Source: Bdellovibrionaceae bacterium UBA1609
GTDB taxonomy: Bacteria; Bdellovibrionota; Bdellovibrionia; Bdellovibrionales; UBA1609
Assembly: GCA_002321895.1 (NCBI GenBank)
Contig: DCMZ01000002.1
Location: 1-64,000, forward strand
Direction of reading: 5' to 3'
DNA: 64,000 bases
Shown here: positions 1 to 64,000 of the stretch, one piece after another
Layout: every line of letters starts with the position of its first letter
How positions within the stretch are numbered: position 1 is the stretch's first letter
Program-made: the position numbers and the translations under genes
The notes under the pieces: generated by a model
The model's database searches: none
Told to the model about the DNA's origin: nothing
What the model saw: only the letters and a program-made list of their open reading frames with translations

Positions 1-80
1 AATTGGCGGAATTGGCGGCATCGGCGGCGTTGGCGGAATTGGCGGAATCGGCGGAATCGGCGGCGTTGGCGGGCAAGCTC
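1..80 (+). repeat. In-frame tandem 9-bp repeat (ATTGGCGGA / ATCGGCGGC / GTTGGCGGA variants, about 9 copies) encoding (I/V)GG tripeptide repeats at the 5' edge of the window
   Basis: Direct reading: aattggcgga attggcggca tcggcggcgt tggcggaatt... Frame 2 translates to IGGIGGIGGVGGIGGIGGIGGVGG and runs into the ORF ending at 406. Confidence 0.8.
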
Positions 81-406
81 AGATTCAGATGCAAATGCAG
101 TTGATGCAACAGCAACAACAGCAGTATCAAATCGCCATGCAAAATGCTCAAAGGCAGCAGCAGGCTCGCCTTCAAGCGACTCAGCAAATTTCTTCATTAA
201 CCACACAGATTCAGCAGCTTCAGGCACAGATTGCACAGACCTACCAAGGTCTTTACTACGGTGGTAGTTCTAGTGTTGGAGTGGGTCTCACGGGTGGGTT
301 TAATTTAGGAGTGGGTACAAACTTGGGAGTGGGTACCAGTTTAACCACAGGTACCACTAGTAGATTTAGTACAAGTACTCCGGGAGCTTCTTTCGGCGGT
401 CGTTAA
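1..406 (+). CDS. C-terminal part of a glycine/glutamine-rich repeat protein; its 5' end lies upstream of the window
   Basis: Open frame from position 2 with no stop. (IGG)n repeats, then a Q-rich segment (MQLMQQQQQQYQIAMQNAQRQQQ) and a G/T/S-rich tail (GVGLTGGFNLGVGTNLGVGTSL). Stop TAA at 404-406. Confidence 0.5.
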   Translation, partial: IGGIGGIGGVGGIGGIGGIGGVGGQAQIQMQMQLMQQQQQQYQIAMQNAQRQQQARLQATQQISSLTTQIQQLQAQIAQTYQGLYYGGSSSVGVGLTGGFNLGVGTNLGVGTSLTTGTTSRFSTSTPGASFGGR

Positions 407-407
407 A

Positions 408-1430
408 TTAGTCATTGATATTTAATCCAAAAGTCTCGGTGGGCTGAACCCTCGAGGCTTTTTTTTGTGTCTCTTGAAATATAAAATAGCCACCAATCAC
501 TACACCGACCCAAACCCAAGGACTGATTCTCTTATCTTTCAATTCCTCAGCGGTATGGCGACTTTCCATTTCGGTGAGTGGAGAGGTGGCCCTATCACTT
601 CTAATTGGTGGTGGGACTAAAACTATGGGGCGAATGCTTTGATTGACCGCCGGAATACAAAGGGGGCTAAAAAAGACCTTTACTTGATTGAGTCTAATAT
701 TTCCATTCAATTTGGGGCGGTCACAGCTTCCTGCGACCAACGGGACGCTCTTTGATCGTGGAATCAACTGACCTTCCAGATTGGTTTGCATCACAAGAGG
801 TTGATGGCTATTAGAGAGAAAAACCACTTGTGCGCCAGGTAATTTAACCACCTCATCCACTTGCTCTATTGGGATAAGTTGCTTCTGATATATTATGAAG
901 TCGTAATTTTTGATGTCATTTTGTAAATTCCAATGGACCTTTTCCAGTGAATTGTAAATTTCTAAAACTCTATTTTTAAATTTCAGGTCACTCCACCAAT
1001 TTTCGGGCACTCGGGGTGAATGAATGGCCAGCTGTTGTAGCCAAGCCTCTTTTTTCTCCTTTTGAGTTTCTAGTTGGAACAGGTAAGAGTAGGTCTCCCA
1101 AAGCTGGCGAAAGGTTGTCTTTGACAGGTATTGAGGCTGGGTCGTTTCAACAATGGCCGAAAAGGATTTTCTGGCGGCCAAAGGGTTGCCTTGCTTGAGT
1201 TGAAGTAGGGCCTCTCGAAAGAGGTCGTTTACATTTTCTTCCTGTGCACTATCTCTGAGTGTTTCTAGATAATATTGTGACATTGATATGTGCTGATGAG
1301 TCCGCGACTCGAGCCAAACTTTGTACTGCAACTTTTGAGCACGATCAGCAAGGATCACAGGCTCGGCGAAACCCGTTGAAGCGAGAGTTAAAATTATGGT
1401 TAAAACACAGTAAGACGATCTATAATTCAT
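408..1430 (-). CDS. Secreted hypothetical protein with an N-terminal signal peptide and a C-terminal hydrophobic segment; last gene of the Flp/Tad-like gene string
   Basis: 340-aa ORF. N-terminus MNYRSSYCVLTIILTLASTGFAEP is signal-like; internal helical TPR-like stretch; C-terminal WVWVGVVIGGYFIF hydrophobic segment. Convergent with the Gly-rich gene; the two stops are 1 nt apart. Confidence 0.45.
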   Translation of the reverse strand: MNYRSSYCVLTIILTLASTGFAEPVILADRAQKLQYKVWLESRTHQHISMSQYYLETLRDSAQEENVNDLFREALLQLKQGNPLAARKSFSAIVETTQPQYLSKTTFRQLWETYSYLFQLETQKEKKEAWLQQLAIHSPRVPENWWSDLKFKNRVLEIYNSLEKVHWNLQNDIKNYDFIIYQKQLIPIEQVDEVVKLPGAQVVFLSNSHQPLVMQTNLEGQLIPRSKSVPLVAGSCDRPKLNGNIRLNQVKVFFSPLCIPAVNQSIRPIVLVPPPIRSDRATSPLTEMESRHTAEELKDKRISPWVWVGVVIGGYFIFQETQKKASRVQPTETFGLNIND

Positions 1431-1912
1431 TTATCTTCTCCATAGTAAATTTGAACGGATTTTTTTGGGGATTTAGTTTTAGGTTTGGAAGGTCTTTCAC
1501 CCACTTGAGGGGGTTTGTACGGGCTGATAACAGCAAAGTAAGGGCCTTGAAATCCAAGTAGGTATTCGGTTTGCTCTTTAGTTATTAGGACTGCAAATTG
1601 ATTTTCATTGCGTGGTGCTCGTACAAGCCTTGAGTTTCTGAGAATGAGTTGGCTTTTATTCTTTCCTGTAGTTCGCGAATAGAGATCCACGATGGTGTTG
1701 TCGGCCACAAGTGAGTCAATGGATAGAGCGTTTTCCAATTCTATGGCGACCAATTGATATCCCGCAGGAATCAAAGTGTCGGCACTTAAACTTAGAGGAC
1801 TAGAGGTGGTGACCTCATTTTTTGGGAAGGGATCTAATATTAATATCATCATGATTAAACTCAGTCCCAGTAGCCCTATTTCTTTTTTATTTTTCATCCA
1901 AAGCTGTTTCAT
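1427..1912 (-). CDS. CpaB/RcpC-like Flp pilus assembly protein (short form)
   Basis: 161 aa with an N-terminal TM (IGLLGLSLIMMILIL). The segment LIPAGYQLVAIELENALSIDSLVADNTIVDLY...NSRLVRAPRNENQFAVLITKEQTEYLL resembles the CpaB SAF/beta-clip region. The 4-nt overlap with the upstream ORF suggests coupling. Confidence 0.4.
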   Translation of the reverse strand: MKQLWMKNKKEIGLLGLSLIMMILILDPFPKNEVTTSSPLSLSADTLIPAGYQLVAIELENALSIDSLVADNTIVDLYSRTTGKNKSQLILRNSRLVRAPRNENQFAVLITKEQTEYLLGFQGPYFAVISPYKPPQVGERPSKPKTKSPKKSVQIYYGEDK

Positions 1913-2036
1913 GGAAGGGTTTTCCTTTCAATGAAGTGCTGCCTTTCAGCTTGGATTTTTAGCGATTCCTCTTGTAGAGTTTTTAGAAACAGAATCATGC
2001 TGGTTACCAAACTGATGGCTATGAGAAATTCGATCA

Positions 2037-2693
2037 CTAAAAAGCCTTTGTTAGTTGTGGGATCCATTTGCCTTCCTTTTTAATTTGAGAGACTTCGCAT
2101 TGATGTCGAATCCATCCTTTGAATGGAAAGAGTCTTTTCACGATCTTGCCCATGGGGCTGCTGTACTCCCAAGTCATAGTAAGGTTTTGGGCGGATTCAA
2201 AATCATCGACTCGGTGGTACTCAGGTGCCACCGACCAAAAGGGTTTGCCTTCGATAGATAGGGGAATCGCTGAGAGCTGTATGGGTCGAATTTGCTTTGA
2301 TTGGTTAAACTCTCTTAAGGTGTCCTGCCGAGCCATTTGGTTTTCTAGATGGGCTTGTTGAATTGCAATTTGCTGTTTCCCTTTTATAGCTAGCTGCTGC
2401 GCCTTTATTTTTAGTAATTTTTGCTGAGCTCGAGAGAATAAGGGCATATTGCCCGCCGCTAGAGCAGCGATGCTAATTCCCTGCCACTTAATAAATGATC
2501 GGTTTAGCTTTTTTGCCTTTTTGTTATAGGACTGCACTCTTAAGATCTGCTTGTTAATGGATTTTTGTATGGAAGACAGAGACTCTATGCATCGATTTTG
2601 CCCGAGCCATTGTTGGTGAACCCATCCGCTGAGGTTTCCTATAAAGAGGAAAGTCATGATGAGGAGTTGGAAGAAGACTACTGTGTATACCAT
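2037..2693 (-). CDS. Hypothetical membrane-anchored protein in the Flp/Tad-like operon, possibly a TadF/TadG-like pseudopilin
   Basis: 218 aa. Hydrophobic N-terminus VVFFQLLIMTFLFIG followed by a polar Q/K-rich region. Overlaps the TadE-like ORF by 16 nt. Confidence 0.35.
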   Translation of the reverse strand: MVYTVVFFQLLIMTFLFIGNLSGWVHQQWLGQNRCIESLSSIQKSINKQILRVQSYNKKAKKLNRSFIKWQGISIAALAAGNMPLFSRAQQKLLKIKAQQLAIKGKQQIAIQQAHLENQMARQDTLREFNQSKQIRPIQLSAIPLSIEGKPFWSVAPEYHRVDDFESAQNLTMTWEYSSPMGKIVKRLFPFKGWIRHQCEVSQIKKEGKWIPQLTKAF

Positions 2694-3124
2694 TTCCAGT
2701 CCTTTTTCCCATAAACTTGAGCGCGATGAAGTTTTAGCTGTTCCGAAAAATTTAACGCCTTTATAAATTTAAACTCACTGTTGTACTTCAAAGTCACTTG
2801 AGACTGAATTTGCCGAGGACTGACATCTGTTTGCTCAATGTGCAGCGAGGTCCAAGGTAAGGCTTGTGCCATTTTCGATTGAAACTGCGCTTCGCATTCC
2901 TTCGCTTTCGGTGCAGTGGCCTCTAGACAGAGCAACCATTGCCCCGAATAGTGAACAAAGAGAATTCGAGATAAGGTAGCTAACGCGAGTGCCAGTAGTA
3001 GAGCAAGGGCGGCCATCAAGAGTCCGCCTCCTACGAGAAACTCTAAAGTCGCCTGGCCGGCTTCTTCTTGGGAAAGCCGGAACAGTCTACTTGTCTTTGT
3101 TGGTGGCATGATTTGAGAACTCAC
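2678..3124 (-). CDS. TadE-like pseudopilin
   Basis: N-terminus RLSQEEAGQATLEFLVGGGLLMAALALLLALALA matches the TadE-like motif (G-x-x-x-VEF followed by a hydrophobic helix). Sits directly downstream of the Flp pilin gene. Confidence 0.55.
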   Translation of the reverse strand: MSSQIMPPTKTSRLFRLSQEEAGQATLEFLVGGGLLMAALALLLALALATLSRILFVHYSGQWLLCLEATAPKAKECEAQFQSKMAQALPWTSLHIEQTDVSPRQIQSQVTLKYNSEFKFIKALNFSEQLKLHRAQVYGKKDWKWYTQ

Positions 3125-3332
3125 TCATATCTTGTTCACGATATAGCCGCTTGGAGGGGGCCTTGGGTCTTAAATCTTCGGTCTTTTCGCCCCTGAGTGC
3201 ATTCACCACATTAGCGAGCTGAGTATTTACCCCCGACTGTAGTAGCTTAACCATTCCGATGGTGGCCACGCCCATAAGTGCGACCAATATTAGATATTCT
3301 ATGACCCCTTGGCCCTTTTGATTTCCAAGCAT
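3087..3332 (-). CDS. flp: Flp/Fap family type IVb prepilin
   Basis: 81 aa. MLGNQKGQG|VIEYLILVALMGVATIG contains the Flp G/XXXXEY processing motif followed by a hydrophobic helix. Small size is typical of Flp pilins. Confidence 0.7.
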   Translation of the reverse strand: MLGNQKGQGVIEYLILVALMGVATIGMVKLLQSGVNTQLANVVNALRGEKTEDLRPKAPSKRLYREQDMSEFSNHATNKDK

Positions 3333-3436
3333 TGAATCCTCCTTTTGGTTAAAAGGAGTGCAAAGTTCAAATAGAGATCAAATGGCCTCACTTTTTAGTG
3401 GGCATTAAGAAATTCGGAATCCGGACTTATTTTGAT

Positions 3437-3661
3437 TTATTTCTTTTTACGGGGTGGTTTCGCCTTTTTCTCGTGCTTTCGCTCTACCCAATGGCTGTGT
3501 ACGATCTCGTAGGCTTCTTTTTGTAGATCATGCTCGAACACGAATTTATAAAAGGCCGCAATTTCAGGGCTTTTTCGAAACTTTTTGGGGCTGCTCGGGA
3601 TATTTTCCGTCGTTGAAAAACTAATGCTTCCATCTTGTGAGACTTTTACTTTTCCGGACAT
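3437..3661 (-). CDS. Small basic hypothetical protein; start chosen at the internal Met so that it does not overlap the folD start
   Basis: The ORF track gives 3437..3823, which would overlap the divergent folD start. The internal start MSGKVKVSQDG at 3661 leaves a divergent promoter region. K-rich C-terminus. Confidence 0.35.
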   Translation of the reverse strand: MSGKVKVSQDGSISFSTTENIPSSPKKFRKSPEIAAFYKFVFEHDLQKEAYEIVHSHWVERKHEKKAKPPRKKK

Positions 3662-3822
3662 GAGCGCACCTCTTAACTGTTTGAATAGCCTAGATTTACT
3701 GCACTTCCACCACCGGGTCAAATTATAGCTCCTATTTATATTGGCCGTGATTTTTGCCAAGAGGCCTTGTAGGATGGCCGCAATTGCCAGAACATCCATT
3801 ATTTTTGTGACTTGGGGGCCCA

Positions 3823-4671
3823 ATGCCGATCATTGATGGAAAATCCGTAGCGGAAAAAGTGAAACAACAAATTGCCGACCAGGTGGCTGAATTTGCTAAA
3901 GAAAAAGGTCGGCCGCCCTGTTTGGGGGTCATCTTGGTAGGAGAGGATCCTGCCAGTCAGGTGTATGTCCGGAATAAGCACCGAACTTGTGAGCGAGTGG
4001 GCATGACTTCAAAGCAAGTGGTTCTTCCCGAAAGTACAAGTCGTGAGGAGCTCAAGGAAGCTGTTATGGCAATGAATAACGATCTGACTGTGGATGGTTA
4101 TCTTGTTCAGTTGCCTCTGCCCAAACATTTGGATGGAGAAGAGGTAAAGTCATGGGTAGATCCGAAGAAGGATGCCGATGGCCTCACTCCTGAAAATTTG
4201 GGACTTCTCGTTGCTGGGACTCCTCGTGTGGTGTCATGTACTCCTTTGGGAGTTATGGAGCTAATAAAAGATGTGGGTTATGATTTAACCGGCAAAAAAG
4301 CCGTGGTCGTGGGGCGCAGTCAAATTGTGGGTACGCCAATGAGTTTGTTGCTTACTCAGGCCAATGCCACAGTCACCGTATGTCACTCAAAGACGGTGGA
4401 CTTAGAGGCTCATACCAAAGAGGCGGATGTGGTAGTTGTGGCCGCAGGTCGCCCGCAAATGCTCGGCAAGAGTGCTTTTAAGACAGGCGCTTTGGTTATT
4501 GATGTGGGCATCCATCGTACCGAACAGGGGCTTTGCGGAGACGTTAAATTTGATGAAGTCAAAGATCATGTTGGCTTTATTACACCTGTTCCGGGAGGAG
4601 TGGGGCCAATGACGATAGCAATGCTTTTGCAGAACACCTTACGGCTAGCCGTCATCGGAGTCGAAAAGTAG
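3823..4671 (+). CDS. folD: Bifunctional methylenetetrahydrofolate dehydrogenase/cyclohydrolase
   Basis: 282 aa: MPIIDGKSVAEKVKQQI...LGVILVGEDPASQVYVRNK...AVVVGRSQIVGTPMSLLL...VGFITPVPGGVGPMT. Classic FolD motifs along the full length. Confidence 0.95.
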   Translation: MPIIDGKSVAEKVKQQIADQVAEFAKEKGRPPCLGVILVGEDPASQVYVRNKHRTCERVGMTSKQVVLPESTSREELKEAVMAMNNDLTVDGYLVQLPLPKHLDGEEVKSWVDPKKDADGLTPENLGLLVAGTPRVVSCTPLGVMELIKDVGYDLTGKKAVVVGRSQIVGTPMSLLLTQANATVTVCHSKTVDLEAHTKEADVVVVAAGRPQMLGKSAFKTGALVIDVGIHRTEQGLCGDVKFDEVKDHVGFITPVPGGVGPMTIAMLLQNTLRLAVIGVEK

Positions 4672-4770
4672 TAAAAATGTACATCTCTCGTAGATCCTAA
4701 ATCCATAAAAAATCTTCACATTGTTTTGAGGGTCCTGTGGCTATTCGGGACTTTAGTGATCAATTCAGGT

Positions 4771-4846
4771 TATATACAAGTATATAACAGTGTATATATT
4801 TAAGAATATTTTGACATAGTATACATAATAGTACATACTAATATAC
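4771..4846. promoter_or_regulatory. AT-rich iterated TATACA/GTATATA motif array (inverted and direct copies) containing a TTGACA -35-like hexamer, immediately upstream of the RHH gene
   Basis: ttaTATATACaaGTATATAacagtGTATATAtttaagaatatttTGACAtagTATACAtaatagTACATActaaTATACATG. The inverted repeat TATATAC-AA-GTATATA is at 4773-4788. Confidence 0.5.
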
Positions 4847-5155
4847 ATGAGTGAGATTAAAAGAATCAGTTTGATGATCGGAGAAGAGCAGCACGAGGCT
4901 GTTATGGAAAGAGGCCTCAATTTAAGCGGCCTGGTTCGAGATCTGCTGAATGATTATTTGAGTGAAAATAAAATCGTAATCGCAGTGAGTGACGAAACTA
5001 AGCAAGTTTATGATCAAGTGGTTTCAAACTCAGGAGCGAGTGACGAGGATTTAGAGCCCTATTTAATGGAGGCTCTAAAAGGACTATTAGAGGAGCGTAT
5101 CCAATCTATGGAAAAGCTTCGAAAGAAACTCATTAAGAAAGGAGGTAGAAGGTGA
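4847..5155 (+). CDS. Ribbon-helix-helix (CopG/Arc/MetJ-like) DNA-binding protein
   Basis: The N-terminus KRISLMIGEEQHEAVMERGLNLSGLVRDLLNDYL has the beta-strand/helix/helix pattern of RHH proteins, and is followed by an acidic C-terminal extension. Confidence 0.55.
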   Translation: MSEIKRISLMIGEEQHEAVMERGLNLSGLVRDLLNDYLSENKIVIAVSDETKQVYDQVVSNSGASDEDLEPYLMEALKGLLEERIQSMEKLRKKLIKKGGRR

Positions 5156-5364
5156 CAATGTTAATGATGCGACTGTTTTACGGTCTGTATTTCTTGGGAA
5201 TGGCTGTTTTGGCCTATCATACTTTGTCATTGATGATCTTTCAGCCCAACTCTAGATCAATTAAGGAAGTTGGGATGAAGATTCTACTGATTCCAGTTTG
5301 GCCATTGGCTCTATTTAGCCAGGCTGGACGCAACACACTTATGAAAATTACGAGGAGGCTATAG
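5152..5364 (+). CDS. Small two-TM membrane protein (NfeD-like partner?) translationally coupled between the RHH and SPFH genes
   Basis: 70 aa with two hydrophobic helices (LFYGLYFLGMAVLAY; ILLIPVWPLALF). An AAGGAGG SD lies upstream. Overlaps both neighbours (GTGA and ATAGTGA junctions). Confidence 0.4.
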   Translation: MTMLMMRLFYGLYFLGMAVLAYHTLSLMIFQPNSRSIKEVGMKILLIPVWPLALFSQAGRNTLMKITRRL

Positions 5365-6146
5365 TGACTAGATATTTAAAGCCATTGGCTGGAGCGATTG
5401 TACTAATGATTTTTGCAAGCGGTATTGCCGGATGTGGATTTTCAATTGTAGACACAGGTCATAGAGGAATTAAAACTCGATTTGGTAAAGTGGTGTCTGA
5501 ACCTTTGCCAGAGGGATTCTACTTCCACAACCCATTTACAACGAAAATCATTGAAATGGATATTCGAGTGCAAAAGTGGTCTCGCAAGACACTTGGGTAT
5601 ACAAAGGATATTCAAAATGTAGAGGTGAATTTCACGGTGAACTATCAGCCGGATCCCACGCACATGGCCAATTTCTACAAAGAGGTTGGACAAGATTGGG
5701 ATGCTAAACTTTTACCACAAATCATTGAAGGTAAAATCAAGGAGATCATTGGACAGTACGATGCCGTAAAGTTGGTTTCTGATCGACAAGATGCCACGGC
5801 AAAAATGTTAGAGCAAATTAGAATGGCCATGGAGGCCGCTCATATACAGATGGTGAACTTTGAGATTACAAATCTAGATTACAATGATGCTTTTGAGAAT
5901 GCCGTTGAGGCTAAAGTTGTGGCGATTCAGAATGCCGAAGAGTCGAAAAACAAGACCGTTCGGATTCGTGAAGAGGCCGAGCAGCAAATTATAGCGGCCA
6001 AAGCGGAAGCTGAAAGTATGAGAATTCGCGCCAGAGCATTGTCTCAGAACAAGAGTCTTGTGGAGTATGAGGCCGTGCAAAAGTGGGATGGGAAGTTGCC
6101 CGAATATATGATGGGCGGTTCGGTTCCCTTTATAAAAATTAAGTGA
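5364..6146 (+). CDS. SPFH/band-7 (prohibitin/stomatin/HflC-like) lipoprotein
   Basis: 260 aa. Lipobox IAGCG; core HRGIKTRFGKVVSEPLPEGFYFHNPFTTKIIEMDIRVQ is typical of the SPFH domain; coiled-coil Ala/Glu-rich C-terminus. GTG start preceded by an AGGAGG SD. Confidence 0.85.
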   Translation: MTRYLKPLAGAIVLMIFASGIAGCGFSIVDTGHRGIKTRFGKVVSEPLPEGFYFHNPFTTKIIEMDIRVQKWSRKTLGYTKDIQNVEVNFTVNYQPDPTHMANFYKEVGQDWDAKLLPQIIEGKIKEIIGQYDAVKLVSDRQDATAKMLEQIRMAMEAAHIQMVNFEITNLDYNDAFENAVEAKVVAIQNAEESKNKTVRIREEAEQQIIAAKAEAESMRIRARALSQNKSLVEYEAVQKWDGKLPEYMMGGSVPFIKIK

Positions 6147-6184
6147 TTTGAAGACTCTTTGTTAGTCGTCGTTCCGTTACTAAT

Positions 6185-6224
6185 ACCTTGGCGGGCCCTT
6201 TCCCGGGGCTCGCCTTTTTTATTT
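6185..6224 (+). terminator. Imperfect GC hairpin plus T6, likely a bidirectional terminator between convergent genes
   Basis: ggcgggccctttcccggggctcgcc followed by ttttttatttcc. Confidence 0.45.
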
Positions 6225-8786
6225 CCAGTAAGGGTTATAAATGACGGGGTCGTTGGGATCTTCGATAAATGTATAGGGTACAATGGGCATATCATAGCGT
6301 TGTGGGTTCAAGCTGATTAAGGAAAGTCCAATATACTTTAAAGTGTTTTCTAGAACATTACATTGCGAGGCCGAGGCATTTCGGTTGAGTACTGCCTTAA
6401 AACCATTATTGAAGGTTCGGGTGGGGTCAAATTTACGATATCGTTTACCGTAGTGTTTTTCTAATTCATTAAAGCATGACCGAACTTCATTATACCCCGT
6501 TTTTCTGATGCAGGAATTCACTCGGGAAAGTGCGCGCCCCACAGTTTTGTTGGCCACGTTGGTATCCACACAATTATCCGGATCCACAGTATCATCGCAA
6601 CTCAATCTTAGAGCGGCCATGGGTTCTCCATCGTGATAGGCTTGGTAGAGATATTCGGGACGATTGTTAAAAAGTCGATTAATGCTCTTTACCAAGCGAC
6701 TGGCAAGCAGAGTCGATGGGTAGAAGTATCTGCGGTCATCTTTTATGTCTAATTCTCTTTTTGAACTTAAGGGGTATATATGAACTTTATCAGCTGTATA
6801 AAGAGGGGAATACTTTAGTAGTTGACGACCTAAATTATGTCCAGTGCCTGTAATGAGTTGGTAAGGGCCAGAAGCCGACTCCGTGGCATTCACTTCGATG
6901 GGGAATACACCATGCTGGGTGGTGAACGGCAGTGACTCATTAAATACTATATTCATAAGGGTGGGGGGCACATCTTGATCCTCAAAGATCTCTTTTACAA
7001 AGGGATAGAAGGCGGCAATTGTTTCTAAATGGGCTATGGCTGATTTTTTCGAAGAGGACATCTTGAGGCCTTGGCAGTCCTCATCGCTGCGCATGCCCAT
7101 AGCACATTGATAAGCTTTACGGTTAACGGTCTTGCCAGAGCAAATTTTAAAGTTTCCACTGTTTGTGGTTAAGACCTTTAAGTAGCCTTGTACTTCCGGT
7201 GTGGATTCCAGTTCAATGATCCGGTTCATATGTTTGTCGGCTTGGGTTTCCTCGCGATCACTCCAGTCCAGATTGAATATATTAAGTAAAGGCTGATCGG
7301 ATTCGTCCTCAATTCTTTCAATGCGGTCGGTGGGTAAAGAATCTGCTTTCGCGATATCTTCATCTGTTTCATCGCTCTCAATAGGATCGGGCGAAGGGGT
7401 GGCGTCATGGTTTTCATCTGTGATTTCATTGGGACTATCATCTTCAGTCCCCTCTTGTTGGCGAGATCCATTTTGTTGTTCTTCTTGCTCTCTAAGTCGT
7501 TGTTGTTCTTCTCGAGCTTCTTTTTCTTTTTGCAGACGCTCTTTTCGTTCTTCCCATTGGGCTTGAGCGTACTCACGGATATCTGAAAAGAAATCACTGG
7601 CACGTTCTCGCCACTTGCGAGGTTCATTGGTTTCCTCTTCATCTTCCTGGAAAGAAGATGTGGTGGAAATTTGAATGGACTCAGAGACTTCATTGTTATC
7701 GGGATTTAAATCTATAGAAATGGAAACCGGGTCCGTGTCCTGTTCAGATTGAGGCTGAGTGTGGAGAAAATCGGTGTAATCTAGTTCGGCAAAACCGATA
7801 ACATCTTCGCTGATCTGACTTTTACCATTTGTTTCGTCGGCCTCCAGAGATTCTATATAGACTCTACCGGGAAGTGACTTTCGGGTTTGCTCGTTATTTG
7901 CATCCGTGTCGTCCTGTTCGGAATCTTCTGAACGGGTAACTCTCGGTGTGCGAATAGAAAGTTGTTTATCGTTGGATAAAGGAATTTTAACTTCAGTGGA
8001 AGAGGGGCCAAACGGCATAGAGATAGTTCGTTGTAAGACCGGTAGATCTTTATCAATGTTCTGTAGTGACTCAACCACCTCACTGGATTCTTCGGGTCGA
8101 ACTTCAGCTCGCTGGGACTTCCAATAGACCGAACGCTGAGTATAGAGAAATGGAGCTTTAGCTATGGTCTTGTAAGTTTGGTCGGCTTGTTTCTCATACT
8201 GGCCAACAATGTAGGAAATGGTTTGGCATTTATCTCCTGTGCGAGCAGTACATTGAGCACTTAGGCCATAAGAATGAGGGGAGTCAGTGCTTTGCGAGCT
8301 GTACTGAATATCCTCTTCTCCATTTCTTAGAGTTGTGAGGTTGGAGAGAAATTGGATATCCGGGGTGTCCGCATTTTTAAAACTAACGGTAACAAAAAAG
8401 TATTTGATGGATTCCGAGTCTTGCATGGAGAAAATTGGAGTTTTGTTTTTATCCAAGGGTTTCAGGTCGATGTTTTTAATGGACCGTGCTAGCTCCACAT
8501 CGGAAAGGCTATCCATGGTGTTTTGCATTTGCGTGAGACGTTCCGCTTGGGCGCTATCTGTTTGAACATAAGAGGGGGGCTCTATAGCGCGATAATCTTC
8601 CAGGGTGAGTTTTTCTGCAAGAGGGTTATCCTTCACCTCATTCACAAAAGTCTTTGATCCCTTGGGTGGACTTAGTTTTTTCGCACAGGCGCTTAAGCTC
8701 AGCGCTGCTAAGCCTAAAAACAAAAGAATAAAAAGTCTTCCTGTGGATTTCATCAGTGTTTTATAGGAGCAATCCCAGTGCCGCAC
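6219..8786 (-). CDS. Large acidic lipoprotein of unknown function with a cysteine-rich C-terminal domain
   Basis: 855 aa. Signal plus lipobox LSLSACAKK. Central D/E/Q-rich low-complexity region (EEQQRLREQEEQQNGSRQQEGTEDD). The C-terminal ~330 aa are globular with at least 12 Cys. No recognisable catalytic motif. Confidence 0.65.
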   Translation of the reverse strand: MRHWDCSYKTLMKSTGRLFILLFLGLAALSLSACAKKLSPPKGSKTFVNEVKDNPLAEKLTLEDYRAIEPPSYVQTDSAQAERLTQMQNTMDSLSDVELARSIKNIDLKPLDKNKTPIFSMQDSESIKYFFVTVSFKNADTPDIQFLSNLTTLRNGEEDIQYSSQSTDSPHSYGLSAQCTARTGDKCQTISYIVGQYEKQADQTYKTIAKAPFLYTQRSVYWKSQRAEVRPEESSEVVESLQNIDKDLPVLQRTISMPFGPSSTEVKIPLSNDKQLSIRTPRVTRSEDSEQDDTDANNEQTRKSLPGRVYIESLEADETNGKSQISEDVIGFAELDYTDFLHTQPQSEQDTDPVSISIDLNPDNNEVSESIQISTTSSFQEDEEETNEPRKWRERASDFFSDIREYAQAQWEERKERLQKEKEAREEQQRLREQEEQQNGSRQQEGTEDDSPNEITDENHDATPSPDPIESDETDEDIAKADSLPTDRIERIEDESDQPLLNIFNLDWSDREETQADKHMNRIIELESTPEVQGYLKVLTTNSGNFKICSGKTVNRKAYQCAMGMRSDEDCQGLKMSSSKKSAIAHLETIAAFYPFVKEIFEDQDVPPTLMNIVFNESLPFTTQHGVFPIEVNATESASGPYQLITGTGHNLGRQLLKYSPLYTADKVHIYPLSSKRELDIKDDRRYFYPSTLLASRLVKSINRLFNNRPEYLYQAYHDGEPMAALRLSCDDTVDPDNCVDTNVANKTVGRALSRVNSCIRKTGYNEVRSCFNELEKHYGKRYRKFDPTRTFNNGFKAVLNRNASASQCNVLENTLKYIGLSLISLNPQRYDMPIVPYTFIEDPNDPVIYNPYWK

Positions 8787-8891
8787 TCATCTGGCAAATA
8801 GGGCCTAACCTGCTGAAAGTAGGTAATTTTTACTGTTCACAACTCAGTCAGACCGCCCCATTTTGTCAGTCTCAGGGTGCGCCGCATCTCA

Positions 8892-8912
8892 AAAAGGTGC
8901 CTGGCACCTTTT
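8892..8912. promoter_or_regulatory. Inverted repeat AAAAGGTGCC-T-GGCACCTTTT (10-bp arms) in the leader of gcvT, 46 bp upstream of the start codon; operator or attenuator-like hairpin
   Basis: Direct reading of 8891-8912. Flanked by an A-run and a T-run, between the divergent gcvT and lipoprotein gene starts. Confidence 0.5.
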
Positions 8913-8957
8913 AGTGATATCAGGTAATTACAAGGTTCAATTTCTACAGGAGATCCT

Positions 8958-10046
8958 ATGGGTGATATCAAGCGGACCCCGCTGGCAGAATTGCATGAAA
9001 AGCACGGGGCAAAAATGGTGGATTTTGCGGGCTGGTGGATGCCAGTACAATTCAAAGGCCTTAAAGAAGAGCATTTGTTAGTACGGGAAAAGGTGGGACT
9101 TTTTGATGTTTCCCACATGGGAGAAATTCGAGTGAAGGGTCCTCAATCACTACCCACCATTCAGTGGCTGCTTTCTAATGACGCCAGTGTGTTAACCAAG
9201 GGGAAGGCCCAATACACGCTTTTGACCAATCATGAGGGCGGTATCGTGGACGACTTAATTGTCTACTGTATTGAGCCGGAAGAGGATTATTTACTTTGTG
9301 TGAACGCCGCTAATATCGAAAAGGATTTTCAGTGGATCTTGGAGAATAATAAAGGTGCCGATATCACCAATGAAAGTGAAGACTGGGCACAGATAGCTAT
9401 TCAGGGGCCCAAAGGTGTGGAGCTGACCAGCGCTGTGTTCGGCGAAGATCTTTCCAGCATTGAGAGTTTTAGTTTTGCTGCAAAAACTTTTGCCGGCGTG
9501 GAGACCTGGGTGGCTCGCACGGGGTACACTGGCGAGGATGGTTTTGAGGTGTTTGTTCCTAAGGCCCAGGCGGCTGAGCTCTGGACAGCGCTTTTAGAAA
9601 AGGGAGCTCCCATGGGAGTGGAGCCCATTGGTTTGGGAGCCAGAGATACCCTCCGGACGGAGAAGAAATACCCTCTCTATGGCCATGAAATTAATGATTC
9701 GACCAATCCCTATGAAGCCGGTTTGGGTTGGGTGACAAAAGTGAATGCAAAAGACTTTGTGGGTAAGTCCAAAATTGTGGAGCAGAAGGAGCAAGGGCTC
9801 GCCCGAAAGTTGGTGGGTTTTAAAATGCTGGATCGTGGGATCGCTCGGCAGGGCTACCAGTTGTTATCCTTTGACAATAAGGAATTGGGCGAGGTAACCA
9901 GTGGTACTCCTTCACCTTCATTGAACGAGAATATCGGCATTGGCTATGTGCTCAAAGAGTACGCAGAGCTGGGAACTGAAATTTTAGTGCAAGTGAGGGC
10001 TAGGCAGCTGAAAGCGCAAGTGGTACAAACACCCTTTGTGAAATAA
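8958..10046 (+). CDS. gcvT: Glycine cleavage system T protein (aminomethyltransferase)
   Basis: 362 aa: KRTPLAELHEKHGAKMVDFAGWWMPVQFKGLKEEHLLVREKVGLFDVSHMGEIRVKG is a canonical GcvT N-terminus. AGGAGA SD 6 nt upstream. Confidence 0.95.
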   Translation: MGDIKRTPLAELHEKHGAKMVDFAGWWMPVQFKGLKEEHLLVREKVGLFDVSHMGEIRVKGPQSLPTIQWLLSNDASVLTKGKAQYTLLTNHEGGIVDDLIVYCIEPEEDYLLCVNAANIEKDFQWILENNKGADITNESEDWAQIAIQGPKGVELTSAVFGEDLSSIESFSFAAKTFAGVETWVARTGYTGEDGFEVFVPKAQAAELWTALLEKGAPMGVEPIGLGARDTLRTEKKYPLYGHEINDSTNPYEAGLGWVTKVNAKDFVGKSKIVEQKEQGLARKLVGFKMLDRGIARQGYQLLSFDNKELGEVTSGTPSPSLNENIGIGYVLKEYAELGTEILVQVRARQLKAQVVQTPFVK

Positions 10047-10068
10047 CAAAATATTGATGAGGTTGGTC

Positions 10069-10458
10069 ATGAGAGTTCCAGAGGAAAACTATTATACAAA
10101 AGATCACGAGTGGGCCTATGTGGATGAGAACACTGTCACTGTGGGTATCACTGAGTACGCGCAGGAATCTTTGGGCGAAGTGGTATATTGCGAATTGCCG
10201 GAAGAAGGGCAAAAAGTCACTCAAAACGAGCCTTTTGGGGTTGTAGAGTCTGTTAAGGCTGTAAGTGATCTATTGGCGCCTGTTTCAGGTACTGTTATTG
10301 AAGTGAACGATGGTTTGGGTGACAACCCGGGTCCAATTAACGACGACCCCCAGAATGATGGGTGGCTGATCCGTATAGAAATGGACTCAGAGAAAGAATT
10401 AGCTAATTTAATGCGGGCTCCAGATTATAAAAAATTAATTTCTGAAGCTCAGTCCTAG
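10069..10458 (+). CDS. gcvH: Glycine cleavage system H protein (lipoyl carrier)
   Basis: TKDHEWAYVDENTVTVGITEYAQESLGEVVYCELPEEGQKV...VESVKAVSDL with the lipoyl-lysine in the VESVKA context. Start placed at the ATG preceded by GAGG (the ORF track starts 15 nt earlier). Confidence 0.9.
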   Translation: MRVPEENYYTKDHEWAYVDENTVTVGITEYAQESLGEVVYCELPEEGQKVTQNEPFGVVESVKAVSDLLAPVSGTVIEVNDGLGDNPGPINDDPQNDGWLIRIEMDSEKELANLMRAPDYKKLISEAQS

Positions 10459-10506
10459 ACAAGTCGGGCAGAATCCACTAGTTTTGTCCGGTCTTCATAT
10501 GTATGT

Positions 10507-10591
10507 GCCCACGTGGTGGAATTGGCAGACACGCTAGACTTAGGATCTAGTGCCGAGAGGCGTGGGGGTTCGACTCCCTCCGTGGGCACCA
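10507..10591 (+). tRNA. tRNA-Leu (anticodon UAG), type II with a long variable arm, encoded CCA
   Basis: GCCCACG acceptor stem pairing with CGTGGGC, discriminator A, then CCA. Anticodon loop CTTAGGA gives anticodon TAG. Long variable arm TGCCGAGAGGCGTG; T-arm GGGGTTCGACTCCC. Confidence 0.9.
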
Positions 10592-10599
10592 AATAAATA

Positions 10600-10626
10600 A
10601 AGCAGGCTATAAGCCTGCTTTTTTAT
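10600..10626 (+). terminator. Rho-independent terminator after tRNA-Leu, also serving the gcvTH transcript
   Basis: aagcaggct-ata-agcctgctt hairpin followed by ttttttatttt. Confidence 0.8.
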
Positions 10627-10634
10627 TTTGCCCT

Positions 10635-11531
10635 TTAGGGGTGGAAATGGTGGAGGACGAGCTCGCCCAGTTGGTTGTGGATGGCGATGTCCCAACGGGG
10701 GCGGCCCACCCTTTGGGGGTTCTCCTGCATGGCTGAGATGATGACTTGCTTTCCAGAGGACGTCATAAAGTAACCCGCATCTCCGGCGGCGCGCGACGTG
10801 CTGCCAGTCTTATGAAAGAAAAACACCTCTTCGGGAAACCGCTTATTCAATTGATTGTTGTATCTTTGTTTTTCCAAAACGGAATGCAAATGTCGGTTAG
10901 ACTCTTCAGACAACAACCAAAGTGCTCGCTGTCGCTTTAAAAAACGGTAAAGAATTCCCAGATCCCTGCTTGTAGAAATATTTCGAATGCTAAGGCCAGG
11001 CTCCGGGTCTACGAGGGCGTACATCTTTCGATGCACTTGTGTGTTGGTCATGCCCAGTTGTTTAGCCACGGTGTTGATAAAATCCTTACTGAGTAAATCC
11101 ATAAACTGGTTCGTAGCAATGTTATTGGACCGTGCGAGCATAGCCTCTAAAAGTTGGGCGACGGTTTGCTTTTTGCCAATGGCCCATTCGTCGCAACCAT
11201 AAAACTGGCACTCGTCATCAGCGTTGGATTGAGAGATGGTCACTTCGTCTGTTAAGCGTAGGCCATTGAGATCTATCTTTCTAAGGGCTGTCACCGCAAT
11301 GAGTATCTTTATTGTAGATGCAGGGTAAATGGTTTTGTCTGGATTGAAATGATCTTCACACTCCAAGGTCCCACTGGAATTAAAAACACTCACAGAAAAG
11401 CCCACATCAGAGCCACGGTTGAGAGGGGCCTGGGCTAAGTTTTGAAGTTCGGAATTGAGTCCACAGGAAGAAGCTCCCATAGCCATTGGGGAAAAAGATA
11501 AACCAATAAATAACATTAACGACTTAAGCAT
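10635..11531 (-). CDS. Class A beta-lactamase-like serine hydrolase (periplasmic)
   Basis: 298 aa with a signal peptide. S-T-I-K (SxxK) in PASTIKILIAVTAL, an SDN-like RSNNIATN, and a KTG motif in HKTGSTS. Confidence 0.7.
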   Translation of the reverse strand: MLKSLMLFIGLSFSPMAMGASSCGLNSELQNLAQAPLNRGSDVGFSVSVFNSSGTLECEDHFNPDKTIYPASTIKILIAVTALRKIDLNGLRLTDEVTISQSNADDECQFYGCDEWAIGKKQTVAQLLEAMLARSNNIATNQFMDLLSKDFINTVAKQLGMTNTQVHRKMYALVDPEPGLSIRNISTSRDLGILYRFLKRQRALWLLSEESNRHLHSVLEKQRYNNQLNKRFPEEVFFFHKTGSTSRAAGDAGYFMTSSGKQVIISAMQENPQRVGRPRWDIAIHNQLGELVLHHFHP

Positions 11532-11585
11532 ACCTCATTGTTGAGTCTTAAGTGCGATTGATCAACTGAATTTGATTTTTCTGGA

Positions 11586-12944
11586 TTACAGTAAATTGAT
11601 GCGTTTTGCGTAGTCCACAAGAGGTTTAAATGGAGAGGCCCATTTTCCACTTTTACTTCTACGAACTAAGCTGTTTGCAGCTAACATCAGAATACAAACC
11701 AAGCCAATGCCAACCGCGGAGAGCTCAGGGTTTTGATACATCTGTGCGCCAATGAAGATCAATATAAGCGAACTAAATGTGTACACACTGGCTTTAATCT
11801 TAAAATGGGTTTCCTCATCAGGAAGGACCTTAAGTAAACTCATGGCTACTAAAAGATAGAAAAACCAGTTAACGACAACAAACATGGTCACTAGAGATTC
11901 AAAACTGCCGGCCAAGATAAAAGCACTTGTAATAAATAGCTGCAATGAAAGCGCATTATTGGGGGACGTATGGATTCGATTCAGCCGCCCGTAACGACGA
12001 AACAGAAAACCGTCCTCCGAGAGTTTGGCTGTAATGCGAGGGCCGATCAAGACGGCGGCATGTCCTGTGGTTAGCAAACCAATAACTGTAAGTAACAGTG
12101 TTATATTCTTTCCAACAGCTCCAAAACTCATTTCATTGAGTAAAACGGCGATATTGGGTGTTTCTGCTATGAGATCGGGTGGTACAAACAGTATGGCACA
12201 AACATTAATTACCAAGTAAAGAGCAAAGATCACAAAGGTGCCTGCAAATAAGCAGCAGCGAATGCGCTTCTTGCCCTTCTTCACTTCATCTGTAACAAAG
12301 GTCAGAGTATTGAACCCTTCAAAGCTCCACAAGATGGCTGCAAAAGCTAATAGGCCGAAATGTAGGCCATTGAACTCAGGCCACTGATTCATTTGTTGAA
12401 GAGGGGAAAGTGTAGGGCGACTGGAAATAAAAATGAGGCCGAGAACCATTGCCAGAATGGTTAGTATTTGAAATAGCACAAGAGTGGTTTGGATCTTTCC
12501 TGCAGCACGAATGCCACGATAGTTCAGAATAGTTAAAATAGCGGCTGAAATTAAAGCGCCGAGTTTAACACTGATCGTAGAGATATTGGGATCGAAGTAA
12601 CTTAAGTGACTGGCTAAATATAAACACATGCCCGCGATCATAGTTGGGCACAGTACAAGTAGGCTGAGCCATCCGTATACAGCAGCAACACCTCTCCCAT
12701 GACCTTTTTTAAGGTATACGTACTGACCACCACCTTCTGGTAGCAATTCACCAAGGCGGCCATAGATATCAGCGCCGAGCAGGCAAAGCAGAGCGCCAAG
12801 TCCCCAAAGGGCGGCCACCACTCCCAGATGAGTGGAAAACTTAGCCACCATCGAAGGAGCAAAAAAGATTCCCGTACCGAGTACGCTACCAATTATGATA
12901 GCCACTGACGGAAGGGAACCGATTGTCTTTTTATCCATCGACAC
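11586..12944 (-). CDS. APC-family amino acid/polyamine permease
   Basis: 452 aa with about 12 TM helices. The N-terminal GSVLGTGIFFAPSMV motif is typical of the APC superfamily. Confidence 0.85.
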   Translation of the reverse strand: MSMDKKTIGSLPSVAIIIGSVLGTGIFFAPSMVAKFSTHLGVVAALWGLGALLCLLGADIYGRLGELLPEGGGQYVYLKKGHGRGVAAVYGWLSLLVLCPTMIAGMCLYLASHLSYFDPNISTISVKLGALISAAILTILNYRGIRAAGKIQTTLVLFQILTILAMVLGLIFISSRPTLSPLQQMNQWPEFNGLHFGLLAFAAILWSFEGFNTLTFVTDEVKKGKKRIRCCLFAGTFVIFALYLVINVCAILFVPPDLIAETPNIAVLLNEMSFGAVGKNITLLLTVIGLLTTGHAAVLIGPRITAKLSEDGFLFRRYGRLNRIHTSPNNALSLQLFITSAFILAGSFESLVTMFVVVNWFFYLLVAMSLLKVLPDEETHFKIKASVYTFSSLILIFIGAQMYQNPELSAVGIGLVCILMLAANSLVRRSKSGKWASPFKPLVDYAKRINLL

Positions 12945-12951
12945 CGCGGAA

Positions 12952-14289
12952 CTACTTTCTTCTCTTATAAACTAAAAGATGATTGGCATAAGATTTACAT
13001 TCTCTTTTTGTTGCCGTCCCACAAGCATTTGTAGGTGTGTCATCTGCGGGAGCTCCACGTCCTGTACCCATTGTTGGGCCCGTAAGGTGGCTGGCATAGC
13101 CGTACCTAAATGGAAGCAGACCTTTCCAGGTCACACCAAGTAAATTAGATTTTACGGAGTCACAGACTTTATTATCACCACGGAGCTTTTTAAGCTGCGA
13201 TTGTGCCTTTTTATCGCTGGAGTCACAAATACCCTGATCAAAAGCCGATTGAAGTTCTGGCTGTTGAAAGTTCTTCATAATACTGTAACTCAAATTGGGG
13301 ATTGTGTATTGCCCGAACAGCACTCGATCCCATTCATTGTCAGAAAATTCATTGTCCTTGAGACCGGAATCAGTTTGCACCACATAGTCGACATTTTCCG
13401 TTACTAGGGCGTTAACCACTTTAAAGAGGTCTTTCAAATAGGGAGCATAACTGGCCGCTTTATAAAAAGCGGTATCGAAATTTTGAGCTTCTAAGTGGTC
13501 AATCACCCTGCGATCTTGTTTGTAACCAGGTAATCCATCATATTCATCAGGACCTAAATTTTGCTGAAAATAATAAAGGGAGGCTTCTGAACCGTTGGGT
13601 TTTAAGTAATCAATCCGAACTCCTCGATGTGAGTTTTCATCTTCATAGAGTTCGCCGGATTCAGTGACATCCAGATAGGCGATGTTTTCAATCTTGTAAC
13701 CAATGGAAACTAAACCAACCGCAGCCACTGTAACAACTCCATGTTGCTTGAGTTGTTGGGCCATAGACCGAGTTACAAAGTAACTTCTGTAAGGTAACGA
13801 CATAAATGCCTTACCCAGTTCGTTGGCATATTGGATCAAGTCTTCTTTTTTATCGACCTGTGGAAGTCGACCCACATCTTCCAATCCCACTAAATAGAGT
13901 TTTTCAAGGTTCGGGAAAAACAAGTTGGGATAAACCGAGTCGGGTCCACCAAAAAGATAGATTACACTTTTTGAGTTTTGACTCACCTCTGGCAATTCGG
14001 ATTCTACAAAACGAGTGATCTGATTTTGTTTCGCAGGAGAGAGTCGATTGACTACGGTGTAACGATTAGCGCTCCAGTACTTAAAAGTGTTTTTACTCAT
14101 GAAATCTGAAATTAAAAAATCTCTGGATTCGTTGGTAGGGTAGCCGCTTTCAATGTCGCCGGATAAAGCCATAACAGTGGTGTGTTCTATTCCAGCGTAG
14201 GCGATACTGTTACAAAGTAAAAACAGAAGACCCAATAGGTGACTTGGATAAATCGATTTCTTTTGACGAGTTAGGGGAGTGGGGTTCAT
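12952..14289 (-). CDS. Secreted hypothetical protein
   Basis: Start taken at MNPTPLTRQKKSIYPSHLLGLLFLLCNSIAYAG, which is signal-like (the ORF track extends to 14361). No recognisable domain; C-terminus Gly/Cys-rich. Confidence 0.55.
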   Translation of the reverse strand: MNPTPLTRQKKSIYPSHLLGLLFLLCNSIAYAGIEHTTVMALSGDIESGYPTNESRDFLISDFMSKNTFKYWSANRYTVVNRLSPAKQNQITRFVESELPEVSQNSKSVIYLFGGPDSVYPNLFFPNLEKLYLVGLEDVGRLPQVDKKEDLIQYANELGKAFMSLPYRSYFVTRSMAQQLKQHGVVTVAAVGLVSIGYKIENIAYLDVTESGELYEDENSHRGVRIDYLKPNGSEASLYYFQQNLGPDEYDGLPGYKQDRRVIDHLEAQNFDTAFYKAASYAPYLKDLFKVVNALVTENVDYVVQTDSGLKDNEFSDNEWDRVLFGQYTIPNLSYSIMKNFQQPELQSAFDQGICDSSDKKAQSQLKKLRGDNKVCDSVKSNLLGVTWKGLLPFRYGYASHLTGPTMGTGRGAPADDTPTNACGTATKRECKSYANHLLVYKRRK

Positions 14290-14498
14290 GGCTCTTGCTC
14301 GCTTTTTATATGTTGTGGGTAGGTTTGGTTGTGAGATATTAAACATGACTACGTACGTCAACTTCTCGCCGGGATAGTGCTAAATCTTCACGGTTTTGAA
14401 GCTTCCATTGGAATTATTTCGAAAGTCACAATTTAAAAAAAATTACATCACTTTATGGAAGCTGGATGTACTCCTTTACAGTTTAAGTAGAGACTAAT

Positions 14499-15629
14499 AT
14501 GATCCGCCGCAATATGAAATTATCTAATATGTTATCCCTAGTGAGTGTACTGGTCGGTCATCATGCTTTGGCCACTGAAAAGGTCGTTGTTAGCGATCTA
14601 GATACCAATACCCCAGTGATTGAGTCCCTGTCTCATCCCTCATGTTTGATCCCCATTCAGCAAATGGGTTTAGAGCTCAAGGATCTCTACAATCAATTCG
14701 ATGGATCTGATCCTAAGTATTTACAACGCAATGATGCCCCTCTGGAGGCAGGTCAAAAATACACCGTGCTTGATGAGTTTAGATTTCGTTATATCGTAGG
14801 TGACTTTAATACTCTTGAAGAGAATGAGGCCGGTCAAAAAATTTGCCGAGGCGTACAAGAGGTCAATCCAAAGTTAGATCTCATCCCAGAGCTTTCCGAC
14901 GGCGATCAAATGATGAGGTATCTCTCGTCAGTGGGCCGGTTTGAAACCGATCCGTTAGATAAGCCGGGAATCGTAAAGTTTAGAGGACGTAACTATTGTA
15001 TAGGGCAAACGTTAAATCTTTGCGATGCAAAAAAAGTGGATGGTGGTGTGGCCTTAAAGTTAGTGGCTAAATTCATTACCTCCTCCAAGCATGAAGTGAC
15101 AAAGTCCATGGGAAAACTTGGAATTGTTGATGGGTTAGTGGATTATGAGAAAAAGGGATATGTTTACTATGCGCCCGTGAATCGAATCGCTCAAAGAGCT
15201 TGGGATTTCTATAGATTTTTAGACCCAAATGTTCAAGATTTACAAAGAGGTCGACTCTATAACGAAGAGGATCATCAAAGAGACTTAATCACAGGGGGAG
15301 GTAAGGGGAAGAACCGTACTATCTTCAGTGTGGGTAGGATTTTGATGCCCAACTTTATGTACTTTACAGGTCTTCCGAGTCCTACAAATCCAAAGGGATT
15401 CTATATGGATGGAAATGGAATTCATGAGAAAACAACGGCCGTGGGTCAGGAAATGAAGGATTTCTTAGGGGCTCCGGTGAGTGTCGGTTGTATTCGATTG
15501 AATGATTTTGGTTCTAAATTCACTCGATGGTTTATCCCGCGGGGAGCCAGGTTTTTTATTCACTACCAGCATGAGAACTACAAAACTTTTGCTTCCGACG
15601 AGTTGATCGAAGCCACGGCCCGGAAGTAG
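14499..15629 (+). CDS. L,D-transpeptidase (YkuD domain) family protein, secreted
   Basis: Signal peptide. C-terminal GNGIHEKTTAVGQEMKDFLGAPVSVGCIRLNDFGSKF matches the YkuD catalytic His...S-x-GC(I)R(L/M) motif. Confidence 0.6.
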   Translation: MIRRNMKLSNMLSLVSVLVGHHALATEKVVVSDLDTNTPVIESLSHPSCLIPIQQMGLELKDLYNQFDGSDPKYLQRNDAPLEAGQKYTVLDEFRFRYIVGDFNTLEENEAGQKICRGVQEVNPKLDLIPELSDGDQMMRYLSSVGRFETDPLDKPGIVKFRGRNYCIGQTLNLCDAKKVDGGVALKLVAKFITSSKHEVTKSMGKLGIVDGLVDYEKKGYVYYAPVNRIAQRAWDFYRFLDPNVQDLQRGRLYNEEDHQRDLITGGGKGKNRTIFSVGRILMPNFMYFTGLPSPTNPKGFYMDGNGIHEKTTAVGQEMKDFLGAPVSVGCIRLNDFGSKFTRWFIPRGARFFIHYQHENYKTFASDELIEATARK

Positions 15630-15634
15630 TGGGT

Positions 15635-17590
15635 TTAAAAATAGTTAAAGAGTTTCAAATTAACAGATTTATGGCCTTCGTTATTTTGGAAGCTAACTCC
15701 TAGGGACCAATTGGTTGTTATTGTACTTCTAAGCTCTGCTAAGCCAGATCGGTAAACCTCGCGTTGATCGCCCAAATAGAAGTAGTGTTTGTATTGGAGT
15801 ATTGATTTTGTATTTAAGCTCCAGTGATACAACAGTCCTACATCTGGCCCAACTCCCGCCAGAAAATCGGATCCGGGTAGATGGCGGCTCCATTTTAGTT
15901 CGGTAGTGATAAGTCCGTAGATCAAAAGATCTTCTTGAGAAGTGAGTGCGTAGGTTCTGCCTGAGGCCAGCTCTATACCGAATAGATCGCAAGCGGAAAG
16001 GCAGTTCTCGTCAATTCGCCTTTCATGGCCAAATATCATTTTCCAAGATTTGTTGGGTTGATAATAAGAGTAGGCAGGAAGGGCAATCACCTCAAGAGCG
16101 GCAAAGGAGTCTAAAATAAATTCGTTTTGCTCCTCCCAATAGGTCCCTTCGATATGAAAGAATCCTACTCCTGCATTTCGCATATAACCCACTTCACCAT
16201 CCAACACATCATGGAGTGCGAACCTCATGTCGAATCCCAGTCCAAAATGCCCGAGTGTGTCCGTGCGCCCGACCAAGCCCCAGCGAGCGGATTCATGGCC
16301 CCGATCCGGTTGAGCCTGTTCGGGCAAAGGGATCTGAAGGGATAGTGTTTCTAGAGGATTTCGAGCTCGAAGCTGCAATAGTTTAAACTTAGCCTTCAGG
16401 CTTGGACTTTCCTTTTCGTAGTAATCGTCGGGGTTGATGAGTTCAATAAAGTCCAATCCGGCATCGAGCATATCTCGTTGCTGAGACTCGGAGAATGTCG
16501 AAAGTGCAGAGGTATTCACTTTATTAGAGGCCAAATCTTTCACCCATTCCGCTTGGTCGGGGTTGAGTTTATCCAGCCGGGCAAAGACTTGTGTTCGTAT
16601 GGAAGGCCGGTAGTCGACCGCTTTTACTAACCCTGGTACTTTCGCAAGAGCTCTTACGGTATCACCAGGTATCATCCAAAACGGCACCTTATCCATGACT
16701 TGTATTCTTGGTACAGCGGCTTGCAAACCTCTTAAGACGTAATAGGCACAGTTTTCGGTAAGGAAATAATAGTCATAAGGAGAGTTTCCCAACTCCCAAA
16801 GTTGATCCATTAGATCATCCACCTCAGTTTGATTCAGGTCTAAGTGGTAGGTCCAAATATCACGAGCTTCATAATCGTTGTACTCTCTGACTTTAAAATA
16901 ATAAGGCACTGAACTGAATGTTCCAGGAAAGAATCCTGCCAGTCCTCCGACGGCATACCAAATGGGATTCACCCCATCGGGTATATTTGAAGCGTAGTTT
17001 ATACCGCGGTCGAGTAATTCTGTCTTTTTAGAGTGGTCATTCAGATTTTTATTGCTGGAAACTTTAATAAGAGTGTGTCCAAATGCGGAAGATGGCGAGT
17101 TCACGTTGTAAGAGGAAAAGGATATCCCGATGGATTTGGCATTATGCTTATCAATGTAGAGGTCATAGAGTTCACAGTTGGCTGGGCTTTCTGTAGGCGC
17201 AAACCCTTTTAAATTTCGTTTTAACCATTTGAAACGAAATGGAAATCGACACCGAGGATGTTGATCGACTTTATAGGAATTTTGATGGGCTTCGTTAAAT
17301 AGCTGAACAAGAGCCTGAAGTTCTTTTTTAGGATGAGTTCGGCCTTCCGGATGTGCGTAAAACTTTGGAGAGGTGGCTAGCCCCTTATATCCACCCCAGG
17401 TGGAGGGTTGATAATGCATAAGGAACAACCATTGTTCACTTTTAGCCAGTGATTCTATAGTGTCCGGCCTAGATTCAAGGGCAAAGGCATTCCAATTTAG
17501 CAGTAAAAAAAGAAGCCCCAGCAATGGCTGAGGCTTCTGTATGCGAAAACTCATGTAGAGAATTATTATCCTAAGTCTACATTTGTGCAA
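15635..17590 (-). CDS. Large secreted protein, tentatively DUF4105/Lnb-N-like at the N-terminus with a beta-rich C-terminal region
   Basis: 651 aa with a signal peptide (LLGLLFLLLNWNAFA). WLFLMHYQPSTWGGY...ELQALVQLF resembles the DUF4105 N-terminal motif (low certainty). Ends in an aromatic residue (LKLFNYF), as OM proteins do. Confidence 0.45.
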   Translation of the reverse strand: MHKCRLRIIILYMSFRIQKPQPLLGLLFLLLNWNAFALESRPDTIESLAKSEQWLFLMHYQPSTWGGYKGLATSPKFYAHPEGRTHPKKELQALVQLFNEAHQNSYKVDQHPRCRFPFRFKWLKRNLKGFAPTESPANCELYDLYIDKHNAKSIGISFSSYNVNSPSSAFGHTLIKVSSNKNLNDHSKKTELLDRGINYASNIPDGVNPIWYAVGGLAGFFPGTFSSVPYYFKVREYNDYEARDIWTYHLDLNQTEVDDLMDQLWELGNSPYDYYFLTENCAYYVLRGLQAAVPRIQVMDKVPFWMIPGDTVRALAKVPGLVKAVDYRPSIRTQVFARLDKLNPDQAEWVKDLASNKVNTSALSTFSESQQRDMLDAGLDFIELINPDDYYEKESPSLKAKFKLLQLRARNPLETLSLQIPLPEQAQPDRGHESARWGLVGRTDTLGHFGLGFDMRFALHDVLDGEVGYMRNAGVGFFHIEGTYWEEQNEFILDSFAALEVIALPAYSYYQPNKSWKMIFGHERRIDENCLSACDLFGIELASGRTYALTSQEDLLIYGLITTELKWSRHLPGSDFLAGVGPDVGLLYHWSLNTKSILQYKHYFYLGDQREVYRSGLAELRSTITTNWSLGVSFQNNEGHKSVNLKLFNYF

Positions 17591-18162
17591 GATTGAGAAA
17601 GTTCTTTGTCTCTAAGCAACACGTTCACAACGCTATCCGTAATTTGCATAGGCTGAACTCTTTCATTAGGAAAGATAGTGGAGAAGTTAGCTTTCATTGT
17701 GCGGCCAAAATGTTCAGAATTTTGGCAGCCCAAAAGCTGACTTAAAGTGGCAACGCTTTCGCCGCTTCCACGAGCCATATCAGAGGCTAATGTCACTTTG
17801 TTTGTTTTAACAAACTGATCTACATTCCAAGCCCATTCTTTGTGACCAGGATCTGTACAGTTTGAGGTTCCGAAAGTGATTCCAACGATTGTAGATTCGA
17901 TACCATAGATATTGTTAGTGGTAGCAGCAAATACTTGATTGCCGTCTTTACCCATAACAATAGAACCTAATCCACATCCAGCAAGACCATACTTTCTTTC
18001 GAAAGTAGCTTCTTTGTCCATCATCATTTCTTTTTTGTGTTTGTGGCCTTTATGACCTTTATGTCCTTTGTGACCTTTTTTTCCTTTAGCGTTCGCAGAA
18101 AGAGAAACAGCAAGCAATGCAGTCACTACAATTGAGAGTACTTTAACTAAATTCATTTTCAT
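17566..18162 (-). CDS. Periplasmic protein, paralogue B, with an N-terminal histidine-rich (KGHKGHKGHKGHKHKK) tract
   Basis: Signal peptide. Shares GLAGCGLGS...ARGSGES...C-x-N motifs with the upstream ORF. GGGGGA SD precedes the ATG pair at 18162/18156 (the ORF track uses a TTG at 18174). Confidence 0.6.
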   Translation of the reverse strand: MKMNLVKVLSIVVTALLAVSLSANAKGKKGHKGHKGHKGHKHKKEMMMDKEATFERKYGLAGCGLGSIVMGKDGNQVFAATTNNIYGIESTIVGITFGTSNCTDPGHKEWAWNVDQFVKTNKVTLASDMARGSGESVATLSQLLGCQNSEHFGRTMKANFSTIFPNERVQPMQITDSVVNVLLRDKELSQSCTNVDLG

Positions 18163-18174
18163 TTTATCCCCCAA

Positions 18175-18699
18175 TTACGAAAGTTCGTTACAGCCGATTT
18201 TGTTAGTAACAATGACTTCTTCTACTTTGCGGCTTGTTTCTTCAGTAGAACGTCCTTCTTCAAAAATATCGTTGAAATGAGTCTTTAAAGTGTCGGCCAA
18301 TACATTTGCATTTTCGCACTTATAGATTCCAGAAAGGTTAGTGATTGTTTCACCGCTACCACGGCTAACATCTTTCATAAAAGCAACATGGTTGATAGAG
18401 ATATAAACGGCAGCCATCTCTTGTGCGCTTTCAACACAGCCGGAAGTTCCAGATGTAACAGCAGAAGTTTGAGATGCTGATTTATTTGTAATGTGTTGGA
18501 AAATCTGTGGGATTTTACCGGGTTTGTTTTCGAAAATTTGTGTGCCTAGACCACAACCGGCCATACCGTAACCAAAACTGTCTTGTGCCATTGCAATGCT
18601 TCCTAGGGAAGCGATAGCGGCAACAAGTACAACATGTGCAATTGTCTTCATTCCATCCTCCTGAACGACTTTGTTAATTTGATTATTACATTCACTCAA
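18175..18699 (-). CDS. Periplasmic protein, paralogue A (same family as 17566..18162, no His tract)
   Basis: GMAGCGLGT, SRGSGETITNLSG and a C-terminal Cys are conserved between the two ORFs. Tandem duplication. Confidence 0.6.
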   Translation of the reverse strand: MSECNNQINKVVQEDGMKTIAHVVLVAAIASLGSIAMAQDSFGYGMAGCGLGTQIFENKPGKIPQIFQHITNKSASQTSAVTSGTSGCVESAQEMAAVYISINHVAFMKDVSRGSGETITNLSGIYKCENANVLADTLKTHFNDIFEEGRSTEETSRKVEEVIVTNKIGCNELS

Positions 18700-18781
18700 A
18701 AATATGGGAAATAAGCAAGTAACGTCGGAGAGTTACAAAAGACTAGACCTCAATGGGGGCCTATGATCTACTCGATTTTCA

Positions 18782-19675
18782 ATGGTACTTTTTAAGTTTT
18801 CAAATATCAGTGAAAAGCTAATAAACTTAATTTTCTTTTCATGGATTGTTCTAGCGACGAGTGCTTGCACCAATGTGTTTCTACAGCCTTCTCGAGGTAA
18901 ATTTACCGACCCTCATCGTTTTAATATTCAGTTTGCAGAGAAACAGCTTCATGTAAATAAGGATGTCCGGCTCACTTACTGGCATTTTCCAGCTCAAAGA
19001 TGGGAAGAAGGGGAGAGAAGTCTCGTAAAGCCTAGAGCGATGCTCTTACATTTTCACGGCAATGCACAAAACATTAGCAGTCATTTCCGAGGAATGATGT
19101 GGGCGCTGCCTGTTGGTCTGGATGTAGTGACCTTTGATTATCAAGGCTACGGCTCTTCTTCCGGCACCAAAGACATCGATAGTGCCTTTTCTGATTCTCT
19201 GATGATGTTGAAATGGGCTGAAACAGAGGCCGAAAAGAAAAATCTTCCGCTGATAGTTTACGGTCAAAGCCTAGGCGGGAGTTTATTGCTGAAGGCCTTA
19301 GAAAATTATCGGCCCAAAAATCTTAAGCTAGTGGTAGTGGAGAGCTCTTTTTCAGATTATGGAACTGTAGCGCGGGAAGCACTCTCAAGAAATTGGTTCA
19401 CCTATATTTTGCAACCACTCACATATTTTTTGATTTCAAATGAATACTCTATAGATAGAAACAGAGTAAAAGAAATTGCACCGGTGCCCGTCATATTAAT
19501 TTACGGCGATCAGGATTCTATAGTGGAAGTGTCGCATGGCAAAAGACTATATAAGTATTTAGCCGACCCGAAAGAACTGTGGATTCACTCCAACCCTGGC
19601 CATATCAACGGGATGTTTGTGGAGCAGGGTAAATACAAAAAGCGACTCATAGAAAAAATGAATCAACTTTTTTAG
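18782..19675 (+). CDS. Alpha/beta-hydrolase fold protein (secreted esterase/peptidase-like)
   Basis: Nucleophile elbow G-Q-S-L-G-G (GxSxG); HFHGNAQN oxyanion-region-like; D and H later (YGDQDS...NPGHINGM). Confidence 0.75.
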   Translation: MVLFKFSNISEKLINLIFFSWIVLATSACTNVFLQPSRGKFTDPHRFNIQFAEKQLHVNKDVRLTYWHFPAQRWEEGERSLVKPRAMLLHFHGNAQNISSHFRGMMWALPVGLDVVTFDYQGYGSSSGTKDIDSAFSDSLMMLKWAETEAEKKNLPLIVYGQSLGGSLLLKALENYRPKNLKLVVVESSFSDYGTVAREALSRNWFTYILQPLTYFLISNEYSIDRNRVKEIAPVPVILIYGDQDSIVEVSHGKRLYKYLADPKELWIHSNPGHINGMFVEQGKYKKRLIEKMNQLF

Positions 19676-19678
19676 ACC

Positions 19679-20440
19679 CTACCAGCCGAACCCTAATCGC
19701 AAACCAAGTGTTTCCTGGGTGTCTTCAAGAGATTCATTCCATTCAATATTAATGGCGTTGTATTCCAATCCTAGTAAAAATCCAGGGCCGTAGGTGCTAA
19801 CTCCGAGAGATACTGTGGTATGTATTCCTTCATCTTCATAGGGGCCGAAGGTGCCATGGCTATTGATCACTTCAGTTTCTGTTGTATGAGTGTTTTGAAT
19901 TCCAGAAATATATACAATGGCACGTTCAAATTTATAGCCAATACTAAGCCCCAGTTCCGAAGTAGTTACTTGAGTGTCGGCAAAATCAAGTTCGGCCTCT
20001 GTTCCGCTTTCGTCGTTCCAGGTCCCATAGGCACCTTGAATTGATGCTACCCATTTACCAGCTCCGTTTCCGTGTCCTAGGAACTGCCACCTGAGACCAA
20101 AATTGGAAGTGCCGTAGAGGTAGAGTTCGACTTGGGGAAATAGTGTAAGATCAGTTTCTAGACCAAACGTGTCCAACACGAAAAGAGTTTCAAAAAAACC
20201 TTCTTCACTGGTGTCATCATTGATGTCAATGGTTCGATCTGGAGGGTTAGACTCTTTATCGGCGATAAGAGTGATTTCAGTGGGCTGAGCGCTGGAAAAC
20301 GCAACCTGCCCCTGCCATTGTTCGTCAGCAACATGTGGGACGGCGAAATGGGAGGATCTAAAGTCTACAGTGTGACTACATCCCATTAGGAAGAATGATA
20401 CTCCAATTGGAACCAGTGTTTTGAAAATGGGTAACTTCAT
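19679..20440 (-). CDS. Putative outer-membrane lipoprotein / small beta-barrel protein
   Basis: Lipobox FLMGCS; alternating amphipathic beta-strand pattern; C-terminal LRLGFGW aromatic terminus. Confidence 0.5.
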   Translation of the reverse strand: MKLPIFKTLVPIGVSFFLMGCSHTVDFRSSHFAVPHVADEQWQGQVAFSSAQPTEITLIADKESNPPDRTIDINDDTSEEGFFETLFVLDTFGLETDLTLFPQVELYLYGTSNFGLRWQFLGHGNGAGKWVASIQGAYGTWNDESGTEAELDFADTQVTTSELGLSIGYKFERAIVYISGIQNTHTTETEVINSHGTFGPYEDEGIHTTVSLGVSTYGPGFLLGLEYNAINIEWNESLEDTQETLGLRLGFGW

Positions 20441-20616
20441 TAATTAACCTTCCTTGAATTTTCCAATGTCCTTATATACTAGCTTTGGTCAAATTCATTG
20501 GTCCAATGGGATTTTGTTTACCCACCTTGGTCCAGGAAGAATGATGAGCTGTTAGGATCTGAAGGAGAATTGGATTTTTGCATTGTTCTAGAGGCTTCAA
20601 CCATTAGGATAAGAAA

Positions 20617-21765
20617 GTGAGTTTTGAAAGGATGGGCTTTATGAAAACGGAGAACTTATTACTTCTAGTCGTCTTTTCTTTGGTAAATATCACATGTGTT
20701 CACGCTGACGAGTTTAAGAGTACAAGAACCAATGCCAGCGTTAAAACCACTCCTCAGTCCTTTTCATTCGCGGTGATCTCCGATTTAAATCAAAGCTACG
20801 GTAGCACGAGTTACCCCCAAGAGGTGGCTCGGTCTATAGAAAGTATTACGAGTGACCCACAAATTGAGTTGGTGCTTTCCACCGGTGATATGGTTGCCGG
20901 TCAAAAAAGAGGACTGGACTATAGAAGTATGTGGAGCGCTTTTCATGAAGCGGTCACTTTGCCACTCACTCGAAGTGGGTTGCCGTTTGCTCCTTCTCCA
21001 GGAAATCATGATGCTTCTATGGGTAAGTCTTATCAGGAAGAAAGAGACACCTATCAAGATGAATTCCTAAATCTTGAGCCTTCGGCTCTTCGTAATCAGC
21101 AGGGCGAGTCACATTTTGGGGAGATTCAATGGATCGAAGGATCTCAGTTTCCTTTCTATTATGGATTCCTCTACAAAAACGTTTTGTTTGTGGCACTGGA
21201 TGCCACGGGCGTAGGAACTCTATCATCAGAGCAAGCGGAATGGGTGGAGACGGTCTTTAGGGAAAATCAAAATGTAAAGGGACGAATTCTATTTGGACAT
21301 GTGTCTTTATTTCCATTTGTCAGAGAGAAAGCGAGTGAATATTTGGCTCGTGGATCAGTGGCCTTTGGAAATCGATTTGAGAGGTTACTGGATGAGTACA
21401 AAGTCGATCTTTTTATTACGGGTCATCAGCATGCCTACTATCAAGGGGATCGAGAAATTCATACCAGATATGTTTCAGCCCCTCTTTTAGGATCTGGTTT
21501 TCGTACCTATCTTGGTCATGACTCTCATCCCAAATCTCCAAGGGGTTTTTTAAAAATTACTTTTGATGGGGATTCTCATTTTTCTGTTCATGCCATTCGA
21601 GGTAGTAATGGAGCTGATTTTACGAATCAGATTCCTCTTGATCTGAGAGTACCTGGTGAGAGTTCCAGTCGATGTAAATTGTGTGGAGAATTTCCCAGTG
21701 AATTCTTTTTGGATAATACCGACAGAGTTTTATTTTATAGATCGCAAACATTAGATAAAAAGTAG
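20617..21765 (+). CDS. Calcineurin-like metallophosphoesterase, secreted
   Basis: GDMVAG, SPGNHD, GHQHAYY and GH motifs in MPE order. Signal peptide. Likely start at MKTEN (20641). Confidence 0.75.
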   Translation: MSFERMGFMKTENLLLLVVFSLVNITCVHADEFKSTRTNASVKTTPQSFSFAVISDLNQSYGSTSYPQEVARSIESITSDPQIELVLSTGDMVAGQKRGLDYRSMWSAFHEAVTLPLTRSGLPFAPSPGNHDASMGKSYQEERDTYQDEFLNLEPSALRNQQGESHFGEIQWIEGSQFPFYYGFLYKNVLFVALDATGVGTLSSEQAEWVETVFRENQNVKGRILFGHVSLFPFVREKASEYLARGSVAFGNRFERLLDEYKVDLFITGHQHAYYQGDREIHTRYVSAPLLGSGFRTYLGHDSHPKSPRGFLKITFDGDSHFSVHAIRGSNGADFTNQIPLDLRVPGESSSRCKLCGEFPSEFFLDNTDRVLFYRSQTLDKK

Positions 21766-21787
21766 GAAATTCTTTGCTGCATTAAAA

Positions 21788-21810
21788 AAGCCGCGACGAT
21801 ATCGCGGCTT
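21788..21810 (-). terminator. Hairpin gccgcga-cgata-tcgcggc with T6 on the minus strand; terminator for 21838..22785 and possibly bidirectional
   Basis: aaaaaagccgcgacgatatcgcggcttct. The A-run reads as a U-run on the minus strand. Confidence 0.7.
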
Positions 21811-21837
21811 CTATCCACTCTACAAATTTAATCCACA

Positions 21838-22785
21838 CTACTGAGGAATTACATAACGAATTCTAGTATCAAATTTAAAAGCTGAACTCTTGCAGTCACG
21901 GTCGTTGTCACCAGTGACAATAAATTTAAACTCATGCACATTGCTTGATCCTGAAGCGGCCATGATGGTTTGAATGGGATTGGAGCCAATGTTAAGGCTA
22001 AAATCACCGGTTTTCTGAGTTTCAGGAAGTTGGCAGTTTGAAACTGGATTACCTTCCTCATCCAAAAGGTCTTCGCCTAGACAGTAGGGCGTATAATTTC
22101 TATTTCCAGAATCCCAAGATTGCCCTGCAATGCCGGCCCAATCGTATGCATACACTTGCCCAAGGTTCTCCATTTCATCTGCCACTTGGATGTAATTAGA
22201 TTCCATAAACTCATTTGTGGAAGCGCCTAAAACGTAGTTATTCAGTGTAAATATAAAGTGATCATCGTAGTACATGGTGGATACACCAGCATTAAAATCG
22301 ATATCACAAAGAACAGCCCCTTCAGGAAGTGTAATGTACCTAGCATGCTCCACTCGTGCTTGATAATAACGGTCTTTGGGCGCTAAATTTCCATCTACAT
22401 TGTAGTTACAACCCGCATATTCTGGGAAGCTCACTTCCACCTCAGCCTCGTAGGCCTGTGCATTTTGGCATGCATACGCGACATCATCATAGTTGTTTTC
22501 CACTCCGTCTCTATCTGGATCATAGGGAGCATCCGGGTCGGAATCATTATTTTCTCCACCACCGACTATTCCGCCGTCTTCCACTTCTACATCGCCTTCC
22601 CCAGGAGGCTGATTGTAGCCGGTATCAGGGTCTCCACTCACTTCATTAGATGTATCCTCCGGAATGGATGCTGGGATAGAAACTTTTTCTACGTTTTCAA
22701 ACTGCATGGCTGTTTCACCACAGTTTTGGAAAAACATCATTAGTGTACTTGCTAACGCCAATGAAAATATTTGTTTCTGATTCAT
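21838..22785 (-). CDS. Hypothetical acidic lipoprotein with 8 Cys
   Basis: 315 aa. Lipobox FFQNCGE; D/E/G-rich N-terminal region; no known domain recognised. Confidence 0.55.
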   Translation of the reverse strand: MNQKQIFSLALASTLMMFFQNCGETAMQFENVEKVSIPASIPEDTSNEVSGDPDTGYNQPPGEGDVEVEDGGIVGGGENNDSDPDAPYDPDRDGVENNYDDVAYACQNAQAYEAEVEVSFPEYAGCNYNVDGNLAPKDRYYQARVEHARYITLPEGAVLCDIDFNAGVSTMYYDDHFIFTLNNYVLGASTNEFMESNYIQVADEMENLGQVYAYDWAGIAGQSWDSGNRNYTPYCLGEDLLDEEGNPVSNCQLPETQKTGDFSLNIGSNPIQTIMAASGSSNVHEFKFIVTGDNDRDCKSSAFKFDTRIRYVIPQ

Positions 22786-23041
22786 TTTGAGACCCCTCTC
22801 ACATATCCCCTAGCTACCCTAATAAAAAGCAAACACGATGCCAGCCGAAATCCAACATAAGCCTCAGAGACTTTAATTTTTTTGACACCTTTTTGACTTC
22901 GTATAGTTTTTAGTCGTTTAAAAATTAGATTTGGATCGTTTTGAGAAAACAAAAAAGTTAACCTATTGGTTTCAATAGTTTGCGATTGAAAGCTGACTGT
23001 ATAAATTCTCGATAGGTTCTAGATCTGACAGAAAATAGACA

Positions 23042-26041
23042 CTAATCCGAACTCAACTTTAGTTTTCTAACCACATGATTGGCACGATCGCCGATAAATA
23101 GGTCACCATTTTCATCGAAAAGTACGTCGCCAGGATAGTAGTGTGTGGCAGATGTTCCAGTTATGCCCTCTTGCTCAAGGCCATAGGGAGAGCCCGCTCG
23201 GCGAGTGGCTTCAAGGTTACCTGAAACTGTCGAAATTCTTCCATCGGAGAGATCTATACACCGTACGTTGTGATCCCAGGTGTTTGCAAAGCAAATATAA
23301 TCTTCATTTACATCCACACCAAGGGGACGGTAGCAGCGCGCACTGGTGGCAAAAATGCCTTCAGAAGGGGAGCCAGAGGTCCCACTATTACAAGCTATGG
23401 TTGAGACTGAATTGGCGTTTACAGTGAGGTTTCCAACCATTACCGGAGATCCTGTTCTATTCCAGTAGCGGACTTTAGAATTCCATGAATCTGTTATAAT
23501 TAAATTCCCGATACTGTCCACAGCTAAACCATGAGGGCGATTAAACTGCACGCTGCCCTCGGCGACATTATTATTGCCAGAGTTGCCAGATGATCCACAG
23601 GTTCCTAAAACAGAAGTGACATTTCCAGTGTTGTCCAACTGTTTGATGCAGTGGTTTTGTTGGTCGGCGATAAAGATAACATCATTGCCGCTGTCGTTGT
23701 AAACAGCCACATCGGTAGGGTAATTGAATTCATGGGAAAGAGCCGGTCCATCTGGGCCATCTCCCGGTCCATTTGTCGCTCCAAGTGGATCACCTGCCAC
23801 ATTGGAAATTCGATCACTCAGTATAAAAGTACCGAAATATGTTTTATTAGAAATGGTGCGGTTCCAAATGCGAAAGCTATGCCCTCGGGTATTTAGTTGA
23901 ATGAGACTACCGTCGGATAAAAGAGCGGCGCCGTTCATATAATTGTCACCACTATACTGAACGCGAGTGAAAGCGTTGGAGGGGACATCATTTTCAATTT
24001 CCGGGTTCCCATTCCCGCGACCCACAGCCGTTGAGATTTCTCCATAAGGCGTCATTTGTCTCACGCGGTAGTTGTTTTGATCCACAAAAAACAGGGTTCT
24101 AGATGAACTTTCATAGGCCAAGCCACCCAATTGATTAAAAAGATGATCGATAGAAGGTTTATCAACATCTCCTAAAAAGCCATAGCGGCTCGTACCGGAT
24201 CCTAAAATGTCATACATTTTAGCATCGCCAACATCAATGGAGCGAATACGGCGGTTATTGTAGTCGGCGATATAAAGCACGTCAGAATCGCTGACATCAG
24301 GAAAAATATTGTAGGGCTCGTTGAGCTGGGCAATATCGAGATCTACATTGGTGCCATTGTATCCGGAGCTCGTACCCGCTGCATTGAGGTAGCCAGCTTC
24401 ATTATTGGCAATAGTACGGGCGCCGATAGTAATGTCCGCTCCCGTATTATTGGCCAATGCAATTTTATCTCTGTCTCTAAAGGTGTAATAGATCCGATTG
24501 TTGATGTGATAGACCCCTTCTGGGTCACCAGTGTTTAGGGTTGTGGGTTTGCCGTTGGTTTGGTAACCCGTCGAACCCGTCCCAATAATGGTTCTTACAT
24601 TTCCAGCTCCTACAGAAACATCACCCCAAAAAGTAACTGTTGCACCGGTTGTATTCACATATCGAATCCGGTTATTGTCACTATGGGTTACGTAAATACC
24701 TGTAGCATCCACATGTAAACCCATGGGTCTTCGAGCGCCCGAGGTGAGTGCATCGGCATTTTCACCGGAAACATCATCTCCACCATCACCATAAACCGTG
24801 GTCGCTAAGTCAGTGGCAAGATCCCATTTTTTCACTCGGTTCTCTGAGCGGCAAGCTACATATAGGCTTCCACTATAGATGCGGATCGTGACTGGATTGT
24901 CACAATCGTGATTATAGGCGGTGTTGCCGTCAACATGTGAGGAGCCGAAACCCATACCGATAAACATATTGCCATTGGAATCGACATATTTGATGCGATG
25001 ACCATTATATTCACTTATATATAGGACACCTGTGGCATCGTTGTAAGCCACACTTCGGGGATTGTAGATGGCCGTTTCAAGGGCAGGGCCGTCCGAACCA
25101 GAGTTGGCTTCTCCAGTTCCAGCAACCACTTTAATAGTGTTGGCGGCAATGGTCTGTCCCACTCGGTTGACAGCACCGGCCGTTTTGTTCCAATACCAAA
25201 CTAAGTGATTTTCGTAATCAGCAATAAACATGTTGCCTAAAGCATCTTGAGTCATATCAATGGGTCGGATTCGCAAATCATACTCGGAGTCTAAGGGGTT
25301 TGTGTTGTCCCCCACGCTAGGGCTTCCGGCAATGGTGCAAATTTCACCCTGTTCCAACTCATTACAGGCCATGGGGAAGTGGTTCACTTCAGCGACCCAA
25401 GTCTCTTGAGTCGTGGCCGTTCCGTCGGAGACATTCACTTGAATATTTATCTGTCCCACAAGTGCATCGGCACCCGTTAGAGTGGCGGTGCTACCAGATC
25501 CTGTTAGATAAGCACTACTAGCTCCATTGATGAGCCATTCATAAGTTAAACTATCACTATTTGGATCCGTTGCAGTCACGGCTATCGAGATACTGGATCC
25601 CACAGAGACTTTTGGAGTGCCGGTTGTAACCTTTGTTACAACGGGAGGTCCGTTGACTCGAACATCCCAAGTGTGCTCGTCAGTAGAGACTCCATCATAA
25701 GCTGAAACTGTGAGTGTATGGTCACCAATATTAGTTAAGTCTCCCGTGATTGAATAGTTGGTACTACTTCCTTGTTGCACGCTGGTTCCATCAATCTCCC
25801 AAGTTAAAACTATTCCTCGTCCCAGAGGAGCTTCCGCGGTCACAAAAAACTGCTGAGTTTGGGATTGTTCGATAGTCACCGAACCGGCATCTGGAACCAC
25901 TTGAGTGATCGTAGTCTGCTCAATTTCGGAAACATCCGAACTATTGAGTGGATTAAAGTCATCACTCCCAGAGCCACAGCCTAGGAAGAACACAAATGAA
26001 ACTGAAATTGTCCAAAAATTCTTATTCATAAAAACAACCAA
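23042..26041 (-). CDS. NHL-repeat (six-bladed beta-propeller) lipoprotein with N-terminal Ig-like domains
   Basis: 999 aa. Lipobox FFLGCGSGS. Many NHL-type blades, e.g. MFIADYENHLVWYW, LYISEYNGHRIKYVD, LYIADYNNRRIRSID, IFIADQQNHCIKQLD, LFIGDRANHVVRKL. Confidence 0.8.
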   Translation of the reverse strand: MVVFMNKNFWTISVSFVFFLGCGSGSDDFNPLNSSDVSEIEQTTITQVVPDAGSVTIEQSQTQQFFVTAEAPLGRGIVLTWEIDGTSVQQGSSTNYSITGDLTNIGDHTLTVSAYDGVSTDEHTWDVRVNGPPVVTKVTTGTPKVSVGSSISIAVTATDPNSDSLTYEWLINGASSAYLTGSGSTATLTGADALVGQINIQVNVSDGTATTQETWVAEVNHFPMACNELEQGEICTIAGSPSVGDNTNPLDSEYDLRIRPIDMTQDALGNMFIADYENHLVWYWNKTAGAVNRVGQTIAANTIKVVAGTGEANSGSDGPALETAIYNPRSVAYNDATGVLYISEYNGHRIKYVDSNGNMFIGMGFGSSHVDGNTAYNHDCDNPVTIRIYSGSLYVACRSENRVKKWDLATDLATTVYGDGGDDVSGENADALTSGARRPMGLHVDATGIYVTHSDNNRIRYVNTTGATVTFWGDVSVGAGNVRTIIGTGSTGYQTNGKPTTLNTGDPEGVYHINNRIYYTFRDRDKIALANNTGADITIGARTIANNEAGYLNAAGTSSGYNGTNVDLDIAQLNEPYNIFPDVSDSDVLYIADYNNRRIRSIDVGDAKMYDILGSGTSRYGFLGDVDKPSIDHLFNQLGGLAYESSSRTLFFVDQNNYRVRQMTPYGEISTAVGRGNGNPEIENDVPSNAFTRVQYSGDNYMNGAALLSDGSLIQLNTRGHSFRIWNRTISNKTYFGTFILSDRISNVAGDPLGATNGPGDGPDGPALSHEFNYPTDVAVYNDSGNDVIFIADQQNHCIKQLDNTGNVTSVLGTCGSSGNSGNNNVAEGSVQFNRPHGLAVDSIGNLIITDSWNSKVRYWNRTGSPVMVGNLTVNANSVSTIACNSGTSGSPSEGIFATSARCYRPLGVDVNEDYICFANTWDHNVRCIDLSDGRISTVSGNLEATRRAGSPYGLEQEGITGTSATHYYPGDVLFDENGDLFIGDRANHVVRKLKLSSD

Positions 26042-26341
26042 CGTTACAACTTTGTTTACTAGTCCTTTATCGGTGCAACTAAGGGCGAGTTTTAGTGGGA
26101 TCGTTTCAGTTTGATTCTAACTAGACCATTTATTATTAATTTTTCATAAAATTCCAACGGAACCCATAAAGTTCGGCTCCCATGTATCAAAAGAATACAC
26201 TCAGTAAAGTTGTGAAATTTGATTCGGTCCTAGATTTGATCTGATAGCTAAAACCTCCGTCTAGTTTTCCAGTAAAATCAAAGGATTAACAGGTTTTCTT
26301 CCGAAATGTTCATTGACGATATTTTTTAGGAGTGGGCGGCA

Positions 26342-26953
26342 ATGTCATTATGCAAAATAAAAATTACCCTATCGATTCTGTCATTAGTTGTTTTGGGCTG
26401 TGCCTCATCGGGTGTTGAAGTGCAAACCACTCCAGAGCCTGGAGATGTTTATATGTACAGTTCCAATGGAGAAAAGAAGAATCTTGGACCGGCTCCGGTT
26501 ACCATTCCAGTGAAAGACTTAAAAGCTATTGATGGAGATTTAATACATTTAGGTGTCGAAAAAGAGGGTTTCGTTAAAGAACAGCTCTACATTAACAAAG
26601 CCAATTTCGGCGTGAATGCGAGCATTACTGTAAAGATGACTCCGTTGGCTAATTGGAACAAGGTTTATCAGGATGACCAGGCCAATAAATACTTGGCTGA
26701 AGTGGCTCGACTGGCAGCAGAAATTCAAAGTGCAACGGTGAAAAGAGAACTTGGTCGTGCGGAACAGTTAGCAAAGACCATGGTGGATCAATTTCCAAAA
26801 CTTGAAGTGGCTTGGAACTTATTGGGGAATATCTATTATTTGCAGAAGCGCGCGAGTGATGCACTCAATGCTTATAACAAAGCTGTTGCCCTGAATCCAT
26901 CTAGTGTGGAAGCAAAAAATATGATTAACAAACTTCGTGGAATTAATTTTTAA
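26342..26953 (+). CDS. TPR-containing lipoprotein, first gene of the motAB cluster
   Basis: Lipobox VVLGCASS. C-terminal TPR-like helices (AWNLLGNIYYLQKRASDALNAYNKAVALNPSSVEA). 13-nt gap to motA. Confidence 0.55.
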   Translation: MSLCKIKITLSILSLVVLGCASSGVEVQTTPEPGDVYMYSSNGEKKNLGPAPVTIPVKDLKAIDGDLIHLGVEKEGFVKEQLYINKANFGVNASITVKMTPLANWNKVYQDDQANKYLAEVARLAAEIQSATVKRELGRAEQLAKTMVDQFPKLEVAWNLLGNIYYLQKRASDALNAYNKAVALNPSSVEAKNMINKLRGINF

Positions 26954-26966
26954 AGGGGTCTAAAAA

Positions 26967-27776
26967 ATGTCACATTTATTTGGTCTCATAATTGCGGGAA
27001 TGCTTTTACGGTCCGCCATGTGGTTATTGGACATGGATTCCAGTTACTATGTGGAAGAAGTCGCATTGATTATTGTTTTTGGTGGAACAATAAGTGCTGC
27101 GATCATTACCTATTCCGTACCGGAACTGGTGAAAATGATTCGAGCTCTTTTCCGAATTGGTAAAAAAATGCCGGAAAGTAGAACGGCAACGGTTCATCAA
27201 ATAATAGATTTGGCGAAAAGGGCCAAGGAGTCTCCTCAAGCCCTATATGATGCAATGGATGATTCCAACTATAATCCTTATTTTAGAGATGGTTTAGAAC
27301 TCATTGTTTCGGGGTTCAGCCGAGGCGATTTAGAGACCGTAATGTCAGAAAGACTTTTTCGGGATCGGGAGCGTGATGAATCCTATGGATTGTTGTTAAG
27401 AACAATATCAAAGTATCCTCCCGCTTTTGGTTTGGTGGGTACAGTGCTCGGTCTGGTTTCGGTGATGAGAGCGGTTTCAACCGGAGCTGATGCCGCAGAG
27501 ATTGGTCTACAGATGGCCCTCGCTCTTGTGGCCACGTTCTATGGGTTGATTCTTACGAATTTCGTTTTGGTTCCAATGGCAGAGAATTTGATAAATAAGG
27601 CGGCTAAAAATATGACTCATAGGGAGTTAATGTTGGAAGGCCTACTGCTAATTAATGACAAACGATCTCCTGTCTATGTGCAAGAAGTGATGAACTCCTA
27701 CTTGTCACCGACTCAGAGAAAAGATCATGTGGGTATACGGGGAGGTGCTGCTGGAAATAGAGCTTCGGCAGCATAG
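26967..27776 (+). CDS. motA: MotA/TolQ/ExbB-family proton channel (flagellar stator MotA-like)
   Basis: 269 aa, 4 TM. YPPAFGLVGTVLGLVSVM and ALALVATFYGLILTNFV are MotA plug/TM3-4 signatures. Confidence 0.85.
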   Translation: MSHLFGLIIAGMLLRSAMWLLDMDSSYYVEEVALIIVFGGTISAAIITYSVPELVKMIRALFRIGKKMPESRTATVHQIIDLAKRAKESPQALYDAMDDSNYNPYFRDGLELIVSGFSRGDLETVMSERLFRDRERDESYGLLLRTISKYPPAFGLVGTVLGLVSVMRAVSTGADAAEIGLQMALALVATFYGLILTNFVLVPMAENLINKAAKNMTHRELMLEGLLLINDKRSPVYVQEVMNSYLSPTQRKDHVGIRGGAAGNRASAA

Positions 27777-27788
27777 AGGTTTATAGAG

Positions 27789-28724
27789 ATGCAAGAAAAT
27801 ACGAGTTCAAAATTTAGAAACTCTAAAAAGGATCGACTCCATGTGGGGCCGGTTGAAGGGGATCATAACAGTAACTGGGCGATCAGTTATGGGGATATGA
27901 TCACTTTGCTTTTAGCTTTCTTTGTTTTGTTCTTTAGCATCGATAAATCCAATAAAGATCTTCAGATTCTTGAGCGCAAAATTGATGAGGAATATAAAGA
28001 AGAAAAAAATGTACCCAAAGTAGCTGATGCTCAATGGGGCGCAGTTAAAAGCAATATAAAAGCAGACGGAAGAAAATCCAGTACGGGTCATATTGACCAA
28101 TCCCCAAGCCAAGAGGGACTCACTTCAAAATCTCTCAAAGTGACAGATGGGCGTTCACCTTCGTCGGCCATTCATGAAATAGTTGAGGACTTACCCGAAG
28201 TTTCTACTGAAATTCAGGGAAATAAAATGATCATTCAGTTTCCTGAAGTTTCTTTCTTCGACTCAGCTCAATTCACATTGACTAGCGAAGGCGATAGAGC
28301 TCTACAGAGATTCGCAAAAATCTTTAAAACAGTTAGAGGCCGGTTAAGATTAGTCGTCCGCGGGTATACGGACAATAGGCCCGTAAAATCGGGGAAAGTA
28401 TATAAAGATAACTTGGAATTATCCGCACTACGAGGAATTGCGGCCTTAAGATCCCTGAATTCAAGTGGAGTGCCGTATCATCTCATGCGAATCGGTGGTT
28501 ATGGAGAGTCAGACAAGAGTCAAGACGTGTCCGACAGGGAATTACAAAAGTATGATCGGAAAGTGGTGCTTGTAGTAGAGCCATTGGATGCCACAGAAAG
28601 AGGGTTCGAAGAAGAAACAGCTTCAAGAATTCCTTCGAGTCAATCTGAGGGTAAAGATAATAGCGATATTGAAGACATAGGAAATAAGGAAACGGAAAGT
28701 AAGGTCAAGGAGAATCAAAAATGA
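27789..28724 (+). CDS. motB: MotB-like stator protein with a C-terminal OmpA-family peptidoglycan-binding domain
   Basis: WAISYGDMITLLLAFFVLFFSI (MotB TM/plug) plus VRGYTDNRPV...NLELSALRGIAAL (OmpA-like). Confidence 0.85.
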   Translation: MQENTSSKFRNSKKDRLHVGPVEGDHNSNWAISYGDMITLLLAFFVLFFSIDKSNKDLQILERKIDEEYKEEKNVPKVADAQWGAVKSNIKADGRKSSTGHIDQSPSQEGLTSKSLKVTDGRSPSSAIHEIVEDLPEVSTEIQGNKMIIQFPEVSFFDSAQFTLTSEGDRALQRFAKIFKTVRGRLRLVVRGYTDNRPVKSGKVYKDNLELSALRGIAALRSLNSSGVPYHLMRIGGYGESDKSQDVSDRELQKYDRKVVLVVEPLDATERGFEEETASRIPSSQSEGKDNSDIEDIGNKETESKVKENQK

Positions 28725-30529
28725 AAAATACAGTGAAGATACACGGACTCTTCATTGCTATTCTTTTGGCAATTTCGACAATCGTTGTAATGCCAACAGC
28801 GGAAGCATCAAGAGTTCCAGAGATCGAACAGTTTTACCTGTCGAAAACCAGAGAGTTTTTGCAGCTCAGGTTTCCCAACGAACCTTTCTCTGTTTCAGTA
28901 ATAGTGGATACAGGCCGTGCTGAACCCACTCGAAAAGATTTTAATCGTCAATCCAACTCGAATAGTGTGACCAATTTACCTTATTTAGATATTGAAGAGG
29001 AAGAACTGGAAATATGGGATAGAACGGATATTCCATTGAACAACTTGATTGCTCAATTGCGTCGAGTTGAATTGCAAATTCAAATTGATTCATCAATGTC
29101 GGACGAAGATATCGTTGCATTACAAGACTCATTAGCTACTCATTTAAAGCTTGATCCAGGATCTGATGCTGTAAAAATTTATAAAATGGATTGGACTAAG
29201 CTTGAAAGATATAGAACTGTTGGCTGGGTGACGGGACTTCTTGCCTTTGCCATGGTTCTTGTTTTTGGTGTGTTCTATTTACTTGCAAAGCTCAGTGTTA
29301 GAAGTCTCGTGAAAGGTTTAGGTACACCTATTCGCGAGTTGGGCCAAAGTACGAAGAAGTTTGCTGATGATGCCTTATCTATTGCGACGGAAATGTCCAC
29401 TCCAGCAACTGCATCCGTACAAAAAATAAATGGTGCTAGTGTTGCTGGCAATGACGACGGAGATGAGCTGACTCATGGATCTAATTTACTGGAGATTCGT
29501 GAGAGCGCTTTAGAGCTTATCGATAGGAATAAGGAGTTCTTTGCTAATCCTGATGCCAATTTTATGGACTTTTTGAATAAGAGGGGTCAGAGAGATCCTG
29601 AAACAGTAGGATCAATTCTCGCTGAGCTACATAAAGATAGTCTAAAGCATCTCTTTGAAAACGGAAGTGGCGATTGGTGGTTTGTTGCCATTTCTCATCC
29701 GGGTCCGTTGTCTCCAAAATCCATATCAGTTCTAAGTGAAATTGATAAAATGCGATTAAGGATGACCTTTAATGAATCCAGCCGGGTGGCTCAAGTTCAA
29801 CAAGAATTCAAAGAAGAAGGTTTAATATTTTCTCGAATTCCTGTGACGAACTTAGCAGATATTTTTGGAGATCTATCTATTGAAAAGGCACTAGGAATTT
29901 TTGAGGTGATGCCAAGAACAAAAGCATTAGCCGTGGCAAAAGAAATGTATCCTGGGCAGTGGGCGGCCTTTCTTTTAGATCAAAAAGATAATCACGATCC
30001 TATTGATCGGGCTCTTTTAAGTCAGTTTATGGTGGAAGCTCAGAAGCGATTTCCGAAGCGAAAAGACGCAGCCATTCAGAAGTTTTTTGAAGAGATGGAT
30101 CTGTCTCTGTATTTAGATACGGCTAATACTAGGGATGAAAGAGATTTCTATGTGGCTCTTCCAAAAGATTCTAATATTCTTAATACAAGAACTCCCTTCT
30201 TTAGCGTGTTCGATGCCTCTAAAGGCATCTTGAAAACACTAGGAACGGCATTGTCTCCTCAAGACTGGGCTCTTGTTCTGACTCATGCGGAACATCATGA
30301 ACGGGATAAGTTTCTTAATGCCATACCGGAAAGACTTTCTTTTCGGATTCATGAAGAGGGTCGTGGCATTAAGATCACTCCACAGGATGAACCCCATATA
30401 CGTTATTTAAAAAGATCATTAGTAGCAGCTTATATAGAAGAAACCAACAAGTCCAATGCGGATGTGCAGGATCTAATAAATGAAATTGATGCAACTCAGA
30501 GTATTGCCAATGAGGAGCCTGCGGCTTAG
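28721..30529 (+). CDS. Uncharacterised 602-aa two-TM membrane protein (periplasmic loop and a large cytoplasmic helical domain) translationally coupled to motB
   Basis: ATGA overlap with motB. TM1 at residues 9-25 and TM2 WVTGLLAFAMVLVFGVFYLLA. Cytoplasmic region has helical repeats (LADIFGDLSIEKALGIFEVMPRTKALAVAKEM) faintly reminiscent of MgtE-N/FliG-type repeats. Confidence 0.6.
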   Translation: MKNTVKIHGLFIAILLAISTIVVMPTAEASRVPEIEQFYLSKTREFLQLRFPNEPFSVSVIVDTGRAEPTRKDFNRQSNSNSVTNLPYLDIEEEELEIWDRTDIPLNNLIAQLRRVELQIQIDSSMSDEDIVALQDSLATHLKLDPGSDAVKIYKMDWTKLERYRTVGWVTGLLAFAMVLVFGVFYLLAKLSVRSLVKGLGTPIRELGQSTKKFADDALSIATEMSTPATASVQKINGASVAGNDDGDELTHGSNLLEIRESALELIDRNKEFFANPDANFMDFLNKRGQRDPETVGSILAELHKDSLKHLFENGSGDWWFVAISHPGPLSPKSISVLSEIDKMRLRMTFNESSRVAQVQQEFKEEGLIFSRIPVTNLADIFGDLSIEKALGIFEVMPRTKALAVAKEMYPGQWAAFLLDQKDNHDPIDRALLSQFMVEAQKRFPKRKDAAIQKFFEEMDLSLYLDTANTRDERDFYVALPKDSNILNTRTPFFSVFDASKGILKTLGTALSPQDWALVLTHAEHHERDKFLNAIPERLSFRIHEEGRGIKITPQDEPHIRYLKRSLVAAYIEETNKSNADVQDLINEIDATQSIANEEPAA

Positions 30530-31103
30530 CAGGGTACTTTTTGGTGCCATAACAGTTTTAATTTATTTTTGTAGCCTACCCGTGGCTGCAGAAACTAAGT
30601 ACCCCTATCAGGTGTTCCTACAGGGTGGTACATATAACTTTGAAGTGACTACGGAGACCAACGACTCATCAGATACATTGTCTGGTTTTGGGGCTTATTC
30701 CATTGGTGTTGGAGCCACTATTTTTCAAAAATTTCTAGTCGTTGCAGGATATAGTTTAATTCTGAGTGACGGTTTCACCGGTAGCACAGCTACAGGCTTA
30801 GATTTTGGGATGCGATATTATCATTGGACACGGCCATCCATGGAAGTTTCTGAAGTAGAGAATCTAGAGATGTCAGTTTACAACCTCTATAACCCATATG
30901 TGGGATTAGCGGTTCGCTCTCGGGATTTTCTATCTACCCTTACATCCACCTATCTTGGCTTGGGTTTTGTGGCAGGGTTAGATTACAGGTATAAAAAGGA
31001 CTACTATTTAAATGCCGAGTTCAGATATGAAGAGTTGGAGAGCCCGGCCTCAAAAACGCTAGTTCAAATGAATATTTTATTTGGAATTGGAGTGTATTTC
31101 TAA
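30510..31103 (+). CDS. Outer-membrane beta-barrel protein (OmpA/OmpW-like small barrel)
   Basis: Signal peptide (LFGAITVLIYFCSLPVAA); amphipathic beta-strands; C-terminal ILFGIGVYF aromatic beta-signal. Confidence 0.55.
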   Translation: MRSLRLSRVLFGAITVLIYFCSLPVAAETKYPYQVFLQGGTYNFEVTTETNDSSDTLSGFGAYSIGVGATIFQKFLVVAGYSLILSDGFTGSTATGLDFGMRYYHWTRPSMEVSEVENLEMSVYNLYNPYVGLAVRSRDFLSTLTSTYLGLGFVAGLDYRYKKDYYLNAEFRYEELESPASKTLVQMNILFGIGVYF

Positions 31104-31278
31104 TAGAGAATCGCCCGAAAGCCGCTCAGGTACAATGAAACAGGCGATGAGTGACAATTTTTGTGTAAGTGCTCGAAAACTCTTCAACATCGATTTTAGA
31201 ATTTCAGTATTACGGAAGAATCGTCTTATATTGGTTTTAAGGGATTGTTTTAGAAAATTAATTTTAGGGAGAAGAGAG

Positions 31279-31710
31279 ATGGGAACGGGACAAATGATAT
31301 TAGCCAAAAAATTAGGTTATGTTCTAATAATGGTCCTCGCTGTGAGTTTCGCAATGGAGAGCAGCGCTATCAGTGGAAAGTCCATTAGAAGCAAGATATC
31401 TAAACAAAGATCCGATTTTAGAGATTGTTATGATAAAAATTTAAAGCGATTTCCTAGAATGAATGGTGAGACAGAGTTGTCATGGACAATCAATGATAAG
31501 GGTGAAGCTAAGGGTATTAAAATTACCCGTAGAATGAATCGAAGTGTAGACCGTTGCTTGGCAAAAGTTCTTTCAGAAATTCATTTTCCAAAGGCGCCCG
31601 AGGGTCAAGAGATAACGGTCAGCTATCCGTTTGTGTTTGAACAGGCTCCATTTGATAATGATCGAAAACCGTCTTCTTATAAGAAACCTAGAAAAACGGT
31701 AAAGAAATAG
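31279..31710 (+). CDS. Small secreted protein consisting of an AgmX/PglI C-terminal-type domain
   Basis: Start at MGTGQM preceded by GGGAGAAGAGAG. DCYDKNLKRFPRMNGETELSWTINDKGEAKGIKITRRMNRSVDRCLAKVLSEIHFPKAPEGQEITVSYPFVF matches my recollection of the CY...G.v.v.f.I...G.v...C......FP.P.....v.YPF.F pattern of that domain. Confidence 0.5.
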   Translation: MGTGQMILAKKLGYVLIMVLAVSFAMESSAISGKSIRSKISKQRSDFRDCYDKNLKRFPRMNGETELSWTINDKGEAKGIKITRRMNRSVDRCLAKVLSEIHFPKAPEGQEITVSYPFVFEQAPFDNDRKPSSYKKPRKTVKK

Positions 31711-31718
31711 TTTTAGAT

Positions 31719-32462
31719 TTATTTTGTCGCCAAGGTAGATTGCCGTTTACCGGAATATCCAGGTTTATCTAGAATTTGAAATTCGTTTGTCCGTAATGCT
31801 CTTTTCAGCGTACCCGTAGCTGCATAGGTAGATAATACACAAGATGAAGCGGCACATTTACCAATGAGGTCAGTTAAAAACTCTTCCGACCAAATGGTGG
31901 AATTCATTTTATTGGAATACATATCGTAGAAGATCACAGTTCTCTCCTGAGATTTTTCCAATGCTTCCGTTATAGAGTCATGTAACATAAAACTTTTAGT
32001 TTCATATAGGGCTTTGATTTGGTCATAAATTCTGGTGGATTCAACTCCATAGTGGTCAGCAGACATTTGAAGAATTTTTTGATAAACCTCAGTAAGGTCG
32101 GATGGTTTCTCAGACAGCCAGTTTATGAATTGATTTTTCAGATAGGGTATTACTTCATAGGAGTGAAGCGATGAGATGGGCCTATTTTTCTGTAAGGAAT
32201 GGGCTACGGAGAGAATTTCGTTGTAACCTATTCCTAATCCTGCAGAGAGAATTTGAATGCTATCCGTTTTGGAAAAAGCCAGCTCTAGAGATTCTTGATA
32301 GATATAGAGGCTTTCAGAAAAGGCCCCTGCCGAGTGGTGCATGACCTCATCCAGTTGGTCAGTAGCAAAAAATTGCAAACTGGGACTGCCATCTCCAGTC
32401 AGAACCAACTTAAAGTCATTTGGCAGTTTAATATGTGGGAAGGTTTGCATTTTTACCATTGA
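31719..32462 (-). CDS. MnmC N-terminal-domain-like (DUF752) SAM-dependent methyltransferase, standalone
   Basis: DEVMHHSAGAFSESLYIYQESLEL...IQILSAGLGIGYNEI and the C-terminal STYAATGTLKRALRTNEFQILDKPGYSGKRQST resemble the tRNA mnm5U methyltransferase domain. Start placed at MVKMQT; the ORF track extends to 32777, overlapping the divergent gene. Confidence 0.5.
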   Translation of the reverse strand, partial: SMVKMQTFPHIKLPNDFKLVLTGDGSPSLQFFATDQLDEVMHHSAGAFSESLYIYQESLELAFSKTDSIQILSAGLGIGYNEILSVAHSLQKNRPISSLHSYEVIPYLKNQFINWLSEKPSDLTEVYQKILQMSADHYGVESTRIYDQIKALYETKSFMLHDSITEALEKSQERTVIFYDMYSNKMNSTIWSEEFLTDLIGKCAASSCVLSTYAATGTLKRALRTNEFQILDKPGYSGKRQSTLATK

Positions 32463-32480
32463 TTGCTTAGATAGTAAGCC

Positions 32481-33506
32481 ATGGACACAATGGCAACAAA
32501 AAACCAGACAGATTGGAATGGGATTCCCTATTATCCGATCAGTCGGTATTACAAAGAGTTCTTTGGGGAAAAAGTCCTCAAGTTGCCAGTAAGTGTTCCT
32601 GGAACCTGTCCCAATAGGGAAGGTTTGAATGGGATGCAGGTGTGTAATTTCTGCGACGAGTGGGGTTCTGCAGCCTATCCAGAGAGTCGTGACCAAGAGT
32701 TGTTTGATCAGATTCGGCATAACAAAACTCAAGTTTTGCGAAAAGGCAAAGCAAAGCAATTTCTCGTTTACTTTCAATCTTACACTTTCACTTACTCTCG
32801 TGTGGCTCGTTTAGAAAAATATATGGAAGCATGCTTGGACTTAGGCGATATCTGTGGCTTTGTTATTGGTACTCGTCCCGACTGTATTTCAGATGCCGTT
32901 ATTGATTTGTGGAATCGTTTTGCAGAAAAGGTTCCGGTGTTCATCGAATTGGGAGTTCAGTCTTTCGATGATTCCCAGCTGAATTGGATGAGTCGTGGGC
33001 ATGATGCTCAAAGGTCGATAAAGGCACTTCTCCGGCTACAGAAAAAGTGCCCCACACTGAATGTGGGGATACATTTAATGTTTGGGATGCCCGGGGAGAC
33101 GGATCATCAAATTAGAGAAACGGCCGAGTTGGTGAACCAGCTACCCATTCATAATGTTAAACTTCACAATTTACATGTATTAAAAAATACGCCGCTAGAA
33201 CAAGATTTTAGAGCAGGTCTCTTTACACCGATTGATTTTGAAAAGTATTGCCAGCGAGTGGGTATATTTTTACAACACCTGAAACCGTCTCTTCCCATTC
33301 ATCGATTGGCAGCCAATTCATCTAGGCGCGACGAGCTTGTGAGTCCTGAGTGGACGGGTGATAAAATGCGTACCTATCAACAAATGCTGGATTATTTAAT
33401 TCAAAACGATATTTATCAAGGTCAGCTTTATAAAGAGGATGAGGAGCAGCTTAAAACTTCACCTACGCATCTTCCGTTGGAATTTTTCAGTTATCAATCA
33501 CAGTAA
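32481..33506 (+). CDS. TIGR01212/YhcC-like radical SAM protein
   Basis: GTCPNREGLNGMQVCNFCDE cysteine cluster near the N-terminus, and a length and pattern typical of the YhcC family. Confidence 0.7.
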   Translation: MDTMATKNQTDWNGIPYYPISRYYKEFFGEKVLKLPVSVPGTCPNREGLNGMQVCNFCDEWGSAAYPESRDQELFDQIRHNKTQVLRKGKAKQFLVYFQSYTFTYSRVARLEKYMEACLDLGDICGFVIGTRPDCISDAVIDLWNRFAEKVPVFIELGVQSFDDSQLNWMSRGHDAQRSIKALLRLQKKCPTLNVGIHLMFGMPGETDHQIRETAELVNQLPIHNVKLHNLHVLKNTPLEQDFRAGLFTPIDFEKYCQRVGIFLQHLKPSLPIHRLAANSSRRDELVSPEWTGDKMRTYQQMLDYLIQNDIYQGQLYKEDEEQLKTSPTHLPLEFFSYQSQ

Positions 33507-34527
33507 TTTCAGACTCTACTCTAAGTTCATGCGATACTGGTTTTGAGGAGAAGGAGTTTTCTATGAGCTCTCCTCTGGGGATAAGTTGATAATTCTTATT
33601 CTTGTCCATCCAGCATAGAAACTGTCTTTTGGAATCAGAACAAACCATTTGCAGTGTTTTCCCCTTCTGTTTTTGTGGATCGCCAGTGATTCGAGAGCGA
33701 TCAAGGGTGGGGGGAGTTCTGTGACTTGTCGCCAAGTAGCTCATAGTTAAAGTATTGTTTTTAATGGGGATGTTTTTTTCAATGGAGTGAGACCATTCTT
33801 CGGGTAATTTTGGTTTAACCCGATCATGGCAAAAGTCCTTTTTACTATGTACGAGCAAAGGACATTGTTGCTGGTGGGTGCAAGGGCCCCATACTAAATG
33901 GGATGGAGTATCTATAAGCTTTTGTCTTAATTCCAGCAGGGGACGGCCTTTTTGATGGGTGGAAGGTTCTACTATGAGTAGATTTTTAGCTGTGTAAATC
34001 CATTCCGGCAATTTTGGGAGTTCATTGAGACTGTAGCTCATCAGTAGAAGACAGGACTCTTTTTTGATCCATGGCAGGATGTCAGCCTCTTTTTCTAACC
34101 ACTGATTGGAAATCTCTAAGACTCCCTTTTTCTGGAACATTCTATGAGTCTTCTTAGGGGCTTCAACAGGTTCATAATTTAAAATCTGATTTACCAGGCC
34201 CGTGTTCTCAAAGGAGAGGCTGCCCGTACCAGGGCCACTTCCAAAATCGACGATGGTGTCTATTCCTTCAAAAAAGCCGGTAGGGATTAATCTTCCAATT
34301 ACATGACGAAGTCGCAAAATATTAAGCGGCAGAAAATAGAGATTATAGGTCTTTGAAAAAGTAGGATGATCCCAGGGGGTGGGTAGGTTCGATTGAAAGT
34401 GATCAGAAAGTCCTAAAATAGAGCTTCCCAGCTGACGCTGACCATTAGAATCCTTAGGGAGCTGCGTTCTCCACCACAATTCAAATCCAGTTGGCAGGTT
34501 ATCCAGTGTTTGATAGGTTTCAGACAT
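33487..34527 (-). CDS. Rsm22-like class I SAM-dependent methyltransferase with a C-terminal Cys cluster
   Basis: IVDFGSGPGTGS (motif I) and later CTHQQQCPLLVHSKKDFCH. 3' end overlaps the convergent radical-SAM gene by 20 nt. Confidence 0.5.
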   Translation of the reverse strand: MSETYQTLDNLPTGFELWWRTQLPKDSNGQRQLGSSILGLSDHFQSNLPTPWDHPTFSKTYNLYFLPLNILRLRHVIGRLIPTGFFEGIDTIVDFGSGPGTGSLSFENTGLVNQILNYEPVEAPKKTHRMFQKKGVLEISNQWLEKEADILPWIKKESCLLLMSYSLNELPKLPEWIYTAKNLLIVEPSTHQKGRPLLELRQKLIDTPSHLVWGPCTHQQQCPLLVHSKKDFCHDRVKPKLPEEWSHSIEKNIPIKNNTLTMSYLATSHRTPPTLDRSRITGDPQKQKGKTLQMVCSDSKRQFLCWMDKNKNYQLIPRGELIENSFSSKPVSHELRVESEITVIDN

Positions 34528-34607
34528 AATACGTTATAGAGAGGCTGTCGCAGGTCTGTCTATTTTTTACCGATTTTTTTTTGAACATTGTAAAGAAGGG
34601 ATGAGTT

Positions 34608-35456
34608 ATGTGGGCAATTATTGGCGGTTCAGGGTTTGAAAACTTTGAAGGCTTTGAAGTCGTAGAGGAATTGGATCGAACAACTCCATTTGGTGAGGCC
34701 TCCTCTGGATTTAAAAAGGTTAAATTAGATGGACGGGAAATATTGTTCATGTCTCGGCACGGGGCTCACCACGAAAACCTTCCTTCAGAGGTCAACTATA
34801 GAGCAAATATTTATGCCCTGAAAAAGCATGGGGCTAAGGCCATTTTAAGTGTTTCTGCTATTGGTAGTTTAAAGCAAGAGTATAAGCCGGGGGACTTAGT
34901 GGTTCCTACGCAATACATTGATAGAACCAAGGGTGTTCGTAACCATACCTTTTTTGGAGAGGGATTGATTGGTCACGTCTCTTTAGCGAAGCCAGTGTCC
35001 GGCGCTATCGTTGAGCAGGTGGAGCCTTTGACGAAAGACATTGGCTTTGATTGCCATTTCGGAGCCACATATGTGTGTATTGAAGGACCTTATTTTTCTA
35101 CGAAGGCCGAATCTAACTTTTACAGACAAATTGGAGCGACGATCATTGGAATGACTAACTTTCCTGAGTTTGCGCTGGCAAGAGAAGCGGGGCTTAGTTA
35201 TATGCCTTGCTGTTTTGTTACGGATTATGACTGCTGGGATGACTCTATCCCTCACGTCACTGTGGAAGAGGTGATAACTATCATGCGCCAAAACAACTCG
35301 AAAGCGTTTGAGTTGGCCAAACGAGTGACGGCCTTAAATGAAGCATGGGCCTCTTGTGACGCCAGTGAAACTGGATTTAAATCAGGTTTATTTATGCCAC
35401 CGGAGGCTATTCCTGCGGACAAAAAGGGATGGGTAGACGTTCTGATGAATTCCTAA
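34608..35456 (+). CDS. mtnP: S-methyl-5'-thioadenosine phosphorylase / PNP-family nucleoside phosphorylase
   Basis: MWAIIGGSGFENFEG...ILFMSRHGAHHENLPSEVNYRANIYALKKHGAKAILSVSAIGSL is the MTAP-type pattern. Confidence 0.8.
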   Translation: MWAIIGGSGFENFEGFEVVEELDRTTPFGEASSGFKKVKLDGREILFMSRHGAHHENLPSEVNYRANIYALKKHGAKAILSVSAIGSLKQEYKPGDLVVPTQYIDRTKGVRNHTFFGEGLIGHVSLAKPVSGAIVEQVEPLTKDIGFDCHFGATYVCIEGPYFSTKAESNFYRQIGATIIGMTNFPEFALAREAGLSYMPCCFVTDYDCWDDSIPHVTVEEVITIMRQNNSKAFELAKRVTALNEAWASCDASETGFKSGLFMPPEAIPADKKGWVDVLMNS

Positions 35457-35492
35457 AAAAAATAGTGTTAATTTTTTAGTGTCTGGAAGAAA

Positions 35493-35518
35493 AGAGGGAG
35501 AAATCTCTCTTTTTTTTT
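35493..35518 (+). terminator. Rho-independent terminator of mtnP (7-bp stem, GAAA tetraloop, T9)
   Basis: agaggga-gaaa-tctctct ttttttttt. Confidence 0.75.
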
Positions 35519-35945
35519 GCGTTCCATTTTTCCCATAATTTCGAACGCTTGTGGAACTTTCTTGTAATTTATATGCAAGCAGAGCCTGTTTATTAGGCAT
35601 AAGGTTCATTAACTGTTCGTAAGAGCATAATGGGTGAATTCATCCTAAGCGCCTGAAAATACTAGGTAATGTCAAAAGTTCTCGCCACTTTTGAAAATAA
35701 CATATGTGATAATTTTGAATTATGACATGTTGCGGGAGAGTGTTAAGTTGCTTTCAACAAGGAACATCGAAATGAACAAAGAGATTCGTTTTCCAATCAA
35801 GAAAGTATTGAAGCCGAGTAAGGCAAAACTTTCGATTAAATATTAAATTCAATGGACCCAGGAGTTCATCGTTGTGGGAGTTGGGTGAACAAGAGTTTTT
35901 GCAGGGGTGTCTTCTGGGCCATCTTTTAAATATCACGTACAGTTA

Positions 35946-35975
35946 AAGCCGCTGGTTCCAGCGGCTTTTTTTTAT
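35946..35975. terminator. Symmetric GC hairpin gccgctgg-ttcc-agcggc, with T9 on the plus strand and an A-run on the other side, abutting the gcvP stop codon; bidirectional terminator
   Basis: aaagccgctggttccagcggcttttttttatg. The gcvP stop TAA is at 35972-35974. Confidence 0.75.
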
Positions 35976-38902
35976 GCATCAGTGGATTCATAAGAAGACA
36001 GTGGCGGGCAAGAACACATTAAGTTCTTATCACCAAAAGCGTTGTCCACTCGATTCACTGGAGGCCAATACTTGTCTTGGCGAATCCAACCCAATGGGTA
36101 ATAAGCCTCTTTTCGCGAGTAGGGTCTCTCCCAGTCCTCATCGATCATGTCATCAGCAGTGTGGGGAGCATGGATTAACATGTTGTTATCTTTAGGTAAC
36201 TCCCCATTTTCTATGCGTTGGACTTCACTTCGGATTTGAATCATGGAATCACAAAATCTATCTAATTCCGATTTAGATTCACTTTCCGTAGGCTCGATCA
36301 TCAGCGTACCAGGTACCGGCCAAGACATTGTGGGCGAGTGGAAGCCATAGTCCATCAAGCGCTTTGCAATATCATTAACGTCAACGGATGCTGAAGATTT
36401 TAAAGGTCTTGTATCAACAATACATTCGTGGGCGACTCGGCCATTTTTTCCACGATAAAGAATGGGAAAATGATCTTTTAGTCTCTCAGCGATGTAGTTG
36501 GCATTAAGGATAGCAACGTGAGTGGCTTGTCTCAAACCTTCGCCGCCCATCATTTTACAGTAAGCCCATGAGATAGGGAGAATGCTAGCACTTCCCCAAG
36601 GCGCAGCGCTGACAGCAGGTATGCCCTGTTCGGGGCCACAATCGGGAACAACAGAGTGCTTTGGAAGGTAGGGGGAAAGGTGTTTAGCAACGCCAATGGG
36701 TCCGACTCCAGGTCCTCCGCCACCATGAGGGATACAAAAAGTTTTATGTAAATTGAGATGTGAAACATCCGACCCAAACTCGCCGGGCTTCGCAACACCG
36801 ACGAGGGCATTTAGGTTGGCACCATCCATATACACTTGGCCACCGTGTTCATGGATAAGATCACATACTTCACGGATCTCTTGCTCGAAAACTCCATGGG
36901 TAGATGGGTAAGTGATCATTAATGCACTTAGGTTCTTCGAGTGCTCTTCGGCCTTAGATTTTAAATCATCAAGATCAATGTTGCCTTCAGTGTCACACTT
37001 TACAACCACCACTTTCATGCCGGCCATTGCCGCGCTAGCGGGATTTGTTCCGTGGGCTGACTGAGGAATCAAGCAGATGTTTCTGTGCTGGTCTCCGCGA
37101 CTGGCATGGTATTTCTGAATCACTAACAAGCCGGCATACTCACCTTGTGACCCGGCATTGGGTTGTAAGCTGACAGAGTCATAACCTGTGATGGATACTA
37201 AGTCCTGTTCTAGTTCTTTAATCAGCTCAAGATAACCTTGTGCTTGATCCAAAGGAACGAAAGGATGCAGTTTTCCGAACTCGGGCCAAGTGACAGGAAT
37301 CATTTCTGCAGTAGCGTTGAGCTTCATTGTACAAGAGCCCAGAGGGATCATCGAACGATTTAAGGCGATGTCCTTTTTCTCCAAAGTGGTGATGTATCTT
37401 AAAACTTCAGTTTCGGAATGATAGGTTTTGAAGACTTCATGCTCTAGGCAAGGCGTTTTTCTGTAGTTCTCTTGAGAAAGTCCGATCTCTAATTGGGTTC
37501 CAGCGGCCTGAGGTTTCCACTTTTTAAAAATTTCTACGAGTGCTTCTAGATCGGCCTCAGTCTTAGCTTCGTCAAAACTCACTTTAATGCCGTTAGTGTC
37601 GAAAAAATTCAGGTTAATCCCAGCGGCTTCAAAATGTTGTCGGAGTTGGGCTCTCCCATCCTTGTCATTGAGTTCGACAAATACAGTATCGAAAAACGAG
37701 GTATGACGAATGGAATATCCTAAATTTTGTAGAGCATTGGCAAAATCCGTGGCTAGGCCATGAACTTTCTCAGCTATTCGTTTCAGACCTGAAGGGCCAT
37801 GATATACCCCGTACATACCAGCCATAACGGCAAGCAGGACCTGAGCAGTACAGATATTGCTAGTGGCTCTCTCGCGGCGAATGTGTTGCTCTCGAGTTTG
37901 CAGGGCTAGCCTCAATGCATTCTTGCCTCGGGCATCTTTAGAAACACCAATAATTCTTCCTGGGATATTACGTTTGTAATCGGAGCGTGTTGCTAAGAAG
38001 GCAGCGTGGGGTCCGCCGAAGCCCATGGGTACACCAAAGCGTTGAGTGGACCCTACAACGATATCAGCATCCCACTCGCCAGGAGCAGTGATCATAGCCA
38101 GAGATAAAATATCGGTACTGACTATTGCTAAACCATTCTTCGCATGAACTTGATTCACCCAGTTTGTGGCATCAGAAACTTGACCCTCTGAATTAGGGTA
38201 TTGAATGAACGAAGCGAAAAAATCTAAGTCAGAAAGGTCCACGCTATTGAGGTCGGCGTAGACCAATTCTATGCCCAGTGGCTCAGCGCGAGTGGATAGA
38301 ATTTCTTTGGTTTGTTCAAAAACATGGAGGTCCACAAGAAACTTGTTACTTTTGGACTTCTTTCCATTCATGTTGAACGCCATAACCATGGCTTCAGCGG
38401 CTGCAGTGGCTTCATCTAAGAGACTGGCATTTGAAATCTCCATACCCGTGAGTTCGGCAACCATGGTTTGAAAATTAAGTAAGGCTTCCATTCGGCCTTG
38501 TGAAATTTCCGATTGGTAGGGCGTGTAGGCTGTGTACCAGCCTGGGTTTTCTAAAATGTTTCTTAGAATCACATTTGGGGTTACACAATCATAGTAGCCT
38601 TGGCCAATGTAGCTTTTAAAAACTTTGTTCTTAATGGCAAGTTCTCGAGCTCTTGTAAGCAACTCTGTTTCTGTCAATGCTGGATCGAGTGTCAGTTCAG
38701 GTTGGCGGATGGATGGTGGTACTGATTGATTTATCAGCTCGTCCATGGAGCTCAATCCCAAAACATCTAGCATCTCTTGAACTTCTTTATTGGAGGGGCC
38801 GATGTGACGATTTTCAAATTTATCGGCAATGATGTTTTCTGCCATATTTGGGACCTCAGATTTCACGTTAATTGGATGTTTGGGTTCAACGACTTTTTCC
38901 AT
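35972..38902 (-). CDS. gcvP: Glycine dehydrogenase (decarboxylating), single-chain P protein
   Basis: 976 aa: [29 protein letters not shown]..., canonical GcvP throughout. The PLP-lysine region is present. Confidence 0.95.
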
Positions 38903-39050
38903 GGAGAAGCCTCCTCATTTTCAAATGTCTTTGTGCTGAAGCTATCACGGTAAAAAGGGCTGTGGAAGCTAATTTAGGGACGCGCAAACATTCCCCACTG
39001 GGGTGCAACTGGAACAAGCATTTTGAGGCTGTGTTTAGGGAGTTATTGGT

Positions 39051-39090
39051 CCTAAAATAACAAAGGGCAGCACTTACGGCCGCCCTTTGA
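39051..39090 (-). terminator. Terminator for the lysine-rich protein gene (minus strand)
   Basis: Minus-strand reading caaagggcggccgtaagtgctgccctttg followed by ttatttt. Confidence 0.65.
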
Positions 39091-39118
39091 GGTGAAAATT
39101 TAAATCGAGTGAGTGTGA

Positions 39119-39586
39119 TTAGGCTTTCTTTTTAGTGGTCTTTTTCTTAGTCGCTTTTTTCACTGTGGTCTTCTTGGTGGCTTTTTTTGTCACCTTTTTC
39201 TTTGTCGTTTTTTTAGTGGCTTTTTTGGAGGCCTTTTTAGCTTTCTTTTTCAATTTAGTTTTTAGGTTTTTCTGTTGACCTAAAGCTGCCTTTTTAACGG
39301 CGTTGACTCGTTTTTTAATATCCTTTTCAGCGGATCGGATGGTTTTTACGGCCTGGGCTAACTCTTTGTCCAATTGCTTTTGTAAACGATTTACAGATTT
39401 TAAAATGTCGTTGTACTGTTTTTCTAGGGTACGTAAACGCTTTTTTGCGGAAGGACTCAAGTAGGCATTAATATCGAATTTTTGGATTTCTTTTGCCAAT
39501 CTCTCGAGTTCTTTTTTTAAAGAATCAATGTCTTTAATATTTCTAATTTCTTTTTTAATTTTGTTCCAATTTACTTGTGTTGCCAT
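39119..39586 (-). CDS. Histone H1-like / lysine-rich nucleoid-associated protein (coiled-coil N-terminus, KK(A/T)TKK-repeat tail)
   Basis: 155 aa. C-terminal KLKKKAKKASKKATKKTTKKKVTKKATKKTTVKKATKKKTTKKKA. Similar in architecture to Hc1/AlgP/PhaF-type tails. Confidence 0.65.
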   Translation of the reverse strand: MATQVNWNKIKKEIRNIKDIDSLKKELERLAKEIQKFDINAYLSPSAKKRLRTLEKQYNDILKSVNRLQKQLDKELAQAVKTIRSAEKDIKKRVNAVKKAALGQQKNLKTKLKKKAKKASKKATKKTTKKKVTKKATKKTTVKKATKKKTTKKKA

Positions 39587-39664
39587 TCTCTACCTCTAGG
39601 GGTTTAAGGGATTTTACCTGACCCAACATTGAGGCTTTAACATATATATGTCAAGGGTCCGACG

Positions 39665-41008
39665 TTGACAGCTTTGACTTTCAAATGTCATATCATCCTT
39701 ATGAATAGACTCCCTCATATCAAAACTTGGTCACTACCTTCCCTTTTGCAAGTGGTGAAGGATGGAAGTTTAACTTCGGGAGAGTTCCAAGTGGGAGGTC
39801 ATTTAAGTTTTAATGGCCGCTCGCTTTGCCTAAAAGGGGGAGGCGGGTCCATTGAGATTTCTCATTCAAGTGATCGTTTGAAATTGGAATTGGATCAGGG
39901 TCTCATCTACCTAGCGATTGTGAACTTAAAACTGGAGTTGTCGACAGCGGCTGAGGCTGTTTTCCATCTTGAAAGAGTTACAGAGTTAAAGCCTTTGGTT
40001 CCTGAAAAGCGCAGGTATTTTGTTGATTCCCATGTGAAGTTAGAAAGTGTCGAGCTGTGGCAACAGTTCTTAAAAGCGACACATGATTTTTTTCAATCCG
40101 AGCAGTTCCTGCATGTAGAGACCCCTTCTTTGACAGATTGTCCAGGTATGGAGCCCACTCTGGATCCCATTCAAGCAAACACAATCCCTTTAGGAAGCGA
40201 GTTTGAAACTTATCTGCCCACCAGTCCGGAACTGTCCTTGAAGAAATTTGTAGCGGCCCATTGTGCAGATGTTTACGAAGTGAGGAAGTGTTTTAGGGAT
40301 AAGGAGCTCACTCCTTGGCATGAGCCCGAGTTCACCATGATGGAGTGGTATAGAACTTTCGATGATGTGTCGGGTCTTATAGACACCTTTAAAAGATGGA
40401 TGCAGGCTTTACAATTGGGTTTGGCGGGAACGCGTAAGATGCCGGATTTAAAAGTGATTTCAGTGAGGGAAGCCTTTCAAGGAGCTTTAGGTGAAACGTT
40501 GAATCCGAAAGTGGACTTGCCTGATTTACAGCAGATGTTTCTTCGAAACAATTTGGAGTTTTCCGAAAGCGACCAATTCGAAGATCTGATTTCACGACTT
40601 CTTGTGGAAAAAATTGAGCCCTGGCTATTACAACAGGGAACCGCTATAGCTCTTGTGGACTATCCTCAAAAAATGGCTGCCTTATCTAGAATTGATTCAG
40701 AGGGGTGGGCTCAAAGAGTAGAAATCTATTGGGAAGGGGTTGAGCTGGCAAATGGGTTCGACGAGCTGACGGATGGGGAGGAACAGCGGAAAAGATTCCA
40801 ACAGGATAATCATTCTCGAGTGGCTATGGGACGTTCTCCTTTGGCTGGGGATGAGGCTTTTTTGCGAGCCCTAGACTGGGGATTGCCTCCTTGCGCGGGA
40901 ATTGCCGTGGGACTAGATCGTGTGTTTATGCAGTTGTTTGAACTAGAGAATATAAAAAAAGCCAACCCATTTAATTGGAGTTGGCGCATTCAATCCAAAG
41001 ATTTTTAA
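39665..41008 (+). CDS. epmA: EF-P (R)-beta-lysine ligase EpmA (PoxA/GenX)-like class II aaRS paralogue with an unusual N-terminal extension of roughly 110 aa
   Basis: TSPELSLKKFVAAHCADVYEVRKCFRDKELTPWHEPEFTMMEWY and GLPPCAGIAVGLDRVFMQLF match the EpmA/LysRS class II motifs. At 447 aa it is about 120 aa longer than typical EpmA. Confidence 0.7.
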   Translation: MTALTFKCHIILMNRLPHIKTWSLPSLLQVVKDGSLTSGEFQVGGHLSFNGRSLCLKGGGGSIEISHSSDRLKLELDQGLIYLAIVNLKLELSTAAEAVFHLERVTELKPLVPEKRRYFVDSHVKLESVELWQQFLKATHDFFQSEQFLHVETPSLTDCPGMEPTLDPIQANTIPLGSEFETYLPTSPELSLKKFVAAHCADVYEVRKCFRDKELTPWHEPEFTMMEWYRTFDDVSGLIDTFKRWMQALQLGLAGTRKMPDLKVISVREAFQGALGETLNPKVDLPDLQQMFLRNNLEFSESDQFEDLISRLLVEKIEPWLLQQGTAIALVDYPQKMAALSRIDSEGWAQRVEIYWEGVELANGFDELTDGEEQRKRFQQDNHSRVAMGRSPLAGDEAFLRALDWGLPPCAGIAVGLDRVFMQLFELENIKKANPFNWSWRIQSKDF

Positions 41009-41013
41009 TAGTC

Positions 41014-41298
41014 TTACTCTATGTTTTTATTGATATCTTCTTTGAGCTCTTTTCCCACTTTGAAAAATGGAAGCTTCTTTTCGCCTACGTTGATGACTTC
41101 ACCAGTTCTAGGGTTTCGACCTTTATAGGAACCGTACTCTCGGTTGACAAAAGAGCCAAAACCGCGAATTTCAATACGATCATTTTTGAGTAGGGCATCG
41201 ACCATGGAATCAAAAATTGTATTCACCACAGTCTCGGCTTTGACCCGAGTGATTCCGGTTTTTTCGGATACCAAGTTGATTAAATCGGCCTTTGTCAT
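41014..41298 (-). CDS. HU/IHF-family DNA-binding protein (IHF-beta-like)
   Basis: MTKADLINLVSEKTGITRVKAETVVNTIFDSM...IEIRGFGSFVNREYGSYKGRNPRTGEVINVGEKKLPFFKVGKEL. Confidence 0.8.
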   Translation of the reverse strand: MTKADLINLVSEKTGITRVKAETVVNTIFDSMVDALLKNDRIEIRGFGSFVNREYGSYKGRNPRTGEVINVGEKKLPFFKVGKELKEDINKNIE

Positions 41299-41453
41299 TT
41301 TATCACCTGCAATGCTTCGTAAGTGTTTGAAACTACTTTAATTGTAGTCATTTTTGCGAAACCAAGCCAGATTTAATTCGGAAAAGCCAGATGCAATGGG
41401 CGAAAGGCGAGTTAAATCGTCTAAAAATCAACTCTTGGTGTCATTTCGAGGGG

Positions 41454-42743
41454 TTAGGCCTCTGCTTTCAGATAGTCGACCAGGTCATTTTCGCGATATC
41501 TGCCAGTGGAAAGTAGAATCCGACCATAGGCATCGATGGTTTGCTCCACCATATTGTCCACGTCAAAAAGCTCGACCACTTTCTTACGTGCCTTTTCACC
41601 CACTTCGTTGGCAGAGACCTGTTCCGTAAATACTTTGATAATGAGATGGGCCAACGAGGCTCTGTCGGCCGGTCGAATAAGAAAGCCATCTTGTCCATCT
41701 TCAACAATGGTTGAAATGGGACTGACTTCAGAGCCAATGATCACTTTCTTTTGAGCCATGGCTTCAATCAAACCGGGTTCAAATCCAGTGGTTCTCGAAC
41801 TTAAATCGACAAATACGTCGGCAAGTGAAATGTAGTCAGGAATATCAACGTTTCGAATGGCCCCCGCAAAAACGACCTTTGAGCCCAAGGCTAACTGTAG
41901 CATTTCATATTGTAGCTGGCGCTTGAGTGGGCCATTCCCAACAATGATCAATCGTGCAGATGGCTTTTTAATAGTTACCTTTTCGAAGGCTTTCAAAATA
42001 TTTAATACATCTTCTAACTCGGACATATCGGTAAATGTCATCACAACAGGGGAGTTACCAGGAACTTTTAGACTTTCACGTAATTCACTGGATTTTTCGC
42101 GCTCTGCGAGATCACCAATTTCAATCCCATAGGGAACAATGTAAGTTTTGAGTTCGGGATACATGTAATAGCGTTCTAAGACGACTCTTTGCTGTGGACT
42201 GGTAACGAACACTCCGTCGGCAGAATTCAATACTTTTCGATCACCCCTAAGATAAGTCGCTGCAAACTTATAGACCATGGCGATTCCAGTTCTCACCAGA
42301 TCACTCACACTATCTTGGGCCATGCCCATAATGGCAAAGAGCTGAGACATATCCGTCGCATCCGAATCAAAAGCCACGGCCACTTTATAGGCTTTACGTC
42401 GTCGAGCCACAGCGATTCCATGACGGTCAATACAATGGGCGATATGAAATGGATTTTCAGTGTGAAGAGCCTTAAATTTTGCATTAAAGAGGTCATTAAT
42501 ACGCAGGTCTGAAGTCTCTTTATTCCCAATAAAATGAGCTGATACGCCATCTTTTTCAATAAGGTCTTTTCCCTGTGGATTCTTCCAAGAAATAACAGTG
42601 ACTTTGTGGCCGGCTTTGGCAAGACCCTTGGCTATTGGCCATAGAAATCCATGGTCCGCTGCCCGGCCCAATATCGGGAAATATCTGGCGATGATACAAA
42701 TATTGAGAGTTTCAGGTAGGCGAGTTTTATTTCTCCAAAACAT
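41454..42743 (-). CDS. Glycosyltransferase family 4 (GT-B fold)
   Basis: ICIIARYFPILGRAADHGF N-terminal domain; C-terminal EX7E region VFVDLSSRTTGFEPGLIEAMAQKKVIIGS. Start taken at MFWRNK to avoid overlapping the NUDIX gene. Confidence 0.8.
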   Translation of the reverse strand: MFWRNKTRLPETLNICIIARYFPILGRAADHGFLWPIAKGLAKAGHKVTVISWKNPQGKDLIEKDGVSAHFIGNKETSDLRINDLFNAKFKALHTENPFHIAHCIDRHGIAVARRRKAYKVAVAFDSDATDMSQLFAIMGMAQDSVSDLVRTGIAMVYKFAATYLRGDRKVLNSADGVFVTSPQQRVVLERYYMYPELKTYIVPYGIEIGDLAEREKSSELRESLKVPGNSPVVMTFTDMSELEDVLNILKAFEKVTIKKPSARLIIVGNGPLKRQLQYEMLQLALGSKVVFAGAIRNVDIPDYISLADVFVDLSSRTTGFEPGLIEAMAQKKVIIGSEVSPISTIVEDGQDGFLIRPADRASLAHLIIKVFTEQVSANEVGEKARKKVVELFDVDNMVEQTIDAYGRILLSTGRYRENDLVDYLKAEA

Positions 42744-42757
42744 TTTAAAAATCTCCT

Positions 42758-43174
42758 TCAAAAACTTTCCAAAAGGCGCGGAAGCACTTTCTGGTTGGCA
42801 TCGGGGAGTTGAATTTCTTGAAATTCTTTTTTTGTCACCCATCTAAGGCCATTATGGTGATGAGTTCTTGGCTCGCCTTTCCAGTAATCCACTTTAAAAA
42901 ATAAAATGATGATTCCTACATCTCCATATTGATGTGTCGTTGAGAGTAAGAGGGGGCCCACTTGGGCATCGATACCTAATTCCTCTTCCAGTTCTCTTTT
43001 TAAAGCCATTTCTGGGGATTCGTTGGCTTCAATTTTGCCCCCAGGAAATTCCCAAACCCCTGGTAATGAGGAGCCTTCAGGGCGTTGCCCCAGTAAGACT
43101 TTACCTTCTTTAGAAATGACTCCGGCAACGACTGGAATCCATGTAGGTCTTTTTTTTCGACTCGAAGAGCTCAT
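42758..43174 (-). CDS. NUDIX hydrolase (MutT-like)
   Basis: Nudix box GGKIEANESPEMALKRELEEELGI. Confidence 0.8.
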   Translation of the reverse strand: MSSSSRKKRPTWIPVVAGVISKEGKVLLGQRPEGSSLPGVWEFPGGKIEANESPEMALKRELEEELGIDAQVGPLLLSTTHQYGDVGIIILFFKVDYWKGEPRTHHHNGLRWVTKKEFQEIQLPDANQKVLPRLLESF

Positions 43175-43183
43175 GAGAGGATC

Positions 43184-44176
43184 TTACTGAATATTTTTAA
43201 ATTTATCACTCACTCGTTTAAAGAAAAACGGTCCATCAAATACTAACGCCGAGTAAACCTGGATAAGATCAGCGCCGAGATCTAATCGCCGTTTCACGTC
43301 TTCTGGCGTCAATATCCCTCCAGCCGAAATTATAAGCTTATTATTGCGGCGGTCACCCAGATGCTTCAGCGCATTTTCGAGCATTCTCTCCGAGAGATGA
43401 GCCAACGGTGCCCCCGACATTCCGCCACTGTCTGTGGGGAAAGGAAGGCCCTGCGGGCGAAATGTGGTGGTGTTTGTTAAAATCCATCCATCGACTCCAA
43501 GATCGTAGGAAAGATCCAATACCGTGTGTAAATGCTCATCTTCCAAGTCAGGGGAGAGTTTAAGTAGAAGCGGCTTTTCTCCCTGATTGCAGTCCACTAC
43601 AGGCTTCAAGAACTGAGAAAATGCGTTGGGTGAAAAGAGGTCGCGAAGACCTTTAGTGTTGGGGCTACTAATATTCACCACATAGGCGTCTGCCACCGAT
43701 TTCATTTTTTCCATGACTTTTACGTAGTCATCGCTGGCGTTCTGATTTTCGGTATCGCGATTTTTTCCTAAATTTATAAAAAGTGGAGGCAGGTTAGGAT
43801 GGCTTTCTTTGGCCTGGACAATATTTTCGTATATAGCCTCCATGCCTTTATTGGGAAAGCCCATCTTGTTCCAAAGGGCCTTGTGGCCTATGTTTCGATC
43901 TAAAATCTTACCGGGATTTGGAGATTGTGGTTTCGGAGTGATGGTTCCCAGCTCTATGAAACCACAACCGAGTTTGTTCCAAGCGAAAATGGCTTCACCA
44001 TTCTTATCCACCCCACCAGCGATCCCCAAGGGGTTATCAAACTCCAAATTTTGAAAAGTGAGTGATCTCCACTTACAGCTGGAAGACGGCAGAAAAGGGC
44101 TCATCAAATTTATTGCGGGTAAGCTAAGATGATGAGCTAGGGATGGTGGAAGTAGGTACCAGGGTTTTATACCCAT
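43184..44176 (-). CDS. pyrD: Dihydroorotate dehydrogenase (quinone), class 2
   Basis: FQNLEFDNPLGIAGGVDKNGEAI...GFIELGTITPKPQ...NLGKN...GGLSG-like and the C-terminal GADLIQVYSALVFDGPFFF. Confidence 0.9.
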   Translation of the reverse strand: MGIKPWYLLPPSLAHHLSLPAINLMSPFLPSSSCKWRSLTFQNLEFDNPLGIAGGVDKNGEAIFAWNKLGCGFIELGTITPKPQSPNPGKILDRNIGHKALWNKMGFPNKGMEAIYENIVQAKESHPNLPPLFINLGKNRDTENQNASDDYVKVMEKMKSVADAYVVNISSPNTKGLRDLFSPNAFSQFLKPVVDCNQGEKPLLLKLSPDLEDEHLHTVLDLSYDLGVDGWILTNTTTFRPQGLPFPTDSGGMSGAPLAHLSERMLENALKHLGDRRNNKLIISAGGILTPEDVKRRLDLGADLIQVYSALVFDGPFFFKRVSDKFKNIQ

Positions 44177-44178
44177 AA

Positions 44179-45432
44179 TTAGAGTAGGCCTCTCAACTTC
44201 ATGGCCTGCTCTAAGCGTTTTAAAGAGACAGCCATTGCGGAAGTACGCATGTCCTGACCTTCTTTTTGAGAAAACTCCCAAACCTTTTTAAAGGCAGGAT
44301 CCATTACGCTTTTAAGTTTTGATCTCACTTCTTCTTCGGTCCAAAATAACCATACAATGTCTTGTACCCATTCAAAGTAACTGACGATGACACCACCGCC
44401 GTTAGCCAAAATATCGGGAACAACTAATTTCTTTTTCTTGAATAGAATTTCTGAAGCATTGTTTGTTACGGGGCCATTAGCTCCTTCAATAATAATATCG
44501 GCTTGAATATCGTCCGCATTGTCGCTGGTGATCACTCCATCCAACGCACAGGGTGCTAAAACGTCCACTTTTAACTCTAGAAGTTCCTCATTGGTAATGT
44601 CTTTTGCCGAAGGGTATCCGTTGACCACTTTATTGTCTTCCACGTATTCCACAAGTTCAGGCACGTTTAAACCTTCAGGGTTATAGATCCCACCAGAGAC
44701 ATCACTCACAGCTACAATTTTAGCTCCAAGTTTATGGGCCTCGATGGCCGCATGCATTCCCACTTTACCAAACCCTTGAATGGCAATGGTTGAGTCTTTC
44801 AGCTCTCGACCCAGCGCTTCCAGGGCGCTCATGGTGCAAAACACCACGCCTAGCCCTGTTGCCGCTTCTCTTCCCATAGATCCGCCGATTTCGATGGGTT
44901 TTCCTGTGACCACGCCGGTTTGACAGTAGCCTGATTCTTTAGAATAGGTGTCTAGCATCCACGCCATAGTTTGAGCGCTGGTGCCAACGTCAGGAGCGGG
45001 AATATCTTTATCCGGGCCAATAAAAGGCACGAGTTCGGTAGTGAAATTGCGGGTTAGGTTTTCGAGCTCCGCTTTAGACAAGCTGTTTTGATCTACTGTG
45101 ATTCCACCCTTTGCGCCACCGAGAGGAAGTCCTAAAAGTGAGTTTTTATAGGTCATGAGGGCAGCGAGAGCGGCCACTTCACTTAAATTGACACTGGGGT
45201 GGTATCTCAACCCACCTTTGAATGGACCGAGAGTTTGGTTATGTTGAACTCGATAGCCTGCAAAAATTTGGACCGTTCCATCATCCATTCTACAAGGGAC
45301 CGACACGGTGATGGCTCGACGAGGCGTTTCCAGGCGTCTCAGTGCATTTCCGTTGAGATCAACGATTTGCCCAGCCGTTTCCACGGTTTTAATGACGTTT
45401 CTATAGAGGTGACTAGATGTTACGCCTTCCAT
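44179..45432 (-). CDS. gdh: Glutamate dehydrogenase (Glu/Leu/Phe/Val dehydrogenase family)
   Basis: FKGGLRYHPSVNLSEVAALAALMTYKNSLLGLPLGGAKGG and the GFGKVG Rossmann motif. Confidence 0.9.
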   Translation of the reverse strand: MEGVTSSHLYRNVIKTVETAGQIVDLNGNALRRLETPRRAITVSVPCRMDDGTVQIFAGYRVQHNQTLGPFKGGLRYHPSVNLSEVAALAALMTYKNSLLGLPLGGAKGGITVDQNSLSKAELENLTRNFTTELVPFIGPDKDIPAPDVGTSAQTMAWMLDTYSKESGYCQTGVVTGKPIEIGGSMGREAATGLGVVFCTMSALEALGRELKDSTIAIQGFGKVGMHAAIEAHKLGAKIVAVSDVSGGIYNPEGLNVPELVEYVEDNKVVNGYPSAKDITNEELLELKVDVLAPCALDGVITSDNADDIQADIIIEGANGPVTNNASEILFKKKKLVVPDILANGGGVIVSYFEWVQDIVWLFWTEEEVRSKLKSVMDPAFKKVWEFSQKEGQDMRTSAMAVSLKRLEQAMKLRGLL

Positions 45433-45642
45433 TTTATGCTCCCGTCCATTGAATTAAGTGGGCAGAACCTAATGATACGAAAAGAGAAAGTCCACTTAAT
45501 TTTTGCTAAGGTTGACCCATGAAATTATTTGCAATTGGGTGGAAGTTCACCCCGCGACGCTTGGTCCCATTGTACAATTATCTGGGACGCCACTGTGCTC
45601 AACTTGTGATATTTAAATAAGTCTATTTAAAAGGAGCGCCCT

Positions 45643-46671
45643 TTGAGTTTAAATCTGGATTCAACCTTTAAATCCTCAATACCTGATCGTTTAGAAGAGC
45701 TCAAATCCACCAAAGTAGTGATTGTTGGTGATGTGGGATTAGATGAATATATTCAGGGGGACGTTCGGAAAATCAGTCCGGAAGCTCCTGTTCCTGTGGT
45801 TGAGGTGAATTCTGAGTCAGCTAAGCTGGGACTGAGCTGTAATGTGGCAGCTAATGTCGTCAGTTTGGGCGGCCAGGTGGAACTCATTGGCGTTGTAGGT
45901 ATGGATAGAGCTCGGGAGCAAGTTTCACAGCTGCTCGAGGACAGTGGAGTCAGCTCCAAATCTTTGATTGTGGATGAATCTCGGCCGACCACTCGAAAGA
46001 CCCGGATTATGGCAGAGCATCAACAGGTGGTTCGGGTGGATCACGAACACAAACGGTTTGTGGATACAAAGATCGAAGATCAAATTTTGCAGCAGTTGGA
46101 ATCTCAGTTGGAAAGCTGTCGCGGCGTTATCCTAGAGGATTATGCGAAGGGTGTTCTCAGTGAAAGAGTATGCCAACAGGTCATTCAAATGGCTCGGCAG
46201 AAACAAGTTCCCGTACTGGTGGATCCTTATAAATCATCTCCCATTCACTTTTATAGAGGAGCTTCGTTACTCACCCCGAATAGAGACGAAGCCATTTTCC
46301 TGTCCGGTATTCTCTTGGATGAAATGCATCACAAGGAAGATTTCATTGAGAAGGTGGGTCGCAGCTTAATGGAGCAAATTCAATCTGAAAATATGGTGAT
46401 CACAGAAGGGAAAAGGGGAATGTGTTTATTTGATAAAGACAGTACCTTACAGCTTCCCACTTTTGCTCGTGACGTGTTCGATGTGACTGGAGCCGGAGAT
46501 ACAGTGATTGCAGCTGTGGCTTTGGGGTGGTGTTCGGGTTGGACTCTGCCAGAGGCCTGTATGATGGCGAATTTTGCCGCTGGCTATGTGGTCAGTCAAC
46601 TCGGCTGTGTCACTTGTTCACCTGAGAATTTGAAGGCCGAAATTCTAGCTCATGGGTCCACCGCTGTATAA
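45643..46671 (+). CDS. D-glycero-beta-D-manno-heptose-7-phosphate kinase (RfaE/HldE domain I only; PfkB family)
   Basis: VVIVGDVGLDEYIQGDVRKISPEAPVPVVEV N-terminus and the PfkB signature DVTGAGDTVIAAVALG. No adenylyltransferase domain is attached. Confidence 0.7.
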   Translation: MSLNLDSTFKSSIPDRLEELKSTKVVIVGDVGLDEYIQGDVRKISPEAPVPVVEVNSESAKLGLSCNVAANVVSLGGQVELIGVVGMDRAREQVSQLLEDSGVSSKSLIVDESRPTTRKTRIMAEHQQVVRVDHEHKRFVDTKIEDQILQQLESQLESCRGVILEDYAKGVLSERVCQQVIQMARQKQVPVLVDPYKSSPIHFYRGASLLTPNRDEAIFLSGILLDEMHHKEDFIEKVGRSLMEQIQSENMVITEGKRGMCLFDKDSTLQLPTFARDVFDVTGAGDTVIAAVALGWCSGWTLPEACMMANFAAGYVVSQLGCVTCSPENLKAEILAHGSTAV

Positions 46672-46781
46672 AGGTGTCAAAATAGGTCTCTAAGCCTGGG
46701 TAAGTATTTTATTTCTTTCCAAATGGGTGATTTTTTCCCACCAAGAGATGCAAAATATGCTAGTTTCCGGGCTTTTAGGAG

Positions 46782-47843
46782 ATGATGAGATTGGGAACTG
46801 TAAATTTTTACGATTTTAACATGAGTGCGCTGGAGCAGTTTTTTGTAACTCGTGGTGAAAAGAAGTTCAGAGCTCAGCAGATGTTTCAGTGGGTGTATGC
46901 CCGAGGTATCACTGACCCAGAGCAAATGACCAATCTCTCCAAGGCCTTTAGGGCGGAAATTCCTCAACTATTTTCATTTGATCTGCCGCAAACCATTAAG
47001 CACCTCAGCAGTGTGGATGGGACTCAGAAGTTTCTCTTTGATATGGGAGACAACATGTCCGTAGAGTCGGTGCTGATTCCTTCGGGGGACCGAAATACTC
47101 TCTGTGTGTCTTCGGAAGTGGGATGTAATTTGGCCTGTAAGTTTTGTTTCACAGGCAAGCAGAAGTTGTTAAAGCGACTTTCTGTTTCACAGATTATGGG
47201 TCAGTTTCTACAAGTGAAACAGGCTTGTCCTGATCAGCCGATAACCAACATCGTTTTTATGGGTATGGGGGAGCCGTTGGATAACCCTGAGGCCGTATTT
47301 GCAAGTATTGAGATTCTAAACAACACCTGGGGGCTCAATCTTTCGCGCAAGAAAATCACGGTTTCAACGTCTGGTCTTGTAGACAAAATCCCATTAGTTT
47401 CCAAGTCGGGAGCTCGGTTGGCTGTGAGTCTTAATGGGTCTAATGATCGGGTGCGCTCCGATGTAATGCCCATTAATAAAAAATGGAATATCAAAGCTCT
47501 GCTGGATGCTTGTTTGGAGCACTACAGAGCCACGAATGATAAAATCACCTTCGAGTATGTATTGCTCGCCGGAGTGACGGATTCCTTGGATCATGCACGA
47601 GAGCTGTACCATTTGACTAAAAATGTGCCATGTAAGCTCAATATCATCCCATTTAATGAGCATCCTGATTCTGGATATCAGCGCCCTAAGGATTCTGCTA
47701 TTGACAGGTTTCAACATGAGTTGATTCGTTTGGGAGCTCATGTTCTAAGAAGAAAGACCATGGGAAGAGATATATTCGCCGCTTGCGGGCAACTCAACTC
47801 GACGGCAAACAAACATCCACAATTAGAAACCTTATCTCAATAA
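46782..47843 (+). CDS. rlmN: Dual-specificity RNA methyltransferase RlmN (23S rRNA m2A2503 / tRNA m2A37), radical SAM
   Basis: EKKFRAQQMFQWVYARGITDPEQMTNLSKAFR and the CNLACKFC cluster; GMGEPLDN. Confidence 0.9.
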   Translation: MMRLGTVNFYDFNMSALEQFFVTRGEKKFRAQQMFQWVYARGITDPEQMTNLSKAFRAEIPQLFSFDLPQTIKHLSSVDGTQKFLFDMGDNMSVESVLIPSGDRNTLCVSSEVGCNLACKFCFTGKQKLLKRLSVSQIMGQFLQVKQACPDQPITNIVFMGMGEPLDNPEAVFASIEILNNTWGLNLSRKKITVSTSGLVDKIPLVSKSGARLAVSLNGSNDRVRSDVMPINKKWNIKALLDACLEHYRATNDKITFEYVLLAGVTDSLDHARELYHLTKNVPCKLNIIPFNEHPDSGYQRPKDSAIDRFQHELIRLGAHVLRRKTMGRDIFAACGQLNSTANKHPQLETLSQ

Positions 47844-47860
47844 AATTTTTGGGGGCAAAG

Positions 47861-48769
47861 ATGTCAGAAGTTTTAGTAGTAGGTAGTGTTGGTTACGACA
47901 CTATATCAACACCAGTGGGTCAACGAGAACATATTCTCGGTGGCTCTGCCAATTATTTTTCACTCGCGGCTTCACACTACAGTAAAGTGAATGTAGTGGG
48001 AGTGGTTGGTGATGACTACGAAGAAGATCATAAAAAAATTCTTACCGACCGAAAGGTGGATCTGTCTGGGTTGCAACAAATCCCAGGGAAAACTTTTTGT
48101 TGGGAAGGAAAGTATGAGAATGACATGAATGAGGCCATTACTTTGGACACTCAACTGAATGTTTTCGAAAATTTTGATCCCAAAATACCAGAGGCTTATA
48201 AGAAGTCCTCTTACCTATTTCTCGCCAATATCGATCCTATTTTGCAAATGCAGGTTCTTGATCAGGTGGAATCACCTAAACTTGTTGGCGTAGATACAAT
48301 GAACTTTTGGATTAGCTCTAAGCTGGATGAATTAAAGAAGGTTTTAGAGAGAGTGGACGTTCTGTTAATTAATGAAGGGGAAGCCCGCGAATTGACAGGT
48401 ATGTGGAACGGTGTCGCTGCAGCTCAGAAGCTAGCTGAAATGGGTCCAAAAGGTGTTGTGATTAAGCGTGGAGAGTACGGTTTCTTGATGTACGCTGAAA
48501 ATCAATACTTCATCTTGCCGGCCTTTCCGGTGAAAGACGTTGTCGATCCAACGGGCGCTGGTGATACTTTTGCTGGTGGATTTTTCGGATATCTTTCCAA
48601 AGTCAATGATGGGTGGAACATCAATCACCTCAAGCAAGCGTGTGTTCATGGTTGTTTGATGGCGAGTTTTACGGTGGAGTCATTTGGTGTCGATGCTCTC
48701 GTCGGATTGGATTGGGCTGAGATTGAAAAACGTCATGCTCTCTACAAGTCGGTAATTACTGGGCATTAG
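47861..48769 (+). CDS. PfkB-family carbohydrate/nucleoside kinase (ribokinase-like)
   Basis: MSEVLVVGSVGYDTI...GGSANYFS and DPTGAGDTFAGGFFGYL. Confidence 0.75.
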   Translation: MSEVLVVGSVGYDTISTPVGQREHILGGSANYFSLAASHYSKVNVVGVVGDDYEEDHKKILTDRKVDLSGLQQIPGKTFCWEGKYENDMNEAITLDTQLNVFENFDPKIPEAYKKSSYLFLANIDPILQMQVLDQVESPKLVGVDTMNFWISSKLDELKKVLERVDVLLINEGEARELTGMWNGVAAAQKLAEMGPKGVVIKRGEYGFLMYAENQYFILPAFPVKDVVDPTGAGDTFAGGFFGYLSKVNDGWNINHLKQACVHGCLMASFTVESFGVDALVGLDWAEIEKRHALYKSVITGH

Positions 48770-48796
48770 TCGGGAACACTAAGTAGATCTTTTGGC

Positions 48797-48825
48797 AAAG
48801 CAGGACTGAGGTCCTGCTTTTTTTT
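48797..48825 (+). terminator. Rho-independent terminator after the PfkB kinase gene
   Basis: gcaggac-tgag-gtcctgc tttttttt. Confidence 0.8.
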
Positions 48826-48904
48826 GGTCTTTGCACGAAAAATCTAGAAAATTCCATCACTTAAGTAAATTAAATGGATGAGGTGGCCGATTTATTAACT
48901 GGAT

Positions 48905-50113
48905 ATGAGCGCAAAAAAGAAGAAGAACAGCCTTGAAGACGAACTACTAGAAGACCTGATGGAAGATCAGGTGGATGTAGATTTGAATTCAGGCCATCCA
49001 GATGAAGTGAGTATTGGCGTGGATTTGTCAGACGATAGATCCATTTCGATATTTGATCGGAAAGTCTATACCGATTTTGATTCCGTTGTTCAGGATGGAG
49101 AGGAAGGCAATTCAGATTCTGAAGATAAAGTTTTACCGGAATACCTTGAGGGGCTAGTTGAAGAGAGTGCATCGAATATCGCACTCGAGTCTGATGACGA
49201 ACGGGTTTCCAAGGAAATCCAGGATAAAGACGATAAGACGGTGGCCTTGGACCAAAGTGATCAAGATGATGTCCGTACCGAGATGGCTAAGGCGATCGAA
49301 AAAAGAAAAAGGCTGAAAGAAGCCAGCACCACGATGCCAGTGGATAAACAAAACAAGAGTTTGTTTGGTAAAAAGCCGGATAAAGATAAAACAGCCCTAA
49401 TAGATTCTTCTGAACAGAAAGAAAAAAAGGGAGGATGGAAACTTCCAGAATTACCTAACATTAGAACAAGTGTTGGGCGAGCTCTGGGAGCTACCGAACT
49501 GGAGCCAAAATCACCCACCCAAGAGAAGTTAGCCCAAGCGGAAAACGTAAGGGTCGCTCAGGAGCGGATTTTAGAATTGGAAACCCTTGTTGAGCGTCTT
49601 CGAACTGAAAACGAAGAACTCATTGCCGCCGCTGAGATTTTGAGAAAGAGAACGGATCAGCTCATGGGTGAAAAGGAAAAGCTGGAATCGCATATAGAAG
49701 AGAATCGACACGTCTATGATGCGGAGAAGCGTCTGCACAAAGATGCAATGTCCGAGAAAAATAGAGAACTGTTTAGTCTGAAGGAAAAGATGGAGGGCAT
49801 GGAAGAGCGATTGGCAGCTAACATGCAAAAAGTGAGAGTGCGAGAGAGAGAGCTAGAGAATCGCTTAGAGTTGGTTAAGATGGAGAGCTCGGCCATAATT
49901 AGAAATAAAAATGAAATTATTTTAGATCTTAAAAGATCCATTGATCAGTTGAATATAGAATTGGAAAACTATCGAAGTAAGGGCATGGAGCTAAATCAGC
50001 AGATTAGCGGAAAAGAAGAAGTCCTTAAAAGAACAGTGAGGACGTTAAGGATTGCCTTAACGATGTTGGAAGGGGTAGAAGATACCTCTGGTAATAAACG
50101 CAAAGCGGAATAG
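48905..50113 (+). CDS. Hypothetical protein with an acidic N-terminal half and a long coiled-coil C-terminal half
   Basis: 402 aa. D/E-rich N-terminus; heptad-rich ENRHVYDAEKRLHKDAMSEKNRELFSLKEKMEGMEERL... Confidence 0.5.
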   Translation: MSAKKKKNSLEDELLEDLMEDQVDVDLNSGHPDEVSIGVDLSDDRSISIFDRKVYTDFDSVVQDGEEGNSDSEDKVLPEYLEGLVEESASNIALESDDERVSKEIQDKDDKTVALDQSDQDDVRTEMAKAIEKRKRLKEASTTMPVDKQNKSLFGKKPDKDKTALIDSSEQKEKKGGWKLPELPNIRTSVGRALGATELEPKSPTQEKLAQAENVRVAQERILELETLVERLRTENEELIAAAEILRKRTDQLMGEKEKLESHIEENRHVYDAEKRLHKDAMSEKNRELFSLKEKMEGMEERLAANMQKVRVRERELENRLELVKMESSAIIRNKNEIILDLKRSIDQLNIELENYRSKGMELNQQISGKEEVLKRTVRTLRIALTMLEGVEDTSGNKRKAE

Positions 50114-50121
50114 AAACTTCA

Positions 50122-51204
50122 ATGAAAAAACTCAAGCTTGTTGTGAGTGACCTACATCTTGGCACGGGCAGAATCGACGAAGATTCTCGTATTAATACCC
50201 TCGAAGAATTCTATTTTGATGAAAAGTTTGTGGAGTTTCTTCACTATTATTCTACAGGGCAGTTTGAGACAGCTGATGTTGAACTCATCTTGAATGGAGA
50301 CATTCTAAACCTCCTTCAGGTGGACTATGATGGGTTCTATCTAACGGTGATTACTGAGCAGGTCAGTTTAAATAAGACCAAACGAATCGTAGAGGGCCAT
50401 CCTCGGTTTTTTAAAGCCCTCAAAGACTTTTTATCAAAGCCAAATAAATCGATCACCTATGTCGTGGGAAATCATGATCAAGGGGTGTTGTGGCCTGCCG
50501 TTCGCGAATATTTAAATGACTTTTTAGGTGCTAATATTCGGTTTAAAAATATAGTTTATTATTTCGATGGAGTGCATATCGAGCATGGACATATGCATGA
50601 AGCGGCCAATCGATTGAATCCCAAGAAGTTTTTTATTAAAAAAAATGTGCCGGAGCCAATACTCAATCTGCCATTTGGCTCGCATTTTTTTCTCGAATTT
50701 GTAATGCGAGTGAAGCAGGTTTATCCTCATATCGATAAGGTGCGCCCTTTTTATAAAATGATTCGCTGGACAGTTTTGAATGAGTTTCGGTTTGCCATGC
50801 GAACGTTTTGGCGTCTATTTAACTATTTTTTAAAATCTATTTTCAAAACAGATCCGCGTTTTGACTGGCCCTTCAAGAGACTTGTGCAGGTGATTTTGGA
50901 GAGTGCGGTTTTTCCGGACCTGACGGAGTCGGCTCGAAAGATTTTGAATGATGCTAGGGTTCATACCGTTATTTTTGGGCACACTCATGTTTATAACTAT
51001 CGTCAATTTGGAAATCGTGCTGAGTATTTTAATACCGGGACATGGACAGATATCACTTCATTAGATATTTCAACTCTTGGAAAAATCACTAAACTCACGT
51101 ATGTTCTCATTGAATATCCAGATCAGGAAGGGACACAGCCACAAGGGTTCCTGAAAGAATGGCATGGGTATCATAGAATTGAACAGGACGTGATGATCGT
51201 ATGA
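50122..51204 (+). CDS. Metallophosphoesterase (calcineurin-like), cytoplasmic, translationally coupled to pgi
   Basis: VSDLHLG, NGDILN, VVGNHDQ, EHGHMHE, IFGHTHV. ATGA overlap with pgi. Confidence 0.7.
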   Translation: MKKLKLVVSDLHLGTGRIDEDSRINTLEEFYFDEKFVEFLHYYSTGQFETADVELILNGDILNLLQVDYDGFYLTVITEQVSLNKTKRIVEGHPRFFKALKDFLSKPNKSITYVVGNHDQGVLWPAVREYLNDFLGANIRFKNIVYYFDGVHIEHGHMHEAANRLNPKKFFIKKNVPEPILNLPFGSHFFLEFVMRVKQVYPHIDKVRPFYKMIRWTVLNEFRFAMRTFWRLFNYFLKSIFKTDPRFDWPFKRLVQVILESAVFPDLTESARKILNDARVHTVIFGHTHVYNYRQFGNRAEYFNTGTWTDITSLDISTLGKITKLTYVLIEYPDQEGTQPQGFLKEWHGYHRIEQDVMIV

Positions 51205-52421
51205 TTAGTTTAAAATCTCCCGCATATGAACAAGAAATCGATAGACAGAAAATCCTAGGCCATTTACAGAATGTGCTTACGAGAAGTGATATTGGCTTCA
51301 AAGATGTGACCCACCGCGAAGATATCTGGAAGGCCTCTCAAGCGAGAGCGGACCAAGTGAAGGGTGATCTTACTGATTTAGCTTTGGTTGGAATTGGTGG
51401 AAGTCATCTGGGCGTGGAAGCGATTCACAATGCCCTTCATTTTGGCGACTTGCAGGTCACTTTCTTCGATAATTTAGATCCGATATATTTTAAGCGTAAA
51501 TGGAGTGGTTTAAACTCCATAGAAAACACTCATTGGGTGATCACTTCCAAGAGTGGGACGACTCTTGAAACTCTGGCTCTGGCTAATTTTATAGAGCAGT
51601 CTCTCAAGGCAGAAGGGCTTGATCTCGCTTCAAGATGTACTGTGATTACAGAATTTAAGTCGAATCCACTGTACACCTGGGCCAAAGCCGCAGGAGTGGA
51701 GGTTCTAGAATTATCTGAAGATATTGGCGGGCGGTTTTCTGTTTTAACTCCGGTTGGGGTTTTGCCCGCAGCCATTATGAATTTAGATATTGAGGGCCTT
51801 CGAAAAGGAGCGACATGGGCGCTGGCCAATGAAGATTTTGTCTGTGATTTGGCCATTCAATTTTTACATTCTCTGAAAGATGAAAAGTTTATTTCGATGA
51901 TGTGGATTTACAGCGATCAGCTGAATACTTTTGGCGAGTGGTGGCAGCAGCTATGGGCGGAATCTTTGAGCAAAAAAGTAAGTTTGTCCGGCGAACCAGG
52001 ACCTACAGTCTCAACACCAATAGCTTGTCGGGGGGCTAATGATCAGCATTCATTGCTTCAACAGGTCATAGAAGGTCAACGCGATAAGTTGGTGGGTTTT
52101 TTAACCGTTGTTGCAAATAATGATTACGGTGAAGCTATGCAGGGTGATTTATTTGGAGTCCAAAGTTTTTGCCTTGGAAAGAAGATGGGGCAAATCCTTA
52201 AAGCGGAAGCGGACGCCAATATGCAGGCCATGCGAAGTGGGGGTATACCAGCCTTCCATCTAGAGGTGGAAAAAGTGGATGAATCCGCCTTGGGTGCACT
52301 GTTTATGTCTTTTGAACTTTTGGTGGCTACCTTAGGTGAGGTCTTTCAAATTAATACCTTTGACCAACCTGGGGTGGAACAAGGCAAGGTCCTGACAAAA
52401 CAACTTTTGCAGCCCTCCTAA
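51201..52421 (+). CDS. pgi: Glucose-6-phosphate isomerase
   Basis: LVGIGGSHLGVEAIHNAL, WVITSKSGTTLETL, GGRFSVLTPVGVLPAA. Confidence 0.9.
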   Translation: MISLKSPAYEQEIDRQKILGHLQNVLTRSDIGFKDVTHREDIWKASQARADQVKGDLTDLALVGIGGSHLGVEAIHNALHFGDLQVTFFDNLDPIYFKRKWSGLNSIENTHWVITSKSGTTLETLALANFIEQSLKAEGLDLASRCTVITEFKSNPLYTWAKAAGVEVLELSEDIGGRFSVLTPVGVLPAAIMNLDIEGLRKGATWALANEDFVCDLAIQFLHSLKDEKFISMMWIYSDQLNTFGEWWQQLWAESLSKKVSLSGEPGPTVSTPIACRGANDQHSLLQQVIEGQRDKLVGFLTVVANNDYGEAMQGDLFGVQSFCLGKKMGQILKAEADANMQAMRSGGIPAFHLEVEKVDESALGALFMSFELLVATLGEVFQINTFDQPGVEQGKVLTKQLLQPS

Positions 52422-52483
52422 CGGCAGAGTCATTTTGGGAATTGGGTTGTATAGGAGCCCCGATTCTATTAAAATTTTCTATT

Positions 52484-53407
52484 ATGAGCATGGATGACGA
52501 AGACACCTTAGACAAAACCAGTGTGATGACAAGTGACACTTTTCGAGTGCGTTTAGCTCAGGCTGGGCAAAGTCCGCCGTGCTTGGTTTTGTTAGTGGGA
52601 CCCGCTAATCAGGTGGGTAGACAGTGGCCTCTCGAGGATACGGATAGAGTGATTGGGCGTGCTCATGAAGCTCATGTTTGTATCGAAGATAAGAGTGTTT
52701 CAAAAGCTCATGCTAAGCTTCAGATGGTTGGTGGGGATGTCTCAATCATGGACTTAGAGTCCACCAATAATACGGTTGTAAACGGAGAAATGTTGAATCC
52801 GTTAAGACCTTTAGTTCTTAAGAATAACGATCAGATTAAATTAGGAAATGTGATTTTAAAGTTCCTTGAAGAGGGCAATATTGAGACCGTTTCTGTGGCT
52901 CAAACATTTGACCGAGGTCAGATGGATGCGCTGACTGAAATCTACAATAAAGGGGCTTTGATGGCGCGAGCTCCGGAGTCTTTCAACAAGTCCAGTTTGT
53001 TGGGAGTGCCTTATTGTATTATCACATTTGATATTGATCACTTTAAGCAGGTGAACGATACCCATGGGCATGCTGCCGGAGATTATATTCTGCAAGAGCT
53101 AGCGAATGTGGTTAAGAGCAAATTGATTCGGGAGAATGACTTTTTTGCCAGATCAGGTGGAGAAGAGTTTACTTTATTGTTACTAGGGACTCCTTTTGAG
53201 CGAGCCCAAGAAATCTCTGAGCGATTAAGAGAAACCATAGAGTCTCACGACTTTATTTTTGAAGCCGTTCAGATTCCGATAACCATTTCCGTTGGTGTTT
53301 CCAGTAAGCGTGATGACGATTCGGGTTGGGAAACCATTTTTGATCGTGCGGATAAAGCACTTTATAAATCCAAAGAGGGTGGCCGAAATCGTGTCACTGC
53401 CGATTAA
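52484..53407 (+). CDS. FHA-domain diguanylate cyclase (GGDEF with GGEEF active-site variant), DgcB-like architecture
   Basis: N-terminal FHA (VIGRAHEAHVCIEDKSVSKAHAKLQMVGGDVSIMDLESTNNTVVNGE) and C-terminal GGDEF (ITFDIDHFKQVNDTHGHAAGD...RSGGEEF). ATG start chosen; the ORF track starts at a TTG at 52442. Confidence 0.8.
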   Translation: MSMDDEDTLDKTSVMTSDTFRVRLAQAGQSPPCLVLLVGPANQVGRQWPLEDTDRVIGRAHEAHVCIEDKSVSKAHAKLQMVGGDVSIMDLESTNNTVVNGEMLNPLRPLVLKNNDQIKLGNVILKFLEEGNIETVSVAQTFDRGQMDALTEIYNKGALMARAPESFNKSSLLGVPYCIITFDIDHFKQVNDTHGHAAGDYILQELANVVKSKLIRENDFFARSGGEEFTLLLLGTPFERAQEISERLRETIESHDFIFEAVQIPITISVGVSSKRDDDSGWETIFDRADKALYKSKEGGRNRVTAD

Positions 53408-53732
53408 ACGTTTAAGATGACACGGTGTCGCTTTGACATCTTTAGTACCTTTTTGTCCACCAAAATGTCACTGGGCAAAGGTACTGTATAAAATTCCTGT
53501 AAATCTCCTGTACATCATTTGCTTTGTATTTCTAGATACTTAGTTTCAATGGGCGAGTTTTTTCATCATCCATAAATCTTATTGAATGTGGCTCAGCAAG
53601 TTGGCCCCTATATTGCTCAATAAGTAAGCGAGAGGAGGAGGGATCGTTCCACCTTATAAGTATAATAAAGATCCTTTCTAGCATCCGAGATTGAACAGCC
53701 CAAGTTAACTGTCCAAAACAAAGGGGGTTCTG

Positions 53733-54383
53733 ATGCAGTCAATAGTAGATAAAGTAAACCTTACGGACGTCACTAGCGGTACATCCGACTATAAATCCTT
53801 CGACGATGATGTCCTCGTAGACGGAGTTCGTAATGGGAATTCCGAATACTACGCTGAGTTGGTAAGTCGTCATAGAAAGGCGCTCGTTAGATTCGTCGTG
53901 CGCATCACAAAAGATTCACAATTGGCCGAAGATGTTGTGCAGGATGCACTTATAAAAGCCTATACCAAGATTCATATGTTTCGAGGGCAATCCACATTCA
54001 AAAGTTGGCTTTACAGAATAACTGTAAATACAGCGAAGAATAAACTACGTAAGCGCAAGCGTGAAACTGTAGATGTGGATAACGTGCAAATGACTACGGA
54101 ATCCACCAGTGAAAATGATCTCTTTATGGAGGATTTGAGAAGTCATATTTCGACTCTTGTAGAAGACCTTCCTCAAAAGCAAAGACTTGCATTGATTTTG
54201 AGAATCTTCGAAGACTTGAGTTTTAAAGAGATCGCAAAAATTATGGACTGTCCTTACGATACGGCCAAAGCCAATTACCGTCATGCTGTAATTAAATTGA
54301 AGGGTCGTTTGCAGAAATCTAATTTCATTATCGGCTGGCGAGAAGTGGACGAAACTCGCCAATCCGACCTCATCGTAGGGTAA
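53733..54383 (+). CDS. ECF (sigma-70 family, group IV) sigma factor
   Basis: Region 2 (LVRFVVRITKDSQLAEDVVQDALIKAYTKIHMF...FKSWLYRITVNTA) and region 4 (LPQKQRLALILRIFEDLSFKEIAKIMDCPYDTAKANYRHAVIKLK). Confidence 0.85.
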   Translation: MQSIVDKVNLTDVTSGTSDYKSFDDDVLVDGVRNGNSEYYAELVSRHRKALVRFVVRITKDSQLAEDVVQDALIKAYTKIHMFRGQSTFKSWLYRITVNTAKNKLRKRKRETVDVDNVQMTTESTSENDLFMEDLRSHISTLVEDLPQKQRLALILRIFEDLSFKEIAKIMDCPYDTAKANYRHAVIKLKGRLQKSNFIIGWREVDETRQSDLIVG

Positions 54384-54434
54384 TCATTTAAAGTCAAAAC
54401 GGAAGATAGTTACAAGACAGCAGCAACGATAAGT

Positions 54435-55475
54435 TCAATTTACAAACTGTTTCAATGTTTTTTCAGGATCGTCTACATCTTCGAGAGTTTTTGCAAACTC
54501 GATGAGTTTTTCAAAATCGCTGCCTAATTTAATATAGGCCTTTTCAAAATCAGATAGATCATAAACATAGGTTTTTAGCGAAAGCAGTTTGGCGTTATTG
54601 AGAGGCTCATCTAAAAAGCGTTTATACTTAATAATTCTAGTTTTAACTAATACATCTGTTTTTAGGCGATTTTTAATTTCAAGAAGTCGGTCTTCCTTCA
54701 TCTTTTTATCGATACGACCTTTATGGGATTCGTACCACTTTTTAAGATCGTCGATCTCTTTACTTAAAAAGGCAGAAAAGATTTTTTCGTCATGATTAAT
54801 GTCTTTAATGCGAGCTAAAGTTTTAGAGTTCTCGCCCTCTTTTTTCAGGTAAAAGAGTTCGGCCCCTTTGTTGCCTATGAAGGTGGCCAACCGCTCATTG
54901 AAATCCGCATGATCCTTAATAAACAAAGTGGCATGAACAGTTTCATGTATGATCACATTCACTAAGTCATAGTCAGAGTATCGAGTCATGCTGGAGAGAA
55001 TGGGGTCATCAAACCATCCCAATGTACTGTAGGCACCGGCTCCTCTGACATAAGTATCATATTCATTGGGGTCAAATGTTTTGGCCTCAACATGAGCTTC
55101 TTCGGGAGTTTTATATCCCTTGTAGGGAACGGCCCCTACAAACGGAAATTTCCAACGATAGGTTTTAAGTTCATACACGGGGGCCGCTGAAAGAACATAA
55201 GAGACATAGTCTCGTTCTAATTGAACAAACTCTTGATAGTTGTTGGTTTCTTCAAGCTTTAAAATGTCTTCGGAAAAGGCACTGGCTTCTTGTGCCAGGA
55301 GAAGTTTTGCTTTTGTCTTTTCTGGAAGGCTAGGATCTTTGAGGGCTTCGGAAATGGGGACTCGTTGATTCATCAGATGCAAATGGTTGTAAGCCGTTTT
55401 GGCAAGATAGGGCAGCTGACATGAAGCCAGCATTGTGAGTGAAAAAACAAGAAGTATCGCTTTTAGAACATCCAT
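54435..55475 (-). CDS. Putative zinc-dependent aminopeptidase-like lipoprotein (HExxH)
   Basis: Lipobox LASCQ. IIHETVHATLF HExxH motif, with a downstream E in NERLATF, in a context resembling the 'predicted aminopeptidase' lipoprotein family. Confidence 0.5.
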   Translation of the reverse strand: MDVLKAILLVFSLTMLASCQLPYLAKTAYNHLHLMNQRVPISEALKDPSLPEKTKAKLLLAQEASAFSEDILKLEETNNYQEFVQLERDYVSYVLSAAPVYELKTYRWKFPFVGAVPYKGYKTPEEAHVEAKTFDPNEYDTYVRGAGAYSTLGWFDDPILSSMTRYSDYDLVNVIIHETVHATLFIKDHADFNERLATFIGNKGAELFYLKKEGENSKTLARIKDINHDEKIFSAFLSKEIDDLKKWYESHKGRIDKKMKEDRLLEIKNRLKTDVLVKTRIIKYKRFLDEPLNNAKLLSLKTYVYDLSDFEKAYIKLGSDFEKLIEFAKTLEDVDDPEKTLKQFVN

Positions 55476-56047
55476 GAAATACCAACGCGTCCAGCATAAT
55501 CCACGGTCTCAGGATCGTCACTGTCGTCGTTGATGGGACTGGCCCAAGCATCCACTCCCATCTTCAAGGAAAAGGTTTGAGTGAATCGAATCCTCATGCC
55601 CACTCCCGCACTGGGAGCTATCCCTGATTGGCTTCCGGTTTCCGCTTCGGTGCCACCAGCAGGGTCGAGTAAAAAGACTTTGTCGATGTGGGCAGCTCCC
55701 ACTTTTACAAAAGGTTGAAAGGCGGCTTTTCTCTCAGCAAAACTTAATACAAAGTCCACTCCTATGAGTTCAAACTCAGTGGTTGCGACTGTGCTTTCCG
55801 TATCTCCGGTGAGGCGAAAGCTTTGTTTTGATTCCCCCTTGGTATAACTGAGTTCAAGCGCAGACATTTCCCAGAAATAGTAGGATATGGAACCTGTATA
55901 CGATAGAGAGTTCGTAAAATTGTTGGAGTCGATTTTTTGGTTTCTGTAATTCGTAGATAATGAGAGCTCTGTGACACCGGCCAATGAGCCATAGGAAAAC
56001 AGAGTGACAGAGAAGAAAACAAGCAGAGTTGGTAGAAAATGTCTCAT
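55463..56047 (-). CDS. Small outer-membrane beta-barrel protein (OmpA/OmpW-like)
   Basis: Signal peptide; amphipathic strands; C-terminal GRVGISWMF. Confidence 0.55.
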   Translation of the reverse strand: MRHFLPTLLVFFSVTLFSYGSLAGVTELSLSTNYRNQKIDSNNFTNSLSYTGSISYYFWEMSALELSYTKGESKQSFRLTGDTESTVATTEFELIGVDFVLSFAERKAAFQPFVKVGAAHIDKVFLLDPAGGTEAETGSQSGIAPSAGVGMRIRFTQTFSLKMGVDAWASPINDDSDDPETVDYAGRVGISWMF

Positions 56048-56098
56048 ACTTATATTATAGCGAATCCCAACTCAACTTACCTTTACTACTCTTAGAAT

Positions 56099-56935
56099 CT
56101 AAGGATTTCTCACGTATGGTCTAGGCGCTAACTGGACATTGAAACTGTAGTAGATGCGTATTAGACCATCGTCCCCAATCATTCCTTCGGGAGGGTTCAA
56201 AATAGGGCTAATTTCTTCGAAACTTTGCAACGCTGCTTCGTCTAGTCCTTTTGAGTCACTGGCTCTGACTAATATTATATCTTTTAGGAAACCAGCAGAA
56301 TCGAGTATCACTTCGATCTCTGTATATTGAGTGGTGTGGCTGAGGGATCTTAGGTCGGTCGGCGACAGAAGAGCCACGGATCTTCGAATTCGGTTGACCC
56401 ATCTCGGTCTCAACTGGGATTTTATGCGTTCAAAGTAGGTGTAATAGGTAAATTGATCCGCATTTAATGCGGTAGCAGAACCAATCTTTACATTGGGGAT
56501 GTAATCGGAAGAGGTGGAAAATCCCGAAACTCTCTGTGGGTTTAATGGTGATGGCGATAGCTTTCTTCCGGGCCCACGATTTCGTTTAGATTTTTCCTGG
56601 GGGGTACTTCTTTGGCTTGGTGTCGGAGATCTGTTCACCGTCTTGTTTGCCGTTCTAGAGGCTACTGACTCTTCGCTCACTCTTAAGTTTTTCTTAGAGA
56701 GTCGAGTGACCGCCTTCTGCAGCTGATTTACTTTTTCTTCCAGTTGCTCCAAATCTGAGACAACCTGTTTTTTCTCAATTTTCTTTTGAGGAGCTTGTGT
56801 GTAAACCACTTCAATGTCTTGAGGTGAGGTCTGGGGAAAAGCTTTACCAAAATGTTGTGATCCTAGCCCCAACAAAATATGTATGGCAATACTTAATAAT
56901 ATCGTAAACACCAGTAATGATTGATCTTTTTCCAT
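56099..56935 (-). CDS. TonB-family protein (N-terminal TM anchor, Pro/Ser-rich linker, TonB-C-like domain)
   Basis: TM LLVFTILLSIAIHILLGL. Linker PTPSQRSTPQEKSKRNRGPGRKLSPSPLNPQ. C-terminal YYTYFERIKSQLRPRW...IEVILDSAGFLKDIILVRASDSKGLDEAALQSFEEISPILNPP. Confidence 0.6.
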   Translation of the reverse strand: MEKDQSLLVFTILLSIAIHILLGLGSQHFGKAFPQTSPQDIEVVYTQAPQKKIEKKQVVSDLEQLEEKVNQLQKAVTRLSKKNLRVSEESVASRTANKTVNRSPTPSQRSTPQEKSKRNRGPGRKLSPSPLNPQRVSGFSTSSDYIPNVKIGSATALNADQFTYYTYFERIKSQLRPRWVNRIRRSVALLSPTDLRSLSHTTQYTEIEVILDSAGFLKDIILVRASDSKGLDEAALQSFEEISPILNPPEGMIGDDGLIRIYYSFNVQLAPRPYVRNP

Positions 56936-57027
56936 TTTCTCCCAATCCAGGGTTCAAATATAGCAAAACAAATGGTTAAAGTTGAGACACATTTGACCGA
57001 TAGGCAATATATCCGGGGGGATACTAT

Positions 57028-57555
57028 ATGTCTCAAAATAATAATGTCATAGATTTTCAAAAGCATTTGAAGAACCGTCAAGCTGAGCCTGCTGTAGATA
57101 AAGCTAAAAAATCCACGGCTGATGTGGTCAACATGACGGAAAGGCGTTCCGAGATTTTAAAAGAAGAGCGTCGTCAGGTGAAGCGTACAATTCTTACTGA
57201 GTTTATTGGCGCATCGGTAGTTGTACCTCAAAAAGGTCTAATGAAAGTGGCTTTATATGATATCTCCGATCAAGGTATTTCCTTTGATATGGAAGGAGAC
57301 TCTGGTCATTTTAAAGTGGGTGAAGAGGTCGCTATGCGTGTTTACCTCAACCATCAAACCTTCTTTCCGTTTTCCATCGTCCTTAAGAATGTTCAAGAGG
57401 TGGATGAAGAAGCTGTATACCGCCATGGTGGACAATTTGTGCAAGGCACTTTAAATGATGAAGCTTTACATCATTTTGTGAAGTTCATTGAGACGGTAAG
57501 CGCTAGTTTAAGAACCGATAGTGGGGACATTATGGTCTCCAACCTCAATAAATAG
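57028..57555 (+). CDS. PilZ-domain c-di-GMP-binding protein
   Basis: RRQVKR (RxxxR) followed by DISDQGISF (D-x-S-x-x-G) with PilZ-like spacing. Confidence 0.6.
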   Translation: MSQNNNVIDFQKHLKNRQAEPAVDKAKKSTADVVNMTERRSEILKEERRQVKRTILTEFIGASVVVPQKGLMKVALYDISDQGISFDMEGDSGHFKVGEEVAMRVYLNHQTFFPFSIVLKNVQEVDEEAVYRHGGQFVQGTLNDEALHHFVKFIETVSASLRTDSGDIMVSNLNK

Positions 57556-57581
57556 ATCTCTATTGCAATTTAGTTTTTTTA

Positions 57582-57610
57582 AAGACCCTTTTTTGAAGGG
57601 TCTTTTTTTT
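57582..57610 (+). terminator. Rho-independent terminator after the PilZ gene
   Basis: aagaccctt-tttg-aagggtctt tttttt. Confidence 0.8.
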
Positions 57611-57734
57611 GGTTCTTGTCGCGCCGAATTGAAACTCGACCTTTTTACTGGTCATAATAAGCGGTTAAGGAGAGAATATTTTATCTAGGGCTAGTTCTTT
57701 GGCCTTTGGGTGGATAAGGATTCTAGGAGGGTGA

Positions 57735-59057
57735 ATGTCCATACCGTCGAATTTTGACACCAAGATGGTGCTCGATACAAACGTCATTCTATTTGATGCC
57801 ATGGCATTAAGAAAATTTCCAAAAGGTGATATCTATATTCCCTTTTCGGTGATCGAAGAGATCGATCGATTTAAACGGGATATGGGAGAGAACGGAAGGA
57901 ATGCTAGACATTTTAGTCGTTTTGTAGACGTTCTACGAAGTCAGGGGTCTTTGGCTGATGGAGTGGCTCTTGAAGATACGGGTTCTTATGTCTACATCAT
58001 TGTTGACCAATACCATGATGGAATCCCAAAGGATATGTTCGAGAATTTAGCGGACAACCGTATTTTGGGTACGGCATTGGCCATTCAGAAAACCTACCCC
58101 GAAAGTAAAGTAGAGCTGATTTCAAAAGATATTAATCTTCGTATCAAAGCCGATGTTTTTAATATCGAAGCAAAAGATTACGAGCCGGTGGCGAGTAGTT
58201 TTGAAGATCTCTATATGGGAGTTTTGGATGTTGAAGTCACTAGCTCCCAAATCGATAAGTTCTACAAAGAAAAAGCCATTGAACTGGAAAATAAGTTTTT
58301 TGCGAATCAGTATGTTGTCATGAAAGACGGTTCCAATCCTAATCATTCTGCCATTGGACGATTTAGTGAATCCGATGGCTGTATTGTTCCATTATTAACT
58401 CCTTCAGAGGGGATTTGGGGAATTCATCCAAGGAATATGGAACAGAGTTTTGCACTGGATAGTCTGCTCAATGACGACATTAGTTTTGTTTCACTCGTTG
58501 GAAAAGCGGGTACGGGTAAAACATTGCTTGCTATCGCTGCAGGTCTTTCTAAGACGCTCGATGATGGCCACTTCCAAAAATTATTAGTGAGTCGACCCAT
58601 TTTTCCAATGGGGCGAGACATCGGTTACCTTCCTGGAGATATTGAAGAAAAACTAAACCCTTGGATGCAGCCCATCTTTGATAACGTTGAGTTTTTAATG
58701 GGTGAGGGGAAGAAGGCTGCGGGTCGTGCTCAGGAGCTTATTAATCAAGGAATGTTGAATATCGAACCACTCACTTACATTCGTGGCCGAAGCATTCCTA
58801 ATCAGTATTTGATCGTTGATGAAGCTCAGAACTTATCACCCCATGAAATTAAAACTATTGTTACTCGAGCTGGAAACGGGACAAAAGTTATATTAACGGG
58901 AGATCCCTACCAGATAGACAATCCCTATGTGGATGCCGCCAACTCAGGACTCACCTACTCCGTTGAGCGATTTAAAGGCGAGCGTATTGCTGGTCACGTG
59001 ACTCTAATGAAGGGTGAGCGATCAGAACTTGCAGAGCTCGCGGCAAATATTCTTTAA
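57735..59057 (+). CDS. PIN-domain plus PhoH-like ATPase (PhoH2/YlaK family)
   Basis: N-terminal PIN (MVLDTNVILFDAMAL...EEIDRFK), Walker A GKAGTGKT, and a PhoH C-terminal region. Confidence 0.85.
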   Translation: MSIPSNFDTKMVLDTNVILFDAMALRKFPKGDIYIPFSVIEEIDRFKRDMGENGRNARHFSRFVDVLRSQGSLADGVALEDTGSYVYIIVDQYHDGIPKDMFENLADNRILGTALAIQKTYPESKVELISKDINLRIKADVFNIEAKDYEPVASSFEDLYMGVLDVEVTSSQIDKFYKEKAIELENKFFANQYVVMKDGSNPNHSAIGRFSESDGCIVPLLTPSEGIWGIHPRNMEQSFALDSLLNDDISFVSLVGKAGTGKTLLAIAAGLSKTLDDGHFQKLLVSRPIFPMGRDIGYLPGDIEEKLNPWMQPIFDNVEFLMGEGKKAAGRAQELINQGMLNIEPLTYIRGRSIPNQYLIVDEAQNLSPHEIKTIVTRAGNGTKVILTGDPYQIDNPYVDAANSGLTYSVERFKGERIAGHVTLMKGERSELAELAANIL

Positions 59058-59085
59058 GCTTAGTTGGGTGTGACCGACACTTCGA

Positions 59086-59117
59086 TCCACTGGCCGAATA
59101 GCCAGTGGATTTTTTTT
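59086..59117 (+). terminator. Rho-independent terminator after the PhoH2 gene
   Basis: tccactggc-cgaata-gccagtgga tttttttt. Confidence 0.75.
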
Positions 59118-59500
59118 ATCCAATAGTCGAGGAATCTCTCGAAAGCATTAATACTCCATGGTTTGTGGCCGATAGAGCTATTAAGACGGGCATTCTGTCT
59201 TTGCAAGAAATTGGAGCGACGATGTTTATTCAAGGCGATTTGCAAAAAGTATTTGATGCACTTTTCACAATGGGAGTCATCGATCCCGTGTTGGAAGAGG
59301 ATTGGACAGAAGCGATAGATGAATTGCAGTACTACTATCCGGAAGTGCAAGAGGCGATTCAGGTAGTGAATGCTTTTCAGGGAAACTTAGACCAACTGAT
59401 GCATGAGTTGGAACAGTTTGATGTGAAGATTTTAGGTTTTTTAGCAATGGAAGTGGCCAAAGAGTTTGCTGACTTCCACTCAAGGGAAGAGTTACATTGA
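59105..59500 (+). CDS. Hypothetical acidic cytoplasmic protein; N-terminus uncertain (the ORF-track GTG start lies inside the upstream terminator; ATG at 59222 is an alternative)
   Basis: ATGA overlap with the downstream ORF suggests a real coupled gene. No domain recognised. Confidence 0.3.
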   Translation: MDFFYPIVEESLESINTPWFVADRAIKTGILSLQEIGATMFIQGDLQKVFDALFTMGVIDPVLEEDWTEAIDELQYYYPEVQEAIQVVNAFQGNLDQLMHELEQFDVKILGFLAMEVAKEFADFHSREELH

Positions 59501-59994
59501 TGAAGAATATAGTGATCGTATTAGGACTTATATTTATGAGCCAATCGGCGATGGCGGACTGGTCTGTGGATTTCTCTAGACGAAATATGAAAACCTTAGA
59601 GTCAGACGCAAGAATGCCAGCCTCTGAAGAAAAAGAAGAAAAGGGGTTCCTTGATACCATCTTTGAGTCTTCGACACCTCTACAAGAAATTGTTGTTCTG
59701 AATACTGAGAAGGGTTTCGTGCCTGCGACTGTAAATGTAAGAAGGGGCATGAATTATAAGTTTCACATCGTGAACATTAATGAATCTGAGCGAAACGTAA
59801 GTTTTGTTATGGATTCATTCAGTGAGCATCATGCCACCTACTTTGGGAATATCAAAACCTTTGTTTTGCGGCCTAAAACTGAAGGAGTGTTTAGCTTTCA
59901 GTGTCCCGAGACCTCAGCTCAAGGGAAGCTTGTTGTTTACCCCTCTTACAAAATGGATGATGCTATTCACTTGAGACAGCCTGCATCGAGGTAA
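59497..59994 (+). CDS. Secreted hypothetical protein with a cupredoxin-like beta-sandwich pattern but no copper ligands
   Basis: Signal peptide MMKNIVIVLGLIFMSQSAMA. FVPATVNVRRGMNYKFHIVNINESERNVSFVMDSF...VFSFQCPETSAQGKLVVYP has plastocyanin-like spacing but lacks His/Met ligands. Confidence 0.45.
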   Translation: MMKNIVIVLGLIFMSQSAMADWSVDFSRRNMKTLESDARMPASEEKEEKGFLDTIFESSTPLQEIVVLNTEKGFVPATVNVRRGMNYKFHIVNINESERNVSFVMDSFSEHHATYFGNIKTFVLRPKTEGVFSFQCPETSAQGKLVVYPSYKMDDAIHLRQPASR

Positions 59995-59997
59995 GTC

Positions 59998-61113
59998 ATG
60001 GGAAAAGACGTCGCCGGTGTTTATGAAGAATCTATAAAAGGCTATCTTCAGCCCATTTGGGATCTGCTACAAGACGAGTCCGTAACGGAAGTTATGATCA
60101 ACGGTCATGACGAGATTTTTATTGAAACTGGTGGTAAGCTTAAACGCTCAGAAAAGGTGTTTCCTGACGAAGACAGTTTGATGATGGCTGTAGTGAATAT
60201 TGCCCAAAGTGTGGGTCGGCGAATTGATGATGAGAACCCGAGGCTCGATGCCCGGTTGCCCAATGGTTATCGAATTCATGCCGTTATTCCTCCTCTGTGC
60301 AAAGGAACCACGGTGGCGATTCGTAAGTTCTCTACCGTTAAATTAACTTTCAAAGACTACATTAAATTCGGAACACTCACTCCAGACGCAGCTCTTTTTT
60401 TAGATATCTGCATGAAGCTTGGGAAAAATGTTTTGGTTTCAGGTGGTACCGGTTCGGGTAAAACAACACTTTTAAGTGTGTTATGCAGTAAAATCCCTCC
60501 TGGACAAAGAATCATCGTTATTGAGGATTCTGCAGAATTACAAATTGATTATGAACATATTGTATTTTTCGAAACACGAATGGCTAATGGTCAAGGTAAA
60601 GGTGCTGTGACCATAGAAGATCTATTAAAGAGTTCTTTACGACTTCGTCCGGATCGAATCATAGTGGGTGAGGTTCGTGGGGGTGAGGCTCTTGATCTTA
60701 TTCAAGCAATGAACACCGGTCATAAGGGATGTTTAGGTACGGTTCACTCAAACAGCGAAGAGGATGCTATGGTTCGTTTGGAAGCTCTTGCTCAAGGCGC
60801 GGAAAGCAAATTGAGTGAACAAGCTCTCCAATACCAAATCGGTGCAGCGGTGGATATAGTGGTTCAAATATCTAGAATGTCCGACGGGTCTCGTAAAATC
60901 ACTGGAATCTCTGAGGTTCTGGGGCTGCATGAGGATGGCACATACAACGTTTTGCCTATTTTTCGAATTGGACGTTTGGAAAAGCAGCCCGATGGAAAAT
61001 TAAAGGGGGGGCTAGAGCCGCAAGGTAATCTGCCCACTTTCATGGAAGAAATCGAAGATAATCGACTGCCATTTCCTCGAGACAAGTTTAGAACTCGTAA
61101 GAAAGCTGCTTAA
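59998..61113 (+). CDS. CpaF/TadA/VirB11-family secretion ATPase (short form)
   Basis: Walker A GGTGSGKTT, Asp box IIVIEDSAELQ, His box TGHKGCLGTVHSNS. GAGGTAAG SD. Confidence 0.8.
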   Translation: MGKDVAGVYEESIKGYLQPIWDLLQDESVTEVMINGHDEIFIETGGKLKRSEKVFPDEDSLMMAVVNIAQSVGRRIDDENPRLDARLPNGYRIHAVIPPLCKGTTVAIRKFSTVKLTFKDYIKFGTLTPDAALFLDICMKLGKNVLVSGGTGSGKTTLLSVLCSKIPPGQRIIVIEDSAELQIDYEHIVFFETRMANGQGKGAVTIEDLLKSSLRLRPDRIIVGEVRGGEALDLIQAMNTGHKGCLGTVHSNSEEDAMVRLEALAQGAESKLSEQALQYQIGAAVDIVVQISRMSDGSRKITGISEVLGLHEDGTYNVLPIFRIGRLEKQPDGKLKGGLEPQGNLPTFMEEIEDNRLPFPRDKFRTRKKAA

Positions 61114-61214
61114 CGCAAGGCGACACATAAGCTTTCCATTATATAAGAGGTTCAGCCCTATATTACGCATAGTGCCCGATTGTAATTATGGGGCCTCCAG
61201 GATAAAAACCCAGC

Positions 61215-63544
<2,330 letters not shown>

Positions 63545-63601
63545 GTCTCGAGCTCGCCGAATGATCTTAAGTTCAATGGCGTGACTTGATAGACTGGGTC
63601 T

Positions 63602-63919
63602 ATGTTACGCCGTTGGATAAATCAAATATTCAATTTAATTGATAAGTTTCTCTACGATCCCAAAAGAGTGCTCATAGTATTTGTCTCGCTTGTCACAATG
63701 AGCTTGGTTTTCGATGGAACGCTTTTGCAGTTATGGAAACTCAAGCGAGAGCACGCTGAGAATATAAACTCAATCAAAGAGTACCAAGTGAAGATACAAG
63801 AGTTGGATTTTAAGATTGCTCGTGCTCAGAAGTTGGATTTTATAGAGCGTGAGGCTCGAAATCGATTCGATTTGGTGGAAGAAGGGGACCTGGTTTTTGT
63901 ATTCACTGAGTCTGAATGA
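63602..63919 (+). CDS. ftsB: Septum formation initiator FtsB/DivIC-like
   Basis: N-terminal TM, coiled coil, and C-terminal DFIEREARNRFDLVEEGDLVFVF typical of FtsB. The eno-ftsB linkage is common. Confidence 0.7.
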   Translation: MLRRWINQIFNLIDKFLYDPKRVLIVFVSLVTMSLVFDGTLLQLWKLKREHAENINSIKEYQVKIQELDFKIARAQKLDFIEREARNRFDLVEEGDLVFVFTESE

Positions 63920-64000
63920 TAACAGACTATGGTCCAGTCCTCTGAAGCCAGTAACCGAGATGGTCTTTCCTATTGTCGAATAATTGTTAGGGGATTAATC

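Follow-up and report, generated by a model that had tools for sequence, protein, structure and literature searches.

A flagellar-type MotA/MotB stator linked to a FliF/FliG-like membrane protein in a conserved gene cluster suggests an undescribed rotary envelope machine in Bdellovibrionota

In DNA whose named sources are all uncultured Bdellovibrionota, the phylum to which the predator Bdellovibrio belongs, the genes of MotA, MotB and a FliF/FliG-like membrane protein travel with those of a TPR lipoprotein and an outer membrane (OM) β-barrel and, in most loci, also with that of a giant β-propeller lipoprotein. This conserved cluster suggests an undescribed stand-alone rotary machine of the envelope, and the locus on balance probably encodes, as judged from sequences and predicted structures, a self-contained non-flagellar rotor–stator motor across the cell envelope. 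The cluster is described here from a stretch of 64,000 nucleotides (the window; positions 1 to 64,000 of contig DCMZ01000002.1, assembly GCA_002321895.1) of Bdellovibrionaceae bacterium UBA1609. A preliminary description of this DNA had proposed an undescribed stator-containing envelope module, a proposal which is borne out, and no paper describing the module was found in the literature.

The operon opens on the plus strand with a TPR lipoprotein of 203 aa (26342..26953; lipobox LGC, a PEGA-like β-domain and then TPR), followed by MotA (269 aa; 26967..27776), MotB (311 aa; 27789..28724), the FliF/FliG-like fusion protein (602 aa; 28721..30529) and a small OM β-barrel of about 197 aa which has a signal peptide and ends in an aromatic residue (30510..31103). 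The 13 nt between the stop of the TPR gene (26953) and the motA ATG (26967) contain a GGGG Shine-Dalgarno-like motif, the start of the 602-aa frame overlaps the motB stop by ATGA (28721-28724), and the barrel gene starts before the FliF/G-like gene has ended (its product would have 207 aa with the alternative start at 30480). After a 175-nt gap comes a gene (ATG 31279; 31279..31710, plus strand) for a 143-aa protein with an AgmX/PglI C-terminal domain (NF033768, 5e-19). A 999-aa lipoprotein with lipobox FLGC, an N-terminal Ig-like region and NHL β-propeller repeats is encoded divergently on the minus strand (23042..26041). The six plus-strand frames, the 13-nt gap and the ATGA overlap were all confirmed as the preliminary description had located them, and its domain calls (TPR lipoprotein, MotA, MotB with OmpA, OM barrel, AgmX/PglI) hold in profile searches, that of the barrel weakly.

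In the Pfam profile search MotA matched MotA_ExbB (PF01618; 9.3e-21), and among NCBIfam families it matched those of flagellar MotA/PomA/MotP at 1e-36 to 3e-31 and TolQ at 2e-7, which tells against the TolQ part of its earlier designation as a MotA/TolQ-type channel. In the PDB it aligned nearly end-to-end (residues 29-259) with MotA of C. sporogenes (6ysf/8ucs; E 8.5e-33), and also with PomA (4e-22) and the MotA proteins of Paenibacillus and B. subtilis. Equivalents of E. coli P173 and P222 are invariant among orthologs; the residues matching R90/E98 of E. coli fall in an ambiguous alignment and show no obvious conservation. A TARA Oceans gene is 100% identical to this MotA over 94% of its length. 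MotB carries a transmembrane (TM) helix with the channel Asp (SYGDM), a plug, a long linker and an OmpA-like peptidoglycan-binding domain (MotB_plug 1.5e-11 and OmpA 7.7e-10 in the profile search); it matches the MotB proteins of B. subtilis and C. sporogenes and PomB in the PDB, and its NWAISYGDM segment is kept in all orthologs. The OmpA-type MotB had been taken for a misfit, but it is normal for flagellar stators and no anomaly. Both subunits have the features of the FIT group (PMC12505986): MotA shows MotA/PomA rather than TolQ/ExbB affinity, the A subunits of the group being defined by four TM helices with an enlarged torque-generating domain that lies in the cytoplasm between TM2 and TM3; MotB has the channel Asp, the plug with linker and the OmpA-like domain of the B subunits. 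The best NCBIfam family scores are 125.9 bits for MotA (equivalog cut-off 237) and 89.2 for MotB (equivalog cut-off 283); since both lie under the curated cut-offs, the pair represents a divergent lineage and is no equivalog of any named stator. The channel Asp, plug, conserved prolines and OmpA-like peptidoglycan anchor thus mark MotA/MotB, at the sequence level, as a flagellar-type ion-driven stator.

A MotAB-related 5:2 motor working outside the flagellum is also found in Zorya (ZorAB), and PADLOC returned only generic ZorB-type matches for MotB and left the other six proteins without a match. Membership in Zorya was rejected, as ZorA finds no match, ZorC and ZorD are missing, MotA has no long ZorA tail and the neighbourhood consists of envelope proteins, not nucleases or helicases.

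The partner of the stator is the 602-aa protein, which proved to be bitopic with a large helical cytoplasmic part, as had been described. After a signal peptide or TM1 (residues 1-29) it has a periplasmic region of about 140 residues with a single ring-building motif (RBM) unit of α-β-[insert]-β-α-β topology (residues about 30-157; 28808..29191) which resembles the RBM3/S-ring part of FliF; RBM1 and RBM2, the SctJ-homology region of FliF proper with its length of about 550 aa, are missing. As in FliF, the RBM3 and β-collar (S-ring) fold lies ahead of TM2; the helix at this position (residues about 167-189; 29219..29287; VGWVTGLLAFAMVLVFGVFYLLA) sits within a long model helix (158-223) and joins the periplasmic RBM to a cytoplasmic FliG-like region (residues 255-597; 29483..30511). 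The latter comprises three armadillo-type domains (N-, M- and C-like), including the six-helix torque domain of FliG_C, and forms the C-terminal 350 residues of a membrane protein, unlike the soluble FliG of ~330 aa, to which the C-terminal peptide of FliF is bound non-covalently. When the predicted structure was searched with Foldseek, the top 13 matches were all FliG, most at probability 1.0. The top structural match 8z4d is the S-ring of an engineered FliF-FliG fusion. The monomer models have pLDDT values of 77 and 73, a moderate confidence, and the RBM insert is disordered in the monomer. On the strength of models and alignments, the protein has the domain order of the C-terminal half of FliF fused to a complete FliG, with N/M/C-like domains. 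This make-up, that is, a rotor-type partner for the stator, had been overlooked in the preliminary description.

With FliG and FliF the protein shares no more than about 10-17% identity, and the homology emerges from the family rather than from single sequences. Pfam FliG_C (PF01706) matches the protein of the window below threshold (E 0.058; 14.1 bits against a gathering cut-off of 23.3) and 19 of 25 relatives at E <= 0.1, the best at 1.8e-6, while a diverse family profile searched against the PDB reached FliG_C at E 5e-5, its top 6 matches all being FliG. An hhalign comparison with one FliG sequence from E. coli yielded a probability of just 2.9%, and local profile alignment placed the FliG M domain unreliably (EHPQR comparison). 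The FliG_C matches indicate that the protein is homologous to FliG_C yet lies outside the curated family boundary. It had been expected not to be a known, named flagellar accessory protein, and this stands, as it falls into none of the families of Pfam, NCBIfam and PADLOC and all members are annotated as 'hypothetical'.

In the torque-helix-like segment (residues 537-548; 30329..30364, plus strand) three independent alignments concur in placing R538 on E. coli FliG R281 and E545/E546 on D288/D289. Position 538 is K/R in 159 of 160 family members and position 545, the D288 equivalent, is E in 101 of them (63%); positions 548 and 551 are K/R in 116/160 and D/E in 117/160, respectively. The positions aligned with K264 and R297 of FliG show no conservation (for the canonical MotA–FliG charge pairs see PMC12505986). 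The M-like domain contains an invariant [FY]-P-G-x-W motif (P411, G412, W414).

The module is not confined to the window. A five-gene core (lipoprotein, MotA, MotB, FliF/G-like protein and OM barrel) stays syntenic in all loci that have sufficient flanking DNA and persists at protein identities of 21-35%; it is carried by MAGs of Bdellovibrionia and Oligoflexia and by marine contigs from TARA, and the flanks are unrelated. The motB stop overlaps the FliF/G-like gene by ATGA in 13 of 17 loci and by 11 nt in 2 more, and both gene order and ATGA overlap are kept across 21-70% identity. As far as sequence comparison can tell, conservation of the core is well beyond chance. It is highly improbable that the locus is left over from a flagellar one, decaying and without function. 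Its closest relative (L001) has motA and motB split across frames, as such a remnant would have it, but frameshifts also affect unrelated neighbouring genes there, which indicates an assembly error. Moreover, the family of the 602-aa protein counts 222 representatives at 50% identity; among the 150 listed, about 130 have 540-630 aa and nearly all of these match the profile end to end, the about 20 shorter ones matching only part of it. The listed full-length members share its architecture, and invariant residues occur in both the periplasmic and the cytoplasmic domains.

The envelope components are conserved to different degrees. The TPR lipoprotein (TPR_1 2.2e-8, TPR_2 3.4e-7) has orthologs with 24-62% identity in every locus with upstream DNA, all full-length ones with the lipobox, and the ortholog in L016 has a weak PEGA match; it is a candidate periplasmic scaffold for the stator or the ring. 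The barrel, with weak Opacity (6.6e-6) and OMP_b-brl (2e-4) matches and no sequence relative in the PDB, has orthologs of 23-56% identity directly downstream in all sequence-tested loci, with conserved signal peptides and, in most, β-barrel-type C-termini. The NHL lipoprotein (Pfam NHL 4e-20, TEN_NHL 1.3e-9; in the PDB only generic NHL propellers) adjoins the core in 14 other loci (L002, L005-L007, L009-L017 and a JGI contig); divergent from the operon in the window, it is colinear at the operon 3' end in distant relatives, and its lipobox and a C-terminal motif, N-H-[IV]-[IV]-R-K-V-K-L-S-P, are largely conserved. It is a conserved sixth module member, a candidate for the output, an adhesin or an OM-side component. 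In the Oligoflexus locus no NHL propeller lipoprotein occurs within 8 kb of the module, and a PilZ gene stands directly 3' of it.

Searches of related loci by tblastn and blastp found the AgmX/PglI gene, besides the window, only in the closest relative, so that this gene is, by its distribution, lineage-specific and outside the conserved module. The six-gene composition given in the preliminary description needs revision on this point and for its omission of the divergent NHL lipoprotein; among the genes that follow motB, those of the 602-aa protein and the barrel share the conservation of motAB, as had been supposed, and the AgmX/PglI gene does not. The resemblance to Agl/Glt or Tol/Ton systems had leaned largely on this same gene. 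Membership in the Agl-Glt machinery was ruled out by the flagellar-type MotA and by the score of the AgmX/PglI protein, 59 bits against a GltG cut-off of 650.

A related proposal is that MotAB energises the bitopic 602-aa protein through intramembrane contacts, as ExbBD acts on TonB and AglRQS on GltG/J, and in this way powers OM proteins that serve gliding, uptake or the integrity of the envelope, with the FliG-like domain as a mere cytoplasmic scaffold. With its TPR lipoprotein, small OM barrel, peptidoglycan-binding B subunit and bitopic inner membrane protein, the parts list does loosely parallel Glt and Tol-Pal, the Agl-Glt system of Myxococcus and Tol-Pal/TonB likewise combining an inner-membrane 5:2-type ion motor with TPR proteins, OM barrels and lipoproteins so that energy passes across the envelope; the gene for the GltG C-terminal-like AgmX/PglI protein follows in the window and its closest relative, and the gliding motor of Bdellovibrionota has not been identified (PMC13104615). 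We nevertheless regard such a transducer as improbable. The A subunit matches flagellar MotA/PomA at 1e-36 and TolQ/ExbB at 2e-7 and weaker, and the plug and OmpA domain of MotB are flagellar-specific and absent from B subunits of the Tol/Exb/Agl type (PMC12505986), the motors of those systems being TolQR/ExbBD-type. Their transducers (TonB, TolA, GltG) span the periplasm, whereas the 602-aa protein has a short RBM, no extended arm of the TonB/TolA type, a FliG-like part on the cytoplasmic side and its conserved charges on the equivalent of the cytoplasmic torque helix; the AgmX gene, as noted, lacks co-conservation with the module.

A close likeness is to the flagellar motor's core of MotA5B2 stator, FliG torque ring and FliF MS-ring, with which the module shares the stator features, the FliG N/M/C-like folds, the R281 and D288 equivalents, the RBM3/S-ring-like domain and a topology that runs from a periplasmic ring motif through a TM helix to a cytoplasmic FliG-type domain. 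It differs in having FliF-like and FliG-like parts in one polypeptide with a single RBM and in lacking P/L rings. Missing too are a type III export gate, a rod, a hook, a filament and the switch of FliM/FliN, and without these the module is no flagellum; what it has instead are a TPR lipoprotein, an OM barrel and a giant β-propeller lipoprotein.

It could still serve an ordinary flagellum, either as alternative stators with a FliG-like docking, clutch or storage protein by which MotAB units are held or regulated or by providing the highly divergent fused MS-ring/C-ring protein of the lineage. Cultured Bdellovibrio are flagellated and have several motAB pairs, and PilZ proteins, one of which is encoded directly after the module in Oligoflexus, brake flagellar motors in other bacteria. 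The flagellum of Bdellovibrio is polar and sheathed (reviewed in PMC13104615), and periplasmic TPR proteins are stator-associated parts of flagellar motors, in which they contact stator or E-ring components (PMC13023049). The flagellar type of MotA and MotB and the FliF/FliG-like nature of their partner agree with such a role, which we consider unlikely on several grounds. The 64-kb window contains no flagellar gene, nor do the 8-10 kb around the module in over 14 related loci, and fliM and fliN are found near none. FliF RBM1 and RBM2, which surround the export gate, are absent from the 602-aa protein with its one RBM. The OM barrel is always linked and the giant β-propeller lipoprotein usually, neither being a known flagellar part, and a decoy or clutch would have no need of a dedicated, translationally coupled stator.

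Covalent linkage of FliF to FliG has precedents. Classical Salmonella deletion-fusion mutants of this kind still assemble MS-rings. Engineered Vibrio FliF-FliG fusions, which assemble MS-rings and share linkage and domain order with the 602-aa protein, are laboratory constructs with full-length FliF (three RBMs) in a complete flagellum (PMC11481574), whereas the 602-aa protein is natural, much shorter and encoded in a non-flagellar operon. A natural single polypeptide with RBM-type domains, a TM segment and a cytoplasmic FliG-like domain is known from Chlamydiaceae, in an organism not thought to be flagellated (Bergeron 2016, PMC4768692). That protein, of about 330 aa, has an RBM2-like domain, a second RBM and a region like the FliG middle domain only, without the torque-generating C domain; it was proposed to work with the injectisome, and the flagellar genes given for its host are only those of FliF, FliL and FlhA, with no MotAB reported (PMC4768692). 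The 602-aa protein differs from it by the RBM3/S-ring-like domain, the full FliG N/M/C set and translational coupling to MotB.

In the non-flagellar motor favoured here, ion flow (pmf) through peptidoglycan-anchored MotA5B2 would turn the MotA pentamer, whose cytoplasmic face would push the FliG_C-like torque helix in the manner of the flagellum. By way of its ring-building motif the FliF/G-like protein may assemble in the inner membrane into a ring, as FliF does with about 33-34 subunits, or otherwise at least into an arc or a track, and this assembly would thereby be rotated or displaced. The S-ring-like periplasmic face of the protein might hand the movement on to the TPR lipoprotein, the barrel and the β-propeller lipoprotein. 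Most probably the motor would serve to move or energise an OM or surface component, for instance an adhesin for gliding or prey contact, or OM transport or remodelling. The module encodes no axle or other obvious mechanical output. A regulated ion channel or sensor, in which the armadillo region, as an MgtE N-domain-like module, gates or senses MotAB ion flow for envelope homeostasis or signalling with no mechanical output, is even less probable than a transducer.

A stationary ion-driven motor that rotates and sets in motion OM-associated assemblies of lipoproteins and large adhesins made of β-propellers or repeats also describes the T9SS/gliding motor of Bacteroidota (GldLM, GldKN ring, SprB), an analogy that would be functional only. 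GldLM and MotAB have no homology (PMC13104615), GldM itself crosses the periplasm and a FliG-like rotor is missing.

In a 2025 survey of MotAB, flagellar-type stators formed one clade tied to flagella, and the plug, OmpA domain and torque interface were described as flagellum-specific innovations (Puente-Lelievre et al., PMC12505986). A conserved operon in which a stator of this kind is coupled to a FliF/FliG-like fusion, away from other flagellar genes, would provide the first candidate for this torque couple at work outside the flagellum; it would offer a simpler system for MotA–FliG turning (three inner-membrane genes, possibly a single-protein ring) and bears on what a precursor of the flagellar motor without type III secretion could have been. 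With the adhesins and force transmission of Bdellovibrionota gliding likewise unidentified (PMC13104615), the module and its variable giant propeller lipoproteins are a concrete candidate for an envelope or surface motor of this phylum. A bolder version, possible if rather doubtful, is a free-standing minimal rotary engine in which a FliF/FliG-like ring spun by MotAB, with no secretion apparatus, axle or filament, drives the giant OM β-propeller lipoproteins and could act as a surface-motility or prey-contact motor of Bdellovibrionota. If true, it would represent either a sister of the pre-flagellar rotor–stator pair that has survived or a derivative that has been stripped down, and the MotAB–FliG torque couple would be able to work outside a flagellum.

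The propeller proteins themselves vary among loci. In locus L020 RCC1/WD40-type propellers stand in place of the NHL lipoprotein and the protein at the FliF/G position is barely recognisable, and in one variant locus propeller proteins have a faint match to SprB.

The preliminary description listed six plus-strand genes, and all six ORFs were found as described, together with their domains, which profile searches confirmed (TPR lipoprotein, MotA_ExbB, MotB_plug and OmpA, a weak outer membrane (OM) β-barrel, and an AgmX/PglI C-terminal domain at 5e-19 in a 143-aa protein). The gene of the TPR lipoprotein (26342–26953) is separated from motA (26967–27776) by the 13-nt gap already reported, which contains a GGGG Shine-Dalgarno-like motif. 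Likewise, motB (27789–28724) and the 602-aa ORF (28721–30529) do overlap by ATGA at 28721–28724, and the end of the 602-aa gene is in turn overlapped by the OM-barrel gene (30510–31103). Of 17 loci, 13 have the ATGA overlap and 2 others overlap by 11 nt, a gene layout that indicates a conserved, predicted translational coupling of motB to the gene that follows. Scans of 25900–31900 for promoter and terminator consensus sequences returned sites no more numerous than in shuffled sequence, so the limits of the operon are drawn from spacing and synteny.

Every gene of the window was compared with related loci by tblastn and blastp. The order lipoprotein–MotA–MotB–602-aa protein–OM barrel was syntenic in all loci with enough DNA, and thus the 602-aa and OM-barrel genes are co-conserved with motAB, a point which the preliminary description had left to gene-neighbourhood comparison. 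Its sixth member, the AgmX/PglI gene (31279–31710, plus strand; ATG at 31279, after a 175-nt gap), was detected only in the closest relative (L001) and looks like an independent, lineage-specific neighbour. A promoter-like site precedes this gene (31173–31202) and its AgmX/PglI C-terminal domain is TonB_C-like. The gene of a 999-aa NHL-repeat lipoprotein (23042–26041, minus strand), divergent and upstream in the window, adjoins the core in 14 other loci, on either side. Distant members share 21–35% identity across all six proteins, and four of the distant loci (L017, the TARA Oceans locus L015, a JGI contig and, in a somewhat varied form, L016) carry all six genes in line and closely packed; in a module retained in this form, a decaying remnant is scarcely credible. 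The flanks consist of housekeeping genes which differ from lineage to lineage.

Relatives of the 602-aa protein were collected by a word-indexed search of 5.8 billion proteins, which gave 25, and by an exhaustive profile search covering 1.84 billion representatives, which gave 222 cluster representatives (157 at E <= 1e-30). Among the 150 of these 222 that were listed, about 130 are 540–630 aa long, nearly all of them matching end to end, and about 20 are shorter and were matched by the profile in part only. The 12 genome loci recovered all come from uncultured Bdellovibrionales or Bdellovibrionia MAGs and the remaining named family members only from Oligoflexales, Bdellovibrionia and Oligoflexus MAGs, all named sources being uncultured genomes; carriers include GCA_964469265.1, GCA_035638955.1, JAWKNX01, DKGG01 and TARA scaffolds. 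Every named member is annotated as 'hypothetical protein', none of the Pfam, NCBIfam and PADLOC models covers the 602-aa protein, and full-text literature searches found no description of the family or its operon. The window itself probably belongs to a marine Bdellovibrionota genome, because a TARA Oceans gene matches its MotA (26967–27776) with 100% identity over 94% of the MotA length, and an ENA metagenome protein has the same sequence as its 602-aa protein. The closest relative (L001, 671–2463 and 5622–7337) has motA, motB and two unrelated neighbour genes each split over two frames, probably through a fault of assembly or sequencing rather than through pseudogenisation.

The stator pair is of the flagellar type. 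MotA matches the MotA_ExbB profile at 9e-21 and the flagellar MotA/PomA/MotP families at 1e-36 to 3e-31, the value for TolQ being only 2e-7. The hallmarks of flagellar-type units (an expanded cytoplasmic domain and four transmembrane (TM) helices in the A subunit, a plug, linker and OmpA-like peptidoglycan-binding domain in the B subunit; PMC12505986) are present at the sequence level in the MotA/MotB pair of the module. Both proteins score under all curated equivalog cut-offs, so the stator is assigned to a divergent lineage and, since MotA relatives with as little as 34–39% identity still lie within the same module, it seems to form a sizeable lineage by itself. The likeness to Agl/Glt or Tol/Ton machines drawn in the preliminary description was not sustained: membership of these systems was rejected on the MotA family scores and on the occurrence of the AgmX/PglI gene in one relative only, and the reading of the module as a Tol/Ton/Glt-type transducer is considered improbable. 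Zorya and other defence systems were also rejected, the PADLOC signal being a generic likeness of MotB to ZorB, with no ZorA, ZorC or ZorD.

Alignment of the 602-aa family defines a signal peptide or first TM segment, a periplasmic domain of ~140 residues, one TM helix (about residues 167–189), a disordered linker and, in the cytoplasm, a helical region of ~350 residues. The AlphaFold model has a pLDDT of 77 overall and 85–93 in the cytoplasmic part, for which the top 13 Foldseek hits in the PDB are all FliG, most of them near full-length (about 320 columns). Modelled alone (pLDDT 73), the periplasmic domain has an α-β-[insert]-β-α-β topology, the insert spanning residues 64–113, and also matches other ring-building-motif (RBM) proteins (PrgK, SpoIIIAF/AG/AH, EscJ, PrgH, YscD), these being mixed among the matches with unrelated small α/β folds (CzrB, OsmC, MamM). 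At the sequence level, 19 of 25 family members match Pfam FliG_C (best 1.8e-6), and the six best matches of a 77-sequence family profile among 177,635 PDB sequences are FliG C-terminal domains (E 5e-5). MgtE_N is matched by 13 of the 25; an MgtE-like sensor or regulated channel is judged improbable. An hhalign comparison of the 25-sequence family alignment with one E. coli FliG sequence, about 97% identical to Salmonella FliG and used for residue correspondence only, gave 2.9% probability; local HMM alignment did not help to place the FliG N and M domains or the EHPQR motif, the C-domain profile aligning weakly to all three FliG repeats. Taken with the agreeing sequence evidence (FliG_C, PDB profile), the fold matches give a predicted order in which the C-terminal half of FliF (RBM3/S-ring and TM2) is covalently joined to a whole FliG.

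The protein ends in Ala-Ala (last two codons, 30521–30526), an end that is nearly universal in the family (22 of 25 close relatives), the final Ala being kept in 90% of 160 members; it could act as a degron or as a recognition signal at the C-terminus. The C-termini of the module MotA (27768–27773 in the window) also tend toward small residues (AA, AS, VA, SA).

In three independent alignments, R538 of the window protein corresponds to E. coli FliG R281 and E545/E546 to D288/D289, residues which are the partners of MotA E98 and R90 (PMC12505986). Across an alignment of 160 family members, K or R is found at position 538 in 159 and E at position 545, the D288 equivalent, in 101; two positions with no FliG equivalent given are also charged, 548 (K or R, 116/160) and 551 (D or E, 117/160). 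In the stator, the prolines matching MotA P173 and P222 are invariant and the channel Asp of MotB is conserved. Alignment with E. coli MotA at R90, E98 and E150 is ambiguous, the loop being longer in E. coli, and P173 and P222 alone are trusted.

To the identities of the parts, their genetic coupling and their co-inheritance, all established computationally, a rotor–stator reading may be added, which is held with slightly better than even confidence. Ion flow through peptidoglycan-anchored MotA5B2 units would rotate the MotA pentamer, as in established 5:2 motor models, and MotA would engage the FliG_C-like domain (residues 449–597) at its charged, conserved helix. Through its RBM, the FliF/G-like protein would form an inner-membrane ring, and this ring would turn; MS-rings are assembled by engineered FliF-FliG fusions (PMC11481574). 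The S-ring-like face may then hand the movement to the TPR lipoprotein, the OM barrel and the propeller lipoprotein. Any one output (gliding, adhesin transport, prey contact or OM remodelling) is proposed with far less confidence than the rotor–stator reading itself. With a flagellar-type stator and a FliG-like partner, the module could also be a part or regulator of an ordinary flagellum; no flagellar genes were seen near any related locus inspected nor anywhere in the 64-kb window, and this alternative is thought unlikely. The closest natural precedent of the rotor–stator reading is the FliF-FliG fusion of Chlamydiaceae (PMC4768692), which differs in its length (about 330 aa), its RBM2-type domains and a FliG part restricted to a middle-domain-like region, and for which no stator is reported (PMC4768692). 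What would be new in this reading is that a MotAB–FliG rotor–stator couple belongs to a trans-envelope module of non-flagellar kind.

The remaining components are envelope proteins. The lipoprotein encoded by the first gene combines a PEGA-like β-domain with TPR repeats; periplasmic TPR proteins such as MotC, MotK, PflA and FlcB interact with stator or E-ring parts of flagellar motors (PMC13023049), and by analogy a role of the TPR lipoprotein as a scaffold is plausible. The small protein encoded downstream of the FliF/G-like gene carries a signal peptide and ends in a β-barrel-type C-terminus, and sequence search found no PDB relative for it. The 999-aa lipoprotein contains NHL propellers and belongs to a family that varies greatly in length (998–1959 aa), its sequence matches in the PDB being generic NHL propellers only. 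A TARA contig (L020) has in its place two giant β-propeller proteins of the RCC1/WD40 type (64–7157), one with a faint SprB match; the 597-aa protein at the FliF/G position of this contig (9541–11334) has no HMM match and a marginal hhalign match confined to the periplasmic RBM part (E 6e-5, probability 65%). The Oligoflexus locus has no propeller gene within 8 kb. By comparison of loci, the five-gene core is constant and its propeller partner exchangeable, and for this reason a role of the partner as cargo, adhesin or output would fit. Two NHL-lipoprotein paralogs flank the core of L007, one per side (4418–7495 and 12894–15809). Most relatives of the NHL lipoprotein carry the C-terminal motif N-H-[IV]-[IV]-R-K-V-K-L-S-P (23042–23080, minus strand, in the window), the two most distant (L015 and L016) ending differently.

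PilZ-domain genes occur directly after the module in the Oligoflexus MAG (L019, 12086–12478), 4 kb downstream of it in L016 (a GYF-PilZ gene, 15779–16567) and about 26 kb away in the window (57028–57555), which may point to control of the motor by c-di-GMP, comparable to the action of YcgR on flagella. The PilZ gene of the window lies in a stretch of signalling and pilus-related genes (52442–61113) which also includes an FHA-GGDEF diguanylate cyclase (52442–53407), an ECF sigma factor (53733–54383), an OprF-like protein (55463–56047), a PIN-PhoH protein (57735–59057) and a PilT/T2SSE-type ATPase (59998–61113). Elsewhere in the window, two tandem DUF3015 genes beside a 651-aa Lnb_N/DUF7840/DUF7843 protein (15635–18699, minus strand) make up a small cluster of uncharacterised envelope-type proteins, and sizeable ORFs of up to 855 aa are without any Pfam match (408–3124, 6219–8786 and 12952–14361 on the minus strand; 14499–15629 and 48905–50113 on the plus strand). 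The longest ORFs of a Methyltransf_30 gene (31719–32777, minus strand) and a radical-SAM gene (32481–33506, plus strand) lie on opposite strands and share about 300 nt; since the methyltransferase domain is confined to the C-terminal 84 residues, the true start of the former probably lies further downstream.
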